Of a stretch of 64,000 bases of DNA, positions 1 to 64,000 are shown in pieces. This DNA comes from an uncultured Bacilli bacterium (GTDB lineage Bacteria > Bacillota_I > Bacilli_A > RF39 > UBA660). The notes beneath the pieces were generated by a model, which was not told where the DNA came from, ran no database searches, and saw only the letters and a list, made by a program, of their open reading frames with translations. The first letter of the stretch is position 1, and each line of letters opens with the position of its first letter. The translations under genes and the position numbers were made by a program. Where the stretch lies: assembly GCA_944331895.1 (NCBI GenBank), contig CALVIX010000005.1, positions 42,214 through 106,213 of the forward strand. The letters run 5' to 3'.

Positions 1-112
1 AGAAATTATTATTACCGAGTTACAACCGGAAGGAAAAAAGAGAATGAAGGCAATTGATTATATCAATGGTGTTAGCAATCATACGACGTTGATTGGAAAG
101 ATATTTGAATAA
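1..112 (+). CDS. fmt: 3' end of methionyl-tRNA formyltransferase (partial, enters from upstream)
   Basis: Frame 2 reads EIIITELQPEGKKRMKAIDYINGVSNHTTLIGKIFE*. The LQ-EGKK-M-A-D-INGV tail resembles the conserved Fmt C-terminus. Absent from the ORF track because it has no start in the window. Confidence 0.55.
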   Translation, partial: EIIITELQPEGKKRMKAIDYINGVSNHTTLIGKIFE

Positions 113-124
113 AAGAGGGATGTT

Positions 125-862
125 ATGAAGAAGTTGATAGAGAGTTTAAAAACGGCAAAGAATACGTTTCAGATGTTGTGGGCAAATCGCAGAACGAGGG
201 CCGCAATTATTTTAGCGTTCTATTTCTTCTTCTTTTTGTTTATTATCGTATCTCTTCGTATGAGACCAGATCGTCCTCTTTCTGGTCAAACATCAGAAGA
301 TAAAAACGAGGTTTCGTTTGCGACAGCGGATAATTACGAATATGATATGACGATTACGCATCGTTCTAATACAGTTACGAATACGTTTCTTTTATCGGGA
401 ACGAGATATCAAGAGAAACATAGACTGCAAACACAGGATAGTCTGCAGCCATACTATGTTAAAGATGATGGAATTTATACTGTGACAAATGGATTGGAAA
501 CTTTGACGTCAATCAACTATGGAATTAACTTATATCGGTTGAATCCAGCTTTATTTTCATCGATGATCGAAGAGGCGGAGTTGCAATCGACGATAGAGTA
601 CGAAGATGGAATCGAGTATTTATATCAGTTGCCACTTTCTAAATTCTTATCTTTTTACGATCCTAACAATCTTTTGTTATCTACGAATTTAACGAGTAAT
701 CTTTTGTTTCAAGTAACGGAAAAAGATGGGATGTACGAGAAAGTCAACCTTGATTTAACGTCGTATTATCAACTTGTCGATCCGAATACGATATCATATA
801 TGATCGATATTACATATCGTAATATTGGAAAGGTAAAAGATTTTAAGATTGGTATAGAATAA
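125..862 (+). CDS. hypothetical membrane-anchored protein (one N-terminal TM helix)
   Basis: ORF with RBS AAGAGGGA. N-terminal hydrophobic stretch AAIILAFYFFFFLFIIVSL. No recognisable motif. Confidence 0.6.
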   Translation: MKKLIESLKTAKNTFQMLWANRRTRAAIILAFYFFFFLFIIVSLRMRPDRPLSGQTSEDKNEVSFATADNYEYDMTITHRSNTVTNTFLLSGTRYQEKHRLQTQDSLQPYYVKDDGIYTVTNGLETLTSINYGINLYRLNPALFSSMIEEAELQSTIEYEDGIEYLYQLPLSKFLSFYDPNNLLLSTNLTSNLLFQVTEKDGMYEKVNLDLTSYYQLVDPNTISYMIDITYRNIGKVKDFKIGIE

Positions 863-903
863 TATTTTTAGTGATTCTCACATACCATAGTAGGGGTGAG
901 TGC

Positions 904-1752
904 ATGCTAAAAATATTATTTTTTTGTGTATTGCTTTCATTTTCCGTATGTTATAACAAGAGTTTAATGTATTTAGTAGAACGAAGAAGCTGGGGATTCC
1001 AGTTAATTTTTTCTCTTTTTTGGATACTACCAGAACTTTTAGTTCTCTTTGTATGCTACCATATGAGAATGCCGGAAATGGTTATTTTTTCGATGATAGA
1101 ATCTTTTTTGATTCTCATGATATGTTTCGGACTTTTCCATTTTTTATTTTCTCTCTCGTTTGAAAAAAGTGCGAGTCGTGTTTATCTTATCTCACTCTTT
1201 TTATATATGATGGTTGTTTTAAATCTTTCTCTTACCAATATCGAAGAACAGATGTTGTTTGGAATATGCGTGCCAAGTTTGTTGTTTTTGGTATTTTATA
1301 TAGTTTCTCTTTTATTCGAACATGAGAAGGTCGAAATTCTTTTCATGAACGCTTCTCGGAAAAATATTCTGTGGAGTATGTTATTATTGGAATGTCTTAC
1401 CTTTTTATTTGAAATGGGGACTTGCACGAAAGAAACGTTACTTTTGATGATCGTCATTCCAAAAGGTTATGCATATTATAGATTTGCTCGTCGAAAGATA
1501 AATTTAACTTCTTCTTTTTTCTATGATGGAATGGTACGATTTTATTTAGTAGGATTATTCGACATTATATATACAAGTGGAGTAATATATCATGTAGTTT
1601 ATGATGGAACGTTAAAAATTACACAGGGAATGATTTATCTTATTTTGATGTTATATTTATATTGCTTACCACTTGTAAAAAAAGATAAATGGGTTTCTTT
1701 GTTGATTTCATTTTGTGCTTTTCTCTTGTTCTTATGGAAGGTATTTCAATAG
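904..1752 (+). CDS. hypothetical polytopic membrane protein
   Basis: Start moved to the ATG at 904, behind RBS GGGGTGA. Multiple hydrophobic helices. No family recognised. Confidence 0.55.
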   Translation: MLKILFFCVLLSFSVCYNKSLMYLVERRSWGFQLIFSLFWILPELLVLFVCYHMRMPEMVIFSMIESFLILMICFGLFHFLFSLSFEKSASRVYLISLFLYMMVVLNLSLTNIEEQMLFGICVPSLLFLVFYIVSLLFEHEKVEILFMNASRKNILWSMLLLECLTFLFEMGTCTKETLLLMIVIPKGYAYYRFARRKINLTSSFFYDGMVRFYLVGLFDIIYTSGVIYHVVYDGTLKITQGMIYLILMLYLYCLPLVKKDKWVSLLISFCAFLLFLWKVFQ

Positions 1753-1814
1753 TTCTTGCCAAAACATGTGATATGTGATAAATTAGTATGTAGTGAAAAA
1801 AGGAGGGAACGCGC

Positions 1815-2027
1815 ATGGAAATTGCTTTAATCGTGATCTCAATTTTATTGATTGCCATCGCACTTTTACAAAGTGGAAAGGCAGAGAGTGCTTCACAAGC
1901 TTTAACTGGTGGTAGTGATGCATTATTCGCAAACCGTAAAGAGCGTGGTGGAGAGTTATTTATTACTAGACTTACAATGGTTTTAGGTGTTGCTTTCTTT
2001 GTGATTTGTATCGTACTTGGAATGTAG
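1815..2027 (+). CDS. secG: preprotein translocase subunit SecG
   Basis: 70 aa with two TM helices. LLQSGKAES...GGSDALF...RGGE pattern typical of SecG. Confidence 0.85.
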   Translation: MEIALIVISILLIAIALLQSGKAESASQALTGGSDALFANRKERGGELFITRLTMVLGVAFFVICIVLGM

Positions 2028-2049
2028 AAGTGGTGTTTACCACTTTTTA
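2028..2049 (+). terminator. rho-independent terminator after secG
   Basis: AAGTGGT-gttt-ACCACTT followed by a T run. Confidence 0.7.
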
Positions 2050-2138
2050 TTTTGCCTCGATTTGCAAAATAATTAAAATGATGTATAATATGTATTCCAT
2101 GCGAAAAAAACGCATAGGATAAAGAAAGGGGAAAATGT

Positions 2139-2672
2139 ATGAAAAAGACAAACATTGATGTAAAACCGTGGGAAGCATATGATACGATCGATCACCAACA
2201 TGCCGATATGTGGGATGAGAAGATATATGAGCAGAATGAAAAGATAAAGGCAATTTATGAGGAATTGAAGTTACTTCAACTTCAAAATAAAGCACGTTTA
2301 GACCGTGGTATTCACATGATAAGGGACGATGAGATTACTACTGATCTTCCTTACTTGTATCAAGCATATCACAATGAGAAAAAAGGAGAGTTTCAATTTT
2401 TTGATTACATGCCGAAAGTTCCAAAATATGTTAACATGACATTTATCTTAAGAGCGTATGAAAGAATGCTTTTAGAGTGTCGTATGTTGCAAGATTTTTA
2501 TCGTGTGATGCAAAAGAAAACGGAAGGGCAACCATTAGAAGATATAATGATGATTCCTCAGGACCAATTAGTATCAGTTACATGTTATGAACAAGTAGAA
2601 GATAATACTTCATTTGTTTTGAATGTACCGAGAAAATCATATGAAAAACCGGTTCAAAAAGTCAGAAAATAA
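2139..2672 (+). CDS. hypothetical cytoplasmic protein
   Basis: ORF with RBS AAAGGGGA and a terminator hairpin downstream (AAATTGTACG..CGTGCAATTT + T run). Confidence 0.6.
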   Translation: MKKTNIDVKPWEAYDTIDHQHADMWDEKIYEQNEKIKAIYEELKLLQLQNKARLDRGIHMIRDDEITTDLPYLYQAYHNEKKGEFQFFDYMPKVPKYVNMTFILRAYERMLLECRMLQDFYRVMQKKTEGQPLEDIMMIPQDQLVSVTCYEQVEDNTSFVLNVPRKSYEKPVQKVRK

Positions 2673-2778
2673 AAAAATTGTACGAGATCGTGCAATTTTT
2701 TTGTTGAAATTAGCATTCTCGTACGTTTTTCTTTTGCCTTTTTTCTAAACTTTGATATAATGGTTTTAGGGTGTAAGT

Positions 2779-3804
2779 ATGAAGAGTATCTATGACAAAA
2801 CATTAGCTGAGTTAGAAGAATATTTCGAATCGATCGGCGAAAAGAAGTTTAAAGCAAGACAACTTTACGATTGGTTATATAAAAAGAGAGTGACTTCTTT
2901 TGATGAGATGACGAATATCAAAAAGGAATTACGGACTTTTATCGCTTCGACTTATACGATGGAACCTTTAAAAATATTGGAACGTCAAAAGGGAGATGAC
3001 GTTGTTAAATATTTGTTTGAATTAAAGGATGGAAATAAGATCGAAGCTGTTTTAATGTTACATGACTACGGAAATAGCTTATGTGTATCAAGTCAAGTTG
3101 GATGTAATATGAGTTGTACGTTTTGCGAAAGTGGACGACTCAAAAAGGTTCGCAATCTAGATCCTTCTGAGATGGTATTGCAAATCATGATGATCGAAAA
3201 AGATTTGGATCTTACGATTACGCATCTCGTGTTAATGGGGATTGGAGAACCATTTGATAATTACGATAATGTGATGAAATTTGTCGATATTATCAATAGT
3301 CCATATGGAATCGGTTTGGGATCGCGACATATTACGATTTCCACTTGCGGAATTATCCCTAAGATTAAAGAGTTTATGCATCATGGAAAACAGGTGAACT
3401 TGGCAATCTCTCTTCATGCACCAAATGATACGTTGCGTAGTAAAATCATGCCGATCAATCGCGCATATCCTTTAGAGGAACTGATTATGACGGTTCGTGA
3501 ATACATTTCGGTTACGAATCGTCGTGTTACATTTGAATATATTTTATTACGCGATGTAAATGATACCGAAAAATGTGCTTTAGAACTATGCTCTTTATTA
3601 AAAGGAATGAATTGTTATGTCAATCTCATACCTTATAATGAGACAAGTCATATCATTTATAAAAAGAGTGAAAAGAATCAAATTATGAAATTTTACGATA
3701 TTTTAAAGAAACATCACATTCAAGTGACGATTCGAAAAGAATTCGGAACGAAAGTGAGTGCGGCTTGTGGCCAATTAAGATCAAATTATGAGGAGGGTGC
3801 CTAA
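2779..3804 (+). CDS. rlmN: 23S rRNA/tRNA m2A methyltransferase RlmN (radical SAM)
   Basis: CNMSCTFCESG radical-SAM cluster motif, conserved C-terminal GQL, and standard position upstream of prpC-prkC. Confidence 0.9.
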   Translation: MKSIYDKTLAELEEYFESIGEKKFKARQLYDWLYKKRVTSFDEMTNIKKELRTFIASTYTMEPLKILERQKGDDVVKYLFELKDGNKIEAVLMLHDYGNSLCVSSQVGCNMSCTFCESGRLKKVRNLDPSEMVLQIMMIEKDLDLTITHLVLMGIGEPFDNYDNVMKFVDIINSPYGIGLGSRHITISTCGIIPKIKEFMHHGKQVNLAISLHAPNDTLRSKIMPINRAYPLEELIMTVREYISVTNRRVTFEYILLRDVNDTEKCALELCSLLKGMNCYVNLIPYNETSHIIYKKSEKNQIMKFYDILKKHHIQVTIRKEFGTKVSAACGQLRSNYEEGA

Positions 3805-4538
3805 TGGAATTTTATTATCAGACGGATCCAGGAAAAGTAAGAGATCACAATGAAGATAGTGTGACGATTGTAAAAAATCAAAGTGGAGAATATTTGCTTG
3901 CTGTTGCAGATGGCATGGGTGGACACCGTGCCGGAGAGATCGCATCTAGTATTGTAATCGGAAATATTGGAACGCATTTCAAAGAAATGGGAAAGATCGG
4001 AACGAAGGAAGATGCGGTTCGTTGGCTGAAAGATGCAGTGAGTGAAGCTAATGTCGAAATTTATAAATATACGGCAGAACATCCTGAGAGCGAAGGAATG
4101 GGAACGACGATCGTAACGGCGATTTTAACAGATGAATTCCTTCTGTTTGGAAATTTAGGAGATAGTAGAGGATACGTTTTGAAAGATGGTAAGTTGCATC
4201 AGATTACGACGGATCATACGCTTGTGAATCTACTTGTGAAAAGTGGAGAACTTACCGAGGAGGAAGCAGAACATCATCCTCGTAAAAATGTTTTAATGAA
4301 AGCACTTGGAGCAAATACCAAGGTAGAGATGGACATCATCGATGTCGAGACAGATGTGGATGGAATTTTATTATGTAGTGACGGACTTACGAATATGTTA
4401 GATCACGATCAGATCGAAAAAGTACTAAACGAAGATTTAGAAATTGAAAAGATGGTACAAAAGTTAATTTACAAGAGTAATAATAGGGGTGGAAATGACA
4501 ACATTTCTATTGCATATTTGAAGAAAGAGGTGGCGTAG
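3804..4538 (+). CDS. prpC: PP2C-family Ser/Thr phosphatase
   Basis: AVADGMGGHRAGEIAS and CSDGL motifs. Paired with prkC. Confidence 0.9.
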   Translation: MEFYYQTDPGKVRDHNEDSVTIVKNQSGEYLLAVADGMGGHRAGEIASSIVIGNIGTHFKEMGKIGTKEDAVRWLKDAVSEANVEIYKYTAEHPESEGMGTTIVTAILTDEFLLFGNLGDSRGYVLKDGKLHQITTDHTLVNLLVKSGELTEEEAEHHPRKNVLMKALGANTKVEMDIIDVETDVDGILLCSDGLTNMLDHDQIEKVLNEDLEIEKMVQKLIYKSNNRGGNDNISIAYLKKEVA

Positions 4539-4539
4539 T

Positions 4540-6321
4540 GTGATTGTGAAAGGGCAAAAGATAAACGACCGTTATCAGATTATTCGCAGTATTGGAGAAG
4601 GTGGGATGGCCAATGTATATCTTGCCTACGATACGATTTTAGATAGAAATGTAGCTGTTAAGATTTTGCGTGGAGATCTTGCAGATGATGATAAATTTGT
4701 TCGAAAATTTCAAAGAGAAGCGATCAGTGCTAGTAGTTTGAGTCATCCGAATATCGTCGAGGTGTACGATGTTGGAGAGGACGATGGAAAATACTTTATC
4801 GTTATGGAGTATGTCGATGGACGTACGCTCAAGAGTTTGATTAAAAAACGTGGAGCTTTAACGTTGCCAGAAGTGATCGACATTATGTTACAACTGACGA
4901 GTGCGATTGCGCATGCACATGATAGTTATATTATCCACCGCGATATTAAGCCACAAAATGTCTTGATTTTAGATGATGGAATGGTAAAGATTACGGACTT
5001 TGGAATTGCGATGGCTTTAAATAGTAATGAATTGACACAGACCAATTCTGTGATGGGATCTGTTCATTATTTACCACCAGAACAAGCAAATGGTAGTGGT
5101 TCGACGATTAAGAGTGATATTTATTCGCTTGGTGTTTTGATGTTTGAACTTTTGACTGGAAAAGTACCATTCAAGGGAGATAACGCAGTTGAAATTGCAA
5201 TCAAACAGATGAAAGAACCAATTCCAAGTGTGTGTAAAATCAATCCAGAAATTCCACAGAGCGTCGAAAATATCATTTTGAAAGCGTGTGCGAAAAATCC
5301 TAAAAATCGTTATGAGAATGTACGAGAGATGCATGAGGATTTGAAAACATGTCTTTCTAAGGAAAGATTACACGAAGCGCGCAGTACTTATCAATATGCA
5401 GAGCAAGAAGTAGACGAGGGAACGAAACGTCTTCCGAATTTAAGTCGTCTCGATCATAGCAAAGCGCTGGATGAGTTAGAAGAGGAAGAAAAGAAAGACA
5501 AAAATACAAATCGTGCTCTTATCATTACTGGAGCAATTTGTGCGGCACTTGCAGTTCTCTTGATCGCATTCTTCTTCATCATTCCGAAACTTACAAATAG
5601 CAAAGAAGTAGAAGTTCCAGATGTGACAGAGATGACAGAAGCACAAGCAGAGCATGCACTGGAATCTGCCGGATTAGAAGTTGCAACCAAGACGAAGAGT
5701 GAATATAGTGATGACGTTGAAGAGGATAAAGTAATTAAAACGGAACCTTCTAAAAATAGAAGTGTCAAAAAAGGAACGAAAGTTACACTCATTTTATCTA
5801 AGGGTAAGAAAACATTCAAAGTAGAAAATTATGTTGGAAAAAACTACTATGAGGTAAAAGCTCAATTAGAAGCAAAAGGAATCAATGTTTTAACAGAAAC
5901 GAAAGAAGTATCAAATGAAGAAGGTGCTCAAGAAAATATTATTTTAGAACAGAAGACAGCTTCTGGGGCACAACTTGAAGTTGGAACGAAGTTATCGAAG
6001 GGAGATACAGTGACGTTAGTCATCCCTGATATTTATACGCAGTATCCTGATTTTGTCAACGATCATTGGAATTTGAGTAATGTTCAAAATTTCTGTAACG
6101 AGCACAATATCGTTTTAAATATCGAATATAAAGAGACGAATGATTATATAGAGGGAACGATTATTTCTCAATCTCGTGTTGCAGGAAGTAAGGTTGTTGC
6201 GAATACCGCATTGAAAGTTGTCGTTACCAAGGCAAAACCAACGCCAACACCGACACCTACACCAAGTCCAACGCCAACTCCATCCTCACCAGATTCAAAC
6301 ACTACTACTCCAGGAGTGTAA
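4540..6321 (+). CDS. prkC: PASTA-domain Ser/Thr protein kinase
   Basis: GEGGMANVY glycine loop, HRDIKPQN catalytic loop, DFG, one TM helix, three PASTA-like repeats and a Pro/Thr-rich C-terminal tail. GTG start. Confidence 0.9.
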   Translation: MIVKGQKINDRYQIIRSIGEGGMANVYLAYDTILDRNVAVKILRGDLADDDKFVRKFQREAISASSLSHPNIVEVYDVGEDDGKYFIVMEYVDGRTLKSLIKKRGALTLPEVIDIMLQLTSAIAHAHDSYIIHRDIKPQNVLILDDGMVKITDFGIAMALNSNELTQTNSVMGSVHYLPPEQANGSGSTIKSDIYSLGVLMFELLTGKVPFKGDNAVEIAIKQMKEPIPSVCKINPEIPQSVENIILKACAKNPKNRYENVREMHEDLKTCLSKERLHEARSTYQYAEQEVDEGTKRLPNLSRLDHSKALDELEEEEKKDKNTNRALIITGAICAALAVLLIAFFFIIPKLTNSKEVEVPDVTEMTEAQAEHALESAGLEVATKTKSEYSDDVEEDKVIKTEPSKNRSVKKGTKVTLILSKGKKTFKVENYVGKNYYEVKAQLEAKGINVLTETKEVSNEEGAQENIILEQKTASGAQLEVGTKLSKGDTVTLVIPDIYTQYPDFVNDHWNLSNVQNFCNEHNIVLNIEYKETNDYIEGTIISQSRVAGSKVVANTALKVVVTKAKPTPTPTPTPSPTPTPSSPDSNTTTPGV

Positions 6322-6322
6322 G

Positions 6323-7180
6323 ATGGAACAAGGTAGAATTATTAAACTTGTCAGCAATGATTATACTGTATTGAAAGATGGAAAAGAATATGTGTGTAAA
6401 TCGAGGGGAAAGTTTCGTAAGATGAAGCTTTCTCCTCTTGTTGGAGATATCGTTAAATTTGATCAAGGGCAACATTATATTTTAGAAGTATGTCCACGAA
6501 AAAATGAACTTGTGAGACCTCCTGTTAGCAATGTCGATCAAGTTGTCATCGTTACGAGTGTGAAAGAACCAGAGTTACAGACGAATTTACTCGACAAGTT
6601 ACTTTTAACTGTTTCTTACCATCGGATGAAACCTATTATATGTTTTACGAAACTCGATTTACTGACGAGAGAAGAGTGTGAGCAAGTGAGACCAATATTA
6701 CAATATTATGAGAAAATTGGATATGAGGTTTACTTTAATACAGAGTTAGATGAGATCATAACGTTATTCGATGGGAAGGTAACTGCTTTTACAGGGCAAA
6801 GTGGTGCTGGAAAATCAACATTGCTCAATCGATTAGATACAAAATTACATTTGGCAACGGGTGAAATTTCTCTCGCATTAGGAAGAGGAAGGCATACGAC
6901 GAGACATGTTGAACTTTTACCAATTGGAAATGGACTGGTTGCGGATACTCCAGGATTTTCTTCGATATCTTTTCGCGGTATGAAGAAACAAGAATTGAAG
7001 GACTATTTTATCGAATTTCAAAAATATCAATCTGAATGTAGGTATAAAGATTGTATGCACGATAAAGATGATCATTGTAAGATCAAAGAGCTTGTGAAAG
7101 ATGGAGTTATTTTAAAAAGTCGTTATGACAATTACATTAAATTTTTAAGAGAAAAAGAAATGGAAAAAGAAAGTTGGTGA
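6323..7180 (+). CDS. rsgA: ribosome small-subunit-dependent GTPase A
   Basis: Start trimmed to the ATG at 6323 (MEQGRIIK). GQSGAGKSTL P-loop and C-terminal Cys/His zinc motif (CRYKDCMHDKDDHC). Confidence 0.9.
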   Translation: MEQGRIIKLVSNDYTVLKDGKEYVCKSRGKFRKMKLSPLVGDIVKFDQGQHYILEVCPRKNELVRPPVSNVDQVVIVTSVKEPELQTNLLDKLLLTVSYHRMKPIICFTKLDLLTREECEQVRPILQYYEKIGYEVYFNTELDEIITLFDGKVTAFTGQSGAGKSTLLNRLDTKLHLATGEISLALGRGRHTTRHVELLPIGNGLVADTPGFSSISFRGMKKQELKDYFIEFQKYQSECRYKDCMHDKDDHCKIKELVKDGVILKSRYDNYIKFLREKEMEKESW

Positions 7181-7183
7181 TGT

Positions 7184-7828
7184 ATGAAAGTATCTGCTTC
7201 CTTTTTATCGATAGAAGATCGTTTAGAAGACAGGCTTCGTGTACTAGCAAATGCGAAACCGGATTATTTACATCTCGATATAATGGATGGCATCTTTGTA
7301 CCACGTAAAACATGGTCTAAAGATGAGATGAAAGTGCTTTTAAAAGATATTGATACACCATTGGATGTTCATTTGATGGTCGAAGATATCGAGAAATACG
7401 CAAGAGAGTTTTCAGAGTTACACCCTGAATTTATCACATTTCACATTGAAGCAACTCGTCGCCCTGAAGAGATCATTCGCTTTATTCATCATTTGGGATG
7501 TAAAGTAGGAATTACTTTAAATCCCAATACGTCATTAGAAAATATTATCCCTTATTTAGGGAAAGTAGATCTTGTTTTAGTGATGAGTGTCGAAGCAGGA
7601 GCTGGTGGACAAGAATTTATTCAAAATAGTATCGACCGCATTCATCGTTTAGAAGATATTCGAAAGCAAAATCAGTATACGTACTTGATCGAAGTCGATG
7701 GTGGAATTAACGAAGTAACTGCTTTTTATTGTAGAAATGCAGATATTCTCGTTGCGGGAAGTTATATTACAAAAAGTGATAATTATACTCAGGCAATCGA
7801 GGAACTTTTACAAGCAAGTGAAAAATAA
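7184..7828 (+). CDS. rpe: ribulose-phosphate 3-epimerase
   Basis: HLDIMDGIFVP and VMSVEAGAGGQEF motifs. Conserved position after rsgA. Confidence 0.85.
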   Translation: MKVSASFLSIEDRLEDRLRVLANAKPDYLHLDIMDGIFVPRKTWSKDEMKVLLKDIDTPLDVHLMVEDIEKYAREFSELHPEFITFHIEATRRPEEIIRFIHHLGCKVGITLNPNTSLENIIPYLGKVDLVLVMSVEAGAGGQEFIQNSIDRIHRLEDIRKQNQYTYLIEVDGGINEVTAFYCRNADILVAGSYITKSDNYTQAIEELLQASEK

Positions 7829-7953
7829 GAACTGATGTACAGTCTTATTTTTTGTTTTGAAAAAAGAGCACTACATATGTGACATTTTTGTAATTGATAA
7901 ATCATAAGAAAAGTGCTATACTGGATAAAGGTTAATATTGAGGTGAAAAAGAA

Positions 7954-9999
7954 ATGAAAAAAGTGGTGAATCAGCTTCGTGTTTTATTTGGAAAGGCGAA
8001 GATCAATTCAAAGTCATATATGAAGACGAACGTATTGTTTTTTACTTTTGTTATTACATCTCTTTTAAATGCGAGTTTACTTAGATTTTTAACTGTAAAA
8101 AACTACTTCGATATCAAGCCAGTGATCGCCGATCTTGCCGTCGTTGTGATCGTGGGAGCATTCGGATATTTTATTAAACCGAAAAATCAATTTAAGTATT
8201 ATTTTGCTTGGTCGATCTTTTTTACAGCACTTTGTATTATCAATTCTATGTATTATACAAATTATTTATCTTTTGCATCACTTTCATTACTTGCAACGTC
8301 ATTGCAAGTTGTCGATGTAGGGGATGCGGTTGTAAAAAATGTCATGGAATTAAAAGATTTCTGTTATCTCTGGCAAATTCTAGCCATGATTTTAGTCAAT
8401 AGTTCCTTAAAGAAAAAGCAATATTATGACATGGTTGCAAAAGTGGAAGTCGGAAAAATTAGAGCCCTCAATACGCTGGTATTTGGACTCGTACTGATTG
8501 GATTTTTCATTTCTACTTTAACTAGCGTTGATATTAGTCGTTTAGGAAAACAGTGGAATCGTGAATTTGTCGTTATGAAGTTTGGTATTTTTACATACCA
8601 AGTAAACGATGTTATCGCAAGTTTAAAACCACAGATTAGTCCTTTATTCGGATACGACGAAAAAGCGAGAGAATTTAGAGAGTATTATGAAAATAGAGAT
8701 AATACGAAAAAGACGAACGAATATACCGATATTTTTAAAGGAAAGAATCTCTTGATGATCCATGCAGAGAGCATGATGTCATACTTACTCGATACGGAAT
8801 TTAATGGTGTACAGGTAGCACCTAATTTAAAACGGTTAGCGAGTGAAGGGTTGTATTTTTCTAATTTCTACGCACAGGAAAGTGTGGGAACAAGTAGCGA
8901 TAGCGAATTTACATTAAATACATCTCTCATGCCAGCTACAAACGGAACAGTATTCGTAAGTTATTGGGATCGCGAATTCGTGACGATTCCAAAAATATTA
9001 AAAGAACAGGGATATTATACATTTAGTATGCATGGTAATAAAGGAAGTATGTGGAACCGTTCTGTCGTGCATACAAAGACATTTGGATACGATAAATTCT
9101 ACAATTATAAAGAAGATTTTAAGATCGATGAAACAATTGGATTAGGTCTTTCTGATAAATCGTTCTTTAGACAGGCAGTGCCAAAGATTAAGAAGATAGA
9201 GGAGAAACATCAAAACTTCTATGGTACGATGATTATGCTTTCTAATCATACACCGTTTGATGACGTGGAACACTTGGATACAACTTTGGATGTTACGATG
9301 AAATATCAGAAAGTAAATGAAGAAACTGGTGCAACAGAAGAGGCATTCGCACCATATATGGAAGGAACGATCTTAGGAAATTACTTCAAATCAGCACATT
9401 ATGCGGACGCGGCTATCGGACAGTTTATGGATGACTTAGATAAAGCTGGCATTTTGGATAATACAGTTGTCGTTATTTATGGAGATCACGATTCTAAATT
9501 AAAGAAGAGTGAGTATGATAGATTCTATAACTACGATCCTGCAACAGATTCAATAAAATCAAAAGAAGATCCAACATATAAAGAAGTAGATTTCTATCAA
9601 TATGAATTAAATCGTAAAGTACCACTCATTATCTGGTCAAAAGATAAAAAATTCGAAAAAGAGGTAACTGAAGTGATGGGAATGTACGATGTGCTTCCAA
9701 CACTTGGAAATATGTTTGGTTTCTATAGTCCATATCAATTAGGACATGATATTTTCAGTGTAGATGAGAATATTGTTGTTTTCCCAGATGGCAATTGGCT
9801 CACGAATAAGATGTATTACAATAGTCAAAAAGAAGAAGGAAAACCTTTAACGAATGAACCAGTAAGCGTCGAATATATTCAAAAATATAATGAATATACA
9901 GAAAAATTATTATCTGTTTCAGATTCTATTATCGTATACGATTTGATTAAGAAGACGAATGAAACAGAGAAATTGTTAGAACAATATCAACAAAATTAA
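7954..9999 (+). CDS. ltaS: LtaS-family lipoteichoic acid synthase (sulfatase domain)
   Basis: Five N-terminal TM helices plus an extracellular sulfatase-like domain (ESVGTSSDSEF, YGDHD). Confidence 0.8.
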   Translation: MKKVVNQLRVLFGKAKINSKSYMKTNVLFFTFVITSLLNASLLRFLTVKNYFDIKPVIADLAVVVIVGAFGYFIKPKNQFKYYFAWSIFFTALCIINSMYYTNYLSFASLSLLATSLQVVDVGDAVVKNVMELKDFCYLWQILAMILVNSSLKKKQYYDMVAKVEVGKIRALNTLVFGLVLIGFFISTLTSVDISRLGKQWNREFVVMKFGIFTYQVNDVIASLKPQISPLFGYDEKAREFREYYENRDNTKKTNEYTDIFKGKNLLMIHAESMMSYLLDTEFNGVQVAPNLKRLASEGLYFSNFYAQESVGTSSDSEFTLNTSLMPATNGTVFVSYWDREFVTIPKILKEQGYYTFSMHGNKGSMWNRSVVHTKTFGYDKFYNYKEDFKIDETIGLGLSDKSFFRQAVPKIKKIEEKHQNFYGTMIMLSNHTPFDDVEHLDTTLDVTMKYQKVNEETGATEEAFAPYMEGTILGNYFKSAHYADAAIGQFMDDLDKAGILDNTVVVIYGDHDSKLKKSEYDRFYNYDPATDSIKSKEDPTYKEVDFYQYELNRKVPLIIWSKDKKFEKEVTEVMGMYDVLPTLGNMFGFYSPYQLGHDIFSVDENIVVFPDGNWLTNKMYYNSQKEEGKPLTNEPVSVEYIQKYNEYTEKLLSVSDSIIVYDLIKKTNETEKLLEQYQQN

Positions 10000-10008
10000 G
10001 GGGAATGT

Positions 10009-10647
10009 ATGAAAAAGAAGAGAAAATTAAGTAAAAAGAAAATTACGAGATTCATTATTTTAATGATTGTCATTGTCGCACTTTGTGTTGGCGTATTCTT
10101 CGCAGTAAAAACTTTTCTAGGTGGAAAGAAAGAGACGGAAGTAAAAGTTGTCGACAATATCGAAAAGTATGGATATACACTAGATGAAAATGAAACAAAG
10201 TATTATAAATCATTATTTGAAGATTTGAAGAAGACGTTGAATGCAGATGAAGTCGATGAAGAAAAATATGCTTCTCTCATCACGCAATTATTCTTAACTG
10301 ATTTCTTCAACTTAGAAAATAAAATTTCTAAGAACGACGTAGGTGGGATACAGTTTGTATATACTGATTTCCAAGGAGATTTTCAAAAGTATGCGAAAGA
10401 TCATGTGTATCAATATCTAGAAAACGATACATATGACGATCGTAAACAGGAACTACCAAAAGTAAGTGCAGTAGACATTGTCAATGTAGAACAGTCTAGT
10501 TTTGAGTATTTAGATCAAGTAGATGAAGAAGCATATGTCGTAGAAGCGAAGATTTCTTATGAAGAAGATATGGAATATCAAACAACTGCAACGCTTACTT
10601 TAGTACATCGTGAAAATAAATTAGAAATCGCAAAGATGTCAAAATAA
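10009..10647 (+). CDS. hypothetical membrane-anchored extracytoplasmic protein
   Basis: Basic N-terminus plus a single TM helix. Nine nt after ltaS, so probably co-transcribed. Confidence 0.55.
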   Translation: MKKKRKLSKKKITRFIILMIVIVALCVGVFFAVKTFLGGKKETEVKVVDNIEKYGYTLDENETKYYKSLFEDLKKTLNADEVDEEKYASLITQLFLTDFFNLENKISKNDVGGIQFVYTDFQGDFQKYAKDHVYQYLENDTYDDRKQELPKVSAVDIVNVEQSSFEYLDQVDEEAYVVEAKISYEEDMEYQTTATLTLVHRENKLEIAKMSK

Positions 10648-10649
10648 AA

Positions 10650-10679
10650 GTGGTAAGAAAGCTTGCTTACCGCTTTTTC
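10650..10679 (+). terminator. rho-independent terminator
   Basis: GTGGTAAG-aaagcttg-CTTACCGC (one G-U pair) followed by TTTTT. Confidence 0.65.
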
Positions 10680-10751
10680 TTGCTTTTTCTTGTCAAAGAA
10701 TAGGAATATTGATATAATAATGGTAGTGAGAATAAACAAGAGGTGTGAGTT

Positions 10752-11054
10752 ATGGATTTAATTATCGTTGTAATATTACTTTTATTAGTTGCATTTATTT
10801 ATAAGAAATTCAGTAGTTTTATTTACTTTTTTGGAATTTTAGATATTTTCTTTCGATTGATTGCTTTGATGAAGTATCAATTAGATATTCCAGAAATCAC
10901 TCAGTTTTTTAACAAGTATGTACCAGAATCATTGTTAGGCATTTTTCAAAAATATTCTACTGGAGTTTTTCAGGATATTTTGACTTGGGGATATATTATT
11001 GCGATGGGTGCTTTTCTATACTATGTATTCCGTACATTTTTGAAGAAGAAATAG
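10752..11054 (+). CDS. small hypothetical membrane protein (3 TM)
   Basis: ORF with RBS AGAGGTG. Hydrophobic segments. Confidence 0.5.
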   Translation: MDLIIVVILLLLVAFIYKKFSSFIYFFGILDIFFRLIALMKYQLDIPEITQFFNKYVPESLLGIFQKYSTGVFQDILTWGYIIAMGAFLYYVFRTFLKKK

Positions 11055-11063
11055 GAGATTGTT

Positions 11064-11696
11064 ATGAAAGAGAAGAAAAATGGTTTTACACTGATCGAAC
11101 TTTTAGTAGTAATTATCATACTAGCTGCAGTTAGTTTACTATTAGTACCAACAGTTCTCGATGCGATCGATACATTTAAAGGAAATTCGTATGAGGATCA
11201 AATTAAGATTATCGAAACGGCAGCTCAAACTTGGGGAACAGATCATTTGTATGCTTTAGAATTTTACGAAGGTGATACAGCAACGATCACCTTAGGTCAA
11301 TTAAAAGGAGAAGGATACCTCGATTATAAATTTCTCGATCCTACGACGAAGAAAAATTTCCCTGATGATATGACGATTACGGTAACGAGAAAAGGGAAGA
11401 AGTTAAGATTCCATGTAAATTCTGATACTGGAACAAGTACGAGTTATAATGGAGATGACCAACCGCGATTAACTTTACGAGGTGATGTCGTTCAATATGT
11501 TGAGTTAGGAGATACATATGTAGATCCCGGAGTAGACAAAAAGAATACGACAAAGACTCCAGAGATCACGTATGCTAAAAATGGAAGTCCTGTATCTGCA
11601 ATCAATACATTACAAGCAGGGACGTATACAATTACATATAAAGTAAGTAACGATAATACATCGACGACGATCATGAGAACGGTAATTGTAAAGTAA
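11064..11696 (+). CDS. type IV pilin-like protein with C-terminal Ig-like (DUF5011-type) module
   Basis: Class III signal MKEKKNG|FTLIELLVVIIIL (G-1, F+1, E+5). Pseudopilin-like LGQLKGEGYLD..DP segment. C-terminal PRLTLRGD..VELGDTYVDPGV..GTYTITYKV..RTVIV pattern. Confidence 0.8.
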   Translation: MKEKKNGFTLIELLVVIIILAAVSLLLVPTVLDAIDTFKGNSYEDQIKIIETAAQTWGTDHLYALEFYEGDTATITLGQLKGEGYLDYKFLDPTTKKNFPDDMTITVTRKGKKLRFHVNSDTGTSTSYNGDDQPRLTLRGDVVQYVELGDTYVDPGVDKKNTTKTPEITYAKNGSPVSAINTLQAGTYTITYKVSNDNTSTTIMRTVIVK

Positions 11697-11697
11697 G

Positions 11698-11721
11698 AAG
11701 TGTCTTGATAGACACTTTTTA
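11698..11721 (+). terminator. rho-independent terminator after the pilin-like gene
   Basis: AAGTGTC-ttgata-GACACTT followed by TTT. Confidence 0.75.
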
Positions 11722-11778
11722 TTATGTGAAAGGTATACATCGAACGCATGTTTGTGATATAATGAATATGGTGATAAT

Positions 11779-12336
11779 ATGTACGCATATATAAAAGGAA
11801 ATGTAACAGAAATTGGAAATAATTATATTGTCGTAGATAATCAAGGAATTGGCTATTTAATTTATACTGCAAATCCATACAGTTTTCATATTGGAGAAAT
11901 GTATACCGTATATGTATATCAACATATTAGAGAGGATGAAAATACACTCTATGGATTTCAAACGTTGGAAGATAAGGAATTATTTTTAAGATTGATCGAT
12001 GTAAAGGGATTGGGCTGCAAGATGGCGCTTCCGATGTTTGCAACTGGATCGAAAGATGGAATTATCGATGCGATCGAAAGAGAGAATGTACTTTACTTGA
12101 AGAAGTTTCCAAAGATAGGGGATAAGGTAGCACGACAAATTATCTTAGACTTAAAAGGAAAACTAATATCAGCAGAAAATACGAGTGTTACTTCAGCTAG
12201 TAATCAAGAATTGATCGAAGTATTAAAAGGGTTAGGATATAAACAGGCAGATATCACGAAAATATTGCCTAAGATCGATGCGACGAAGTCGATTGAAGAT
12301 CAGATTAAAGATGCATTGAAACTCATGTTAAAATAG
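11779..12336 (+). CDS. ruvA: Holliday junction helicase subunit RuvA
   Basis: MYAYIKG...GIGY N-terminus and HhH region. Followed by ruvB. Confidence 0.9.
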
Positions 12337-12352
12337 GAATAGGAGTGATATT

Positions 12353-13357
12353 GTGGACGAGAGAATTATAACGAATCACGAATTAGAAGAGGATCAGTTT
12401 GAAGCGACGATTCGCCCTGACAGTATCGATGAATATATCGGACAGTCAGAGGTCAAGGAAAACTTAGAGATTTTTATCGAAGCTGCTAAGATGCGACACG
12501 AACCATTAGATCATGTTTTATTATATGGACCACCAGGATTAGGAAAGACGACGCTCGCTTACATCATAGCGAATGAACTAGGTAGTAATTTAAAAACGGC
12601 AAGTGGGCCGTCGATCGAAAAGAGTGGGGATCTAGCGGCAATCTTATCGACGCTCGAAGCAGGAGATGTACTTTTTATCGATGAGATTCATCGTATGCCA
12701 CGGTATATTGAAGAAATTTTGTATCCAGCGATGGAAGATTTTACACTCGATATTATCGTTGGAAGTGACTCTAGCAGTCGCAATATTAAAATTGATTTAC
12801 CACCATTTACTTTGGTAGGGGCAACGACGAGAGCGGGAGATTTGACTGGACCGCTTCGCGATCGTTTTGGAATCGTAAATAAGTTAAACTATTACACTGT
12901 AGAAGAGCTTACTAAAATCGTCAGTCGTAGCTCACGCGTATTAAAGTGCGAAATTGACGAAGCAGCAGCGGTAGAACTTGCAAAACGCAGTAGGGGGACA
13001 CCACGTATTGCCAATCGTCTATTAAAAAGAGTAAGAGATTATGCACTTGTAAAAGGGAATGGAAGAATCGATATCGATATTACACGTTATGCATTAGATA
13101 AGTTAAAAGTAGACGAAGGTGGATTAGACGATACGGACTATCATTTATTAAAATCTATGATCGAGAAATTTAATGGAGGACCTGTAGGAATCGAGGCGCT
13201 TGCATCGTCGATTGGAGAAGAGGCAACGACGATCGAAGACGTATATGAGCCTTACTTATTACAGATGGGATATATGAAACGAACTCCAAGAGGAAGAGTT
13301 GTCACTAAAAAGGCGTACGAACATTTAAAAATAGATTATCAAGAGAAGATGTTTTAG
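12353..13357 (+). CDS. ruvB: Holliday junction helicase RuvB
   Basis: [11 protein letters not shown]alker A, DEIHR Walker B, characteristic RuvB sequence. GTG start. Confidence 0.95.
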
Positions 13358-13364
13358 GTGGAAT

Positions 13365-14252
13365 ATGGAAAAAGTAATTGTAATTGTAGGGCCAACCAGT
13401 GTTGGTAAGACAAAGATGAGTATCGAACTTGCAAAAAGGTTTGATGGGGAAGTCATCAATGCAGATAGTACGCAAGTATATCGTGGTTTAGATATTGCAA
13501 CAGCAAAGGTAACCGAAGAGGAAAAAGATGGAGTTTTACATCATTTGTTAGATATTAAAAATATTGATGAGGACTATACGGTATATCACTATCAACAGGA
13601 TGCGAGAAAGGTCATCGATGATATTTTATCGAGAGGAAAGACTCCGATTATGGTAGGGGGAACAGGGCTTTATATCAAAGCAGCTCTCTATGATTATCAG
13701 TTTTCAGAGGAAGTAAAAGATGCGATCGATTATGAGCAATTTGATAATGAGACACTTTACCAAAAATTATTAGAAGTAGACTCCAAAACAGACATTCATC
13801 CAAACAATCGTAAGAGAATGATACGTGCACTACAGTATTACGAAGTGCATAAAGAACCGATATCCTTAAAAGAAAAGACTGAAAGGATCTTAATCCCTCA
13901 CATTATGATCGGACTTACAATGAATCGAGCACGTCTATACGATAGAATTAACGAAAGGGTAGACGAGATGATTGCTCATGGACTTTTAGATGAAGCAAGG
14001 AAGATATACGATACTAAAATAAGATCTAAGGCAGTCATGACGCCAATCGGATATAAAGAACTGTTTTCATATTTTGATGGAACCCAGTCATTAGAGGAAT
14101 GTATTGCTTTGATGAAACAGAGAAGTCGTCACTATGCGAAACGTCAATATACATGGTTCCGTAATCAGATGAAGGTACAGTGGTTCGATGTTGACCTGGA
14201 TCATTTCGATCAAACAGTCGAGGAAGTAAAACGTTATATTAAGACACAATAA
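13365..14252 (+). CDS. miaA: tRNA dimethylallyltransferase
   Basis: IVGPTSVGKT P-loop, NADSTQVYRGLDI, GGTGLY motifs. Confidence 0.9.
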   Translation: MEKVIVIVGPTSVGKTKMSIELAKRFDGEVINADSTQVYRGLDIATAKVTEEEKDGVLHHLLDIKNIDEDYTVYHYQQDARKVIDDILSRGKTPIMVGGTGLYIKAALYDYQFSEEVKDAIDYEQFDNETLYQKLLEVDSKTDIHPNNRKRMIRALQYYEVHKEPISLKEKTERILIPHIMIGLTMNRARLYDRINERVDEMIAHGLLDEARKIYDTKIRSKAVMTPIGYKELFSYFDGTQSLEECIALMKQRSRHYAKRQYTWFRNQMKVQWFDVDLDHFDQTVEEVKRYIKTQ

Positions 14253-14275
14253 AAAGCAACGATCGTTGCTTTTTT
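14251..14275. terminator. bidirectional terminator between miaA and the convergent gene
   Basis: Perfect palindrome AAAAAGCAACGATCGTTGCTTTTTT. Confidence 0.75.
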
Positions 14276-15203
14276 AATTATAAGTTGCTTCTACATATAT
14301 TTCCGGATCAAAGTTGTGGTATACATTATCTTTTTGTTGTAAATCTTTGGTTGTGATTAAAAAGAAATTATGTAGGAGTAAATTTTGTCCAGTATCGACT
14401 ACGGGATCGTCCCATGTAAGATCTAGATGAAGCCAATTATCATCTAAGTAAACTAAGTTCCAAACATGTTCATCGTTTGCAATTTTCATATTAGGAATTC
14501 CCATTTTAGTTAGAAAGATTGCCATTGTATCACTATAACCACCACACAAACTTAAATGTTGGAATAAGGTACCGTAAGCGAAGTGTGATAAACTACTTTT
14601 ATCTGTTTGTAACCCGTTTTTTATAGATGCAGCAGCATTTTTATCATATACTGTCGTGTTGATAATATAGTCGTGAAAGGCTAGAATTTTTTCCCTTGGC
14701 GTCATTTGATCCGTGATGATTTCGCTTATGATACGATCGATTTCTTGGTCCACTTTTTCCCGTTGTTCTTTCGAATATACTTTATCGATTTGAATGTTGA
14801 CTCTACCAAATGAATTCATATTGACTGCTATTTTGTTATAGCTATTGTACGGATGAACAAAATTGTTTAAATTAGATAACTCCAGTTGATTTTCTGTAAT
14901 CTGTTTTGTATCTTCGATACACGTTTTATAAGTACTAGGACAGAAGAAAGTGTATTCTTCAAATCCCCCGTTTAAAATAGTATAAAATAGATTAAATAGT
15001 TCTTCTTTGTTTTGCGGTTCTTTTTGTGGAACTTCTCTTACATATTGAAATTCTGTTTTGACCTCATATTGATTTGGGGTTTGTATTGCCATTTCTTGTT
15101 TATAAATCGTATTTTTTAATATGAATGTCGTAAAATCTTGATTGGTAAATAAAATTGCTAAAACAATGACAATTACCGTAATCGATGTGAGTATTTTTTT
15201 CAT
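14274..15203 (-). CDS. transglutaminase-like cysteine peptidase domain protein, membrane-anchored
   Basis: Start moved to MKKIL (15203), behind AGGTGA. CGGYSDTMAIF..HVWN..DLTWDDP matches a Cys-His-Asp transglutaminase core. Confidence 0.7.
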   Translation of the reverse strand: MKKILTSITVIVIVLAILFTNQDFTTFILKNTIYKQEMAIQTPNQYEVKTEFQYVREVPQKEPQNKEELFNLFYTILNGGFEEYTFFCPSTYKTCIEDTKQITENQLELSNLNNFVHPYNSYNKIAVNMNSFGRVNIQIDKVYSKEQREKVDQEIDRIISEIITDQMTPREKILAFHDYIINTTVYDKNAAASIKNGLQTDKSSLSHFAYGTLFQHLSLCGGYSDTMAIFLTKMGIPNMKIANDEHVWNLVYLDDNWLHLDLTWDDPVVDTGQNLLLHNFFLITTKDLQQKDNVYHNFDPEIYVEATYN

Positions 15204-15255
15204 AGCATCACCTAGTATCATTATATCATAGAAAGAATAAAAAAAAGAAGTAAAA

Positions 15256-15519
15256 TTACTTCATTTCATTTACCTTATTTGTAAGGCGAGATTTATTACG
15301 TGCAACATAGTTTTTAGATACTACTCCTTTAGCAGCAGCTTTATCGATTGTCTTGATCGCTGTTTTTAAGTTTGCTGCGGCTTGTTCTTTATCGTTTGCA
15401 GCAACTGCTTTTTCTACTTTTTTCATAGCAGTTTTCATTGTTGCTTCATAATTATTATTTTCTACAGTTCTTTTTTTGTTTACTTTTACCATTTTTTTGG
15501 CATTTTTCATGTTTGGCAT
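15256..15519 (-). CDS. rpsT: 30S ribosomal protein S20
   Basis: 87-aa basic Ala/Lys-rich protein, MPNMKNAKK...RNKSR pattern. Confidence 0.9.
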   Translation of the reverse strand: MPNMKNAKKMVKVNKKRTVENNNYEATMKTAMKKVEKAVAANDKEQAAANLKTAIKTIDKAAAKGVVSKNYVARNKSRLTNKVNEMK

Positions 15520-15621
15520 CGTTTCACCTCCAAGTCACTCAATATAAACATTTTAACAAATTTCTTATAAAAAAGCAATAAAAACAGTGTTTTTTGGTAA
15601 AAATATGAAAGAGGTGAGAAA

Positions 15622-16662
15622 ATGAGTCATGAGATAGATTTAGGAAAATACCAAATTCGCACTGACTTAGCGGTGGAAGCAATTGGACAAGTAAAGGAAA
15701 AAGACAAAGAAAAAGTTGAGAGTAAGATAGAAGAAATTGATGGGGTTACTGTGACGGATGTCATTATTCGCGATGATGGGGGTAAAGAGATAGGAAAGAA
15801 AGATGGAAGATATATCACGGTAGAGTTTGAGGATATTACGGATCATGATAATCGAAAAAAAGTAGAATCAATTGTCGTTGAACAGTTGAAAAAGTTAATT
15901 GCCGATATTCATATGGAACAAAATCAAAGTTGTGTTGTCATTGGACTCGGCAACGATGCTTCGACTCCAGATGCACTTGGACCTATGGTCGCAAGACGCG
16001 TACTCGTTACAAATCATCTATTTGAATATGGGGAAGTAGAAGAAGGATTTCGGCCGGTTGCGACTTTTACGCCTGGCGTGATGGGTCAGACGGGAATTGA
16101 GACGATGGATTTAATTCGTGGACTCGTAGGGGAGATACATCCAGATTTTATGATCGTTGTAGATGCGCTTGCGAGTCAGAGTGTGAATAGGTTGAATCGA
16201 ACGATTCAGATGACCGATACGGGAATCCATCCAGGGAGCGGAGTAGGAAATCATAGGAAAGAAATTAGTAAAGAAACGTTGGGAATTCCTGTAATTGCGA
16301 TCGGAGTTCCCACGGTTGTCGATGCAGTTACGATCGTAAGTGATACAATTCATTATATGCAGAAACACTTTTCTTATATGAAGAGACATTATTCTGATCC
16401 TACTCATTTATTAACACCACTTACTTATATAGATCCTTCGAAAGAAGTAGGGGAAATGAGTGAAAAGGAAAAAGAGGATCTTTTTGGGATGCTAGGAACT
16501 TTAACTTCATCTGAGATGAAACAATTGATATTTGAGGTGTTGACACCGATTGGATATAATTTGATTGTTACGCCAAAAGAAGTGGACTTTATCATGTCAG
16601 GACTTACTGAAGTAATTCGAACATCGATCGATAGAGCATTACATCAAAAAGTGACAGAATAA
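15622..16662 (+). CDS. gpr: GPR spore germination protease
   Basis: RTDLAVEA, VIGLGN..TPDALGP, DALA motifs. Bacillus-like rpsT/gpr/spoIIP neighbourhood. Confidence 0.85.
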   Translation: MSHEIDLGKYQIRTDLAVEAIGQVKEKDKEKVESKIEEIDGVTVTDVIIRDDGGKEIGKKDGRYITVEFEDITDHDNRKKVESIVVEQLKKLIADIHMEQNQSCVVIGLGNDASTPDALGPMVARRVLVTNHLFEYGEVEEGFRPVATFTPGVMGQTGIETMDLIRGLVGEIHPDFMIVVDALASQSVNRLNRTIQMTDTGIHPGSGVGNHRKEISKETLGIPVIAIGVPTVVDAVTIVSDTIHYMQKHFSYMKRHYSDPTHLLTPLTYIDPSKEVGEMSEKEKEDLFGMLGTLTSSEMKQLIFEVLTPIGYNLIVTPKEVDFIMSGLTEVIRTSIDRALHQKVTE

Positions 16663-16744
16663 GCAATCTTTTCATATTGATTTCGACAGAATGGAACAAC
16701 ATAAACCTGTATCATCTATCATAGAATGATAGGGGAGGTGTTGT

Positions 16745-17758
16745 ATGCGAAAAAGGTTTGTAGCTCATAAACGTAGAAAGAAATGGAAGCTTAAATATCT
16801 CTTTTATGTAGTTCTTATTTATTTTGTATATCAATTTATGTTTGGTTGTGTTTTATCTTTAAAAATAGCACACAATAATGAAGCTTTTTTAAAGGCGATG
16901 TTACGTGATTCTAATCATCATTTGTTATATGAAAAAAATAGTGAATCTCTATTTACCAAAGTTACTAATTTTTTAACACAAGTCGATATCACAAAGCCGT
17001 TGACGATTATCGAAAAGGGATTTTTCTACGAAGAGAAGAAGATAGAACAAGTAGCTAAGACTTCGGCAGATGGAGATTTAGGAGTGATGCCTGAGACGAA
17101 GTATGTAAGCGATCCAAATCCAACACAGGTCGCAACGACACCACGGGTTTATATCTACAATACACATCAATTGGAAAACTATAGCATGGAAAATTTAGAA
17201 GTTTATAATATTACTCCGAATGTGATGATGACATCATATCTGTTGAGAGAAAAGTTGAATCGTCAAGGTATTTCTACAATTGTAGAAGAAGCGAACTTTA
17301 AAGAATATATGCAAGCAAATTCATGGGTTGGAAAAGATCAATATAAAGTGAGTAGACAGTTTTTAACAGAGACGTTAAAAGCATATCCCAATATGGATCT
17401 TATGATCGATTTACACAGGGATGCAATCAAAAAGACAGCTTCTACTTGGTCTGATGGTACGAAAAATTATGCGAAAGTACTTTTTGTCGTTGGAACAGCC
17501 TATGATGGATATGAGAAAAATTTGGAACTTGCAAATGTTTTTCATCAAAAGATCAATGCGAAATATCCGGGTTTATCAAGAGGTGTCATGCAAAAAGAAG
17601 GAGCTGGAGTGAATGGAATTTACAATCAAGATGTAAGTTCTAATATGCTTTTAATCGAATGTGGCGGCTATGAAAATACGATCGATGAAGTTGCAAATAC
17701 GACGGATATATTAGCGACGATCATTACGGAATATTTGGGTGAAGCACATGAAATTTGA
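16745..17758 (+). CDS. spoIIP: stage II sporulation protein P
   Basis: N-terminal TM helix, YIYNTH..E.Y and DLHRD motifs of SpoIIP-type amidase. Synteny. Confidence 0.8.
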   Translation: MRKRFVAHKRRKKWKLKYLFYVVLIYFVYQFMFGCVLSLKIAHNNEAFLKAMLRDSNHHLLYEKNSESLFTKVTNFLTQVDITKPLTIIEKGFFYEEKKIEQVAKTSADGDLGVMPETKYVSDPNPTQVATTPRVYIYNTHQLENYSMENLEVYNITPNVMMTSYLLREKLNRQGISTIVEEANFKEYMQANSWVGKDQYKVSRQFLTETLKAYPNMDLMIDLHRDAIKKTASTWSDGTKNYAKVLFVVGTAYDGYEKNLELANVFHQKINAKYPGLSRGVMQKEGAGVNGIYNQDVSSNMLLIECGGYENTIDEVANTTDILATIITEYLGEAHEI

Positions 17759-18092
17759 AGATAAAGTTAAGATTTATCATAAGATATTCAAGTTTTGTTT
17801 TACGATATCTCTCGTAGCATTTTTGACTCTTTATCTATCTCAAGCAACTGGGTATTACGAATATGAACAACATAAGACTATGGCGTTTACGAGTGAACAG
17901 ATCAAACAATTTGAAAAAGATGTAGCAGAGGGTAAGAATATCGATATGAAAAAATATCTTGAAAATTCAAATAAAGATTATAGTAACCGGATGTCGGATT
18001 TAGGATATCAATTATCGAGTGGAGTTGGAAATATCGTAAAAAGTGGAATCGAAGGTATTTTCGGAGCGCTTAATCAGATGGTAGAAGAATAG
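17748..18092 (+). CDS. small membrane protein in the position of B. subtilis yqxA
   Basis: ATG at 17748 behind GGGTGA, overlapping the spoIIP stop. Single TM helix. Call rests on spoIIP-x-lepA synteny only. Confidence 0.4.
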   Translation: MKFEDKVKIYHKIFKFCFTISLVAFLTLYLSQATGYYEYEQHKTMAFTSEQIKQFEKDVAEGKNIDMKKYLENSNKDYSNRMSDLGYQLSSGVGNIVKSGIEGIFGALNQMVEE

Positions 18093-18168
18093 GTATGCAT
18101 GTTTGCATATCTATTTTTGTTCTAGCAAAAGCAGAATGATTTTGTTATAATAATACAAGGTGATTGTG

Positions 18169-19968
18169 ATGAAACAACAAAATATTAGAAATTTTTCAAT
18201 TATCGCACATATCGATCACGGAAAGAGTACGATTGCAGACCGTATTTTGGAACTTACGGGGGCAATTACGGAAAGAGAAAGACAGGCACAGCTTTTAGAT
18301 AGTATGGATCTAGAACGTGAGCGGGGAATTACGATTAAGTTAAATGCGGTACAGTTGCACTATCAGTATCAAAATGAGGACTATGTTTTGCACTTGATCG
18401 ATACACCGGGACATGTCGATTTTAGCTATGAAGTGAGTCGTAGTTTAGCTGCTTGTGAGGGGGCTATCTTAGTCGTCGATGCAGCACAGGGAATCGAAGC
18501 ACAGACGCTTGCGAATCTATATCTTGCTTTAGAAAATGATCTTACGATTATTCCTGTGATCAACAAGATAGATTTACCGAATGCGGATGTCGAGAAGGTG
18601 ACGCAAGAGCTAGTAGATACTTTAGGGTTTTCAAAAGATGAAATTATCTTATGTAGTGCAAAGAATGGAACAGGGATTCAAGAGTTAGTAGAAGCAGTAA
18701 TCCAAAGGGTACAACCCCCGAAAGGAAGTGTTACGGAACCTCTTCAAGGTTTAATCTTCGATAGTATCTACGATCCATATCGTGGGATTGTAATCTTTGT
18801 TCGTATCGTCAATGGAAAAGTTTCCGTTGGTGATACGATAGAGATGATGACGACGGGAGCGACTTACGAAGTGGTAGAATTAGGGGTTCATACCCCACAC
18901 GAAAAGAAAAAAGATGATTTAGTTGCTGGAGAAGTTGGATATATCTGCGCAAGTATGAAAAGCATTCAAGATGTCAAAGTAGGAGATACAATTACCCTTG
19001 CGGATCGTAAGGCAAAAGAGGCACTTCCCGGATATCAACCTATGAAACCGATGGTGTTTTGTGGGCTTTATCCAATCGAATCTAGCCAGTATCCAGAACT
19101 GAGAGAAGCTTTAGATAAATTAAAGTTAAACGATGCATCTTTATCGTTTGAACCGGAGACGAGTAAAGCGTTAGGCTTTGGATTTCGATGTGGATTTTTA
19201 GGGCTTTTACACATGGAGATCATCGAAGAGAGAATCGAACGAGAGTTTGGAATTCATTTGATTGCAACAAGTCCTTCTGTTATTTACGAAGTGACAAAGA
19301 CAGATGGAAGTGTTGTCATGGTAGATAGTCCTGCAAAATTGCCAGAGCGCCAGCGGATTGCCGATATCAAAGAGCCATATATTCGTACGAACATTTTTGT
19401 TCCAAGTCAATATATCGGACCTGTAATGGAACTTTGTCAGAATAAAAGAGGAAACTATGTATCGATGGAATATATCGATCAAACGAGAGTGAATATCCAC
19501 TACGAAATTCCACTTTCTGAAATTGTTTATGATTTTTTTGATAAGTTAAAATCATCTACGAAAGGATATGCATCATTCGATTATGAGTTGATTGGATATA
19601 AGAGTAGTAATCTCGTAAAGATGGATATTTTAATCAATGGAGAAATGGTAGATGCTTTATCTCTTATCGTACACAAAGATTTTGCTTATCACCGAGGAAA
19701 AGCGATTGTTGAAAATTTACGCAAGTTGATTCCAAGACAACAGTTTGAAGTGCCAATCCAGGCAGTGATTGGAACGAAGGCAATAGCACGTGCCGATATT
19801 AAGGCAATGAGAAAGAACGTACTAGCTAAGTGTTATGGTGGAGATATTACAAGAAAGAGAAAACTACTAGAAAAACAAAAAGAAGGTAAGAAGCGAATGA
19901 AGATGGTAGGAAGTGTAGAAATTCCTCAAGAAGCATTCTTATCAGTATTATCTATGGACGAGGAGTGA
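18169..19968 (+). CDS. lepA: elongation factor 4
   Basis: [17 protein letters not shown]1, DTPGH, NKID. LepA-specific C-terminus. Confidence 0.95.
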
Positions 19969-19972
19969 TCGT

Positions 19973-20704
19973 ATGAGTTATAGTGAACAAAGAGAAGTTT
20001 TAATCAAAGAAAGAAGAGAGATGGTTGCAAGATATATTGTAGAGCATCATTGTACGATAAAAGAAGCATATCAACACTTTAAAGAAGACAAAGATCTCAT
20101 GAATATGTTTCAACAATATCGCGTTGGTTTTAGCTTGTCGACGTTAAAAAGAGAGTTAGATCTTCCTTTAAAACAGAGCAATCCAGAATTATTTAAAGAA
20201 GTGAGACCTTTCATCGATGGAAATCGAAACAACGTCTTAACCAATCAATCCATGACGAGGGAAGCATTTGCTCGATTGATTATCGTAAAACGAGACGTTG
20301 AAAAAAAGAGTTTTCGGGTCATTGGAAAAGAATTAGAGTTAGCCGAGACTTCTGTGATTCGTATCTATAGGGATTACGTAGGGAAGGTTGAACTTTCACA
20401 GGAAGATTTAGAACTTGCAAAGAAAAGCGATATGAATCTAAGGCCTCATATTCAGGATAAAGTAGAACAACATCAAAAGGGAATTGAACACCAAATTTTA
20501 TCTTGGGCAAATTATGCATTAGAAACCAAATGTGATTTACCCACACTTTCTCAACATTTTGGTTTAGAAAGACAAAATGTAAAGAATACTTTATCCGAAT
20601 TATTACCGTTGATAGATTATGAGCTATATTTAACTTTACAAGGTCAGTTAGGGTTATGCGACGAACTTTCTTATCAGGAGCAAGCACCAGTTAAGAAAAA
20701 ATAA
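19973..20704 (+). CDS. protein built of three SpoIIID-like helix-turn-helix repeats
   Basis: Three segments each resemble B. subtilis SpoIIID (sequence recalled from memory): IKER..ARYIVEHHCTI...FSLSTLKRELDLPLKQSNPELFKEV; EKKSFRVIGKELELAETSVIR; YALETKCDLPTLSQHFGLERQNVKNTLSELLPLIDYEL. Confidence 0.5.
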   Translation: MSYSEQREVLIKERREMVARYIVEHHCTIKEAYQHFKEDKDLMNMFQQYRVGFSLSTLKRELDLPLKQSNPELFKEVRPFIDGNRNNVLTNQSMTREAFARLIIVKRDVEKKSFRVIGKELELAETSVIRIYRDYVGKVELSQEDLELAKKSDMNLRPHIQDKVEQHQKGIEHQILSWANYALETKCDLPTLSQHFGLERQNVKNTLSELLPLIDYELYLTLQGQLGLCDELSYQEQAPVKKK

Positions 20705-20727
20705 TATGAGGAAACTCATATTTTTTT
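20704..20727 (+). terminator. rho-independent terminator
   Basis: ATATGAG-gaaa-CTCATAT followed by a run of six T. Confidence 0.8.
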
Positions 20728-20772
20728 GTCAAATTCTATGAGATGATACATATATTAGATTAGGTGATTTAG

Positions 20773-21153
20773 ATGGCGAGTAAGGAAGAATTTAAATCGT
20801 TTGTAAAGGATCATCCACGATTGATTGGACATGTTAAAAATGGAGATATGAACTGGCAAAAGTTTTATGAATTATATGATTTATATGGAGAATCGGAGGA
20901 AATTTGGAAAGAGTATTTAAAAGAACCTGTAGTGGAATCTAACAGAGAAAATGTAGAGAAAATAGCCACGACTGGTTTTAGTATCGGAGAAATTATGAAT
21001 TTTTTAAAAGGAATCAATTTGGATGAATTACAAAATGGAGTCAGTAGTTTACAGCGTGTCGTAGGAGTATTGCAAGATTTTGGGAAGAAGGAAACACCAA
21101 ATCCAAAAGAACAATATAAGCCAAGACCAATCTATAAACATTTTGAGGACTAA
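20773..21153 (+). CDS. ylbD: YlbD-like protein (putative spore coat associated)
   Basis: EEFKSFVKDHPRLI..V..G...WQ.FYE.Y.LYGE.EEIW resembles YlbD. ylbD-ylbE-rsmD synteny as in B. subtilis. Confidence 0.5.
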   Translation: MASKEEFKSFVKDHPRLIGHVKNGDMNWQKFYELYDLYGESEEIWKEYLKEPVVESNRENVEKIATTGFSIGEIMNFLKGINLDELQNGVSSLQRVVGVLQDFGKKETPNPKEQYKPRPIYKHFED

Positions 21154-21374
21154 TGACGTTAGAACAGCAATTTAAAATAAAAAACAATCCATACTTTCAA
21201 AGGTATTTGAGAGAACATTCTTATTGGTATAAATATTTAAATCGAAATCCTGCTTACTTTGATGCATTTGTAGAGGAAGTAAAAGATACTTATAAATTAA
21301 GACCATCTGATAAAGTCAATCGTATATTGGATACATTGGAAGTACTTCAAACATTGATGTCTACGATGCAATAG
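21153..21374 (+). CDS. ylbE: YlbE-like small protein
   Basis: NPYFQRYLREHSYWYKYLNRNP pattern and synteny. Confidence 0.5.
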   Translation: MTLEQQFKIKNNPYFQRYLREHSYWYKYLNRNPAYFDAFVEEVKDTYKLRPSDKVNRILDTLEVLQTLMSTMQ

Positions 21375-21400
21375 TGTATAATGATGCTGGATGTGATCAT

Positions 21401-21937
21401 ATGAAGATTATCAGTGGAAAGTACAAAGGAAAAGTCTTAAAAGGATTTGATATCGACGGTACGAGACCGACGATGGATCGAGTGAAGGAAAGTATGTTTG
21501 CGATGATTCAAAATCACCTGCAAGATTCAGTTTGTCTCGATTTATTTGCTGGAAGTGGTAATTTGGGATTAGAAGCATTAAGCGAAGGTGCTTCGAAGTG
21601 TTATTTTGTCGATTATAATCCGAAAGCGATTCGAACAATTCGTAAAAATGGTGAGGTTTGTAATGCGCTTGATCATATGGAAATCATTCATAAATCTTAT
21701 CAAGATGCGCTACTATTTTTTCAGCGAGAAAACGTAAAGTTTGATATTGTATTTCTAGATCCACCCTATCAAGCAAATTTGATTTCTACGGTGTTTACCA
21801 TGCTTAAAAAATTAGATCTCTTAAAAAAAGATGCGCTTATCGTATGCGAGTTTGAACATGAAGAGTTAAGCTCTATCTTTCCTCTTTGGAAAGAGCGAAA
21901 ATATGGTTCTAAAAAGGTATATATTTATCGTGTATAG
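21401..21937 (+). CDS. rsmD: 16S rRNA m2G966 methyltransferase RsmD
   Basis: Start at ATG 21401 (MKIISGKYKG). TRPTMDRVKESMF, DLFAGSG and DPPY motifs. Confidence 0.85.
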   Translation: MKIISGKYKGKVLKGFDIDGTRPTMDRVKESMFAMIQNHLQDSVCLDLFAGSGNLGLEALSEGASKCYFVDYNPKAIRTIRKNGEVCNALDHMEIIHKSYQDALLFFQRENVKFDIVFLDPPYQANLISTVFTMLKKLDLLKKDALIVCEFEHEELSSIFPLWKERKYGSKKVYIYRV

Positions 21938-21962
21938 AATGCAAGGAATTGCATTCTTTTTT
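21937..21962 (+). terminator. rho-independent terminator after rsmD, directly abutting the bacteriocin exporter gene
   Basis: GAATGCA-aggaat-TGCATTC followed by TTTTTT. The ORF-track TTG start (21949) lies inside this hairpin. Confidence 0.7.
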
Positions 21963-21990
21963 GTGGAACAATAAAAGTGGAGGTGAAACT

Positions 21991-24087
21991 ATTCGATATC
22001 CATTTATAAAACAACGTGAAGAAAAAGATTGTGGAATTGCATGTTTACAGATGATCATGGCATATTATCATTCTTATGTACCCAAAGAAGAATTACGTCA
22101 ACTTACGCACACGACGAAAAAAGGAACCAGTGCCTATGGTTTATTACAAGGAGCTGAGCAATTAGGATTTCGCGTACGAGCGTTAAAGGGGGACTTTTCA
22201 TCGTTGCAGATGGAACCACTCGCATACCCTGTGATTGCTCATATCGTTAAGGAAAAAGTCTACTATCATTATGTAGTGATTTATAAGATAGACCATAAAC
22301 ATAAAAAAATTTTGATTGCTGATCCTGCAAGTAGATTATCTTGGATTTCATTTCGATCTTTTCAAACGGAATGGAACCATATTATTTTAGTATTAGAACC
22401 GATGTTGCAACTTAGAAATGAAAAAAAGGCATCCATTTTGGAGTTGTGTTATCAAATTGTAAGTCGTTATCGTAAAGAACTTTGCATTTTATTCTTTTTT
22501 GCATTGATTCAAATGATACTATCTCTCATCATTTCCTATTATTTTAAAGTGGCAGTTGATTTTATTTCTCATTTTGGGACAAAGTCTGAATTTTACCTCA
22601 TCTCCGTTTTATTTTTCATGTTTTTCATATTACATCATCTTTCATTACTATTTTATTCTGATGTAATTTTAAAGTGGGGAACCGCCCTCGACCTATCTTT
22701 TACGAAAGATATTTTTCAAAAATTAGTTTCACTTCCATACGATAAATTTGATGGACGATCTACAGGTGAAGTTATGACGTATTTTCAAGAGTTGATGCAA
22801 CTAAAGGAAATTTTGATTACTTTTGTAAGTTCGATCTTGTTAGATATTTTATTTTGTGCTGGTGCACTTCTTATTTTAAGTACGATATCGATGGTTCTTT
22901 TTACTCTATGTTTATGTATGATATTTTCTTATGGGATTGTGTTTATGTTGTGTAAGCGATACTATCAAGTATATATCCCGTATGTCAAAAGAGAGCAAGG
23001 AATCGTATCTCACTGGTTGATCGAGAGCATGCGTGAATATGAGACGGTAAAGGGTTCACACCTAGAACGCGTTTTAAGCTCGTTTTTCGAAAGACATCAT
23101 TATCGCTTTGAAAAGGAAATGTACCATTTGAAACAATTAGAACGCAAAGAACAAGTTTTAGAAGAAACACTTTTGGGAATTATTCGTTTCCTCTTTATTT
23201 TTTGGGGAGGGGTTATGATGTTAAAGCAAGAACTTGCAATCGCTAGTTTTGTATTTGCATATATGTTATTTGATTATATCATCTCGCCCATGAATTCTCT
23301 TTATCGATTTTGTTTAGAATGGATACAAGTAAAGACTGCTGTTTGCGAATTAGCATTTCTATGGAAGAAAAGCGAGAGTGATGGAAAAATTGTATTAACG
23401 GGAATCTCGACGATCGAATTTCGAAATTTAAGTTATGCATATGAAGAAGATATGTGGGTATTAAAAAATATCGATATCGTCTTAAAGGAAAAAGAACATG
23501 TCATGTTATTTGGACCATCTGGAAGCGGAAAAAGTACCTTGTTTCGATTGTTGATGAAGTTTTATCGATGTCGAGGGAAGTTTATTTTTATCAATGCGGT
23601 TGATTATGATCAGTATGAAATGAATTCTTTCATGCGCCATATTTGTTATATATCGCAGAAAGAAACTTTATTTACGACGAATTTGTATGAAAATATTACA
23701 CTCGCACGAGAAGTATCTAAATCTGAGTTCTTAAAAGTATGTCGCGTATGTCAGCTTAATTTTATCGAAAAATTTCAAAATGGATATTATATGTTAGTAG
23801 AAGAAAATGGGAAAAACTTATCTGGAGGACAGCGTCAACGAATCATATTAGCGCGTGCTTTATTATTGCCATGTGAATTTTTGATTATCGATGAAGGACT
23901 CAATCAAGTAGAGGTCACATTAGAGAGAAAAATTCTTCAGGATGTCATGCGATATTATCCTGAAAAGACAATTATTTATATTACACATCGATATCAAAAT
24001 TTTGATTTGTTTTCGAGACTCCTATATATGAGACAAGGTAGGATATTAAAAGATTGGTATCGAGAAAGGAAGGAAATCGTAGATTGA
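21991..24087 (+). CDS. peptidase C39 domain bacteriocin ABC exporter (ATP-binding/permease)
   Basis: N-terminal YPFIKQREEKDCGIACLQMI (catalytic Cys), HYVVIY..ADP (His/Asp), six-TM ABC membrane domain, GPSGSGKST, LSGGQRQR, LIIDEG. Start uncertain: ATT 21991 sits 5 nt after GGAGGTG. TTG 21949 and 21961 lack an RBS. Confidence 0.85.
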   Translation: MRYPFIKQREEKDCGIACLQMIMAYYHSYVPKEELRQLTHTTKKGTSAYGLLQGAEQLGFRVRALKGDFSSLQMEPLAYPVIAHIVKEKVYYHYVVIYKIDHKHKKILIADPASRLSWISFRSFQTEWNHIILVLEPMLQLRNEKKASILELCYQIVSRYRKELCILFFFALIQMILSLIISYYFKVAVDFISHFGTKSEFYLISVLFFMFFILHHLSLLFYSDVILKWGTALDLSFTKDIFQKLVSLPYDKFDGRSTGEVMTYFQELMQLKEILITFVSSILLDILFCAGALLILSTISMVLFTLCLCMIFSYGIVFMLCKRYYQVYIPYVKREQGIVSHWLIESMREYETVKGSHLERVLSSFFERHHYRFEKEMYHLKQLERKEQVLEETLLGIIRFLFIFWGGVMMLKQELAIASFVFAYMLFDYIISPMNSLYRFCLEWIQVKTAVCELAFLWKKSESDGKIVLTGISTIEFRNLSYAYEEDMWVLKNIDIVLKEKEHVMLFGPSGSGKSTLFRLLMKFYRCRGKFIFINAVDYDQYEMNSFMRHICYISQKETLFTTNLYENITLAREVSKSEFLKVCRVCQLNFIEKFQNGYYMLVEENGKNLSGGQRQRIILARALLLPCEFLIIDEGLNQVEVTLERKILQDVMRYYPEKTIIYITHRYQNFDLFSRLLYMRQGRILKDWYRERKEIVD

Positions 24088-24485
24088 ATCTCTCTATCTC
24101 GAAAGGACTTTTTACACTTATCTTGTCGTGGGGAATGATCGTCATCTTTGTGGTTGTTATCGCGTTTTCTGTTCCGTATCAAATGTCACGTTCTTTTGCA
24201 GGAATGATGGTATTGAAAGATTCTGAATATTGGTTGAAAGGATATCTTAGGATAGATGATATTGCTTTTTTTAAAAGTGGCAGTCTTTGGATCGAAAATC
24301 AAGAATATAAAGTTCTAGATCTCATATATACGAATGAAATCGTCGCGGGAGAAGACGGGGAAGTATACCAAGCAATCTTGATTGGAGGTAATTGGAGCAT
24401 GGAATTAAAAGAAAATTATAAAAGTATCGTCGCAGTTTATCGAACAGAGAAAAAAACTTGGGTGCAAAGATATATGAAATGGTAG
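24054..24485 (+). CDS. small membrane-anchored protein in the position of a bacteriocin accessory or immunity protein
   Basis: TTG start at 24054 or 24084, both overlapping the exporter stop. One TM helix (GLFTLILSWGMIVIFVVVIAF) plus a ~100-aa beta-rich domain. No confident family. Confidence 0.5.
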   Translation: MVSRKEGNRRLNLSISKGLFTLILSWGMIVIFVVVIAFSVPYQMSRSFAGMMVLKDSEYWLKGYLRIDDIAFFKSGSLWIENQEYKVLDLIYTNEIVAGEDGEVYQAILIGGNWSMELKENYKSIVAVYRTEKKTWVQRYMKW

Positions 24486-24499
24486 AAAGGAGGAAAGAA

Positions 24500-24655
24500 G
24501 TGGAACATATCAGAAAAGAAGAACTAAGAAGTATCATTGGTGGTGGAGTGAGTACTGGTGTCGGATTGGCACTTGCAGTTACGGCAGGAATTGTTTTTGT
24601 GATCGGTGTGATCGATGGTTATTTAAGACCACTTCTGTGTCACACAAATGAGTGA
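24500..24655 (+). CDS. double-glycine leader bacteriocin precursor, peptide A (51 aa)
   Basis: GTG 6 nt after AAAGGAGGAAA. Leader MEHIRKEELRSIIGG has I-4, L-7, E-8, I-12, M-15 and G-2 G-1. Mature 36 aa: GVSTGVGLALAVTAGIVFVIGVIDGYLRPLLCHTNE, hydrophobic and rich in small-xxx-small motifs. Confidence 0.7.
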   Translation: MEHIRKEELRSIIGGGVSTGVGLALAVTAGIVFVIGVIDGYLRPLLCHTNE

Positions 24656-24821
24656 GTTAACAAAGAAAGAGGCAGTACAGATTTATGGTGGTGTAAATCT
24701 CTCTGGAACGATCGTAACCGCATTTTTGAAAGGGATCGATATTATCTTAGAATTAGGTAGAAACCTTGGGAGTGCGATTCGCAGAATTCAGGATCATAAT
24801 GTCTGTCCATACCAAAAATAG
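24648..24821 (+). CDS. double-glycine leader bacteriocin precursor, peptide B (57 aa, not in the ORF track)
   Basis: ATG inside ATGAGTGA, overlapping the peptide A stop. Leader MSELTKKEAVQIYGG (I-4, E-8, L-12). Mature 42 aa: VNLSGTIVTAFLKGIDIILELGRNLGSAIRRIQDHNVCPYQK, amphipathic and net cationic. Confidence 0.65.
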   Translation: MSELTKKEAVQIYGGVNLSGTIVTAFLKGIDIILELGRNLGSAIRRIQDHNVCPYQK

Positions 24822-24892
24822 AAAATATTAGAGGAAAAGATGCGTTAGAATGCACTTTTTTCTCTTTTTTTGTCACAAAGTCCTTTTTTTTG

Positions 24893-24921
24893 TTGAAATC
24901 TAAGAATACCCGTGTTATAAT
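24893..24921 (+). promoter_or_regulatory. sigma-A-type promoter for rpsU
   Basis: TTGAAA, 17-nt spacer, TATAAT. Confidence 0.55.
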
Positions 24922-24950
24922 ATCACTAGTCAAGAAGGGAGGGAATATTC

Positions 24951-25148
24951 ATGCCTACAGTAGTTGTGAAAAACGGGAATGTGGATGGAGCATTGAGAAC
25001 ATTCAAACAAAAAACCGTGAAAAATGGCCTCCTAAAAAACATTAGAGATAGAGAGTTCTATAGTAAACCTGGAGAACGACGTAGAAAAGCAAAAAAAGAA
25101 GGAATCAAGAACAGTCGTAGAAGAGATCGTAGAGAGCGCAATAATTAA
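24951..25148 (+). CDS. rpsU: 30S ribosomal protein S21
   Basis: MPTVVVKNGNVDGALRTFK...FYSKPGERRRKAKKE is typical of S21. Confidence 0.9.
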   Translation: MPTVVVKNGNVDGALRTFKQKTVKNGLLKNIRDREFYSKPGERRRKAKKEGIKNSRRRDRRERNN

Positions 25149-25185
25149 GGAGCCAAGCAAAGGCTTCTTTTATGTTAGAAAGGAA

Positions 25186-25635
25186 ATGGTTATGAAAGAG
25201 AGAATATTGAACGATTTAAAAGAAGCGATGAAGCAAAAAGATAAAGAGTTGTTATCTGTCATCCGCATGGTAAAAGGTGCAATCCAAATGGAAGAAATTG
25301 CAAAGAAAAAAGAATTGAATGATGATGAGGTTATCACTATTATTTCAAAACAAATTAAGACGAGAAAAGAATCGATTGTAGAATTTGAGAAAGCTGGACG
25401 TGACGATTTAAAGAATCAAACACAAAGTGAAATTGATATCTTAATGCGTTATATGCCAGAACAAATGAGCGAAGAAGAAGTATTAAAGGTAATCGATCAA
25501 GCATTTGAAACGGTAAAGCCAACAAGCATGAAAGACATGGGGAAACTTATGGGAATGATTACTCCTCAAGTACGTGGCAAGGCAGATATGGGGTTTGTCA
25601 ATAAAACGATTAAAGATAGATTAAGCGCCAAGTAA
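25186..25635 (+). CDS. yqeY: GatB/YqeY domain protein
   Basis: LKEAMKQKDKELLSVIRMVKGAI...Q.EIDIL..Y.P pattern. rpsU-yqeY synteny. Confidence 0.8.
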   Translation: MVMKERILNDLKEAMKQKDKELLSVIRMVKGAIQMEEIAKKKELNDDEVITIISKQIKTRKESIVEFEKAGRDDLKNQTQSEIDILMRYMPEQMSEEEVLKVIDQAFETVKPTSMKDMGKLMGMITPQVRGKADMGFVNKTIKDRLSAK

Positions 25636-25656
25636 AAACACGAACATGTGTTTTTT
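25634..25656 (+). terminator. rho-independent terminator after yqeY
   Basis: AAAAACAC-gaacat-GTGTTTTT. Confidence 0.65.
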
Positions 25657-25663
25657 CGTTTTC

Positions 25664-25691
25664 TTGACAAATATAAAAAATATGGTATAAT
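25664..25691 (+). promoter_or_regulatory. promoter of the two-gene orphan operon
   Basis: TTGACA, 16-nt spacer ending in TGg, TATAAT (extended -10). Confidence 0.6.
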
Positions 25692-25719
25692 ATTGTAATT
25701 TCATTGAGGAGGTGATATT

Positions 25720-26259
25720 GTGTATACAATGACAACATCCACTAAAAAGACAAACAGACTAAAAAAAGGAATTTGCTCTAATCGTTGGAATCATTTCGCA
25801 TTACAATATATTGCAGCATATAATGAATTAGGACAGTTCGTTATAAGTCAACCATTCCATACACAGTCACCAAGAATTAAATGTAGATGTCTTCACTGTC
25901 TAGAAGAAATTACATTTCAAAAAGAAGAATTAGAGCAGTTTCAACAAGTATATAGTGATCGAGTAATTGTTCCTGAAAATACAGCGTTTAACCGAATCGA
26001 TCGTTTTTACGAAAACATGAAAATCGTAGGACAACTAGAGTCTCAGTATGGCCTTACGCAAGCGGTGGTTCATGAGTTAAAAGTAAAAAATCAACAACGA
26101 GATATAGAAGAGAAGGTCGACATGGGATTTATCAAAAACAAAAAAGAAGCGAGTGCTCCAGTAGCCAAGACGGAACAGGAGATCGCAGAAGAGAGTAAAC
26201 GATTGTTAATTACCAAAGAAAATTATAGCAAGAGAACGGGTAGCTATTACTCTTCCTAA
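25720..26259 (+). CDS. hypothetical protein
   Basis: GTG start 4 nt after GAGGAGGTGA. Contains KCRCLHC. No family recognised. Confidence 0.5.
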   Translation: MYTMTTSTKKTNRLKKGICSNRWNHFALQYIAAYNELGQFVISQPFHTQSPRIKCRCLHCLEEITFQKEELEQFQQVYSDRVIVPENTAFNRIDRFYENMKIVGQLESQYGLTQAVVHELKVKNQQRDIEEKVDMGFIKNKKEASAPVAKTEQEIAEESKRLLITKENYSKRTGSYYSS

Positions 26260-26275
26260 AAGAAGGGGGGATAAA

Positions 26276-26674
26276 ATGAAATTGAAAGACAAATTGAATT
26301 TGTTTAGAAATTTAATAACGAAAGAGGAATCACCGCAGGAAATATATCCAGACGATATTCTTGCGTGCATAGGAGAATTTTCAGCACCTGAAATGAGTGC
26401 AACGCAAAAATATAGTTTGTATCGTTCCTTGGAAAATGGATTATCGATTTCCTCTGAATTGTATCAAGTTGCTGCAGACAATACTGTAGAACGAGAATTT
26501 CCTTATATTCTTTATCCTGTAGAAGATAGTGTCATGTCTTTATGTGAATTTGAAAACTTGAGAGATCATTATGAAACTTTAAAGCAACAAATTCCAACCA
26601 AGACACAGTATCAACTATATTTGGATATGAAAGAATATCAGAAGAAAAGAAAAACACATCAAAAAATTAGATAA
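26276..26674 (+). CDS. hypothetical protein
   Basis: ATG after GGGGGG. Followed by a hairpin plus T run. Confidence 0.5.
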   Translation: MKLKDKLNLFRNLITKEESPQEIYPDDILACIGEFSAPEMSATQKYSLYRSLENGLSISSELYQVAADNTVEREFPYILYPVEDSVMSLCEFENLRDHYETLKQQIPTKTQYQLYLDMKEYQKKRKTHQKIR

Positions 26675-26860
26675 TCGAGGACTGTAAGAGCAGTTCTTTT
26701 TTTAAATTATGGTAGTTTTTTCTTGTTTCTGCATATAATTTATGGTATATTAGTTATGGCTTTTTCAAATACACACGATATGGATTTCAATGCCGAGTGC
26801 CAATTGGTGGTGTTGAAAGTTGAAATATCGGAGGAAAATAACAAAAGGAGGAAGAGAATA

Positions 26861-27898
26861 ATGGCAGTAGTGTCAATGAGTTATTTATTAGAAGCTGGTG
26901 TTCATTTTGGACATCAAACAAAAAGATGGAACCCTAAGATGAAAGAGTACATCTTTACTTCAAGAGATGATATTTATATTATCGATTTACAAAAGACTGC
27001 AAAGAAAATCGAAGAAGCATATGCAGCTTTGAATGCGATTGCAGCAAATGGTGGAAAGGTTTTATTTGTAGGAACGAGAAAACAAGCACAGGAAGCTACA
27101 AGAGAAGAAGCAATTCGTTCAAATAGTTACTATGTAACAGAAAGATGGTTAGGGGGAACCTTAACGAACTTTAAAACGATTCGTAACAGAGTAAAACGTT
27201 TAGAAGAAATCGAAAAAATGGAACAAGATGGAACTTTCGATGTATTACCAAAGAAAGAAGTTGTAGGTCTTAAAAAAGAATACGACAAATTAAATAAAGT
27301 ACTTTGCGGAATTCGCGATATGTACAAATTACCAGATGCGATGATTATCACAGATCCATCTAAAGAAGAAATTGCAATCAGAGAAGCAAGAAAGTTAAAC
27401 ATTCCAGTATTTGGAATTGTCGATACAAACTGTGATCCTGATATGGTTGATTATGTTATTCCAGGAAATGACGATGCAATCCGTGCGGTAAAACTAATTA
27501 TCGGTGTTCTTGCAAATGCCATCGTAGAAGCAAATGGTGGTGAAATGGTTGACTATGTAAGCTCAGATAAGAAAGACGAAAATGGAAACGAAATCATGCA
27601 AAGAGCAGTAGAGTCTGTTAAGAAAAAAGAACCAAGAAGATTTGATAAGAAAAACGATAAGTTCAAAAAACCATTTAATAAAGATTTCAAAAAAGCAGAA
27701 AAGAATACAAAAGACGAATCTGTTGAAGTAAAAAAAGAAGAGCCAAAGAAAGAAGAAGTGAAAACTGTAGAAAAAGCCAAAGAAGATAAAGATTTATCAA
27801 AAATGACAGTTGCAGAGCTTCGTGAAATGGCAAAAGCAAAAGAAATCAAAGGATACTCAACAATGAAAAAAGCTGAATTATTAGAAGCTTTAAAATAG
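26861..27898 (+). CDS. rpsB: 30S ribosomal protein S2 with long basic C-terminal extension
   Basis: Start trimmed to MAVVSM.. (AAAAGGAGGAAG RBS). [19 protein letters not shown] core. The ~117-aa Lys/Glu-rich tail ends in [31 protein letters not shown]. Confidence 0.9.
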
Positions 27899-27950
27899 AT
27901 GGAAAAGATGATTTTTAAATCATCTTTCATTTTAGAAAAGGAGAGTTATT

Positions 27951-28811
27951 ATGATAAGTGCTAGTTTAGTAAAAGAACTAAGAGAAAAAACAGGAGCAGG
28001 AATGCTCGACTGTAAAAAGGCATTAGAAGCAAATAATGGAGATATGAATGCTTCTATCGATTGGTTAAGAGAGAAGGGAATTTCAAAAGCTGCAAAGAAA
28101 GCAGATCGTATTGCTGCAGAAGGACTTGCTGCAATTAAGATCGATGGAAATACCGCTGCAATTGTAGAAGTAAATTCTGAGACTGACTTTGTTGCAAAGA
28201 ATCCAGAATTCCAAGAATTAGTCGATGCCATTTTAGATGTCGTTGTAAAAAACGATGTTAAAACAGTAGAAGAAGCACTTGCTTGCGATGGATTAAATGA
28301 TTTAGTCGTTGCAAAGACTTCAAAAATTGGAGAAAAATTAAGCTTTAGAAGATTTGAAAAAGTCACAAAAACAGATGATCAATCATTTGGATCATACATC
28401 CATATGGGTGGAAAAATTGCAGTGTTAACTGTATTAAATGGAGCAAACGAGGAAGTTGCACGCGATGTTGCAATGCATGCTGCTGCAATGCGTCCAACAT
28501 ATGTGAAAAAAGAAGATGTTCCTGCTGATGAGTTAGAAAGAGAACGTACTGTATTAAAAGAACAAGCAATGAACGAAGGAAAACCTGCCGAAATTGCTGA
28601 AAAGATGGTAGCTGGAAGAATTCAAAAATACTACAAAGAGATTTGCTTAGAAGAACAACCATTTGTAAAAGATGGAGATGTTACGGTTAGTAAGTTTGTT
28701 TCTAACAACGGTGGAACAATCGATAAAATGATTCGTTACGAAGTTGGAGAAGGAATGGAAAAAAGAGAAGAAAACTTCGCCGAAGAAGTAATGAAACAAA
28801 TGCAACAATAA
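27951..28811 (+). CDS. tsf: elongation factor Ts
   Basis: [23 protein letters not shown]-like N-terminus. rpsB-tsf synteny. Confidence 0.95.
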
Positions 28812-28815
28812 ACGA

Positions 28816-28843
28816 AAAATGCAGGGCTATCCTGCATTTTTTT
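28816..28843. terminator. bidirectional terminator (tsf / convergent yigZ)
   Basis: AAAATGCAGG-gctat-CCTGCATTTT followed by more T. Confidence 0.75.
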
Positions 28844-28880
28844 CTTTCTTTTTTCAATTGCAAATATCACTTACTAATTT

Positions 28881-29480
28881 TTATGATAGTACATTATTTA
28901 TAAAAATAGGATCTTTTTTCTCTATCTTAAGCGTTTTTGGTTTTATGGTTTGTAAAATAGTTTCACAAGATTCGATCGGTAATTCGATCTGATATTGGAT
29001 GACTTCATCGAACTTTTTTTCTGTGATTGAAATATTTTTTAATAAGTGATCGATCTCTTTTAATTGTTCATATGAGAAAGAGATATTATATCGCATTCCA
29101 GGAACAAGTGATATTGGGGTTATATTTTCTAAGGCAGTTGTCACTGCTTTTGTGTATGCCCGAACGAGTCCTCCAGCACCTAGTTTGATTCCACCAAAGT
29201 AGCGTACGACGATAACTAAAACATGTTGGTAGTCTTGCATTTTCAGCACATTCAACATAGGCATTCCTGCAGTTTTACTTGGTTCTCCATCATCGCTGCA
29301 TCTTTCGTTTTGATCTATAATATACGCATAGCAATAATGAGTGGCATTTGGAAATTCTTTTTTTGTTTCTAACAAGAATTTTTTAATTTCCTCTACATTG
29401 TGAACAGGATAGAGAACTGTAATAAATTTTGACTTTTGAATTTCTAATTCTGAAACAATTTTTTCTTTGATACTTTTCAT
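28881..29480 (-). CDS. yigZ: YigZ/IMPACT-family protein
   Basis: KSKFI..., HYCYAY, SDDGEPSKTAGMPML, VRYFGGIKLGAGGLVRAY motifs. Confidence 0.8.
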   Translation of the reverse strand: MKSIKEKIVSELEIQKSKFITVLYPVHNVEEIKKFLLETKKEFPNATHYCYAYIIDQNERCSDDGEPSKTAGMPMLNVLKMQDYQHVLVIVVRYFGGIKLGAGGLVRAYTKAVTTALENITPISLVPGMRYNISFSYEQLKEIDHLLKNISITEKKFDEVIQYQIELPIESCETILQTIKPKTLKIEKKDPIFINNVLS

Positions 29481-29517
29481 GTGATCACCATGTTTATTGT
29501 AACTTATATTTCGATCT

Positions 29518-29545
29518 TTGACAATTTTTTTTCGTGTGGTAGAAT
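29518..29545 (+). promoter_or_regulatory. promoter for the 29570 gene
   Basis: TTGACA, 16-nt spacer with TGg, TAGAAT. Confidence 0.5.
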
Positions 29546-29569
29546 GGAAGTATAAGGGTAGGTGGATGG

Positions 29570-39331: not shown

Positions 39332-40016
39332 AGTAACAAAATTACCTGAGGCGGAACGTCCGAGGGAACGGTTGATACGGGATGGTGTTACCCATTTAAG
39401 TAACGAGGAATTACTTGCGATTCTTCTCCGTTCGGGAACCAAACGGCATCCAGTAAAACAGTTAGCACAATTGCTTTTAGAGGAAGTTGGAGATATAGAT
39501 CATTGGAAGAGGATTCCTTATGAGCAGTTAAAAGCGATTGAAGGAGTAGGACCGGCACATGCTTGTAGTATTTTGGCTGCAATTGAATTTGGAAGGAGAA
39601 TCTATGCTCCTGTATCTACGTTACAGCAAATAAAAATTACAGGCACAAAGACAGTTTACGAATATTATAAGTATCGTTTAGAAGATGCGAAGCAGGAGTG
39701 CTTTTACTGTGTTTATTTAGATCAACAAAAGAAAGTAATTCGCGATAAACGATTATTTATAGGAACTGTGAATCGTAGTTTAGTGCATCCGCGTGAAATA
39801 TTTAAAGAGGCTTACTTACTCTCTGCTTCCTTTTTAATTTGTATTCACAATCATCCGAGTGGAAACGTCGATCCATCTATGGAAGATATTCGCTTGACGG
39901 AGCGACTATCGGAAATAGGATTTATTCTTGGAATTGTAGTATTAGACCATATGATCATTGGGAAATATGGCTATTATAGTTTTTATGAAAATGGAAAAAT
40001 TTCCCTTTCCAAGTAA
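39327..40016 (+). CDS. radC: RadC-family JAB-domain protein
   Basis: HNHPSG JAMM motif. N-terminal homology (KVTKLPEAERPRERLIRDGVTHLSNEELLAILL) starts 45 nt upstream of the tracked TTG, and the only start-like codon there is ATT at 39327. Confidence 0.8.
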   Translation: MKVTKLPEAERPRERLIRDGVTHLSNEELLAILLRSGTKRHPVKQLAQLLLEEVGDIDHWKRIPYEQLKAIEGVGPAHACSILAAIEFGRRIYAPVSTLQQIKITGTKTVYEYYKYRLEDAKQECFYCVYLDQQKKVIRDKRLFIGTVNRSLVHPREIFKEAYLLSASFLICIHNHPSGNVDPSMEDIRLTERLSEIGFILGIVVLDHMIIGKYGYYSFYENGKISLSK

Positions 40017-40049
40017 CGTGAAATATATTATAATGAAATAGGTGATATT

Positions 40050-40904
40050 ATGTACAGTCAAAAAAAGATGGATAAAAAATATTATATTTTAATTGGTGCG
40101 ATTGTCGCTGCTGTGCTTCTTGGTTTGATTGCACATATCGTGACGACGGATCGTACGTTAACACCAATTGAGAAAGCAATCAAAGATACGGTTTTACTCG
40201 TTCAAAAAGTAGCATATCAACCGATCAAGTTCGTTAAGGATAAAGTCGTTGAATATCAGGAAAAACAAGATTTATATGAAAAATATAAAACATTACAGAA
40301 AAAAGTAAAAGAGACGGATCTCATTCAAGCGGAGAAGAAAGAATTAGAACATCAATTAAAGAGCATGAAAGAAACCTTAGAATTAAATAATACTTTAGTA
40401 GAAACAGAGTATTTGAATGCTACTGTCGTAAATCGCAATCTAGGATATTGGTACAATACCATTACAATCGATAAAGGGAGTCACAATGGGGTAGAAAAAG
40501 ATATGCCAGTGATCGTAAGCGACGGTGTGATCGGAAAGGTAACAAAAGTATCTAATTTCAATAGTACAGTGAAGCTTTTAACAAGTGAAGATGTCAATAA
40601 TAAGATATCGGTAAAAATTGCAGTAGGCGATAAATATGTCTATGGATTACTTTCTGGATATAAGCGCAAAGGGAATACTTTTACGGTAGAAGGAATTGCC
40701 GATAATATCGAAATTCCTGCTGGATCAATTGTTACGACGACAGGAATGGGTGACAATTTTCCAAGTGGTATCATGGTTGGAAAAGTAAAGAAAGTAAAAA
40801 CGGACAATTTCGATTTAGCGAAAACGGTCGAAGTAACATCAAGTGTCGATTTTGACGATCTTAATTACGTGACGATTTTAAAAAGAAAGGAAGCAAATCA
40901 ATAA
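40050..40904 (+). CDS. mreC: rod shape-determining protein MreC
   Basis: TM helix, coiled coil, two beta-barrel segments (GVIGKVTKV, GIMVGKVKKV). Confidence 0.9.
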   Translation: MYSQKKMDKKYYILIGAIVAAVLLGLIAHIVTTDRTLTPIEKAIKDTVLLVQKVAYQPIKFVKDKVVEYQEKQDLYEKYKTLQKKVKETDLIQAEKKELEHQLKSMKETLELNNTLVETEYLNATVVNRNLGYWYNTITIDKGSHNGVEKDMPVIVSDGVIGKVTKVSNFNSTVKLLTSEDVNNKISVKIAVGDKYVYGLLSGYKRKGNTFTVEGIADNIEIPAGSIVTTTGMGDNFPSGIMVGKVKKVKTDNFDLAKTVEVTSSVDFDDLNYVTILKRKEANQ

Positions 40905-41401
40905 TGCTTGTCGCTATTACTTTGATCGTTTCTTTTTGCTTTGATGGTATCATAAGTAATTTTATTCCACTCCATAGTCAGTTACTGATACCTCTTTTGA
41001 CTTTGATGTCATTGTTGATTGTTTATCCTTATTTCAATCATCATGAGGATGATTATTTAAAGGTTGCCGGGGTATTAGGACTTTGTTATGATATCGTATT
41101 CACAGATACAGTATTCTTGAATTGTGTTTTATTCTTGCTTGTCGCTCTTTTCATTCGTTTATTAAATGAATGGTTTTCTAACAATATTTTCAGCGTTGGA
41201 CTTATGGCCATTCTCGTAATCACATTTGCTCGTATTTTAGAATATTCTATTTTGTCACTCGTCGGTTTCTTTGCGTTTGATTGGATGTATTTATTCCAGG
41301 GAATTTATTCTTCTATTTTACTCAATGTGATCTACGTGATGCTTCTATATGTAGTGACTGATAAAATCAGTAGAAAGTTTCATATTCGAAAAATTGATTA
41401 G
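40904..41401 (+). CDS. mreD: rod shape-determining protein MreD
   Basis: 165-aa polytopic membrane protein overlapping the mreC stop. Call rests on synteny. Confidence 0.7.
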   Translation: MLVAITLIVSFCFDGIISNFIPLHSQLLIPLLTLMSLLIVYPYFNHHEDDYLKVAGVLGLCYDIVFTDTVFLNCVLFLLVALFIRLLNEWFSNNIFSVGLMAILVITFARILEYSILSLVGFFAFDWMYLFQGIYSSILLNVIYVMLLYVVTDKISRKFHIRKID

Positions 41402-41471
41402 GATGGGGTTCCATTCTTTTTTGTTGCATATCGTTTGTGGTTCTTTCATATATTAGAGTAGGTGAGATGAG

Positions 41472-42125
41472 ATGGACAAGGAAATAGAAAAATTGAAAGC
41501 TGATATGAAAAAAAAGAAACAGAGAGTTTCCGACATACGTAGCGATTATCGTAAAAAAGAACTTCCTGTGAAGAACCTGTTACTGCGATATGTTACAAAT
41601 TATGCATTAAAAGTTCTGCTCACGATTGTAATTACGTTAATTCTTTTTATTTCTTTAAAAAAGAATCGAGATTTTAAGACACAGTTTTATCATCATGTAT
41701 ATGACACGAATTTTGATTTTGCAACTGTGAATCAGCTATATAAAAAATATGTCGGTTCTGAACTTCCATTTCAAGAATTGTTTATTCAAAAAGATAAAGA
41801 TGTATTTGATGAAAAGTTGACTTATGAGGATTCCCATATTTATAAAGATGGAGTAAAATTGACAGTTGCATCTTTTTATCTTGTTCCTGTGCAACAAAGT
41901 GGAATTGTCGTTTTTATAGGGGAGAAGGAAGGATATGGAAATACGGTCATTATTCAACAAGTGGATGGAATAGATTTATGGTATGGGAATGTAGATCATT
42001 TAAATATTAAATTGTACGATTATGTAGAAAAGGGATCTTTGCTCGGAGAAGCGAAAGATGAAACATTGTATCTCGTGTATAAAAAAGAAGGGAAAGTGCT
42101 AGATTATAAAACTTATCTTTCATAA
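41472..42125 (+). CDS. spoIVFA: SpoIVFA-like protein (degenerate M23/LytM domain)
   Basis: TM anchor plus C-terminal LytM-like fold lacking the His ligands (IIQQVDG, LYLVYKK). Position before spoIVFB-rplU as in B. subtilis. Confidence 0.6.
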   Translation: MDKEIEKLKADMKKKKQRVSDIRSDYRKKELPVKNLLLRYVTNYALKVLLTIVITLILFISLKKNRDFKTQFYHHVYDTNFDFATVNQLYKKYVGSELPFQELFIQKDKDVFDEKLTYEDSHIYKDGVKLTVASFYLVPVQQSGIVVFIGEKEGYGNTVIIQQVDGIDLWYGNVDHLNIKLYDYVEKGSLLGEAKDETLYLVYKKEGKVLDYKTYLS

Positions 42126-42861
42126 GTTATACTTTCATCCATTTTTTTATATTGTCGGTCTTATCATGATGCTTTTAGGACGTTTTTCCTTATTCTTTTG
42201 GTTTACGCTGTTACTCCTCATTCATGAATTTGGTCATGCATTTGTCGCGTCTTTTTACCGTTGGAAGATCCATTCGATTTCTATCTACCCTTTTGGTGGA
42301 ATGACTACCTTTTCTGAACAGCTCAATCGACCGATTGCCGAAGAATTTTTCATTTTGGTTGCAGGACCAATTGCTCAGCAACTAGGATATTCGTTCTTTT
42401 CTTCTTGGATGAGTGATTCCATTATCTACATACATTATGCGCTGTTGTTTTTCAATTTACTTCCGATTGTTCCACTAGATGGTTCAAAATTAGCAGAGCT
42501 TATGTTTCAACGTTTTTTTCCGTATCGTTTATCTAAATATAGCGTTTTTATTATCTCTTTTATCATGGGGTGTATACTTTGGGGAGTCTCTCTTTTTTTT
42601 CATAATCTACTCGGTATTATTTTATGTAGTTATCTCACGATACAACTGGTTGTATATTTTCGAAACATCGATAAAACAACGTTAAAGTTTTTATTAGAAC
42701 GATATTTATATTCGTATCATTTTCGAAAGAGACAAGTGATTTATGGAGAGAATATCAAAAAGATGTATCGAGAGCGAAGTCATATATTTTATATTGATAA
42801 AACATATTATACGGAACGAGAAATTTTAAGGAAAACGTTTGACTTATCAAGGAGTTTGTGA
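42103..42861 (+). CDS. spoIVFB: SpoIVFB-like M50 site-2 protease
   Basis: HEFGH and NLLPIVPLDG motifs, FLLERY C-terminal region. Homology to SpoIVFB TM1 (LYFHPFFYIVGLI) extends upstream of the ATG at 42166, in an open frame with no canonical start. ATT at 42103 is proposed. Confidence 0.7.
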   Translation: MIKLIFHKLYFHPFFYIVGLIMMLLGRFSLFFWFTLLLLIHEFGHAFVASFYRWKIHSISIYPFGGMTTFSEQLNRPIAEEFFILVAGPIAQQLGYSFFSSWMSDSIIYIHYALLFFNLLPIVPLDGSKLAELMFQRFFPYRLSKYSVFIISFIMGCILWGVSLFFHNLLGIILCSYLTIQLVVYFRNIDKTTLKFLLERYLYSYHFRKRQVIYGENIKKMYRERSHIFYIDKTYYTEREILRKTFDLSRSL

Positions 42862-42972
42862 TAAAATTCTATATTGTGTAGTACCTCATGTTGCTACAAC
42901 CGCACGAACCAGGTTATAAACACGTTAGTGTACCTATTAGGCGAGTCTTAGAAAATAAAGAAGGAGGTCAAT
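42862..42972 (+). promoter_or_regulatory. possible L21-leader type regulatory 5' UTR
   Basis: 111-nt structured-looking gap directly upstream of rplU-prp-rpmA, where Firmicutes carry the L21 leader. Assigned by position only. Confidence 0.35.
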
Positions 42973-43272
42973 ATGAAAGCAGTTATTGAAACTGGTGGAA
43001 AGCAATATTTAGTAGAAAAAGGTAGTGTTATCTACGTTGAAAAAATGGATGCTGAGCCAGGAAAGAAAGTAAATTTCAATGTACTTATGGTAGATGGAAC
43101 TGTTGGACATCCATATGTTACAGATGCAAAAGTAACTGGTGAAGTTGTAAAACACGGAAAGCAAAAGAAAGTTGTCGTTTACAAATACAACGCTAAGAAA
43201 AAATACCGTAGAAGACAGGGACACCGTCAACCATATACAAAAATTGAAATTAAATCTGTAACGACAAAATAG
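42973..43272 (+). CDS. rplU: 50S ribosomal protein L21
   Basis: [17 protein letters not shown]... is the canonical L21 N-terminus. Confidence 0.95.
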
Positions 43273-43273
43273 T

Positions 43274-43594
43274 ATGATACAGATTCATATCAAAGGAACG
43301 GAAAAAGAAGTAAAAGAAATTACGATTTCAGGACATGCAGGATATAGTCATGCTGGGAATGATATCGTATGTGCTGCAGTAAGCAGTATCGCAATTACTT
43401 CGATCAATGCCATTTTGAGATTAGATCAAAATGCAATTCAATATGAAGAAGATGAAGGTTTTATTTCAATTAAAGTATTGAAGCATGATAAAGTAACGGT
43501 TACACTCATTACGAATTTAATCGAACTACTGATCGAATTACAAAAAGATTATAAGAAGTATATAAAAATTAATAAGGAGGTGTCCTCATGTTAA
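43274..43594 (+). CDS. prp: ribosomal-processing cysteine protease Prp (YsxB)
   Basis: ISGHAGY...[11 protein letters not shown]is/Cys dyad. Located between rplU and rpmA. Confidence 0.85.
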
Positions 43595-43881
43595 AGTTAT
43601 TACAATTGAATATTCAATTATTTGCACATAAAAAAGGGCAAGGTTCTACGCAGAACGGACGTGACAGTATCTCTAAACGTTTAGGAGCAAAAGCTGCTGA
43701 CGGAGAATATGTAACAGGTGGATCTATTTTATATCGTCAACGTGGAACGAAAATTTACCCAGGAAAGAACGTAGGTATCGGAAGTGATGATACAGTGTAT
43801 GCAAAAATTTCTGGATATGTCAAATTTGAACGTGTTGGAAAAGATAGAAAACAAGTTAGTGTTTATCCTGAAAGAGGATAA
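43588..43881 (+). CDS. rpmA: 50S ribosomal protein L27 with N-terminal propeptide
   Basis: [21 protein letters not shown]: Firmicute propeptide followed by the mature AHKKG.. N-terminus, a Prp substrate. Confidence 0.95.
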
Positions 43882-43894
43882 TTTATACAAAAAA

Positions 43895-43926
43895 GGTACG
43901 AAAGTATCTTTTTTTTGATATAATGA
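43895..43926 (+). repeat. direct repeat copy 1 (rpmA terminator plus TGATATAAT)
   Basis: GGTACGAAAGTATC-T8-GATATAATGA. Near-identical to 47386-47417. Confidence 0.8.
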
Positions 43927-44053
43927 AGTTAGTAGATATACAGTAGGTCTATTGAATGTGTTTCAGTATGAAAAAGAGGTATTTGAAACAAATATACCGT
44001 CTAATAATGTCAACATATGTTATCTCTTTCAAGAGGGGATTGGGAGGGGTTTT

Positions 44054-44506
44054 ATGAAAATATTAAAAAGACTATTTTATATTTCTTGTTTTGCATGTAT
44101 CCTTAGTATCGGAGGGGTAAATGCACAGTCATTGGCTCCTACATTGAAAGCTGGAACCAATGATAATTATTTGAGTTTAGCTACCTCTGTTCCGGCACAT
44201 AATGGATTTACGACTACTGCACGAAGGACAAAGTATCAAACGTTATTAAAACAAGCGATTCGATATGCTTACACTGTCCCAGCTTCTGATAGTGTAGATG
44301 TAATGTTAAAGAAAACGACAGTAGATGGAGGAACTACTTCAAATGCTAGTGGTTGGGAAGTAATTTCTTCCGCAGGAGATGATGTGATTTTTAATTCACC
44401 TGCAGCTATGACGACAGGAACATTTTATCTGTATATAGATTCAAGAATTGGATATACCAAACCGACAATGGTGTATGGTACTTGGTATTTAGATGACAAC
44501 AGGTAA
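44054..44506 (+). CDS. Sec-secreted small protein of unknown function (mature ~124 aa)
   Basis: ATG after GGGAGGGG. Signal peptide MKILKRLFYISCFACILSIGGVNA|QS. Ser/Thr/Gly-rich, probably beta-rich, ends in GTWYLDDNR. No family recognised. Confidence 0.65.
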   Translation: MKILKRLFYISCFACILSIGGVNAQSLAPTLKAGTNDNYLSLATSVPAHNGFTTTARRTKYQTLLKQAIRYAYTVPASDSVDVMLKKTTVDGGTTSNASGWEVISSAGDDVIFNSPAAMTTGTFYLYIDSRIGYTKPTMVYGTWYLDDNR

Positions 44507-44547
44507 TTAATTTTTTATAATCCCCTCAATTTATTTAGGAGGTTTGT

Positions 44548-45360
44548 ATGCAATATCAGAAAAAGTTAAATTATAGCTTTCTTTTGCTCTTGTTTTTATC
44601 TTTGGTAATTACTCTTATTTTGGTTTTAAACGGATATGGGGCATTTTCCTCCGTGGAAGTTTTTCAGGATATGAATGCGACAGTTTTATGGTATTCATTA
44701 TTAAATAGTCATTATGGAGCTAATACAGCATTTATTCTTCCAATGATTTTAGCTTTCGGTACGACATATTATTTTTATCAACAACTTAAAAGTAATATCT
44801 ATCAAGATATGGTTTTAAGAAAAGGTTACAAGCAAACGATGTTATCTATGATATTTCGTTGTTATAAAATGGCGCTATTTTTTCCTTTGATGATGCTTGT
44901 ATTTTATGGTATTTGCTTTCTTATCGCGCCACGAATTGTTACAGATTCAAATTCGTTAGGAACATTTTTATTGACTAATCCGTTTGGTATGGATGTCATT
45001 TTGGTATTAAAAAATATAGGAGTCGTATTATTGTTACAGTATTTATTTGCTATCTTTGTCGTCAATATCTCTCTTTTTAGCATTCGATATTCAAAGAAGT
45101 TTTATCTTTCACTATTATTTACATTCTTGTTACTTAATATTTGCAATTATGTTATGGTAGATGTAGGAGTTAGTTTATTACATGTCAGAGGAGAATATTT
45201 ATTCGAACTTATGATGACAAATGAAATAGCAAATGCTAAATTGACCTTTTTACTTACTTTACCACTTTCATTTATTTTATGTTTTCTTGCTTATGGCAAG
45301 AAAGAAAGGGTTGTGATCTCTCATGCTCAAACAGTTCGTTCAAACGCATCTAAATCATAG
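44548..45360 (+). CDS. ABC-2/LanE-LanG-like permease 1 (about 6 TM)
   Basis: RBS TAGGAGG. 270-aa polytopic hydrophobic protein. Confidence 0.65.
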   Translation: MQYQKKLNYSFLLLLFLSLVITLILVLNGYGAFSSVEVFQDMNATVLWYSLLNSHYGANTAFILPMILAFGTTYYFYQQLKSNIYQDMVLRKGYKQTMLSMIFRCYKMALFFPLMMLVFYGICFLIAPRIVTDSNSLGTFLLTNPFGMDVILVLKNIGVVLLLQYLFAIFVVNISLFSIRYSKKFYLSLLFTFLLLNICNYVMVDVGVSLLHVRGEYLFELMMTNEIANAKLTFLLTLPLSFILCFLAYGKKERVVISHAQTVRSNASKS

Positions 45361-46081
45361 GCTACATAAGGGCGTTTTATGTTATTTATCACTTGGAACC
45401 TTTCTTGCAATGTTGTATGCTGGGACCGCTTCTTATTTTGAAACCATTGGTTTAATTTTATCGAATAAAACATATCTTTGTGTTTTTGTTTTTCCTGCGT
45501 TTTTGATGTTTTTTCTATATTACGATAATGATTTATCTTGTAATCATTTTATCGTTACACGATTTACATCTAGAAAGAAATTTCTTAGGTTTCGATGGAA
45601 AAGCATGATACTGCACACATTAGTTTTGTTTGTCGAACTTCTTTTGGTGATTACGATATTAAATGCGATATTGTATTCGCTTCATTTTAGAATTGAGTTA
45701 TATGAACTTATACTTCCTTTAAAAAAGATATCGATATCAAATATCGTTTATGCGTTAAGCCGAATTTTAAAAGTAGTAGGTGGAATATTGTTTTTACAAG
45801 CTTTATTATTTATTTTAAAATCTTTTACTAAAATGGAATCTATTTCTGTCATATTGATGATTGGCATTATTTTATTTATTTATGTGCAGCCAACTATCGT
45901 TCATCTTTCATTTCTTTCCTTCCTACTTCCAGGGACACATATTTATCAATATTGTAGCGATGTTTCTTTTAGCTTATGGATGGTGTTGGATTTTCTTTAT
46001 TTTTGTGTAGTTAGTTTGCTTTGTTATTTTATACATTTTTCAATACTTCAAAGACGATCGTTGTTAGGAGAAAAAATATGA
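45323..46081 (+). CDS. ABC-2/LanE-LanG-like permease 2
   Basis: 252-aa polytopic protein. 38-nt overlap with the preceding gene. Confidence 0.6.
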   Translation: MLKQFVQTHLNHRLHKGVLCYLSLGTFLAMLYAGTASYFETIGLILSNKTYLCVFVFPAFLMFFLYYDNDLSCNHFIVTRFTSRKKFLRFRWKSMILHTLVLFVELLLVITILNAILYSLHFRIELYELILPLKKISISNIVYALSRILKVVGGILFLQALLFILKSFTKMESISVILMIGIILFIYVQPTIVHLSFLSFLLPGTHIYQYCSDVSFSLWMVLDFLYFCVVSLLCYFIHFSILQRRSLLGEKI

Positions 46082-46755
46082 GATCGATATTAATGAGAGA
46101 TTTTTATACGACGTTTTCAAAGAATAATATTATTTTTCTTTTGATTATTATAATCTTTCTATGTAATGCTTTTTTGCTACCTATAGATTCAGAACATATC
46201 ATGCTAAAATTTTTTGGATTTGATTCAACCTATCAAAGCGCATCTTATCTCACATTTTGCTTGTGTTTTCATTTTTACTTTATATGGTTTTTCTACCGAT
46301 TATACACACGAGATATTTCTCGTAGTAGGGAGTTTCTGTGGCTTAGAATCTCACCACATAAATGGATGTTTTATAAATCGATATCTATTTTAATTATGAT
46401 GTTACTGTTGCAATTTATTTTGTTTTTTCTCGCAACGATCGTTGGCTTCTTACGTGGAATTCTTGAGTTCGCCTTAGATTTTAGTGTATTTTATATGGTT
46501 TTAGGTCATTTTAGTATACTAGTTTTATGCATCTTAATTGGAGAGGTATCCTCAGTTATTAGCATTATTTTAACGATTCTTTTTTATACAGTTCCAATAT
46601 TATTTTCAGAATCTTTTCAAACTTCTATATGTTATGCATCTTTTTATCAATCACATATACGCATTATTATACTTGTTTTTGTATCGGTTGTGATGATTTT
46701 CGTGATTGCATTTAGATTAAAGTACCAATCGGAAAAGGAGGAATATTATGATTGA
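46078..46755 (+). CDS. ABC-2/LanE-LanG-like permease 3
   Basis: ATG at 46078 in an ATGA overlap, behind GGAG. 225-aa polytopic protein. Confidence 0.6.
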   Translation: MRSILMRDFYTTFSKNNIIFLLIIIIFLCNAFLLPIDSEHIMLKFFGFDSTYQSASYLTFCLCFHFYFIWFFYRLYTRDISRSREFLWLRISPHKWMFYKSISILIMMLLLQFILFFLATIVGFLRGILEFALDFSVFYMVLGHFSILVLCILIGEVSSVISIILTILFYTVPILFSESFQTSICYASFYQSHIRIIILVFVSVVMIFVIAFRLKYQSEKEEYYD

Positions 46756-47380
46756 ACTTTTACATGCTACAAAAAAATTAGGTGATCAAATTGTTTTGAA
46801 CGATATTAACGCTCGATTTGAAGAGGGGAAAATTATTGGTATTGTAGGGAGAAATGGTAGCGGAAAAAGTATGTTATTTCGTTTGTTATGTGGGTTGATT
46901 TATCCGACGAAAGGGCAAGTTTTGGTAAATGGAATCGATTTAAAAAAACATAATGTATTTCCACTTGAAGTACGCGCTTTAATCGAAAGACCACATTTTA
47001 TTGATAATATGACTGGATTTGAAAATTTATCGTTACTTGCTTCGATGCAAAAGAAAATTGGTTCAGAAGAAATTGAACGTTATTTAAAATTATTTCATCT
47101 TGATCATGAGAAGAATAAACCGGTGTCAAAATATTCTCTTGGAATGAAACAGAAATTAGGGATTATTCAAGTGTTAATGGAAGATGCTGATGTTATGATT
47201 TTAGATGAGCCATTTTCAGGTCTAGATAAGGAATCGGTAAAAGAAGTGAAGAAAATATTAAAAAAAGAAAGATCTCAGAATAAAACGATTTTAATTGCAT
47301 CACATATAGAAAGTGATATTGATGATTTGTGTGACGAGGTTTACGAGATGGATACGGGAAAATTAACTAAATCAAGTTAA
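46748..47380 (+). CDS. LanF-like ABC ATPase with an E-loop in place of the Q-loop
   Basis: GRNGSGKS Walker A, ALIERPHFIDNMTGFENL (Glu at the Q-loop position; compare NisF ALIEAP..NL, recalled from memory), YSLGMKQKLGI signature, MILDEP Walker B, ASH H-loop. Confidence 0.75.
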   Translation: MIELLHATKKLGDQIVLNDINARFEEGKIIGIVGRNGSGKSMLFRLLCGLIYPTKGQVLVNGIDLKKHNVFPLEVRALIERPHFIDNMTGFENLSLLASMQKKIGSEEIERYLKLFHLDHEKNKPVSKYSLGMKQKLGIIQVLMEDADVMILDEPFSGLDKESVKEVKKILKKERSQNKTILIASHIESDIDDLCDEVYEMDTGKLTKSS

Positions 47381-47385
47381 CAAAG

Positions 47386-47417
47386 GGATACGAAAGTATC
47401 TTTTTTTGATATAGTGA
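47386..47417 (+). repeat. direct repeat copy 2 (terminator after the cassette)
   Basis: GGATACGAAAGTATC-T7-GATATAGTGA. Forms a GATAC-gaaa-GTATC hairpin plus T run. Confidence 0.8.
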
Positions 47418-47505
47418 TTATCGTGTTTTTTGTAAATTCTAGTGTGTCATGTGCTAGTAATTTTACAAAACTAGTGTATAATAGAAGAGAAAAAGAGGTG
47501 ATACC

Positions 47506-48780
47506 ATGTTTATAGATGAAGTGACGATGGATTTGATCGCAGGTCGCGGCGGAGATGGTTGTATGGCATTCAGACGCGAGAAATACGTCGAAATGGGTGG
47601 CCCATTTGGTGGTAATGGCGGAAAGGGAGCTAGCATTATTTTTGAAGCCGACGAGGGATTAAATACACTGATCGATTTACGATATAAAAAATTAATAAAA
47701 GCTCCAAAAGGGGAGAATGGTCAAGGGAAAAACTGTCATGGGAAGAATAGCCCTGACGTAATTGTAAAAGTTCCAATCGGTACTGTTGTGACAGATGTTG
47801 ATACAAATTTAATTGTAGCTGATTTAACGAAGCATGGAGAAAGAGCAGTCGTTGCCCGTGGTGGACGTGGTGGAAGAGGAAATACAGCGTTTGCGACACG
47901 TCAAAATCCAGCTCCTAATTTTGCTGAAAATGGAGAACCAGGAGAAGAAAAACAAGTAAAAGTAGAATTAAAGTTACTTGCTGATGTTGGACTTGTCGGA
48001 TTACCAAGCGTTGGAAAATCGACGATTATCTCAAAAATTTCTGCATCAAAACCAAAGATTGCAGCATATCATTTTACGACGTTGAGACCAAATTTGGGAG
48101 TTGTTCGTGCGAGTGATGGAAGAAGCTTTGTCGTTGCCGATTTACCAGGGCTCATCAAGGGTGCTTCTTTAGGGGAAGGACTTGGAGATCGATTTTTAAA
48201 ACATATCGAGAGAACGCGAGTGATTGCACACGTCATCGATATGAGTGGGTTTGAAGGAAGAGATCCGTACGATGATTATGTTACGATCAATGAAGAGTTA
48301 AAGAACTTTAATGAATCTCTTATAAAGAAACCACAAATTGTCGTAGCAAATAAGATGGATGCTCCGGAGGCGAAAGAACATTTGCAAGCATTTAAAAAGA
48401 AAGTTACGGATGTTCCTGTATATGAAATTTCTGCACTAGAAAATAAAGGATTGCAACAAGTTGTCGATGCACTTGCGGATAAATTAGATACGATTGCGAA
48501 AAAGCCTCTCTATGAAGAAGAACGTTTCGAAAGCCACGTTGTTTATAAATTTAAGAAAGAACAACCATTTACAGTGACAAATGAAAATGGAACTTGGGTG
48601 ATTCGCGGAGATGAAGTAGAAAAATTATTCCGCATGTCTCGACTCAATACAGAAGAAGCGTTCTTACGTTTTTCAAATCAGTTAAAGAAACTTGGAATAG
48701 AGGATAAACTAAGAGAACTTGGTGCTCAAGATGGAGATAACGTTCGAATTTTAGATTACGAGTTTGATTATCGTTTATAG
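47506..48780 (+). CDS. obg: GTPase Obg/CgtA
   Basis: MFIDEV..GGDGCMAFRREK Obg fold, GLPSVGKST, DLPGLI, C-terminal OCT domain. Confidence 0.95.
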   Translation: MFIDEVTMDLIAGRGGDGCMAFRREKYVEMGGPFGGNGGKGASIIFEADEGLNTLIDLRYKKLIKAPKGENGQGKNCHGKNSPDVIVKVPIGTVVTDVDTNLIVADLTKHGERAVVARGGRGGRGNTAFATRQNPAPNFAENGEPGEEKQVKVELKLLADVGLVGLPSVGKSTIISKISASKPKIAAYHFTTLRPNLGVVRASDGRSFVVADLPGLIKGASLGEGLGDRFLKHIERTRVIAHVIDMSGFEGRDPYDDYVTINEELKNFNESLIKKPQIVVANKMDAPEAKEHLQAFKKKVTDVPVYEISALENKGLQQVVDALADKLDTIAKKPLYEEERFESHVVYKFKKEQPFTVTNENGTWVIRGDEVEKLFRMSRLNTEEAFLRFSNQLKKLGIEDKLRELGAQDGDNVRILDYEFDYRL

Positions 48781-48807
48781 AGAAACAGGATTCTGTTTCT
48801 TTTTTTT
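48781..48807 (+). terminator. rho-independent terminator after obg
   Basis: AGAAACAG-gatt-CTGTTTCT followed by T7. Confidence 0.8.
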
Positions 48808-48836
48808 GTGATATAATGGGAATGTAAGGTGATCAT

Positions 48837-49613
48837 ATGAATATAATGATAGGAATTATAGTTCCGCTGATTGGAACGATGCTTGGGGCAGGGATGGTTT
48901 TTTTCATGAAGCATACGCTCCCCGAGAAACTAGAAAAATCGTTACTAGGCTTTGCATCAGGTGTTATGATTGCAGCTTCTGTCTGGTCTTTGTTAGTGCC
49001 GGCAATCGAAATGGCAGAAGAACAAGGACAAACTCCATGGATAGAACCTTCGATTGGTTTTTTGCTAGGAATCGGATTTCTATTGTTATTAGACGTAATA
49101 ATTCCCCATTTACATCTTCATAGCAATGAACCAGAAGGTGTAAGAGCACGATTAAAAAAGTCTACGATGTTGCTTCTCGCCGTTACTCTGCACAATATTC
49201 CGGAAGGAATGGCAGTAGGAGTTGTCTTCGCAGGCTTTGCAGATTCTAACACGGGAATTACACTTGCAGGTGCCTTCGCTCTTTCGATTGGAATTGCTAT
49301 TCAAAATTTTCCAGAAGGTGCAATCATTTCCATGCCACTTCGAAGTGAAGGGTTCACTAAGAAAAAAGCGTTCTTGCATGGAGCACTATCGGGAGTGGTC
49401 GAACCGATTGGAGCAGCAATTACGATTTTGTTGACGAGTCAAGTGCTTCCTATTTTACCTGTTTTATTATCGTTTGCGGCTGGAGCAATGATTTATGTGG
49501 TGGTAGAAGAATTGATTCCGGAATCTCATACAGGGGAACATTCTAATTTAGGTACGATTGGAGTGGCACTTGGTTTTGTATTGATGATGATTTTAGATAT
49601 TGCATTAGGGTAG
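48837..49613 (+). CDS. ZIP-family divalent metal transporter
   Basis: LHNIPEGMAVG and IQNFPEG motifs. About 8 TM. Confidence 0.8.
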   Translation: MNIMIGIIVPLIGTMLGAGMVFFMKHTLPEKLEKSLLGFASGVMIAASVWSLLVPAIEMAEEQGQTPWIEPSIGFLLGIGFLLLLDVIIPHLHLHSNEPEGVRARLKKSTMLLLAVTLHNIPEGMAVGVVFAGFADSNTGITLAGAFALSIGIAIQNFPEGAIISMPLRSEGFTKKKAFLHGALSGVVEPIGAAITILLTSQVLPILPVLLSFAAGAMIYVVVEELIPESHTGEHSNLGTIGVALGFVLMMILDIALG

Positions 49614-49621
49614 GTGAAAAA

Positions 49622-50332
49622 ATGGATACGTTGGAAGAAATGATACGAAAGAGTAATTATATTGTTTTCTTTGGAGGGGCTGGTGTATCTACGGAAAGCG
49701 GGATCCCAGATTTTCGTGGTGCGAAAGGATTGTATCAAAATGGTGAGTTTCCAGCAGAGATTATGCTTTCTCACACGTTTTACGAAGAACATCCAGAAGA
49801 GTTTCAAGAATTTTATTTAAAACACTTAGTGTATCCGAAGGCAGAGCCAAACTTAGCTCATCAAGCATTAGCACACTTAGAAAAAATTGGAAAGTTAAAA
49901 GCTGTGGTTACGCAAAATATCGATGGGTTACATCAGAAAGCTGGAAGTAAAAATGTCTTAGAACTCCATGGGAGTATTCATAGAAATACATGTCAAAGCT
50001 GCGGTAGGAAATATTCTTTAGAGGACATTTTAGAAAAACATCGCGATTTTAAATGTTCCTGCGGTGGTAGAATTAAACCAGATGTCGTCTTGTATGAAGA
50101 ACCACTTGATAACGATGTGTTTGAAGCGGCAATACAAGCGATTTCACATTGTGATATGTTTATCATTGGTGGAACTTCTTTGGCTGTTTATCCGGCTGCA
50201 AGTTTAGTTCATTATTTCAAAGGGAAACATTTGGTTTTGATCAATCAAACGGAAACTCCGTATGACCATTTGGCAGACTTAGTCATTCATGCTTCTATTG
50301 CAGATGTGCTTTCTAAATGGGTTGAAAAGTAA
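49622..50332 (+). CDS. cobB: NAD-dependent protein deacylase (Sir2 family)
   Basis: GAGVSTESGIPDFRG, TQNIDGLH, Cys4 zinc ribbon (CQSCG..CSCGG). Confidence 0.9.
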   Translation: MDTLEEMIRKSNYIVFFGGAGVSTESGIPDFRGAKGLYQNGEFPAEIMLSHTFYEEHPEEFQEFYLKHLVYPKAEPNLAHQALAHLEKIGKLKAVVTQNIDGLHQKAGSKNVLELHGSIHRNTCQSCGRKYSLEDILEKHRDFKCSCGGRIKPDVVLYEEPLDNDVFEAAIQAISHCDMFIIGGTSLAVYPAASLVHYFKGKHLVLINQTETPYDHLADLVIHASIADVLSKWVEK

Positions 50333-50586
50333 GGTTCAATTTAGGTTGAATCTTTTTTTTGTGGGGCGATTCCATAATTTCCCACATTCTTTTTAAATTC
50401 TTACCATAATTTTTCTTTAGAATGTAAGTATCGGAGGTGATAAAAAACAGTGAAAATAAAATAACATGACAGAAGCAACAATAAAATGAAAATATAAAAA
50501 TACACTCCTAAACACGACAGAAGGGATGGTGATAATGAGTAGAAATGAAAATAGAATAGTGATATACTATTAAACGAGGTGTTATT

Positions 50587-51246
50587 ATGTATAAGATTTG
50601 CTTAGTAGAAGATGAAGAAAATTTAAATCAATTAATCAAATCCTATTTAACCCGCGCAGGCTATGAAGTGGTTAACTTCTTGAATGGAGAAGACGCGATG
50701 AATTATATAGGAAATGAAGTTCATTTATGGATTTTAGACATTATGTTGGGTGATCAAATTAGTGGATATGATATTATTAAAAAAATCAGGGAAGAGTCGA
50801 AAGATGTTCCAGTTATATTCACATCTGCACGTGATCAAGATCTAGATAAAATCATCGGCTTAGAGCTTGGAAGTGATGATTATGTAACCAAACCTTACTC
50901 TCCTAAAGAACTCGTGTTACGTGTGAACAACATGATGAAGCGTGTTTACGATAATCATCCATCGGATAAAGTCACATATGAAGATTACGAAATTAATTTA
51001 TCGAAACGAATGGTATATCAGCAGGGAAAAGAGATTAATTTAACAACGTTAGAGTTTGATTTATTACTTTTATTTATCAATCATAAAAATAAATCATTTA
51101 GTCGAGATGACATATTGAAAAATGTTTGGGGCGAAGATTATTTTGGAAGTGATCGTGTCGTAGATGATCTAGTCAGACGTTTACGAAAGAAAATGCCGAA
51201 TCTTCACATTAATACTCTCTACGGATTTGGGTATCGACTTATATGA
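50587..51246 (+). CDS. OmpR-family response regulator
   Basis: Receiver domain (DIMLGD..) plus winged-helix domain (LTTLEFDLLLLF...GFGYRL). Confidence 0.9.
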   Translation: MYKICLVEDEENLNQLIKSYLTRAGYEVVNFLNGEDAMNYIGNEVHLWILDIMLGDQISGYDIIKKIREESKDVPVIFTSARDQDLDKIIGLELGSDDYVTKPYSPKELVLRVNNMMKRVYDNHPSDKVTYEDYEINLSKRMVYQQGKEINLTTLEFDLLLLFINHKNKSFSRDDILKNVWGEDYFGSDRVVDDLVRRLRKKMPNLHINTLYGFGYRLI

Positions 51247-52526
51247 GAGCTTCGAAACCTACAAAGAACCTAAAGCAAACATTGAGTCATCAATTGATTT
51301 CAATTGGTTTTATTATATGTATGATTATATTTATGTCGCTCGGTATTTTACTCCCACGTACTTTGATGCCGGTTTATGAAAACAACATTTATCAATATTT
51401 AAAACAACCTTTGGAATTGATCGATTATGAGATCGATAGTAGCCAGGTTAATAGTACGCTTGCATACCTCTACGTAACGGGAGATAATGAAATTATTGCG
51501 AGTGACAATTTATCTAAAGTGATCTCGGCTAATCCAGAGCAAGTCTTAAGATTTATAGATAAAGATTACGGGAAATTTAAATTCTTAGGTGCTACATATT
51601 ATTACAATACCTCATATAATCAATATGTAACTAAGATTTCAATTACTGATGATAGTTATATTTTGCAAATGAAGAAAGATATCTTATATACGATATTTCC
51701 TATCATCTTAATTACAGTTCTTTTAATTGCCGCACTGTTGATCTTTTGGTCGAGACGACTAGTGTTAAAAATTGAGCATTTAAAAGAAAAGGTAGACAAC
51801 TTATCAAATGATAATTATAAAGATGGATATCGTTATGGTGATGACGATGAATTGATGGCACTTTCGAATGCTATTGACAATATGCACTTAAAATTAAAAG
51901 AAGAAGAAGAATATAAAAACCAAATGTACCAGAATATATCGCATGATTTTAAAACTCCTCTCACAGTCATAAAATCTTATATTGAAGCGATAGAAGATGG
52001 GGTACAAGCACCTGCTGAAGGATTTGAAATCATTAAGCAGCAGGTAGATAAATTAGAACTCAAAGTACACTCCTTACTATACTTGAATAAGTTAAACTAT
52101 ATCAAAGATTCGAAAAATTATATAGAAGAGCATATTGATGTTGTGAAAGTGATACGAAAGTCAGTTGATAAGTTTAAAGTAATTGCACCGCAGCTTTATT
52201 GGAAGATAGAATTAAAAGATAAGAATACTATCTATCGTGGCAGCGAAGATATGTGGGAAGCTGTGATTGACAATATGCTTCAAAATTTTATACGCTATGC
52301 GAAACACGAGGTTAAAATTACACTGAAGAAAAACACACTGCAACTATATAACGATGGCCCTAATATCGATCCTAATATTTTAAATGATATCTTTACCCCT
52401 TATAAAAAAGGTATCAATGGTCAATTCGGATTAGGATTGTCGATCGTCAAAAAAACTCTCGCCTTGTGTAATTATGAAATTAGCGTAAAAAATGAAAAGA
52501 AAGGTGTCAGTTTTATGATTAAATAG
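51243..52526 (+). CDS. sensor histidine kinase
   Basis: Two TM helices, HAMP-like linker, SHDFKTPLT H-box, N and G boxes (GLGLSIVK). ATGA overlap with the regulator gene. Confidence 0.9.
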   Translation: MRASKPTKNLKQTLSHQLISIGFIICMIIFMSLGILLPRTLMPVYENNIYQYLKQPLELIDYEIDSSQVNSTLAYLYVTGDNEIIASDNLSKVISANPEQVLRFIDKDYGKFKFLGATYYYNTSYNQYVTKISITDDSYILQMKKDILYTIFPIILITVLLIAALLIFWSRRLVLKIEHLKEKVDNLSNDNYKDGYRYGDDDELMALSNAIDNMHLKLKEEEEYKNQMYQNISHDFKTPLTVIKSYIEAIEDGVQAPAEGFEIIKQQVDKLELKVHSLLYLNKLNYIKDSKNYIEEHIDVVKVIRKSVDKFKVIAPQLYWKIELKDKNTIYRGSEDMWEAVIDNMLQNFIRYAKHEVKITLKKNTLQLYNDGPNIDPNILNDIFTPYKKGINGQFGLGLSIVKKTLALCNYEISVKNEKKGVSFMIK

Positions 52527-52561
52527 AAAAAAGGTTAGGCCCAAGGGTTTGACCTTTTTTT
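52527..52561 (+). terminator. rho-independent terminator after the kinase gene
   Basis: AAAAAAGGTTAGGCCC-aa-GGGTTTGACCTTTTTT (stem includes G-U pairs). Confidence 0.7.
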
Positions 52562-52595
52562 CGTGCTTGTATGATATAATAGCTATGGTGATCAT

Positions 52596-53741
52596 ATGGG
52601 AAAAATATTGGATTATGAAGAAATGTTATATCATTTGGATCAATTGGACTCGAATGTGATTCGAAAAATGCCACCGATTGGATATACCACACATGGCTAT
52701 CCAATTCCGCATTATACTTATGGGACGGGATCTGCGCATGTTATTTTAACTGCGGGGACACATGCTACGGAGTTGATTGGAAACTGCTTTTTAATTCATT
52801 TTATGGAGCAACTTTCAAATAGACTCATTGATTTAGATCCTGCGAAGATCACACTTCATTTTTTACCGATTTTAAATCCGGAGGGAACAATTATTGTGAC
52901 GAGTGCAATTCGTTCGTTGATACCTAGAGATACTAGTGAAATTACGGAACAATTTCTGGCAACGACGTATTATGGAAATTGTAAGATCGACGATACTGGG
53001 GATACCTCGTTGTGCTTAGACATGTTTTCGCATGCCACATGGGATATGATCGATGATAAACATACGAAATTGAAACGACATTTACAATTGCTAGATGAAC
53101 AGTATCATTATCCGAAAGGAGTTATGATTGCTTGGAGTAGTAATGGAAATGGAATAGATTTAAATTCAAATGTAGTTCCTACTAAATATTTAAAAGATAC
53201 GTTAGAGGGAAATAAGGTATATGGGGAAGGACATCGGCGCTTGTTATGTCTTACAGAACCCGGACCGTATGGATGCCCAACGAAGAAAGAATGTTTTCAA
53301 TTAGAGGTGGAGAATAGAGCATTACTTCATTTTTATGAGAATTGTATGAGTTCTCATAATGTGATTGGAAGTATTATTTATCATGCATGTGGTGGGCAGG
53401 TTATTTACTTAGATGATATTGGCATATCACCTTGGAGGGAAAAACCAACCTCTGATGAAATAGAATATAACCGAATGGTAGCAAAAGTATATGCAGATGA
53501 AACAAAATATCAGATGAACCCTAATACGAGTTATACGACGATGGATGCAAAAATTAAGACTATGCTTCCGGGAACACTTCTAATAGAATTAACGCCGATG
53601 AGAGGGACTCCATTAGGACAATTTGTAAATTCAGAACTGGGATTGTATGATGAGACGATGGAAAGGAATACGAGAGCAGTCACTGAAACCGTAAAGAAGA
53701 TGTGTTTGCATGCGCCAAGTATATGTAAAAAAGATGTATAG
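52596..53741 (+). CDS. M14-family metallocarboxypeptidase-like protein, cytoplasmic
   Basis: GTHATE (HxxE zinc motif) early in the protein. No signal peptide. Confidence 0.55.
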   Translation: MGKILDYEEMLYHLDQLDSNVIRKMPPIGYTTHGYPIPHYTYGTGSAHVILTAGTHATELIGNCFLIHFMEQLSNRLIDLDPAKITLHFLPILNPEGTIIVTSAIRSLIPRDTSEITEQFLATTYYGNCKIDDTGDTSLCLDMFSHATWDMIDDKHTKLKRHLQLLDEQYHYPKGVMIAWSSNGNGIDLNSNVVPTKYLKDTLEGNKVYGEGHRRLLCLTEPGPYGCPTKKECFQLEVENRALLHFYENCMSSHNVIGSIIYHACGGQVIYLDDIGISPWREKPTSDEIEYNRMVAKVYADETKYQMNPNTSYTTMDAKIKTMLPGTLLIELTPMRGTPLGQFVNSELGLYDETMERNTRAVTETVKKMCLHAPSICKKDV

Positions 53742-53817
53742 AGACTACAAAAACAATTGTGTCTCTTTTCATTTACTTGAAAACTATGTATAATGAAATT
53801 AGATTGGAGGGGTGGCT

Positions 53818-55095
53818 GTGTTTTTTACGAAAATACCAAGTTTAAAAAAAGCAACAGAGAAGAAAAAAATCAAGATTGCACAAAGACCAAACTATGTTTA
53901 TATCCCACTTATCAATCAGAACGACGAAAATATCACACGTCTTGTCAAAAAGGGAGATTATATATATAAAGGGCAGTCTGTTGGAAGAAGAAAAGGGAAC
54001 TTACGTATTCCGATCCCTTCTAGTGTAAGTGGAACTGTAGTAGGTTTTGAAGAACATACTTATCTGAATGGCAAAAAGGTAAAGTGTGTCGTGATTGAAA
54101 ATGATTTCAAGGAGAAAACAGAGCGCCGTTTGGGTGTAAAAAAGGATTTAACTAAGTTTACAAAAGAAGAATTTATAGAACGGTTACAAGAGATGGGAAT
54201 CGTCGGAATGGGTGGAACAGGATTCCCGACGTATGTGAAATATAACACGAACAAAAAAATTCATACACTCATCATCAATGCAGTAGAATGTGAACCATAC
54301 ATTACTGCTGATTTTGCACTTTTAAAAGAGCATGTAGAAGAAATATTAGAAGCGATTGACGCGGTGATGGAGATATGTCATATCGATGAAACTTTGATTG
54401 CCGTTAAAAAAGAAAATACTGAATTGATCGAGTTATTATCTAACTTTGTTGGAACGTATTTAAAAATGAAAATTGCTCCTGTTTCAAATAGGTATCCATC
54501 TGGATGGGAAAAAGGACTTGTGTATCAATTAAAGCGAGTTAGTTATCAAGTTACTTCTGTAGAACGTGGCATTATCGTAAGTAATGTCTCTACGATGTAT
54601 GCGATTTATGAAGCGTTGAAGTATCATGCCCCACTCACAGAAAGAGTTGTTACATTTACGGGAGAGATGTTGAAAGATCCACAAAACATCCAAGTAAAAA
54701 TAGGTACGAAAGTAAGTGAATTGATCGAGACGATCGGAGGATATCACAAGGGAGACGATCTTTATTTCGTGGCTGGTGGACCTATGATGGGAAAATCTCT
54801 ACCGGATGATGATCTCGTTGTGAGCGCTAATTTGAATTGTGTGTTAGTCCTTCCAAAGCAAAAAGAACAAGAGGCAACGACTTGTATTCGCTGTGGTAAA
54901 TGTGTAGAACATTGTCCAGCTAAGTTAAGCCCAGTTTTGATTGCTCGCGCAAAAGGAGACGTGAAGAAATTACAAAAACTTCAAGCAGATCGTTGTATTG
55001 AATGTGGGCTATGTTCTTACATTTGTCCAGCTCGTATCAACGTGCGAGAAAAAGTTGTGGAAGCAAAAAAACTATTAGAAGAAAGTAGTGAGTAA
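53818..55095 (+). CDS. rnfC: RnfC-like electron-transport subunit
   Basis: GTG at 53818, 7 nt after GGAGG (tracked GTG 53812 is too close). GIVGMGGTGFPTYVKY, CIRCGKCVEHCP and CIECGLCSYICP ferredoxin motifs. Confidence 0.8.
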   Translation: MFFTKIPSLKKATEKKKIKIAQRPNYVYIPLINQNDENITRLVKKGDYIYKGQSVGRRKGNLRIPIPSSVSGTVVGFEEHTYLNGKKVKCVVIENDFKEKTERRLGVKKDLTKFTKEEFIERLQEMGIVGMGGTGFPTYVKYNTNKKIHTLIINAVECEPYITADFALLKEHVEEILEAIDAVMEICHIDETLIAVKKENTELIELLSNFVGTYLKMKIAPVSNRYPSGWEKGLVYQLKRVSYQVTSVERGIIVSNVSTMYAIYEALKYHAPLTERVVTFTGEMLKDPQNIQVKIGTKVSELIETIGGYHKGDDLYFVAGGPMMGKSLPDDDLVVSANLNCVLVLPKQKEQEATTCIRCGKCVEHCPAKLSPVLIARAKGDVKKLQKLQADRCIECGLCSYICPARINVREKVVEAKKLLEESSE

Positions 55096-56578
55096 AATGA
55101 AAAAATTTCATATCAATCATAGCACTCATATTCATGCGGAACAGTCGACAAGTCAACTTGTGCAGCACTATTTGATTGCACTTTTACCACTTGTCTTATT
55201 CGCATTTTTCAAAAATGGAATTTTCCCGTATATGAAGGGACTTTCGGGAATATATGATCTTTTCTTACCACTTTTGATCATTGGAGTGAGTGTTTTAGGA
55301 TCATTTTTATCGGAATTTGGATATTTATGGATTCGACAAAAAATAAAAAAGGAACCCTTTTCGTTCACCCAATTTTGGGAGCAAACTTATTTTTACTTGC
55401 CGGGAATTATTTTGGCATTGTTGTTTCCATTACATACGCCACTTTATTTAGTATTACTTTCTAGTGTAGTTGCAACGTTAGTAGGGAAGATGGCGTTTGG
55501 AGGGTTTGGAAAGAACACATTCCATCCATCTTTGATTGGCTATGTATTTGTAATGATTCTTTTTGGAAGTGTCATTGCATCGAGTGGTGGAAGCTTTAGT
55601 GCGTTAGAAGTGTCGAACGGTTTTACGCAAACACCTATAGAGATGATGCTTGCAACTGATGGTATAGGAAATTATCCAACGTTTGTGGCACCATTTACGC
55701 GTATGTTAAATTTTGTCATCGGTATGGTACCAGGAGGACTGGGAACGACGAGTGCGATTTTATGTTTACTAGGATTTGTCTATTTGATCGTAAATCGTGC
55801 GATCAAGTGGAAGATTCCAGTGTTTTATATCGGCACGGTATTTGTTATCTCTTATATGATTGGTGCTTATCAAGGACTTGGTCTATGGTATTCATGTTAT
55901 CAAGTGATGATCGGTGGACTTATGTTTGGAGCGATTTTTGTCGCATCTGATCCAATCACCTCACCAACGACACCAATCGGTCAAATCTTATATGGTATTA
56001 CGTTGGGAATCTTAACAGTTGTTTTCAGATTTGTATTTCCAATCGAACTAGGAGTAGCGCTCAGTATTTTGCTTTTAAGTGCGTTTGTCTTTGCTTTTGA
56101 TATCGTCGGAAGTAGGGCAAGATTTCAATTTAGCGTGGCTATGGCACCGTTTTGTATCGCATGGACATGTATCTTGTTATTAGGTGTATATATCGGGACT
56201 ACATATCCAACAACGCCAATTCCGGTCGTAGAGGAAGAACCTGAAGAAGTAGAAGTGGAGCCACTGAGACAAGAGTATCAAATCGTGAGCGATCAAATAC
56301 AAGCGCCTTATCATATATACGAAGTCTTAGATAGTACAAGCTCGGGAAATTATACTTTGCAGATCTATACGTTAGATCATACGATATCTTCGCTCTCTCT
56401 TACGAGTCATGCGGAAACTGAAGAGACTTATCAAGCTTTTATGAGTAGTAATTATCTCGGTCAAATTATTGTCAATCAAGCACATTTAGAGCAACTGCAA
56501 CCAATTCCAAATATGGAATTATCAAGCGCAGTGAAAGATACAGTAGAGCAATTTTATCAAGCTTTACAATTGTTGTAA
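55088..56578 (+). CDS. rnfD: RnfD-like membrane subunit fused to an RnfG-like (degenerate FMN_bind) C-terminal domain
   Basis: NQR2/RnfD/RnfE core (ALLPL..FFKNG, ASDPITSP). Then an extra TM helix, the acidic linker VVEEEPEEVEVEP, and a domain patterned like FMN_bind (TSHAETEETY...IPNMELSSAVKDTV). Start may be the ATG at 55097. Confidence 0.7.
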   Translation: MSKMKKFHINHSTHIHAEQSTSQLVQHYLIALLPLVLFAFFKNGIFPYMKGLSGIYDLFLPLLIIGVSVLGSFLSEFGYLWIRQKIKKEPFSFTQFWEQTYFYLPGIILALLFPLHTPLYLVLLSSVVATLVGKMAFGGFGKNTFHPSLIGYVFVMILFGSVIASSGGSFSALEVSNGFTQTPIEMMLATDGIGNYPTFVAPFTRMLNFVIGMVPGGLGTTSAILCLLGFVYLIVNRAIKWKIPVFYIGTVFVISYMIGAYQGLGLWYSCYQVMIGGLMFGAIFVASDPITSPTTPIGQILYGITLGILTVVFRFVFPIELGVALSILLLSAFVFAFDIVGSRARFQFSVAMAPFCIAWTCILLLGVYIGTTYPTTPIPVVEEEPEEVEVEPLRQEYQIVSDQIQAPYHIYEVLDSTSSGNYTLQIYTLDHTISSLSLTSHAETEETYQAFMSSNYLGQIIVNQAHLEQLQPIPNMELSSAVKDTVEQFYQALQLL

Positions 56579-56584
56579 AAAAAG

Positions 56585-56611
56585 AAAAGTTGGAAATGAT
56601 CCAACTTTTTT
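56585..56611. terminator. bidirectional terminator (rnfD-like / rpmB)
   Basis: AAAAGTTGGA-aatga-TCCAACTTTTTT. Confidence 0.8.
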
Positions 56612-56612
56612 C

Positions 56613-56792
56613 TTAAGCATTTTTTGAAGCTTTGTTTAATGTTCTAAGTTCTCTAGCAGTCATTCTTACTGACTCTCCGTTATCTAATGTAACTTTTTGT
56701 AAGTTAGGTTTTTGCACACGTCTTGTAGCATTACATGCGTGTGATCTTCTATTTCCTGCTAATGGTTTTTTTGAAGTTATTTTCTTTGCCAT
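56613..56792 (-). CDS. rpmB: 50S ribosomal protein L28 (59 aa, not in the ORF track)
   Basis: Reverse translation gives MAKKITSKKPLAGNRRSHACNATRRVQKPNLQKVTLDNGESVRMTARELRTLNKASKNA. RBS AAGGAGGA. Confidence 0.9.
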   Translation of the reverse strand: MAKKITSKKPLAGNRRSHACNATRRVQKPNLQKVTLDNGESVRMTARELRTLNKASKNA

Positions 56793-56880
56793 ACTATCCT
56801 CCTTATACTGATTCTCTTATTTTGGTTTTTTCCCTATGCCTTACCACTTTATCATAAATGCTAGGGAAAGTCAATCTAAA

Positions 56881-57747
56881 TTAGTCATATAACTCGTTTT
56901 TTAATAATTCTAAGTTTTCGTACATTAACGTTACATAATCTTTCTTTTCGTTTCTCTGTTGTTCTGTCAAATTAGAGATACTATGGAACGTTTGAAGTTG
57001 TACTCCTGTTTGTTTTTGTAATCGAGAGATCGTATTATTCGTTTCTTCGTTGTCTAGTGTAAAGATATAATTGATTGTTCCGTTTTGAATCATCGTTTTG
57101 ACATCTACAACTGTTTTGTCTGTCAGGTTGTTATTTTCTTCTAATGAAATAACAGTGAATCCGTATTTTTCTAGGAATTTGAACACATCGTTTGATACTA
57201 CGATGATTGGATTGTCAGAACTTTCACTAATCAATTTTAATTCTGCATCCAGATTAGAAACTTCGATACGAAGATCATTGTAATGTTCTTCGATTTCATT
57301 TTTTAAATAGTGATTATTGATGTATTCTTTTAAACCGTTTCGGATATTTTGTGCTAACATCAAGAAGTTAGATGGATCGAGCCATAGTTCTTCCATTTCG
57401 TAATTATATTCCATCGTAAGCGTCGTGTCGATAATTTTAATGTTTTTATTTTCGTTGACCATCGGAATCACGTAATCTTTTTCTTTTGAAAGTCCATTGA
57501 AAATAAATAAACTAGCTTTACTATAGTCTTTGATTTGCTTATTTGTCAGATTGTAATTTTCGATATTGACACCATCTGGATAAATACTTTTAATCGTACT
57601 ATGTTCGCCATATAAGGTCTGTGTAATATACTCGATAGGGTAAGTTGTCGTGTAGATTTCGATTCCTTCTAAATCGTCCCTTTTTAAACATCCTGTCATA
57701 AAGCTCGATACGAGGACTGTCAATAATAGTATTCCTAATTTCTTCAT
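56881..57747 (-). CDS. ZnuA/TroA-fold substrate-binding lipoprotein lacking the usual His ligands; orphan
   Basis: Start at MKKLGILLLTVLVSSFMTGC (lipobox MTGC) behind AAAAGGAGAA. ZnuA-like layout, but NIENYNL and ELWLDPSN occur where DPH.Y and H.W.DP are expected. Confidence 0.6.
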   Translation of the reverse strand: MKKLGILLLTVLVSSFMTGCLKRDDLEGIEIYTTTYPIEYITQTLYGEHSTIKSIYPDGVNIENYNLTNKQIKDYSKASLFIFNGLSKEKDYVIPMVNENKNIKIIDTTLTMEYNYEMEELWLDPSNFLMLAQNIRNGLKEYINNHYLKNEIEEHYNDLRIEVSNLDAELKLISESSDNPIIVVSNDVFKFLEKYGFTVISLEENNNLTDKTVVDVKTMIQNGTINYIFTLDNEETNNTISRLQKQTGVQLQTFHSISNLTEQQRNEKKDYVTLMYENLELLKNELYD

Positions 57748-57748
57748 A

Positions 57749-57976
57749 TTATTCTCCTTTTTTCGGTACGGGGTCGTATCCACTAGTACCCCATGGGTTA
57801 CATTTTAAAATTCTTTTGATTGCCAGTAAACTTCCTTTCCGTGCTCCATAAACTTGAATTGCTTCTTTTGCGTAATTAGAGCAAGTAGGAATGTGTCTGC
57901 AACTGAAATGGAATCTACCTGGTATTTTTTGATATAAATCAATTCCATAAAGTAAGATATTTTTCATACGCATCAC
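57749..57976 (-). CDS. yidD: membrane protein insertion efficiency factor YidD
   Basis: YQK..S.....[15 protein letters not shown]...G..KG..L...RILKCNPW...GYDPVP. Confidence 0.85.
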
Positions 57977-57982
57977 ATAACT

Positions 57983-58011
57983 ATTATACTAAAAAGGATC
58001 GTCGTTGTAAA
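57983..58011 (-). promoter_or_regulatory. promoter of the yidD-lipoprotein operon
   Basis: On the minus strand: TTTACA, 17-nt spacer, TATAAT. The -10 ends only about 7 nt before the first start codons, so the mRNA would be nearly leaderless. Confidence 0.55.
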
Positions 58012-58213
58012 TGTTCCTTCTTTGTTTTTTATATCATCTAGAAGCAATTTAAAAAATATGGTAGAATGTTATCGGATGTGAAAATAGGAATGATCGGTTG
58101 ATAAAAATCGAGATGGATTTATCATTCAAATTTATACTTCTCACATTTAGTTCATATATTTGGTATCAATAAAATCATACATATGAGAAGTATTAGAAAA
58201 GGACGTTGTAACT

Positions 58214-58242
58214 TAGACAAAAAGAATAGAATATGATAGAAT
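58214..58242 (+). promoter_or_regulatory. proximal rnc promoter
   Basis: TAGACA, 17-nt spacer with TGa, TAGAAT. A second extended -10 (TGgTAGAAT) lies at 58059-58067. Confidence 0.5.
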
Positions 58243-58257
58243 GGGTACGGTGATCTT

Positions 58258-58959
58258 ATGAAGATATTAGATAAATTAAAGATAAAAACAGATAATGAAC
58301 AGCTTTATCGAACAGCATTTACGCATACTTCTTATGCGAATGAAGAAAATGTCGAGAGTTATGAAAGGCTTGAATATTTAGGAGATGCGGTGTTGGAAGT
58401 TATTATGAGTGAATATTTATACTTACATACTTCCTATGAAGAAGGTGTCATGACGAAGATGAGGAGTCAGTATGTATGTGAGAATGCTTTATATGAATAT
58501 TCACTTCGCCTTGGATTGAACGAGGAACTTCTCCTGGGTAAGGGAGAGTTAGAACATGGAGGTAAGTATCGCAAAGCGATCGTCGCTGATATATTTGAAG
58601 CGTTTACGGGTGCGTTATATTTAGATCAGGGATTAGAAGTTGCAAAAAAATTTATCTATGATACGGTCGTACCGATGATCGAAGATGAAAAAATTGATTT
58701 TTTCGATGATTATAAATCATTGTTACAAGAGCAAGTACAGACGACAAAGAAGAGTTTACAATATCAAATCGTCAACGAAGAAGGACCTGCCCACAATAAG
58801 ATATTTACAGTCATAGTTAAGATCGACGGAATTACTTATGGTCGTGGAACTGCACACAGCAAAAAAGAAGCAGAGCAGGAAGCTGCACGAGATGCGCTTA
58901 AAAAAAGTGTTGCGAAAGTAGAAGTAAACAGTTGTCAAACAGATGAAAAGATAGTATGA
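58258..58959 (+). CDS. rnc: ribonuclease III
   Basis: ERLEYLGDAVLE signature and C-terminal dsRBD (GPAHNKIFTV...SKKEAEQEAA). Confidence 0.9.
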   Translation: MKILDKLKIKTDNEQLYRTAFTHTSYANEENVESYERLEYLGDAVLEVIMSEYLYLHTSYEEGVMTKMRSQYVCENALYEYSLRLGLNEELLLGKGELEHGGKYRKAIVADIFEAFTGALYLDQGLEVAKKFIYDTVVPMIEDEKIDFFDDYKSLLQEQVQTTKKSLQYQIVNEEGPAHNKIFTVIVKIDGITYGRGTAHSKKEAEQEAARDALKKSVAKVEVNSCQTDEKIV

Positions 58960-58985
58960 TAATATGGGACTAGGAGGTGTACAAC

Positions 58986-59702
58986 ATGGGAAGAGCATAC
59001 GAAGTAAGAAAGGCAAGTATCCAAAAAACTGGTGCTGCTAAGGCGAAATTATACTCTATGTACGCACGTGAAATTTATCAGGCAGCCAAGAATGGTGGTA
59101 CGGAAGAAGCGAGTAACGCGGTATTAAAACGTTTGGTAGAAAGAGCAAAGAAGGAGCAAGTTCCATCTGATATTATCAAACGTGCAATCGACAAGGTAAA
59201 TAGTGGTGTCGATGAGAGTTATACGAGTGCTAGATATGAATTATTTGGACCGAGTGGTTCTACGTTGATCGTAGATTGTTTGACGGACAATGTCAACCGA
59301 AGTGTATCAAATTTACGTGCTGCAATCAATAAAACGTCTGCTAAGATGGGAGCGATTGGAAGTGTCGCATACATGTATGACCATCTATGTATGGTTGGCG
59401 TTAAAGGCATGAATGAAGAAGAAGTGATGGATGCATTGATTGCTGCTGATATCGATGTAGAGGATATCGAAGTAGAAGGTGACGAAATCATCATCTATGG
59501 GAATCCATCTGATTTGTATGCTATTAAAGAGGCAATTACGAAGGCAAAACCTGGAATTGAGATTGCTTTAGATGAAATAGCAATGTTGCCAAAGGATAAA
59601 GTTGTATTACAAGGTGACGATTTGGCAGACTTTAATAAATTACTTACTTTATTAGACGATATTGAAGATGTACAACATGTATATCATAACGTAGAGAAAT
59701 AA
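58986..59702 (+). CDS. YebC/PmpR-family regulator
   Basis: Start at MGRAYEVRKA, 6 nt after GGAGGTG. Family-typical three-domain layout. Confidence 0.8.
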   Translation: MGRAYEVRKASIQKTGAAKAKLYSMYAREIYQAAKNGGTEEASNAVLKRLVERAKKEQVPSDIIKRAIDKVNSGVDESYTSARYELFGPSGSTLIVDCLTDNVNRSVSNLRAAINKTSAKMGAIGSVAYMYDHLCMVGVKGMNEEEVMDALIAADIDVEDIEVEGDEIIIYGNPSDLYAIKEAITKAKPGIEIALDEIAMLPKDKVVLQGDDLADFNKLLTLLDDIEDVQHVYHNVEK

Positions 59703-59799
59703 GGTTTGGTAAAAGTTTCCATTTCGAACTTTTCATGCAAAACTTATGGACGAAAGTAAAAAAAAATGGTATACTGACAATAGCGATGGAGGTAGTAAT

Positions 59800-60033
59800 A
59801 TGTATCGTAAGTTAAAAGAATTGAGAAAAAAGAAAAAATATACAACACAAATTATGGCAGAAAGACTTGGGATTAGTAAACCATTCTATTGTCAAATTGA
59901 AAATGGAACGAGAAGGCTTTCTTATCGTATGGCGGTAAAAATTGCCGACATATTTAACAAAAAACCAGATACTTTATTCTATGAAGATCAAAGAGAACTT
60001 TTAGAAGAAGAGTTAAAAGAAGACGAAAAATAA
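59800..60033 (+). CDS. XRE-family HTH regulator (77 aa)
   Basis: Start at MYRKLKELR behind GGAGGT. TQIMAERLGISKPFYCQIENGTRRLS HTH_3 motif. Confidence 0.75.
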   Translation: MYRKLKELRKKKKYTTQIMAERLGISKPFYCQIENGTRRLSYRMAVKIADIFNKKPDTLFYEDQRELLEEELKEDEK

Positions 60034-60090
60034 AATTTCGTCTTTTTCATTTATTTTATTTGTGGTAAACTAATTTAAAGAGGTGAGGTT

Positions 60091-61380
60091 ATGGCGAGTA
60101 CGAGTTTATTACCTGCGGATACATATATCGTAGCAAATCAGACGATTTTAAACGATCAAGATCGTAAATTACTGATAACACTTTATCAGCCAATTATCGG
60201 AACCTCAGCGATTAGTTTATATTTTACTTTATGGTCTTATTTGGATAAATTAGAAATTTGTTCTTGCGAATGGACTCATCATCATTTGATGACAAATATG
60301 GGGTGTCGTCTTTCCGAGATTATGGAAGCACGTGAAAAGTTGGAGGCAATTGGTCTTTTGAAGACTTATGTGAAAAAGGATTCTGTCAATCATTATGTCT
60401 ATCAATTATATTCCCCTTTATCTCCGGCGGAATTTTTCAATAATCCAATTTTGAGTACGACGTTATATAATAATGTAGGAATGAAAGAATATGATAAGAT
60501 TGTAGAATATTTCAAAGTTCCTAAATTAAATTTAAAAGAGTATGAAGATGTTACGCATTTATTTAGCGATGTATTCGAATCTGTCACGTCAAGTCCGATG
60601 GATCATCTGGTAGCCGACATTAAAAAAAGAAATAAGCGAAATCTAGATTTTATTGCTAAGATAGATTTGCCGAGTATTCTCTCTATGATTCCAGACGAGG
60701 TGTTGAATCCTAGAAGTATTACAAAAGATACGAAGGATTTATTATATAAACTATCTTTTATCTATGACTTGTCCGATGAAGAGATGAGCGATTTGATTCG
60801 AAATTCAATCAGCGAGAAACATACGATCGATAAGCAATTGATTCGTAAAAATGCACGAAAATATTATCAATTTGAAAACGATGGTAAGTTGCCGAGTTTC
60901 GTCTATAAAACACAACCGGAATATTTACGAAAACCTGTTGGAGATACGTCGAACAAAGCCAAGATCATCTATCAGTTCGAAACTGTAACTCCTTATGATT
61001 TTTTATGTCGTAAAAATCACGGGGCGCGCCCAAGCAAGACGGATTTGGCTACCCTTGAATATTTAATGGTCGACATGGGGTTAAAACCAGGGGTCGTCAA
61101 TGTACTTGTCGATTATGTTTTGAAGATCAATCAAAATAAGCTAACGAAATCTTTTATGATTGCGATTGCAACACAGTGGGTACGTAGTCATGTTGAAACA
61201 GTAGAAGATGCGATGGCGATCGCACAGAAGGAACAACGCAACAAAAAAACGCTTACGAAAAAAACGAATGCGAAAAAGGTAACCGAAAAACCAGTGTGGT
61301 TTGATGAAACGATCGAAAAATCAAGCTTGAGTACGGAAGAAGAACAAGAGATGAAAGAAATTTTAATGCAGTATAAGTAG
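60091..61380 (+). CDS. dnaB: replication initiation and membrane attachment protein DnaB (Firmicute type, DnaD-like domains)
   Basis: N-terminal Q.DR.LIT.LYQPIIG..A.SLY.TLW as in B. subtilis DnaB. Followed by dnaI. Confidence 0.8.
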   Translation: MASTSLLPADTYIVANQTILNDQDRKLLITLYQPIIGTSAISLYFTLWSYLDKLEICSCEWTHHHLMTNMGCRLSEIMEAREKLEAIGLLKTYVKKDSVNHYVYQLYSPLSPAEFFNNPILSTTLYNNVGMKEYDKIVEYFKVPKLNLKEYEDVTHLFSDVFESVTSSPMDHLVADIKKRNKRNLDFIAKIDLPSILSMIPDEVLNPRSITKDTKDLLYKLSFIYDLSDEEMSDLIRNSISEKHTIDKQLIRKNARKYYQFENDGKLPSFVYKTQPEYLRKPVGDTSNKAKIIYQFETVTPYDFLCRKNHGARPSKTDLATLEYLMVDMGLKPGVVNVLVDYVLKINQNKLTKSFMIAIATQWVRSHVETVEDAMAIAQKEQRNKKTLTKKTNAKKVTEKPVWFDETIEKSSLSTEEEQEMKEILMQYK

Positions 61381-61388
61381 GTGAAAAT

Positions 61389-62306
61389 ATGAAGACAGTA
61401 AAGGAAAGTTTAAAGAGTGCTGGATTTCACAATATGGATAATGTGCTTTTAAATGAGTTTCAAAGCGCTTGTAAAGATCCATATTTTAAGAAACTCGTAA
61501 CAGCATTAAAGATGGATCCGCATGTACTTATGAAGTATACTTCTTCTTTGGAAGATAGTGCGCGAGAGTGTCGAAATTGCGATGGTTGCAAGGGTTTAAT
61601 CGAGTGTAAAAACCAGGTGGAAGGATATCGCTATCTACCAAAAAGTAAAGGTGACATCCTCGAATTTGACTACCGGGCATGTCCATTTCAAGAAAAGAGA
61701 AGAAAAGAAGATATGTGTCTTCAAAATATCGAGACGTTTGGCATTTCTAGCGATATTCGAGCTGCCAAGATGAAAGATATCTATGGAGATGACAAAAACA
61801 GGTTACCTATTATGAAGTGGATGAATCATTTTATCAAAAACTACAAGAAAGATCCTCATCAAAAAGGACTTTACTTACATGGAAGTTTCGGTAGTGGAAA
61901 ATCTTATTTGATTGCTGCGATGTTTCACGAATTAGCAAAGCAAAATGTCAAAAGTGTGATTGTATTTTGGCCGGAATTTTTAAGGGAATTAAAGAGTTCT
62001 TTTGGAGCTGATTTTAAAGATAAATTCCACATTGTTCAATCCGCACCATTATTACTTATCGATGATATTGGAGCTGAAAGCACAACAGTATGGGGAAGAG
62101 ATGAAATTTTATGTACGATACTGCAGTATCGTATGCAGGAAAAATTACCGACGTTTTTTACATCTAATTTAGATCTCGCTTTATTGGAAGCTCATTTGAG
62201 TGTGAGTAAAGAAAAGATAGATGAGGTAAAAGCACGTCGGATTATGAAAAGAATAGAACAGTTAACAGATACGTTGGAGTTGGTAAGTGTCAATTTGAGG
62301 AAGTAG
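61389..62306 (+). CDS. dnaI: primosomal helicase loader DnaI
   Basis: N-terminal Cys cluster (CRNCDGC..C), GSFGSGKSYL Walker A, LLIDDIG Walker B. Confidence 0.85.
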   Translation: MKTVKESLKSAGFHNMDNVLLNEFQSACKDPYFKKLVTALKMDPHVLMKYTSSLEDSARECRNCDGCKGLIECKNQVEGYRYLPKSKGDILEFDYRACPFQEKRRKEDMCLQNIETFGISSDIRAAKMKDIYGDDKNRLPIMKWMNHFIKNYKKDPHQKGLYLHGSFGSGKSYLIAAMFHELAKQNVKSVIVFWPEFLRELKSSFGADFKDKFHIVQSAPLLLIDDIGAESTTVWGRDEILCTILQYRMQEKLPTFFTSNLDLALLEAHLSVSKEKIDEVKARRIMKRIEQLTDTLELVSVNLRK

Positions 62307-62316
62307 GGAAGTTACA

Positions 62317-64000
62317 TGGATGAAGTATATGAAATGTATCAGTGGAAGCATTGGATGAATGAACATAAATTCTCAAGTTTAGATGAGTTACTACAAAAAT
62401 CACCTGTTTCTTACGAGACGATTCTGTCTTACGGAAAGGAGATTTTCTTTCTCGAACAATATGACTTAGATCGCTCTTTCAAAGAATGCCCTATCTATTG
62501 GGAGAATTTGCAACAAATCTCATTTGAAAGCGTCGAGCCTAAATTAGAAGATGCGAAGAAAAAATGGATTCTCTTTCGCGATTATGGGCGTATTTTGACG
62601 ATGGATGATATGATTGAAATGGTAAAAAACGAACATGAGCGAAAAGAGTTGATTTCACTTTTGAAAAAAGAACCGTCACTATTATATACGCAAAAAGATG
62701 GTGAGACTTTTTTGGAACACATTATAACAGAGTATATTTCTTCGCTCAAAAGCGGTCGTTTAGATTTAGAACATATTTATTTAAAAAATATGATTAAAGC
62801 ATTTATAGAGATATTTGCAGATCATACGATGCAAATACCACGTTATTTCTTAACTAACTTGTGGACAGCTAAGAAGAGATTTCAACGTCGTGGAAATACG
62901 ATCCGCATAAATGGAAAAAATGAACCGGTATACGAACTATATCGCGAAATGAAAACTTCATGTGAGTACCTGACTTCTCTTTTTCAGTTGATCGAACATT
63001 ATCAGCTTTCCGAACGTTGGAAACAAGAAGAATTACAAAATTATTTATCTTCGCTGGAAATGAATGATCCATCATCTTGTGAAGAGAGTGATATTCTTAC
63101 GGTAGATGCTCATAAAGAGTATTTATTAGATGATGCTTTTTCTCTGTGTGTAAACGATAAAAACGAGACGGTTCTGCGTGTTTACATTGCTGATATGACA
63201 CCGTATCTAAAGAGGTCTTATAGGCTTTTAAAACACTCTTTAGAGCAGAATCGAACGATCTATTTACAGAATAAAGAAAATAAATTGACTTTTCCTCTTT
63301 TGCCTGTCGATTTTTGCGAGGAACATGTGTCGTTGAGAGAAAATCAAAAAAGAGCTGTTTTATGTGCATCATTTACATTTGATCGAGAGGCAAATTTAAA
63401 AGATGTCACATACACTCAAAAACAAATTAGAGTTGCTAAAAATTTGACGATCGATGAAGCAAATACGATATTAGAGCAGGGTGGAGAATATCAAGATATC
63501 TTAAAACAGGCGGCTACCTTGTCGGAGAAGTTAGAAAGAAAACATGAGGAAAGAAACATATATCAAGAGAGATATTCTGCCTCTAAAAAAGAAACGTTAG
63601 TTCCGCAAAAATTTATCAGCGAATTTGCGGTATACGTAAATTCGACGGTGGCAGAGTCTATGCGAGTGTGTCTTTATCAAAATAGTACGGATCTTTATAG
63701 TTCAAAAACAGTTCGCCCAAATATCAGAAGAGAAAGAGACCATTTTTATGTTTCTGAAAAACCATCAGAAAATAGAGGGGTGCAGTTGCAAAAGTATGCG
63801 ACAGTTACTAATCCTATGAGGAATACAATTTCGATGATTTCATCTTATTTATTAAAAGAGCAACTGATCGATCATTGCGATAAAGATAAATTAGCTTTTT
63901 ATCGCGAAATACTCCCTTATTTTGCTTCTCATTTAAATATGTCGCGAAAAAAGGAAGATGATATTAAGACACACTATCGAAAAATCATGTATCATACTTC
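62317..64000 (+). CDS. divergent RNB-domain (RNase II/R-like) protein, 5' part (runs off the window)
   Basis: Open frame from ATG 62317 to the window end (more than 560 codons), absent from the ORF track. ILTVDAHKEYLLDDAFSL, LRVYIADMTPYL, RTIYLQNKE..FPLLP...VSL and YATVTNPMRN align with RNB motifs I-IV. No cold-shock or S1 domain seen in the N-terminal 240 aa. Confidence 0.65.

What the first reader, a model, noticed from the sequence alone, without database searches (positions are those of the whole stretch)
21937..24821. Compact double-glycine two-peptide bacteriocin locus between rsmD and rpsU
Seen in sequence. There is a 700-aa ABC exporter with an intact C39 peptidase domain (DCGIACLQMI Cys, HYVV His, ADP) and an intact NBD. 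It is followed by a 133-143-aa single-TM protein. Two adjacent small ORFs then carry N-termini that fit the double-glycine leader consensus (MEHIRKEELRSIIGG and MSELTKKEAVQIYGG), with hydrophobic residues at -4, -7, -12 and -15, Glu at -8 and GG at -2/-1. Established knowledge: C39-ABC transporters cleave such leaders during export of class II bacteriocins and related peptides. Inference: this is a self-contained class IIb-like two-peptide system. The mature peptides are 36 aa (hydrophobic, Gly/Ala/Val-rich) and 42 aa (amphipathic, cationic). I do not recognise either as a named bacteriocin. I see no immunity gene, regulator or pheromone module, unless the small membrane protein is the immunity factor.
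Basis: partly seen in the sequence, partly recalled or inferred. Interest (0 to 1): 0.78.

Follow-up and report, generated by a model that had tools for sequence, protein, structure and literature searches.

The report
Conserved two-peptide export locus in RF39
A real, compact gene block in an uncultured gut bacterium (order RF39) encodes a leader-cutting exporter and two small secreted helical peptides that look like a new two-peptide bacteriocin, but it has been inherited at the same housekeeping site across a deep lineage, which is unusual for a bacteriocin.

Summary
Between rsmD and rpsU lie four co-directional genes. They are a C39-peptidase ABC exporter with every catalytic and ATPase motif intact, a 133-aa single-pass membrane protein, and two overlapping small genes of 51 and 57 aa. 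Both small genes start with a canonical 15-residue double-glycine leader. All four are under purifying selection (dN/dS 0.06-0.25).

The mature peptides match no known family once the leader is removed. They are not strain-specific. A profile of peptide 2 finds 279 clusters. In 38 metagenomic loci the same block usually sits at the same place (ylbD-ylbE-rsmD | block | rpsU-yqeY). The peptide cores are nearly invariant: IGVIDG[YF]xRPLKC and LGRSLGSAIRR-x6-C.

Most relatives carry a fifth gene. It is a membrane-anchored paralogue of peptide 2 and a candidate immunity decoy. This window has lost it. Two prophages have integrated inside peptide 1, so the system can be dispensed with.

Best reading: a new family of class IIb-like two-peptide bacteriocins that is ancestral and vertically inherited in RF39-type Bacilli. 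Antimicrobial activity is untested. A self-directed role remains possible. The small accessory protein weakly resembles a mycoplasma family (MAG1140) that is catalogued next to the substrate-less mycoplasma C39 exporters.

The parts
21936..21963 (+). 9-bp hairpin plus U-run directly after the rsmD stop, overlapping the first possible ABC start. Possibly a weak terminator or attenuator between rsmD and the block.
   Evidence: Terminator scan. RNA fold -10.6 kcal/mol, z -2.1; the same hairpin is present in L001. Its function is not shown.
21949..24087 (+). Peptidase-containing ABC exporter (PCAT). C39 domain about 21997-22401, transmembrane domain about 22480-23292, nucleotide-binding domain about 23461-23898. 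The true start is probably 21961 (TTG) or 21991 (ATT after GGAGGTG).
   Evidence: Pfam C39 3.5e-37, ABC_membrane, ABC_tran. TIGR01193 is the best NCBIfam hit at 346 bits, below its 524 cut-off. PCAT1 4ry2 E 3.5e-75, full length. All catalytic residues intact. dN/dS 0.12.
24084..24485 (+). 133-aa single-pass membrane protein ('acc'): N-terminal transmembrane helix plus a beta-rich domain of about 100 aa predicted to lie outside the cell. The TTG start overlaps the ABC stop. Candidate exporter accessory; the alternative is immunity.
   Evidence: ORF and sequence. No Pfam or NCBIfam hit. AF2 core pLDDT 74-90. Fold search not significant, with membrane-fusion-protein beta-barrels at E 0.2-0.3. 7 of 17 family members hit NF045999 MAG1140 below threshold. 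dN/dS 0.25. Absent from some related loci.
24500..24655 (+). Peptide 1 precursor, 51 aa, GTG start with GGAGG at 24489-24493. Leader 24500-24544 (MEHIRKEELRSIIGG). Mature peptide 24545-24652, 36 aa, very hydrophobic, with the core IGVIDGYLRPLLC.
   Evidence: Family leader statistics and invariant C-terminal Cys in 31 of 31. GRAVY 1.17. dN/dS 0.095. TIGR03949 16.6 bits, below the 21.5 cut-off. No hit without the leader.
24648..24821 (+). Peptide 2 precursor, 57 aa. Its ATG overlaps the stop of peptide 1 (ATGAGTGA). Leader 24648-24692 (MSELTKKEAVQIYGG). Mature peptide 24693-24818, 42 aa, amphipathic, net charge +2, with the core LGRNLGSAIRR-x6-C.
   Evidence: Hydrophobic moment up to 0.72. Family of 279 clusters. 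Cys within the last 8 residues in 113 of 119. dN/dS 0.056. No Pfam, NCBIfam or PDB family.
24799..24831 (+). Possible remnant (MSVHTKNRKY*) of the lost fifth gene 'pep3', which in relatives starts inside the last codons of peptide 2. Low confidence.
   Evidence: Read from the sequence. pep3 is present in most distant loci. The pep3 profile finds nothing else in the window.
24830..24872 (+). AT-rich hairpin followed by a U-run: probable intrinsic terminator closing the block.
   Evidence: Fold -16.3 kcal/mol, z -2.3; the equivalent structure in L001 is weaker (z -1.5). The consensus terminator scan did not call it.
24893..24921 (+). Near-consensus promoter-like site (TTGAAA-17-TGnTATAAT) for rpsU (24951-25148). 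It marks the downstream boundary of the block.
   Evidence: Promoter scan, 11 of 12 matches. S21 Pfam hit.

Best explanation
This is a dedicated processing-and-export system for a pair of double-glycine-leader peptides.

**Shown at sequence level.**
- The two precursors carry 15-residue leaders of the LxxxELxxIxGG type.
- The exporter is a PCAT with an intact C39 protease and an intact ATPase.
- The four genes are tightly coupled. The ABC and acc genes overlap, and so do the two peptide genes. A hairpin plus U-run closes the block before the promoter of rpsU.

**Inferred from established knowledge of PCAT1, ComA and LagD.** The C39 domain binds the amphipathic leader, cuts after GG, and the transmembrane domain exports the 36-aa and 42-aa products. 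The small single-pass protein assists the exporter from the outer face of the membrane.

**Inferred and untested.** Outside the cell, the very hydrophobic peptide 1 helix and the amphipathic cationic peptide 2 helix pack through their invariant GxxxG cores (G-VID-G and G-RxL-G). They insert into a target membrane and permeabilise it, as class IIb two-peptide bacteriocins do. The invariant cysteines near both C-termini may link the pair.

In most relatives a membrane-anchored paralogue of peptide 2 (pep3) sits in the immunity position. It would protect the producer by occupying the partner surface of peptide 1. This genus has lost pep3 and must rely on something else, or on lacking the receptor.

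The locus is an ancestral, vertically inherited trait of RF39-type Bacilli, not a strain-specific island.
For: **Exporter.** C39, ABC_membrane and ABC_tran domains. Full-length match to PCAT1 and ComA. All catalytic residues conserved in 14 exporters.

**Leaders.** Position-specific consensus across 31 and 119 relatives. Several peptide-1 relatives pass the curated cut-offs of TIGR01847 (bacteriocin signal) and TIGR03949.

**Real genes.** dN/dS 0.06-0.25. Orthologous block in L001, in 38 metagenomic loci, and in 10 of 10 contexts that carry the identical S21.

**Peptide character.** Hydrophobicity, amphipathicity and charge. GxxxG in every member. Two long helices in the AF2 model of a natural fusion.

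**Immunity-like gene.** pep3 lies in the immunity position and is homologous to the peptide 2 core (hhalign 93%, E 3e-7).

**Dispensable.** Two prophages are integrated in peptide 1.

**Occasionally mobile.** Some copies lie outside the rpsU context, for example next to a MarR-like regulator and another ABC transporter.
Against: - No activity, transcript or peptide data exist.
- The window has no immunity gene, regulator or pheromone module.
- The block is fixed at one housekeeping site. The peptides (40-59% identity) diverge about as slowly as RsmD and YqeY, while the exporter (26-36% over full length) and acc (about 20-30%) diverge faster. This is the opposite of the diversifying pattern usual for bacteriocin loci.
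- L036 has neither acc nor pep3.
- The mature peptides match no bacteriocin family once the leader is removed.
- The metagenome scan was seeded with peptide 2, so how often relatives lack the block is unknown.
Confidence: 0.6

Rival explanations
1. The exported pair serves the producer itself and is not a weapon. After leader removal the peptides (with pep3 where present) stay associated with the producer's own membrane or envelope. They would act as small structural or regulatory subunits, or as a kin-recognition signal. This is why the pair is kept at a housekeeping site with near-invariant cores. It may be the same ancestral system as the substrate-less C39 exporters of mycoplasmas.
For: - Conserved synteny, with peptides more conserved than the exporter.
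- Present in 10 of 10 close contexts.
- No immunity gene or regulator in the window.
- pep3 is a non-exported, anchored homologue of peptide 2.
- acc weakly resembles the MAG1140 family, which is catalogued next to the mycoplasma C39-ABC family.
- The mycoplasma exporter retained in JCVI-syn3A has no known double-glycine substrate (PMC6609329).
Against: - Prophage insertions in peptide 1 in two hosts argue against an essential role.
- Some lineages lack acc and/or pep3.
- No receptor or partner gene is linked.
- The MAG1140 hits are below threshold, and its adjacency to the ABC gene in mycoplasmas was not verified.
- TIGR01193 always outscores NF045998 for the ABCs.
Confidence: 0.22
2. These are two independent one-peptide bacteriocins, or one bacteriocin plus an enhancer peptide, that share an exporter. 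They are not an obligate two-peptide (class IIb) toxin.
For: The genes are distinct and the mature sequences are unrelated. In L012 and L030 another gene lies between them. L010 and L041 retain peptide 2 after disruption of peptide 1.
Against: - The two genes are adjacent in 36 of 38 loci, and where they are not, a prophage explains it.
- They usually overlap translationally.
- Both carry invariant GxxxG cores and a C-terminal Cys. One is purely hydrophobic and the other amphipathic, the typical complementary class IIb pairing.
Confidence: 0.1
3. These are quorum-sensing pheromones of the ComC, BlpC or PlnA type.
For: The leader and exporter are of the same type as ComC/ComAB.
Against: - No histidine kinase or response regulator is in the block or its flanks.
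- The mature peptides are long, one of them as hydrophobic as a membrane-spanning segment.
- The cores are near-invariant across the clade, whereas pheromones diversify into pherotypes.
Confidence: 0.04

Closest known systems
Class IIb two-peptide bacteriocins (lactococcin G, plantaricin EF/JK, ABP-118, amylovorin L/lactobin A)
   Same: - Two adjacent co-transcribed genes.
- 15-residue double-glycine leaders.
- A dedicated C39-ABC exporter followed by a second membrane-protein gene.
- Unmodified helical mature peptides of 30-42 aa with GxxxG motifs, one hydrophobic and one amphipathic/cationic.
- A small membrane-protein gene directly downstream in most relatives.
   Different: - No similarity of the mature regions to any such family; TIGR03949 and PF10439 hits come from the leader.
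- The accessory is 133 aa and not HlyD/LcnD-like.
- The candidate immunity gene is a paralogue of peptide 2 and is missing from this window.
- An invariant single Cys lies near each C-terminus.
- There is no three-component regulation.
- The locus is vertically inherited at a housekeeping site.
- Activity is untested.
PCAT1 (Clostridium thermocellum, PDB 4ry2) and ComA (Streptococcus, 8hf4) peptidase-containing ABC transporters
   Same: End-to-end alignment, with the same domain order C39, 6-helix transmembrane domain, nucleotide-binding domain. The catalytic Gln/Cys/His/Asp and all ATPase motifs are present.
   Different: The similarity is distant (257 bits over about 690 residues). The score is below the TIGR01193 trusted cut-off. 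The exporter is paired with an unrelated small accessory.
Mycoplasma 'orphan' C39 exporters (NCBIfam NF045998, Mbov_0121 family; JCVI-syn3A 0401) and the NF045999 MAG1140 family
   Same: - The host lineage (RF39) is related to Mycoplasmatales (PMC10868615).
- NF045998 is the second-best model for the window ABC (312 bits).
- 7 of 17 acc relatives hit the 126-position MAG1140 model, one of them end to end.
   Different: - All scores are below the curated cut-offs, and the window acc itself does not hit.
- Adjacency of MAG1140 to the ABC gene in mycoplasmas is inferred only from the consecutive accession numbers.
- Mycoplasmas have no known double-glycine substrates, whereas here the substrates are evident.
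LcnD/ComB/PlnH accessory proteins (HlyD family)
   Same: The gene lies immediately after, and is coupled to, the ABC gene. The protein has an N-terminal transmembrane helix and an outward-facing beta-rich domain. Membrane-fusion-protein beta-barrels (5xu0, 4dk0, 3fpp) appear among the top fold matches.
   Different: The protein is about 130 aa instead of about 450, with no coiled-coil or lipoyl part. There is no Pfam or NCBIfam HlyD hit. The fold matches are not significant (E 0.2-0.3).
Bacteroidetocins (widely conserved double-glycine-leader bacteriocins of gut Bacteroidota). Recalled from my own knowledge, not tested here.
   Same: They are a precedent for a gut-bacterial double-glycine-leader toxin whose mature sequence is highly conserved across genera.
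   Different: They are single peptides from a different phylum, with a different sequence and no shared synteny.

Membership tests
Peptidase-containing ABC transporter (PCAT; TIGR01193 bacteriocin_ABC) | N-terminal C39 domain with the catalytic Cys, His and Asp and the oxyanion Gln | tested here: met
   Pfam PF03412 E 3.5e-37. Q/C/H/D present in the window and in 13 relatives.
Peptidase-containing ABC transporter (PCAT; TIGR01193 bacteriocin_ABC) | Type I exporter transmembrane domain plus a nucleotide-binding domain with Walker A/B, signature, Q-loop and H-loop | tested here: met
   PF00664 and PF00005. Motif check. Full-length alignment to 4ry2.
Peptidase-containing ABC transporter (PCAT; TIGR01193 bacteriocin_ABC) | Score at or above the curated NCBIfam cut-off | tested here: not met
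   346 bits against a cut-off of 524. It is still the best-scoring model.
Double-glycine (bacteriocin-type) leader | Leader of 15-30 aa ending in GG, with hydrophobic residues at -4, -7 and -12 and an acidic residue at -8 | tested here: met
   Both window leaders fit by inspection. Family-wide position counts confirm the pattern. TIGR01847 passes its cut-off in relatives but is not reported for the two window peptides.
Class IIb two-peptide bacteriocin | Two different peptide genes adjacent in one operon with a dedicated exporter | tested here: met
Class IIb two-peptide bacteriocin | Unmodified helical mature peptides of about 25-60 aa with GxxxG motifs, cationic and/or hydrophobic | tested here: met
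   No modification enzymes are in the block. Mature peptide 1 in the window has net charge -1.
Class IIb two-peptide bacteriocin | Cognate immunity gene in the operon | tested here: not met
   None in the window. The candidate pep3 occurs only in relatives.
Class IIb two-peptide bacteriocin | Antimicrobial activity that needs both peptides in about equal amounts | not testable with these tools
   Needs synthesis or expression and bioassays.
TIGR03949 lactobin A/cerein 7B class IIb family; Pfam PF10439 Bacteriocin_IIc | Score above the curated cut-off, with similarity extending into the mature region | tested here: not met
   Window peptide 1 scores 16.6 against 21.5, and 16.3 against 27.1. Some relatives pass TIGR03949, but all hits vanish when the leader is removed.
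HlyD/LcnD-type bacteriocin accessory protein | HlyD-family domains (lipoyl, coiled coil, beta-barrel), about 450 aa | tested here: not met
   133 aa. No HlyD hit in Pfam or NCBIfam for 17 family members. The fold search is inconclusive.
NF045999 MAG1140 family (mycoplasma) | Score at or above 35 bits over the 126-position model | tested here: inconclusive
   The window acc has no hit. 7 of 17 relatives hit at E down to 1.7e-4. The L013 acc scores 20.6 bits, aligned over positions 4-126 of 126.

The most novel reading that the evidence does not exclude
The block is not an ordinary, exchangeable bacteriocin island. It is an ancestral exported-peptide system of the RF39/Mollicutes-related radiation.

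On this reading the exporter plus the small MAG1140-like partner are the same module as the conserved C39 exporters of mycoplasmas. Those exporters include the one kept in the minimal cell JCVI-syn3A, and no double-glycine substrate has ever been found for them. Peptides 1 and 2 would show what the missing substrates look like.

The two peptides would act as a heterodimer joined through their invariant C-terminal cysteines. The anchored paralogue pep3 would be its docking or decoy partner. The role would be in the producer's own membrane or in kin interactions.
Probability: 0.15. Interest if true: 0.85.

Novelty: new variant of a known kind. Interest (0 to 1): 0.6.

Why it matters
RF39 is an abundant gut order with no cultured members, and almost nothing is known about how it interacts with its neighbours.

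This locus gives a concrete pair of peptides that can be synthesised. The pair belongs to a large, unannotated family (279 clusters or more) whose cores are nearly invariant, which implies one conserved molecular target.

- **If the pair is antimicrobial.** It is a new bacteriocin family with an unusual evolutionary mode: vertical inheritance at a core-genome site, with peptides more conserved than their exporter. It may also have a new immunity principle, a membrane-anchored copy of one toxin peptide.
- **If it is not antimicrobial.** It points to a housekeeping-like use of double-glycine peptide export. It then offers a search template for the unexplained C39 exporters of mycoplasmas and minimal cells.

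The use of the conserved core of peptide 1 as a prophage attachment site is a further link between phages and this system that can be tested.

Tried and rejected
1. **Chance ORFs or pseudogenes: rejected.** dN/dS and wide conservation rule this out.
2. **Recent horizontal island: rejected.** Composition does not deviate, and synteny is conserved at 51-84% identity of the neighbouring housekeeping proteins.
3. **Known bacteriocin family for the mature peptides: not found.** Pfam, NCBIfam and PDB sequence searches give only leader-driven or chance hits. The core motifs are absent from the full-text literature.
4. **The small protein as a thiol-disulfide accessory of the PedC type: rejected.** It has no cysteine.
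5. **The small protein as a truncated HlyD beta-barrel: unproven.** Fold search and a profile search against PDB were not significant, and there are no HlyD family hits.
6. **Extra cysteines co-varying between peptides 1 and 2.** This was suggested by L003. It did not hold up, because L006, L012 and L017 have the extra Cys in peptide 1 only.
7. **A second copy of pep3, or further double-glycine peptides elsewhere in the 64-kb window: none**.
8. **Rfam and tRNA scans: nothing in or next to the block**.
9. **Taxon names for distant peptide 2 clusters: none available**.
10. **Literature on Mbov_0121 and MAG1140: nothing on gene neighbourhood**.
11. **Contacts in the AF2 model of the natural peptide 1-peptide 2 fusion.** The model gives two confident helices but no accessible contacts, so Cys-Cys proximity could not be judged.

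Full report
**What is in the window**

Four co-directional genes lie between rsmD (21374-21937, Pfam Cons_hypoth95) and rpsU (24951-25148, Ribosomal_S21).

- **Exporter.** The first gene (21949-24087) has Peptidase_C39 (E 3.5e-37), ABC_membrane and ABC_tran domains. Its best NCBIfam model is TIGR01193, 'peptide cleavage/export ABC transporter', at 346 bits, below the 524 cut-off. The mycoplasma model NF045998 is second at 312 bits. The protein aligns over its full length with the solved exporters PCAT1 (4ry2, E 3.5e-75) and ComA. The C39 Gln/Cys/His/Asp and all ATPase motifs are present.
- **Small membrane protein ('acc').** The second gene (24084-24485) starts at a TTG that overlaps the ABC stop. 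It encodes 133 aa with one N-terminal transmembrane helix, a beta-rich remainder and no cysteine. It has no Pfam or NCBIfam family.
- **Boundaries.** A weak hairpin with a U-run follows rsmD (21936-21963). A stronger AT-rich hairpin with a U-run (24830-24872) follows peptide 2. A near-consensus promoter (24893-24921) precedes rpsU. Base composition is unremarkable.

**Are the genes real?**

Yes. An orthologous block lies at the same place in a MAG labelled 'uncultured Tenericutes bacterium' (L001). Against it, dS is about 0.8-1.2, the same as the neighbouring genes. dN/dS is 0.12 (ABC), 0.25 (acc), 0.095 (peptide 1) and 0.056 (peptide 2). All ten genomic contexts that encode the identical S21 protein carry the block. 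The named relative is Candidatus Fimihabitans intestinipullorum. That genus belongs to GTDB order RF39, family CAG-822 (PMC8035907). RF39 is an uncultured gut lineage of Bacilli related to Mycoplasmatales (PMC10868615).

**How wide is the family?**

Word-indexed protein searches found only close relatives plus one distant homologue of each peptide. Two further searches showed much more.

- A metagenome scan seeded with the peptide 2 alignment returned 38 loci at 37-58% identity, plus one at 89%.
- A profile search of 1.84 billion cluster representatives found 279 clusters at E <= 1e-3. Nearly all are 50-57 aa and none is named.

Profile searches over the fetched loci show that the longer ones almost always read ylbD-ylbE-rsmD, then ABC, (acc), peptide 1, peptide 2 and (pep3), then rpsU-yqeY.

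Identity to the window in the distant loci is as follows:

| Protein | Identity to window |
|---|---|
| RsmD | 51-60% |
| YqeY | 54-72% |
| S21 | 59-78% |
| LepA | 79% |
| S2 | 77-84% |
| Exporter (full length) | 26-36% |
| acc | about 20-30% |
| Peptides 1 and 2 | 40-59% |

So the block is old and vertically inherited, and the peptides evolve more slowly than their exporter. One caveat applies. The scan required peptide 2, so the frequency of relatives without the block is unknown.

**Family features**

Results below are unless stated.

- **Leader.** The consensus is M(-15), L/I(-12), E(-8), L/M(-7), I/V(-4), G(-2), G(-1). A few loci have AG in place of GG.
- **Peptide 1.** The mature peptide has a median length of 31 aa and ends in F[LI]IG[VL]IDG[YF]xRPLKC[NR]. 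A Cys lies in the last 8 residues in 31 of 31.
- **Peptide 2.** The mature peptide has a median length of 40 aa and carries [LV]GRSLGSAIRR followed, six residues later, by Cys. A Cys lies in the last 8 residues in 113 of 119.
- **GxxxG.** Every member of both families has a GxxxG motif.
- **Window peptides.** Peptide 1 is as hydrophobic as a transmembrane segment (GRAVY 1.17). Peptide 2 is strongly amphipathic (hydrophobic moment up to 0.72) with net charge +2.
- **Predicted structure.** An AF2 model of a natural fused ORF (P0151) gives one long helix per mature peptide at pLDDT of about 80.
- **Family membership.** Several peptide 1 relatives pass the curated cut-offs of TIGR01847 (bacteriocin signal) and TIGR03949 (lactobin A/cerein 7B). 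The hits disappear when the leader is removed. Peptide 2 has no family. Profiles of both peptides find nothing in the PDB. The mature peptides are therefore new.

**A fifth gene in relatives**

In most distant loci a 45-59-aa ORF overlaps the end of peptide 2. It has a basic N-terminus, one transmembrane helix, then F..GxxxG[TS]xIR and often a terminal Cys. Profile-profile comparison aligns its C-terminal half with the peptide 2 core (probability 93%, E 3e-7).

It is thus a membrane-anchored paralogue of peptide 2 without a leader, sitting where class II immunity genes sit. I read it as a candidate decoy for the partner surface of peptide 1. This is an inference.

The gene is absent from the window and from L001 and L005. 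Only a 10-codon stub in the same position remains. acc is also missing in several loci (L028, L029, L033, L036, L038, L042), and L036 has neither acc nor pep3.

**The small accessory protein**

- **Fold.** The AF2 model has a confident beta-rich core. The fold search gives no significant match. Membrane-fusion-protein beta-barrels (Spr0693, MacA) appear at E 0.2-0.3.
- **HlyD.** No HlyD family is detected in any of 17 family members.
- **MAG1140.** Seven of the 17 hit NCBIfam NF045999, 'MAG1140 family protein', at E down to 1.7e-4. One of them aligns over the whole 126-position model at 20.6 bits, against a cut-off of 35.
- **A possible link to mycoplasmas.** NF045999 is numbered directly after NF045998, the mycoplasma C39-ABC family. 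I could not verify that the two genes are neighbours in mycoplasmas.
- **Why the link matters.** The C39 exporter retained in JCVI-syn3A and in other mycoplasmas has no known double-glycine substrate (PMC6609329).

**Prophages in peptide 1**

- **L010.** A prophage ending in a large serine recombinase (Resolvase, Recombinase and Zn_ribbon_recom domains) abuts the last codons of peptide 1. Alignment with the uninterrupted L008 and L009 places the junction at the GGGTATG of the IDGY codons.
- **L041.** A different prophage end carries a tail fibre, a holin-like protein and a CHAP/LysM endolysin. It is followed by the remnant ...GLDGYTRPLACK* and then an intact peptide 2.

The most conserved codons of peptide 1 therefore serve as a phage attachment site in at least two hosts. 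The system can evidently be dispensed with, unless the unseen junction restores the gene.

**Interpretation**

Processing and export of the two peptides by the C39-ABC protein rest on direct sequence evidence and on established knowledge of PCATs. I put this at about 0.9.

The best-supported mechanism for what follows is a class IIb-like two-peptide bacteriocin that acts on membranes. The arguments for it:
- architecture;
- complementary hydrophobic and amphipathic helices with GxxxG cores;
- an immunity-position gene in relatives;
- dispensability;
- occasional copies outside the core context.

I give this mechanism 0.6 overall.

Several observations argue for caution and keep a self-directed role alive (0.22):
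- the fixed housekeeping location;
- slow peptide evolution;
- no regulator;
- no immunity gene in this genus.

Two independent one-peptide toxins (0.1) and a quorum-sensing pheromone (0.04) are less likely.

**Verdict**

This is a new family and an unusual variant within a known kind of system. It was missed by annotation despite being widespread in uncultured gut Bacilli.

Noticed in passing
L010:6288-8001 and L041:3891-7990 (compare L009:2062-2217): Two different prophages are integrated inside peptide 1 at its most conserved codons (IGVIDGY). One ends in a large serine recombinase whose stop codon is supplied by host bases. The other ends in a holin-like protein and a CHAP-LysM endolysin. 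The core of peptide 1 is therefore a phage attachment site.
   Followed up: partly
L003:3123-3245, L004:1452-1616, L006:8150-8335 and about 17 other loci; window 24799-24831 (stub): A fifth gene ('pep3') is present in most relatives. It is a membrane-anchored paralogue of peptide 2 without a leader (hhalign probability 93%). The genus in this window has lost it.
   Followed up: yes
alignment A10 (acc family); L013:388-846: The small accessory protein family gives recurrent sub-threshold, full-length hits to NCBIfam NF045999 (MAG1140 family, mycoplasma). That accession directly follows the mycoplasma C39-ABC family NF045998.
   Followed up: partly
window 21936-21963: A conserved 9-bp hairpin plus U-run lies directly after the rsmD stop and overlaps the first possible start of the ABC gene. 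It leaves no room for a promoter of its own, so the block may be expressed by attenuated read-through from the ylbD-ylbE-rsmD unit.
   Followed up: partly
L012:597-1283 and L030:7568-8020: In two relatives another gene lies between peptide 1 and peptide 2: a class I SAM methyltransferase in L012 and an unknown 150-aa protein in L030.
   Followed up: no
L040:221-523 (same as P0094); P0151: Two odd fusions were seen. One joins a MutS-like N-terminal fragment in frame to the mature part of peptide 2. The other is a natural single ORF joining peptide 1 to peptide 2 (101 aa). They could be rearrangements or assembly and gene-calling artefacts.
   Followed up: no
L028:5750-8755, L029, L033: A sub-group has AG in place of GG at the cleavage site and no acc or pep3. 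It lies outside the rpsU context. In L028 it sits next to a MarR-like regulator and a second ABC transporter. In L029, L033 and L040 it sits next to a conserved protein of about 240-270 aa of unknown function.
   Followed up: no
window 19973-20704: A 243-aa protein just after lepA has two SpoIIID-like helix-turn-helix stretches. It is followed by ylbD (coat-like) and ylbE. These are sporulation-related remnants next to the block, consistent with reports that RF39 retains part of the sporulation gene set.
   Followed up: no
window 42888-42958: Ribosomal protein L21 leader (Rfam RF00559, 52 bits). This is the only Rfam hit in the window and is ordinary.
   Followed up: no
window 25720-26674: Two conserved ORFs (179 and 132 aa) between yqeY and rpsB have no Pfam family. 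They are syntenic in L001 and in all close contexts.
   Followed up: no

Follow-up and report, generated by a model that had tools for sequence, protein, structure and literature searches.

Five tightly coupled genes separate rpmA from obg in the DNA analyzed here, a 64-kb stretch (64,000 nucleotides, hereafter the window) from an uncultured Bacilli bacterium, and a repeated terminator-like region brackets them. Is this cassette a recent arrival between two conserved genes or a native variant of the locus, and what might it do? An earlier note on this DNA pointed to the former, reading the cassette as an acquired, LanFEG-like bacteriocin or lantibiotic self-protection or resistance module, whose insertion or recombination duplicated the terminator. 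Spelled out, this model has the module recently entering an empty rpmA-obg site from outside by a site-specific or Campbell-type event. The comparisons described below make this very unlikely.

Alleles at the rpmA-obg slot

The cassette occupies a slot between the following elements:

42888..42958, + strand: L21 leader RNA ahead of rplU (Rfam RF00559; 52.2 bits, gathering score 36; E = 4.8e-9)
42973..43881, + strand: conserved left flank with the ORFs rplU (42973-43272), prp (43274-43594, Peptidase_Prp) and rpmA (43588-43881)
43932..47452, + strand: strain-variable segment of 3521 bp, the cassette allele, its ends placed by blastn comparison with L065, a contig of the same lineage
47453..47505, + strand: shared region upstream of obg, GCTAGTAATTTTAC..., with a -10-like TATAAT at 47477-47482 and the RBS GAGGTGA
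47506..48780, + strand: obg (Pfam GTP1_OBG), start of the right homology arm and recombination tract

The conserved operon rplU-prp-rpmA, which forms the left homology arm, begins with the L21 leader RNA. Ribosomal_L21p and L27 were present in the syntenic loci.

Most relatives within Candidatus Fimihabitans (uncultured chicken-gut Bacilli, GTDB order RF39) carry a different segment in the slot, about 495 bp long, with a gene for a 159-aa isochorismatase-family protein. Homology with this isochorismatase allele stops at 43931 and restarts at 47453. The isochorismatase allele outnumbered the cassette allele 9:1 among the 10 contigs found by L27 lookup, and again 9:1 among the 10 found by Obg lookup. 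Both alleles occur even in the window's own lineage, as contig L065, 97.3% identical upstream, carries the isochorismatase allele. The cassette is thus accessory and strain-variable, in line with this much of the earlier reading. The empty site into which it was supposed to have inserted (rpmA, one repeat unit, TTATCGTGTTTTTTG..., obg) was not found within the genus among about 28 independent contigs; the isochorismatase gene was there instead, which argues against a recent insertion. Two alternative alleles share this slot in Candidatus Fimihabitans, 43932-47452 being one of them. The overall reading developed below, of a native exporter operon exchanged between lineages by homologous recombination, seems likely to us, with a probability of roughly 0.6.

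The cassette was found at the slot in none of about 20 representatives of other species with Obg at 60-74% identity, so that its occurrence is sporadic. The cargo of the slot in other species appeared housekeeping-like (NUDIX, GNAT, U32, Tex).

The repeat unit

The repeat bracketing the cassette was found where the earlier note had placed it, in two units:

43889..43931, + strand: left repeat unit (from sequence, fold, alignment, the L065 breakpoint and comparison with L026)
47381..47424, + strand: right repeat unit (from sequence, fold, junction comparison, alignment and conservation in L024)

The left unit consists of GGTAC-GAAA-GTATC (43895-43908, GAAA being the hairpin loop), T8 (43909-43916) and GATATAATGA (43917-43926), with an extended -10-like TGATATAAT at 43916-43924. 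The right unit has GATAC-GAAA-GTATC (47387-47400), T7 (47401-47407) and GATATAGTGA (47408-47417), with a -10-like TGATATAGT at 47407-47415, and ends in TTATCGT (47418-47424). The consensus is a hairpin, a T-run and GATATA(A/G)TGA, with one copy after rpmA and one after the last cassette gene. The 19-nt core TACGAAAGTATCTTTTTTT is identical in both (43897-43915 and 47389-47407), and a search permitting up to 3 mismatches detected no third copy in the 64-kb window. This core length equals the longest common substring of the upstream and downstream intergenic regions, which was reached in 0 of 200 shuffles (maximum 14). Sequence comparison supports a common origin of the two copies.

For both units, folding predicted a hairpin and a U-tail (left, -9.8 kcal/mol, z = -3.7; right, -9.9 kcal/mol, z = -4.6), with 7-8 U in the tail and 8-14 nt past the stop codon. 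Neither hairpin was called by a simple consensus terminator scan, because the short, AU-rich stems contain fewer than three G-C pairs. The hairpin and T-run would suit the initial description of the repeat as a terminator, but the unit is larger, spanning about 45 nt and including the promoter-like TGATATAAT / TGATATAGT element besides the putative terminator. Folding and motif comparison suggest that it combines the rpmA terminator with a -10 promoter box. In a relative with an empty site (L026), the order is terminator, T8, GGTATAATGAAAG, RBS and the ATG of obg, and the box directly precedes obg.

Direct repeats around a segment would fit a recent insertion, and if a circular cassette carrying the unit recombined with the chromosomal unit in one crossover, exactly the repeats observed would result. 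However, the right copy lies inside the variable segment 43932-47452 and travels with the cassette allele, and flanking repeats were present only in the window and L024, while six further copies of the module had none. The right copy is conserved in L024, and its terminal TTATCGT extends the match to the left junction of the isochorismatase allele beyond the window's left copy. Of the proposed terminator duplication by insertion, the shared origin of the copies stands, but the event is unsupported. What looks like a duplicated terminator may rather be an ancestral junction module, namely the terminator of rpmA plus the -10 box found ahead of obg in compact relatives. A second, slightly diverged copy of this module would come with the cassette allele at its 3' end, where it would end cassette transcription and put a promoter-like box before obg.

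Composition and mobility

The GC3 of the cassette genes (0.23-0.27) fell within the range of the flanks (0.17-0.33), so that the composition check proposed for a foreign origin gave no such signal. The lower total GC of the cassette is due to its membrane-protein composition. The rpmA-obg interval and its flanks contained no integrase or transposase ORF; that no integrase lies nearby had already been remarked in the earlier note. A phage integrase was present only in L020, where it belongs to a separate prophage downstream. Permease 1 of the cassette (see below) had no match on a plasmid, phage or viral contig, and the only plasmid matches of cassette DNA were to generic ABC-ATPase stretches of 66-73% identity, which covered no more than 8% of the query. 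An island borne by an integrase or transposase was considered and rejected, since no recombinase gene lay in or beside the cassette, no empty-site allele was seen in about 28 contigs, the repeats were limited to the window and L024, and GC3 was flank-like. Flank-like composition and the lack of a recombinase, plasmid or phage link also count against recent acquisition of a LanFEG module.

Probable exchange between lineages

The identity profile around the slot is a mosaic. Cassettes 97-100% identical were found on lineage backgrounds that are only about 87% identical, as judged on about 5-9 kb of flanking genes from metagenome assemblies. In L080, a cassette 97-100% identical to that of the window sits on an F. 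intestinipullorum background, and the downstream region is 99-100% identical to L001 but only 79-93% identical to the window. In L024, which belongs to a separate GTDB species, the cassette is 93-98% identical versus 79-91% for the background. On the left, the rplU-prp-rpmA flank shows 96-98% nucleotide identity across lineages; on the right, the tract from 47453 (obg on) to about 51900 is 98-100% identical between lineages that are otherwise about 80-90% identical.

More diverged versions occur at the same place. In L020 and L021, genes for a small protein, three membrane proteins and an ATPase lie immediately past rplU-prp-rpmA, and their divergence is flank-like (ATPase 61-62% and permeases 26-37%, versus Obg 73%, L27 77% and M50 37-40%). 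These orthologous cassettes of distant relatives lack matching flanking terminators, which again argues against recent insertion. Together with the flank-like GC3 and the recombination-type identity profiles, they speak against the claim of a recent foreign acquisition.

Mosaic identity, diverged cassettes in the same slot, flank-like composition and the lack of a vehicle indicate that the slot is variable and that its alleles are exchanged through homologous recombination. The cassette would be native to the clade, with diverged versions at the same slot in distant relatives, and would be kept at low frequency within the genus. Its movement between species-level lineages could use the conserved flanks (rplU-rpmA on one side, obg on the other), the cassette displacing the small isochorismatase-family gene or giving way to it. 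Because the occurrence of the cassette among related species is sporadic, repeated site-directed acquisition, instead of ancient polymorphism with losses, may also account for the distribution. Outside this setting, the same layout of five genes was found in L060/L061 and L062/L063.

The cassette genes

The genes between the repeats are:

44054..44506, + strand: secreted protein, Sec-type, 150 aa (ORF; signal peptide ending VNA/Q)
44548..45360, + strand: membrane protein 1 (permease 1), 270 aa, transmembrane domain of a type V (ABC-2) ABC exporter by AF2 and Foldseek
45323..46081, + strand: membrane protein 2, 252 aa, polytopic (ORF; 38-nt overlap with the membrane protein 1 gene)
46078..46755, + strand: membrane protein 3, 225 aa, polytopic (ORF; 4-nt overlap with the membrane protein 2 gene)
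46748..47380, + strand: ABC ATPase, 210 aa (PF00005 at 1.2e-30; 8-nt overlap with the membrane protein 3 gene)

The overlaps of 38, 4 and 8 nt bear out the tight coupling noted earlier for five genes within the rplU-prp-rpmA-obg block.

The mature secreted protein has 126 aa (about 14 kDa, pI about 6-8), is hydrophilic, lacks cysteine and is predicted to be beta-rich; its AF2 model was unreliable (pLDDT 39). It is a near-orphan, with only 3 matches among 5.8 billion clusters. Homologues head the cassette in L019, L020, L024 and L060, and neither the protein nor these four homologues matched Pfam or NCBIfam.

Permease 1 adopts, in its AF2 model (pLDDT 85.8, pTM 0.84), the 6-helix type V (ABC-2) exporter fold. 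The best Foldseek matches were NosY and PmtD (TM 0.52-0.60, with E-values of only 0.05-0.3), followed by ABCG domains, and nearly all of the top 40 were type V-VII ABC domains. Permease 1 had no Pfam, NCBIfam or PDB sequence match, and its homologues are rare (32 representatives among 1.84 billion). Membrane protein 2 had no family match and no detectable similarity to membrane proteins 1 or 3; membrane protein 3 had no family match either. No NCBIfam or Pfam permease model matched the three membrane proteins or any of 37 members of their families at E <= 1. Of the three proteins earlier described as permeases, only the first was recognized as an ABC-type permease. The three membrane partners do not fit the standard two-domain exporter.

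The ATPase has the motifs of a nucleotide-binding subunit (Walker A GRNGSGKS, signature YSLGMKQK, Walker B ILDEP, H-loop ASH). The glutamate reported at the Q-loop position was confirmed as Glu80 in ALIERP. Such an E-loop, Glu replacing the Q-loop Gln, has been defined for the LanFEG ATPase (bioRxiv 10.1101/2025.10.09.681468). Glu80 is kept in 115 of 121 aligned relatives of the ATPase, and is therefore a mark of the family and not evidence of lantibiotic specificity. The best NCBIfam match was TIGR03740, the lantibiotic-protection subfamily, at 155.1 bits versus a cutoff of 309.75; drrA scored nearly as high (142 bits). Scores against PmtC (116 bits, cutoff 375) and PmtA (102 bits, cutoff 350) were far below the cutoffs, and TIGR03608 (lactococcin-972-group ABC) scored 103 bits (cutoff 254.85).

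Function of the cassette

The cassette may encode a self-contained type V (ABC-2) ABC exporter, made up of the E-loop ATPase and three dissimilar polytopic membrane proteins. The secreted beta-rich protein of about 14 kDa probably acts with the transporter outside the cell. By analogy with LanFEG/LanI, PmtCD and related ABC-2 systems, we tentatively suggest that the system could expel, or shield the cell from, a membrane- or envelope-active peptide. This guess draws on family resemblance and on accessory, fast-evolving behavior.

The resemblance to LanFEG proper goes less far. Likeness of the ATPase extends to the E-loop, the ABC-2 type and the best curated match, but at 155 bits versus 309.75 it is far under the TIGR03740 cutoff. 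None of the membrane genes matched LanE or LanG, to which they had been likened, and there are three of them, not two. ORF inspection agreed with the initial view that lantibiotic biosynthesis genes are missing nearby: genes of the LanB, LanC or LanM type are absent from the 64-kb window, in which no ORF exceeds 767 aa. All this speaks against a LanFEG insertion. The only bacteriocin locus in the window is of the class II double-glycine-leader type, about 20 kb from the cassette.

The secreted protein might itself be the weapon, a Sec-dependent antibacterial similar to lactococcin 972, with the ABC system protecting the producer. The order secreted protein, membrane proteins, ATPase would fit that operon type, as would the self-contained, strain-variable and fast-evolving nature of the module and the match to TIGR03608, and in L059 a paralogous module of three permeases and an ATPase is followed by an Ntox44 toxin-domain gene. 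Yet the secreted protein matched neither Lactococcin_972 nor another bacteriocin family, its mature form is near-neutral and hydrophilic, not cationic, and the TIGR03608 score is far under the cutoff. Moreover, the L021 and L022/L058 modules retain the transporter but lack the secreted gene. We regard a toxin-plus-immunity module as doubtful.

An ordinary exporter for envelope maintenance, e.g., of a lipid, glycolipid or cell-surface polymer, appears unlikely as well, although the structural matches of permease 1 include NosY, ABCG lipid/sterol exporters, LptG and MlaE. In that case, the secreted protein would serve outside the cell as acceptor or chaperone, the part that NosD/NosL play for NosFY. 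One related module adjoins the capsule genes Wzz/CpsD/CpsB, and the housekeeping-like slot cargo of other species would also suit such a role. On the other side, about 90% of the sampled strains dispense with the cassette and carry an unrelated enzyme gene instead, and genes for core envelope functions do not usually diverge this rapidly or come this close to being orphans.

Comparison with known systems

In LanFEG systems, the membrane subunits belong to the LanE and LanG families and assemble as F2:E:G. The cassette resembles NisFEG, EpiFEG and NukFEG in its type V / ABC-2 class, in the separate genes for the ATPase and small 6-TM permeases, in the E-loop Glu, and in encoding an extracellular partner alongside, analogous to LanI. 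It differs in that the ATPase comes last, not first, in the presence of three membrane proteins instead of two, without similarity to LanE or LanG, and in the partner, which has a signal-peptidase-I-type site and no clear lipobox.

PmtABCD/PmtCD, the phenol-soluble-modulin exporter of Staphylococcus, is also of the ABC-2 type; it rids the producer of amphipathic peptides and protects it. Its PmtD gave one of the best structural matches to permease 1 (6xjh_A, TM 0.57/0.60), but Pmt works with two ATPases and two permeases and lacks a secreted partner, and the cassette ATPase stays far under the Pmt cutoffs. NosDFY(L) likewise pairs its ABC transporter, of type V, with a beta-rich protein outside the cytoplasm, and NosY was the top Foldseek match of permease 1 (TM 0.52-0.58). 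Identity in the NosY matches was only 10-14%, however, the Nos role in copper-centre assembly of N2O reductase is unrelated, and no nos genes were annotated among the window genes examined.

Operons of the lactococcin 972 type encode, in this order, a Sec-dependent bacteriocin, one or more membrane proteins and an ABC ATPase. The cassette has the same gene order and is likewise a self-contained accessory module, but with three small permeases in place of one large membrane protein. Assignment to this operon type was rejected, since the secreted protein had no family match and the ATPase scored 103 bits versus 254.85.

In population terms, the locus can be compared with accessory loci that recombination exchanges between conserved neighboring genes, such as the pneumococcal cps (dexB-aliA) and blp bacteriocin-immunity loci. 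The scale at rpmA-obg is much smaller (0.5 vs 3.5 kb for the two alleles), and the slot lies inside a ribosomal-protein/obg block and belongs to an uncultured organism. As in cps and blp, non-homologous gene sets alternate at a fixed slot between conserved genes, one allele is found on several lineage backgrounds, and identity around the slot is mosaic.

Gene organization between rpmA and obg

The interval between rpmA and obg, which we call the slot, holds five genes in the window (the cassette) and two copies of a short repeat. The arrangement shows a predicted co-transcribed unit made up of the secreted protein, permease 1 (the first membrane protein), two further membrane proteins and the ATPase.

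Features of the rpmA-obg region (window positions)
42888-42958, L21 leader RNA (RF00559, 52 bits), upstream of rplU as expected in the canonical operon
42973-43272, + strand, rplU
43274-43594, + strand, prp (Peptidase_Prp)
43588-43881, + strand, rpmA
43895-43926, left repeat copy, 3' of rpmA: hairpin GGTAC-GAAA-GTATC, T8, GATATAATGA
44054-44506, secreted protein of 150 aa with N-terminal signal peptide, same strand as the other cassette genes
44548-45360, polytopic membrane protein 1
45323-46081, polytopic membrane protein 2, 38-nt overlap with membrane gene 1
46078-46755, polytopic membrane protein 3, 4-nt overlap with membrane gene 2
46748-47380, ABC ATPase of 210 aa, 8-nt overlap with membrane gene 3
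47387-47417, right repeat copy, 3' of the ATPase gene: GATAC-GAAA-GTATC, T7, GATATAGTGA
47506-48780, obg (GTP1_OBG)

The terminator-like repeat that the earlier note had described as bracketing five coupled genes is indeed present. Its copies share an exact core of 19 nt (43897-43915 = 47389-47407), which has no further match in the 64-kb window even at 3 mismatches. A common substring of this length was reached in none of 200 shuffles of the two intergenic regions (shuffle maximum 14). Both copies fold as a hairpin followed by a U-tail (left, -9.8 kcal/mol, z = -3.7; right, -9.9, z = -4.6). A simple consensus terminator scan missed both hairpins because their stems are AU-rich. No known RNA elements were found in the noncoding parts of the cassette, the sole match being the L21 leader upstream of rplU.

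Alternative alleles at the slot

The window and the MAG Candidatus Fimihabitans intestinipullorum CHK197-8231 share the same Obg protein (100% identity). This chicken-gut lineage belongs to GTDB order RF39, family CAG-822 (PMC8035907), and is classified by NCBI as Mycoplasmatota incertae sedis. Sporulation genes are present at 15622-17758 (the germination protease Gpr, Peptidase_A25, and SpoIIP), a spore-former gene set that is an odd fit to the Mycoplasmatota incertae sedis (NCBI) or RF39 (GTDB) placement. Lookups of exact protein matches to L27, Prp, Obg and the ATPase led to about 28 independent Fimihabitans contigs, all with the order uvrC-mutL-proS-radC-mreCD-M23-M50-rplU-prp-rpmA-[slot]-obg-ZIP-SIR2-RR-HK-M14-rnfCD.

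The L27 and Obg queries, with 10 contigs listed each, sampled the slot without bias towards the cassette. In either sampling, an isochorismatase-family gene (159 aa, PF00857) filled the slot in 9 of the 10 contigs listed, and the five-gene cassette was found in the remaining one. Sampling by L27, Prp and Obg showed these two alleles only, and none of the about 28 genus contigs had an empty slot. The junction k-mers of an empty site (rpmA, one repeat unit, obg) would be GATATAATGAAGTTATCGTGTTTTTTGTAAATTC or rpmA-3'end...GATATAGTGATTATCGTG. When JGI metagenomes were scanned with the sequence that follows the second copy on its right side, the only matches were two chance ones, both unrelated; the organism is absent from this collection. 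Insertion of the cassette into an empty rpmA-obg site was not borne out, since an alternative gene is present instead.

The breakpoints were set at 43931 and 47453 by contig L065, which carries the isochorismatase allele and belongs to the same lineage as the window (over 4.8 kb upstream, nucleotide identity is 97.3%, versus 87.4% for L001, an F. intestinipullorum contig). The variable segment, 43932-47452, includes the right repeat copy. Among representatives of other species, rpmA and obg are between 58 bp and 4.2 kb apart, with NUDIX, GNAT, peptidase U32, Tex and unknown proteins as unrelated cargo. On the whole, this is a fluid position in the clade. None of the papers searched links rpmA-obg to a variable hotspot.

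Probable exchange between lineages

Comparison of the window with isochorismatase-allele contigs of F. intestinipullorum gave 79-92% identity over 35-42.6 kb and 52-56.5 kb, and 96-98% in rplU-rpmA. A tract of ~4.5 kb, from 47453 to ~51.9 kb (obg, ZIP, SIR2, the response regulator and the start of the histidine kinase), is 98-100% identical between lineages, whereas neighbouring DNA is only 79-92% identical, regardless of the slot allele. From its identity profile, this looks like a recently homogenised recombination tract starting exactly at the right edge of the slot.

In contig L080, a cassette with 97-100% identity to the window's lies on an F. intestinipullorum background, the downstream flank being 99-100% identical to L001 and 79-93% to the window. 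In L024, from a separate GTDB species representative, the cassette is 93-98% identical versus 79-91% for the background. In all, three backgrounds carry one and the same cassette allele, and at least two carry the isochorismatase allele. Mosaic identity and the presence of alleles on several backgrounds point to homologous recombination through the conserved flanks, of which the pattern is, as far as alignments tell, the signature, with backgrounds judged from only ~5-9 kb of flanking genes. What lies between the ribosomal-protein operon and obg, the gene of an essential GTPase, is a fixed slot with interchangeable cargo, apparently traded by homologous recombination among related gut lineages, and this reading is better supported than that of an acquired lantibiotic-immunity island. 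Clear as it is, the allele biology is of a kind already known.

Variation was also seen at other positions. The ZIP transporter gene (48837-49613) shows presence/absence polymorphism and is missing between obg and SIR2 in contigs L002, L007, L078 and L082. The window, L001 and others have a 478-aa form of proS (37381-38817 in the window) with a ProRS-C_1 domain, and L003, L004 and L007 (3537-5222) have a 561-aa form with a tRNA_edit domain at this position; the two types, found among close relatives, look as if one allele of an essential aminoacyl-tRNA synthetase had replaced another. Between uvrC and mutL, 32108-35164 encodes two proteins, one of 767 aa that has a prepilin-type methylation motif at its N terminus and one of 245 aa. 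Because uvrC adjoins mutL directly in F. intestinipullorum contigs (L001 and others), this is another variable slot.

Nature of the repeat

Alignment with related loci indicated that the repeat unit is longer than a terminator. In L026, a relative in which rpmA and obg are 58 bp apart, the interval reads hairpin-T8-GGTATAATGAAAG-TATGAGGTGAT-ATT-ATG(obg), suggesting that the motif after the T-run is a -10 box that immediately precedes the ribosome-binding site of obg. In the left copy this motif is TGATATAAT, which fits the extended -10 consensus; the right copy has TGATATAGT instead. Read in this way, the unit is the ancestral junction, a putative rpmA terminator plus the presumed promoter box preceding obg.

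The right-copy string GATATAGTGA--TTATCGT matches the left junction of the isochorismatase allele, GATATAATGAAGTTATCGT, further than the window's left copy does. The isochorismatase allele has the left copy only, without a hairpin before obg. In L024, the left hairpin is a local GTGCC variant and the right copy is identical to that of the window, suggesting that the right copy travels with the cassette. The idea that insertion had duplicated the terminator was not supported, since the right copy lies inside the cassette allele and moves with it. No significant flanking repeats were found around six other copies of the module (L020, L021, L022, L058, L060, L062), so that the repeat is best seen as local and not as the trace of a mobile element. 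With the copied junction, obg would stay insulated from the cassette and keep a promoter-like box. On this reading, the locus is one of the alternative alleles that recombination exchanges at this fluid position, with a copied terminator-promoter junction on its two sides.

Upstream of obg there is a second, small duplication made up of TTCTAGTGTGTCAT (47437-47450) and AACTAGTGTATAAT (47469-47482), the latter including the proximal -10 box (TATAAT at 47477-47482). This suggests repeated rearrangement of promoter-like sequence in the rpmA-obg interval.

Proteins encoded by the cassette

The ATPase matched ABC_tran (1.2e-30) and has Walker A, signature (YSLGMKQK), Walker B and H-loop motifs. Its Q-loop position is occupied by Glu80, and Glu is kept in 115 of 121 relatives; such an E-loop is a LanFEG-type feature (bioRxiv 10.1101/2025.10.09.681468). 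The best curated match was TIGR03740, the lantibiotic-protection ATPase model, with 155 bits versus a cutoff of 309.75, followed by DrrA (142), GldA (118) and PmtC (116 bits). A role in anti-phage defence was rejected, because the PADLOC matches concerned the ATPase only and reflect generic P-loop similarity.

The other four of the five cassette proteins match no described family. Permease 1 had no Pfam, NCBIfam or PDB-sequence match, and exhaustive HMMER searching of 1.84 billion proteins yielded no more than 32 representatives. Its AF2 model, from a 29-sequence alignment, was confident (pLDDT 85.8, pTM 0.84). Structurally, permease 1 came closest to transmembrane domains of type V ABC systems, first NosY and PmtD (full-length TM 0.52-0.60), then ABCG5/8 and ABCG25; Foldseek E-values were weak (0.05-0.3). 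These data show a module with an E-loop ABC-2 ATPase and at least one type V transmembrane domain, predicted for permease 1.

Membrane proteins 2 and 3, also polytopic, had no family match in Pfam/NCBIfam searches, and relatedness among the three membrane proteins was not detected by hhalign (probability <= 5%, even with the 29-sequence profile). In all three, the second hydrophobic segment is followed directly by a basic LR/TR...K motif (MVLRKGYKQ, residues 88-96 of protein 1; VTRFTSRKK, 78-86 of protein 2; WLRISPHKW, 88-96 of protein 3), a likeness that is not statistically significant. In the NisFEG model, this position belongs to a short intracellular helix in contact with the E-loop.

The secreted protein had three matches among 5.8 billion clusters, and homologues head the cassettes of L019, L020, L024 and L060. 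A profile of five homologues had no significant match to PDB sequences or Pfam. The mature protein is about 13-14 kDa, near-neutral and Cys-free; an unreliable AF2 model (4-sequence alignment, pLDDT 39) suggests that it may contain beta strands. The gene order would fit a toxin-plus-immunity module organised like lactococcin-972 operons, but lactococcin-972 family tests fail and the secreted protein is not cationic, making this explanation unlikely.

Divergence and origin

The closest two ATPase relatives outside the genus (contigs L020 and L021) are found in the same rpmA-adjacent place. The order is M50-rplU-prp-rpmA-[membrane x3]-ATPase-obg in L021, and rplU-prp-rpmA-[146-aa secreted protein]-[membrane x3]-ATPase, then prophage, in L020.

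Protein identity to the window in the L020/L021 comparison
ATPase, 61-62%
Secreted protein, 39%
Permeases, 26-37%
Obg, 73%
L27, 77%
Prp, 52%
M50, 37-40%

Judged by these values, cassette and flanks diverged comparably. In the distant relative L020, a prophage with a minus-strand tyrosine integrase (6123-7430) lies directly downstream of the orthologous cassette. Its junction adjoins a CTAGTGTATA motif resembling the obg -10 region, suggesting that the rpmA-obg interval is also a phage attachment area. In L021 (2630-3427), permease 1 is split into ORFs of 49 and 176 aa and the secreted-protein gene is absent, which may reflect module decay or an assembly error.

GC deviation as a sign of foreign origin was rejected, as GC3 of the cassette genes (0.23-0.27) lies inside the flank range (0.17-0.33). 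A mobile vehicle was likewise rejected: a recombinase gene is absent at the cassette, permease 1 had no match among plasmids, phage records and viral contigs (IMG/VR), and plasmid matches to cassette DNA were limited to generic ABC-ATPase segments. The cassette is absent from about 20 other species representatives, so that repeated acquisition at the slot is a possible alternative to ancient polymorphism with losses. The model of the earlier note, read as recent insertion of a LanFEG-like immunity cassette, agrees with the E-loop, but recent foreign insertion is largely contradicted by the slot-matched diverged copies, flank-like GC3, lack of a recombinase and mosaic identity profiles. We regard it as very improbable.

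The module in other contexts

The five-gene layout recurs in unrelated contexts, namely L060/L061 (beside capsule genes) and L062/L063. A version without the secreted gene sits after der-spoVIF in L022, L058 and L059, followed by variable genes including one with an Ntox44 toxin domain. The module thus appears discrete, conserved and self-contained, and is now flagged in uncultured chicken- and animal-gut Bacilli.

The only bacteriocin locus of the window (21949-24821) is of the class II double-glycine-leader type and lies 20 kb from the cassette.

Features of the bacteriocin locus (window positions; slash, end of leader)
21949-24087, C39-peptidase/ABC exporter, 712 aa
24054-24485, 143-aa protein, no family
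24458-24655, small ORF with double-glycine leader, ...LRSIIGG/GVSTGVG...
24648-24821, small ORF with double-glycine leader, MSELTKKEAVQIYGG/VNLSG...

The peptides at ~24.5 kb are not lantibiotics. A link between them and the cassette was considered, and none was demonstrable, as these class II peptides have their own C39 exporter.

Possible function and comparison with known systems

The module would be an exporter of the membrane-envelope interface, and the secreted protein its putative extracellular partner. We give a probability of about one third to the cassette protecting against a membrane- or envelope-active peptide, by analogy with LanFEG/LanI and PmtCD. This guess draws on the nearest families of the ATPase, dispensability in about 90% of strains, very fast divergence and inter-lineage exchange. 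Were the module to deliver an antibacterial agent, or give protection from one, it would be relevant to how strains compete in the gut microbiome. That it is a mundane envelope exporter seems improbable.

A broader proposal, tentative and somewhat unlikely, is that the cassette stands for a previously undescribed family of type V ABC systems with four components, widespread in uncultured RF39-type gut Bacilli and combining one E-loop ATPase with three membrane subunits unlike one another and a secreted beta-protein of its own. Its membrane portion would be a heterotrimer or draw on exchangeable partners, the secreted subunit would represent new extracellular peptide or toxin handling, and the locus would be a species-crossing balanced presence/replacement polymorphism. 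The transporter family is genuinely undescribed, an uncharacterised variant of the type V ABC exporter module, and nothing yet shows a new activity. As it stands, it is a modestly interesting variant of a familiar transporter class.

The description of the cassette as LanFEG-like stands in part. The ATPase score fails LanFEG membership (155 bits vs 309.75), the membrane proteins match no LanFEG permease family, the number of subunits differs (three membrane genes), and there is no genomic association with lantibiotic genes. What agrees is the Glu of the E-loop and TIGR03740 as the nearest curated family, and the cassette resembles the LanFEG, Pmt and Nos systems in the type V ABC mode of working.
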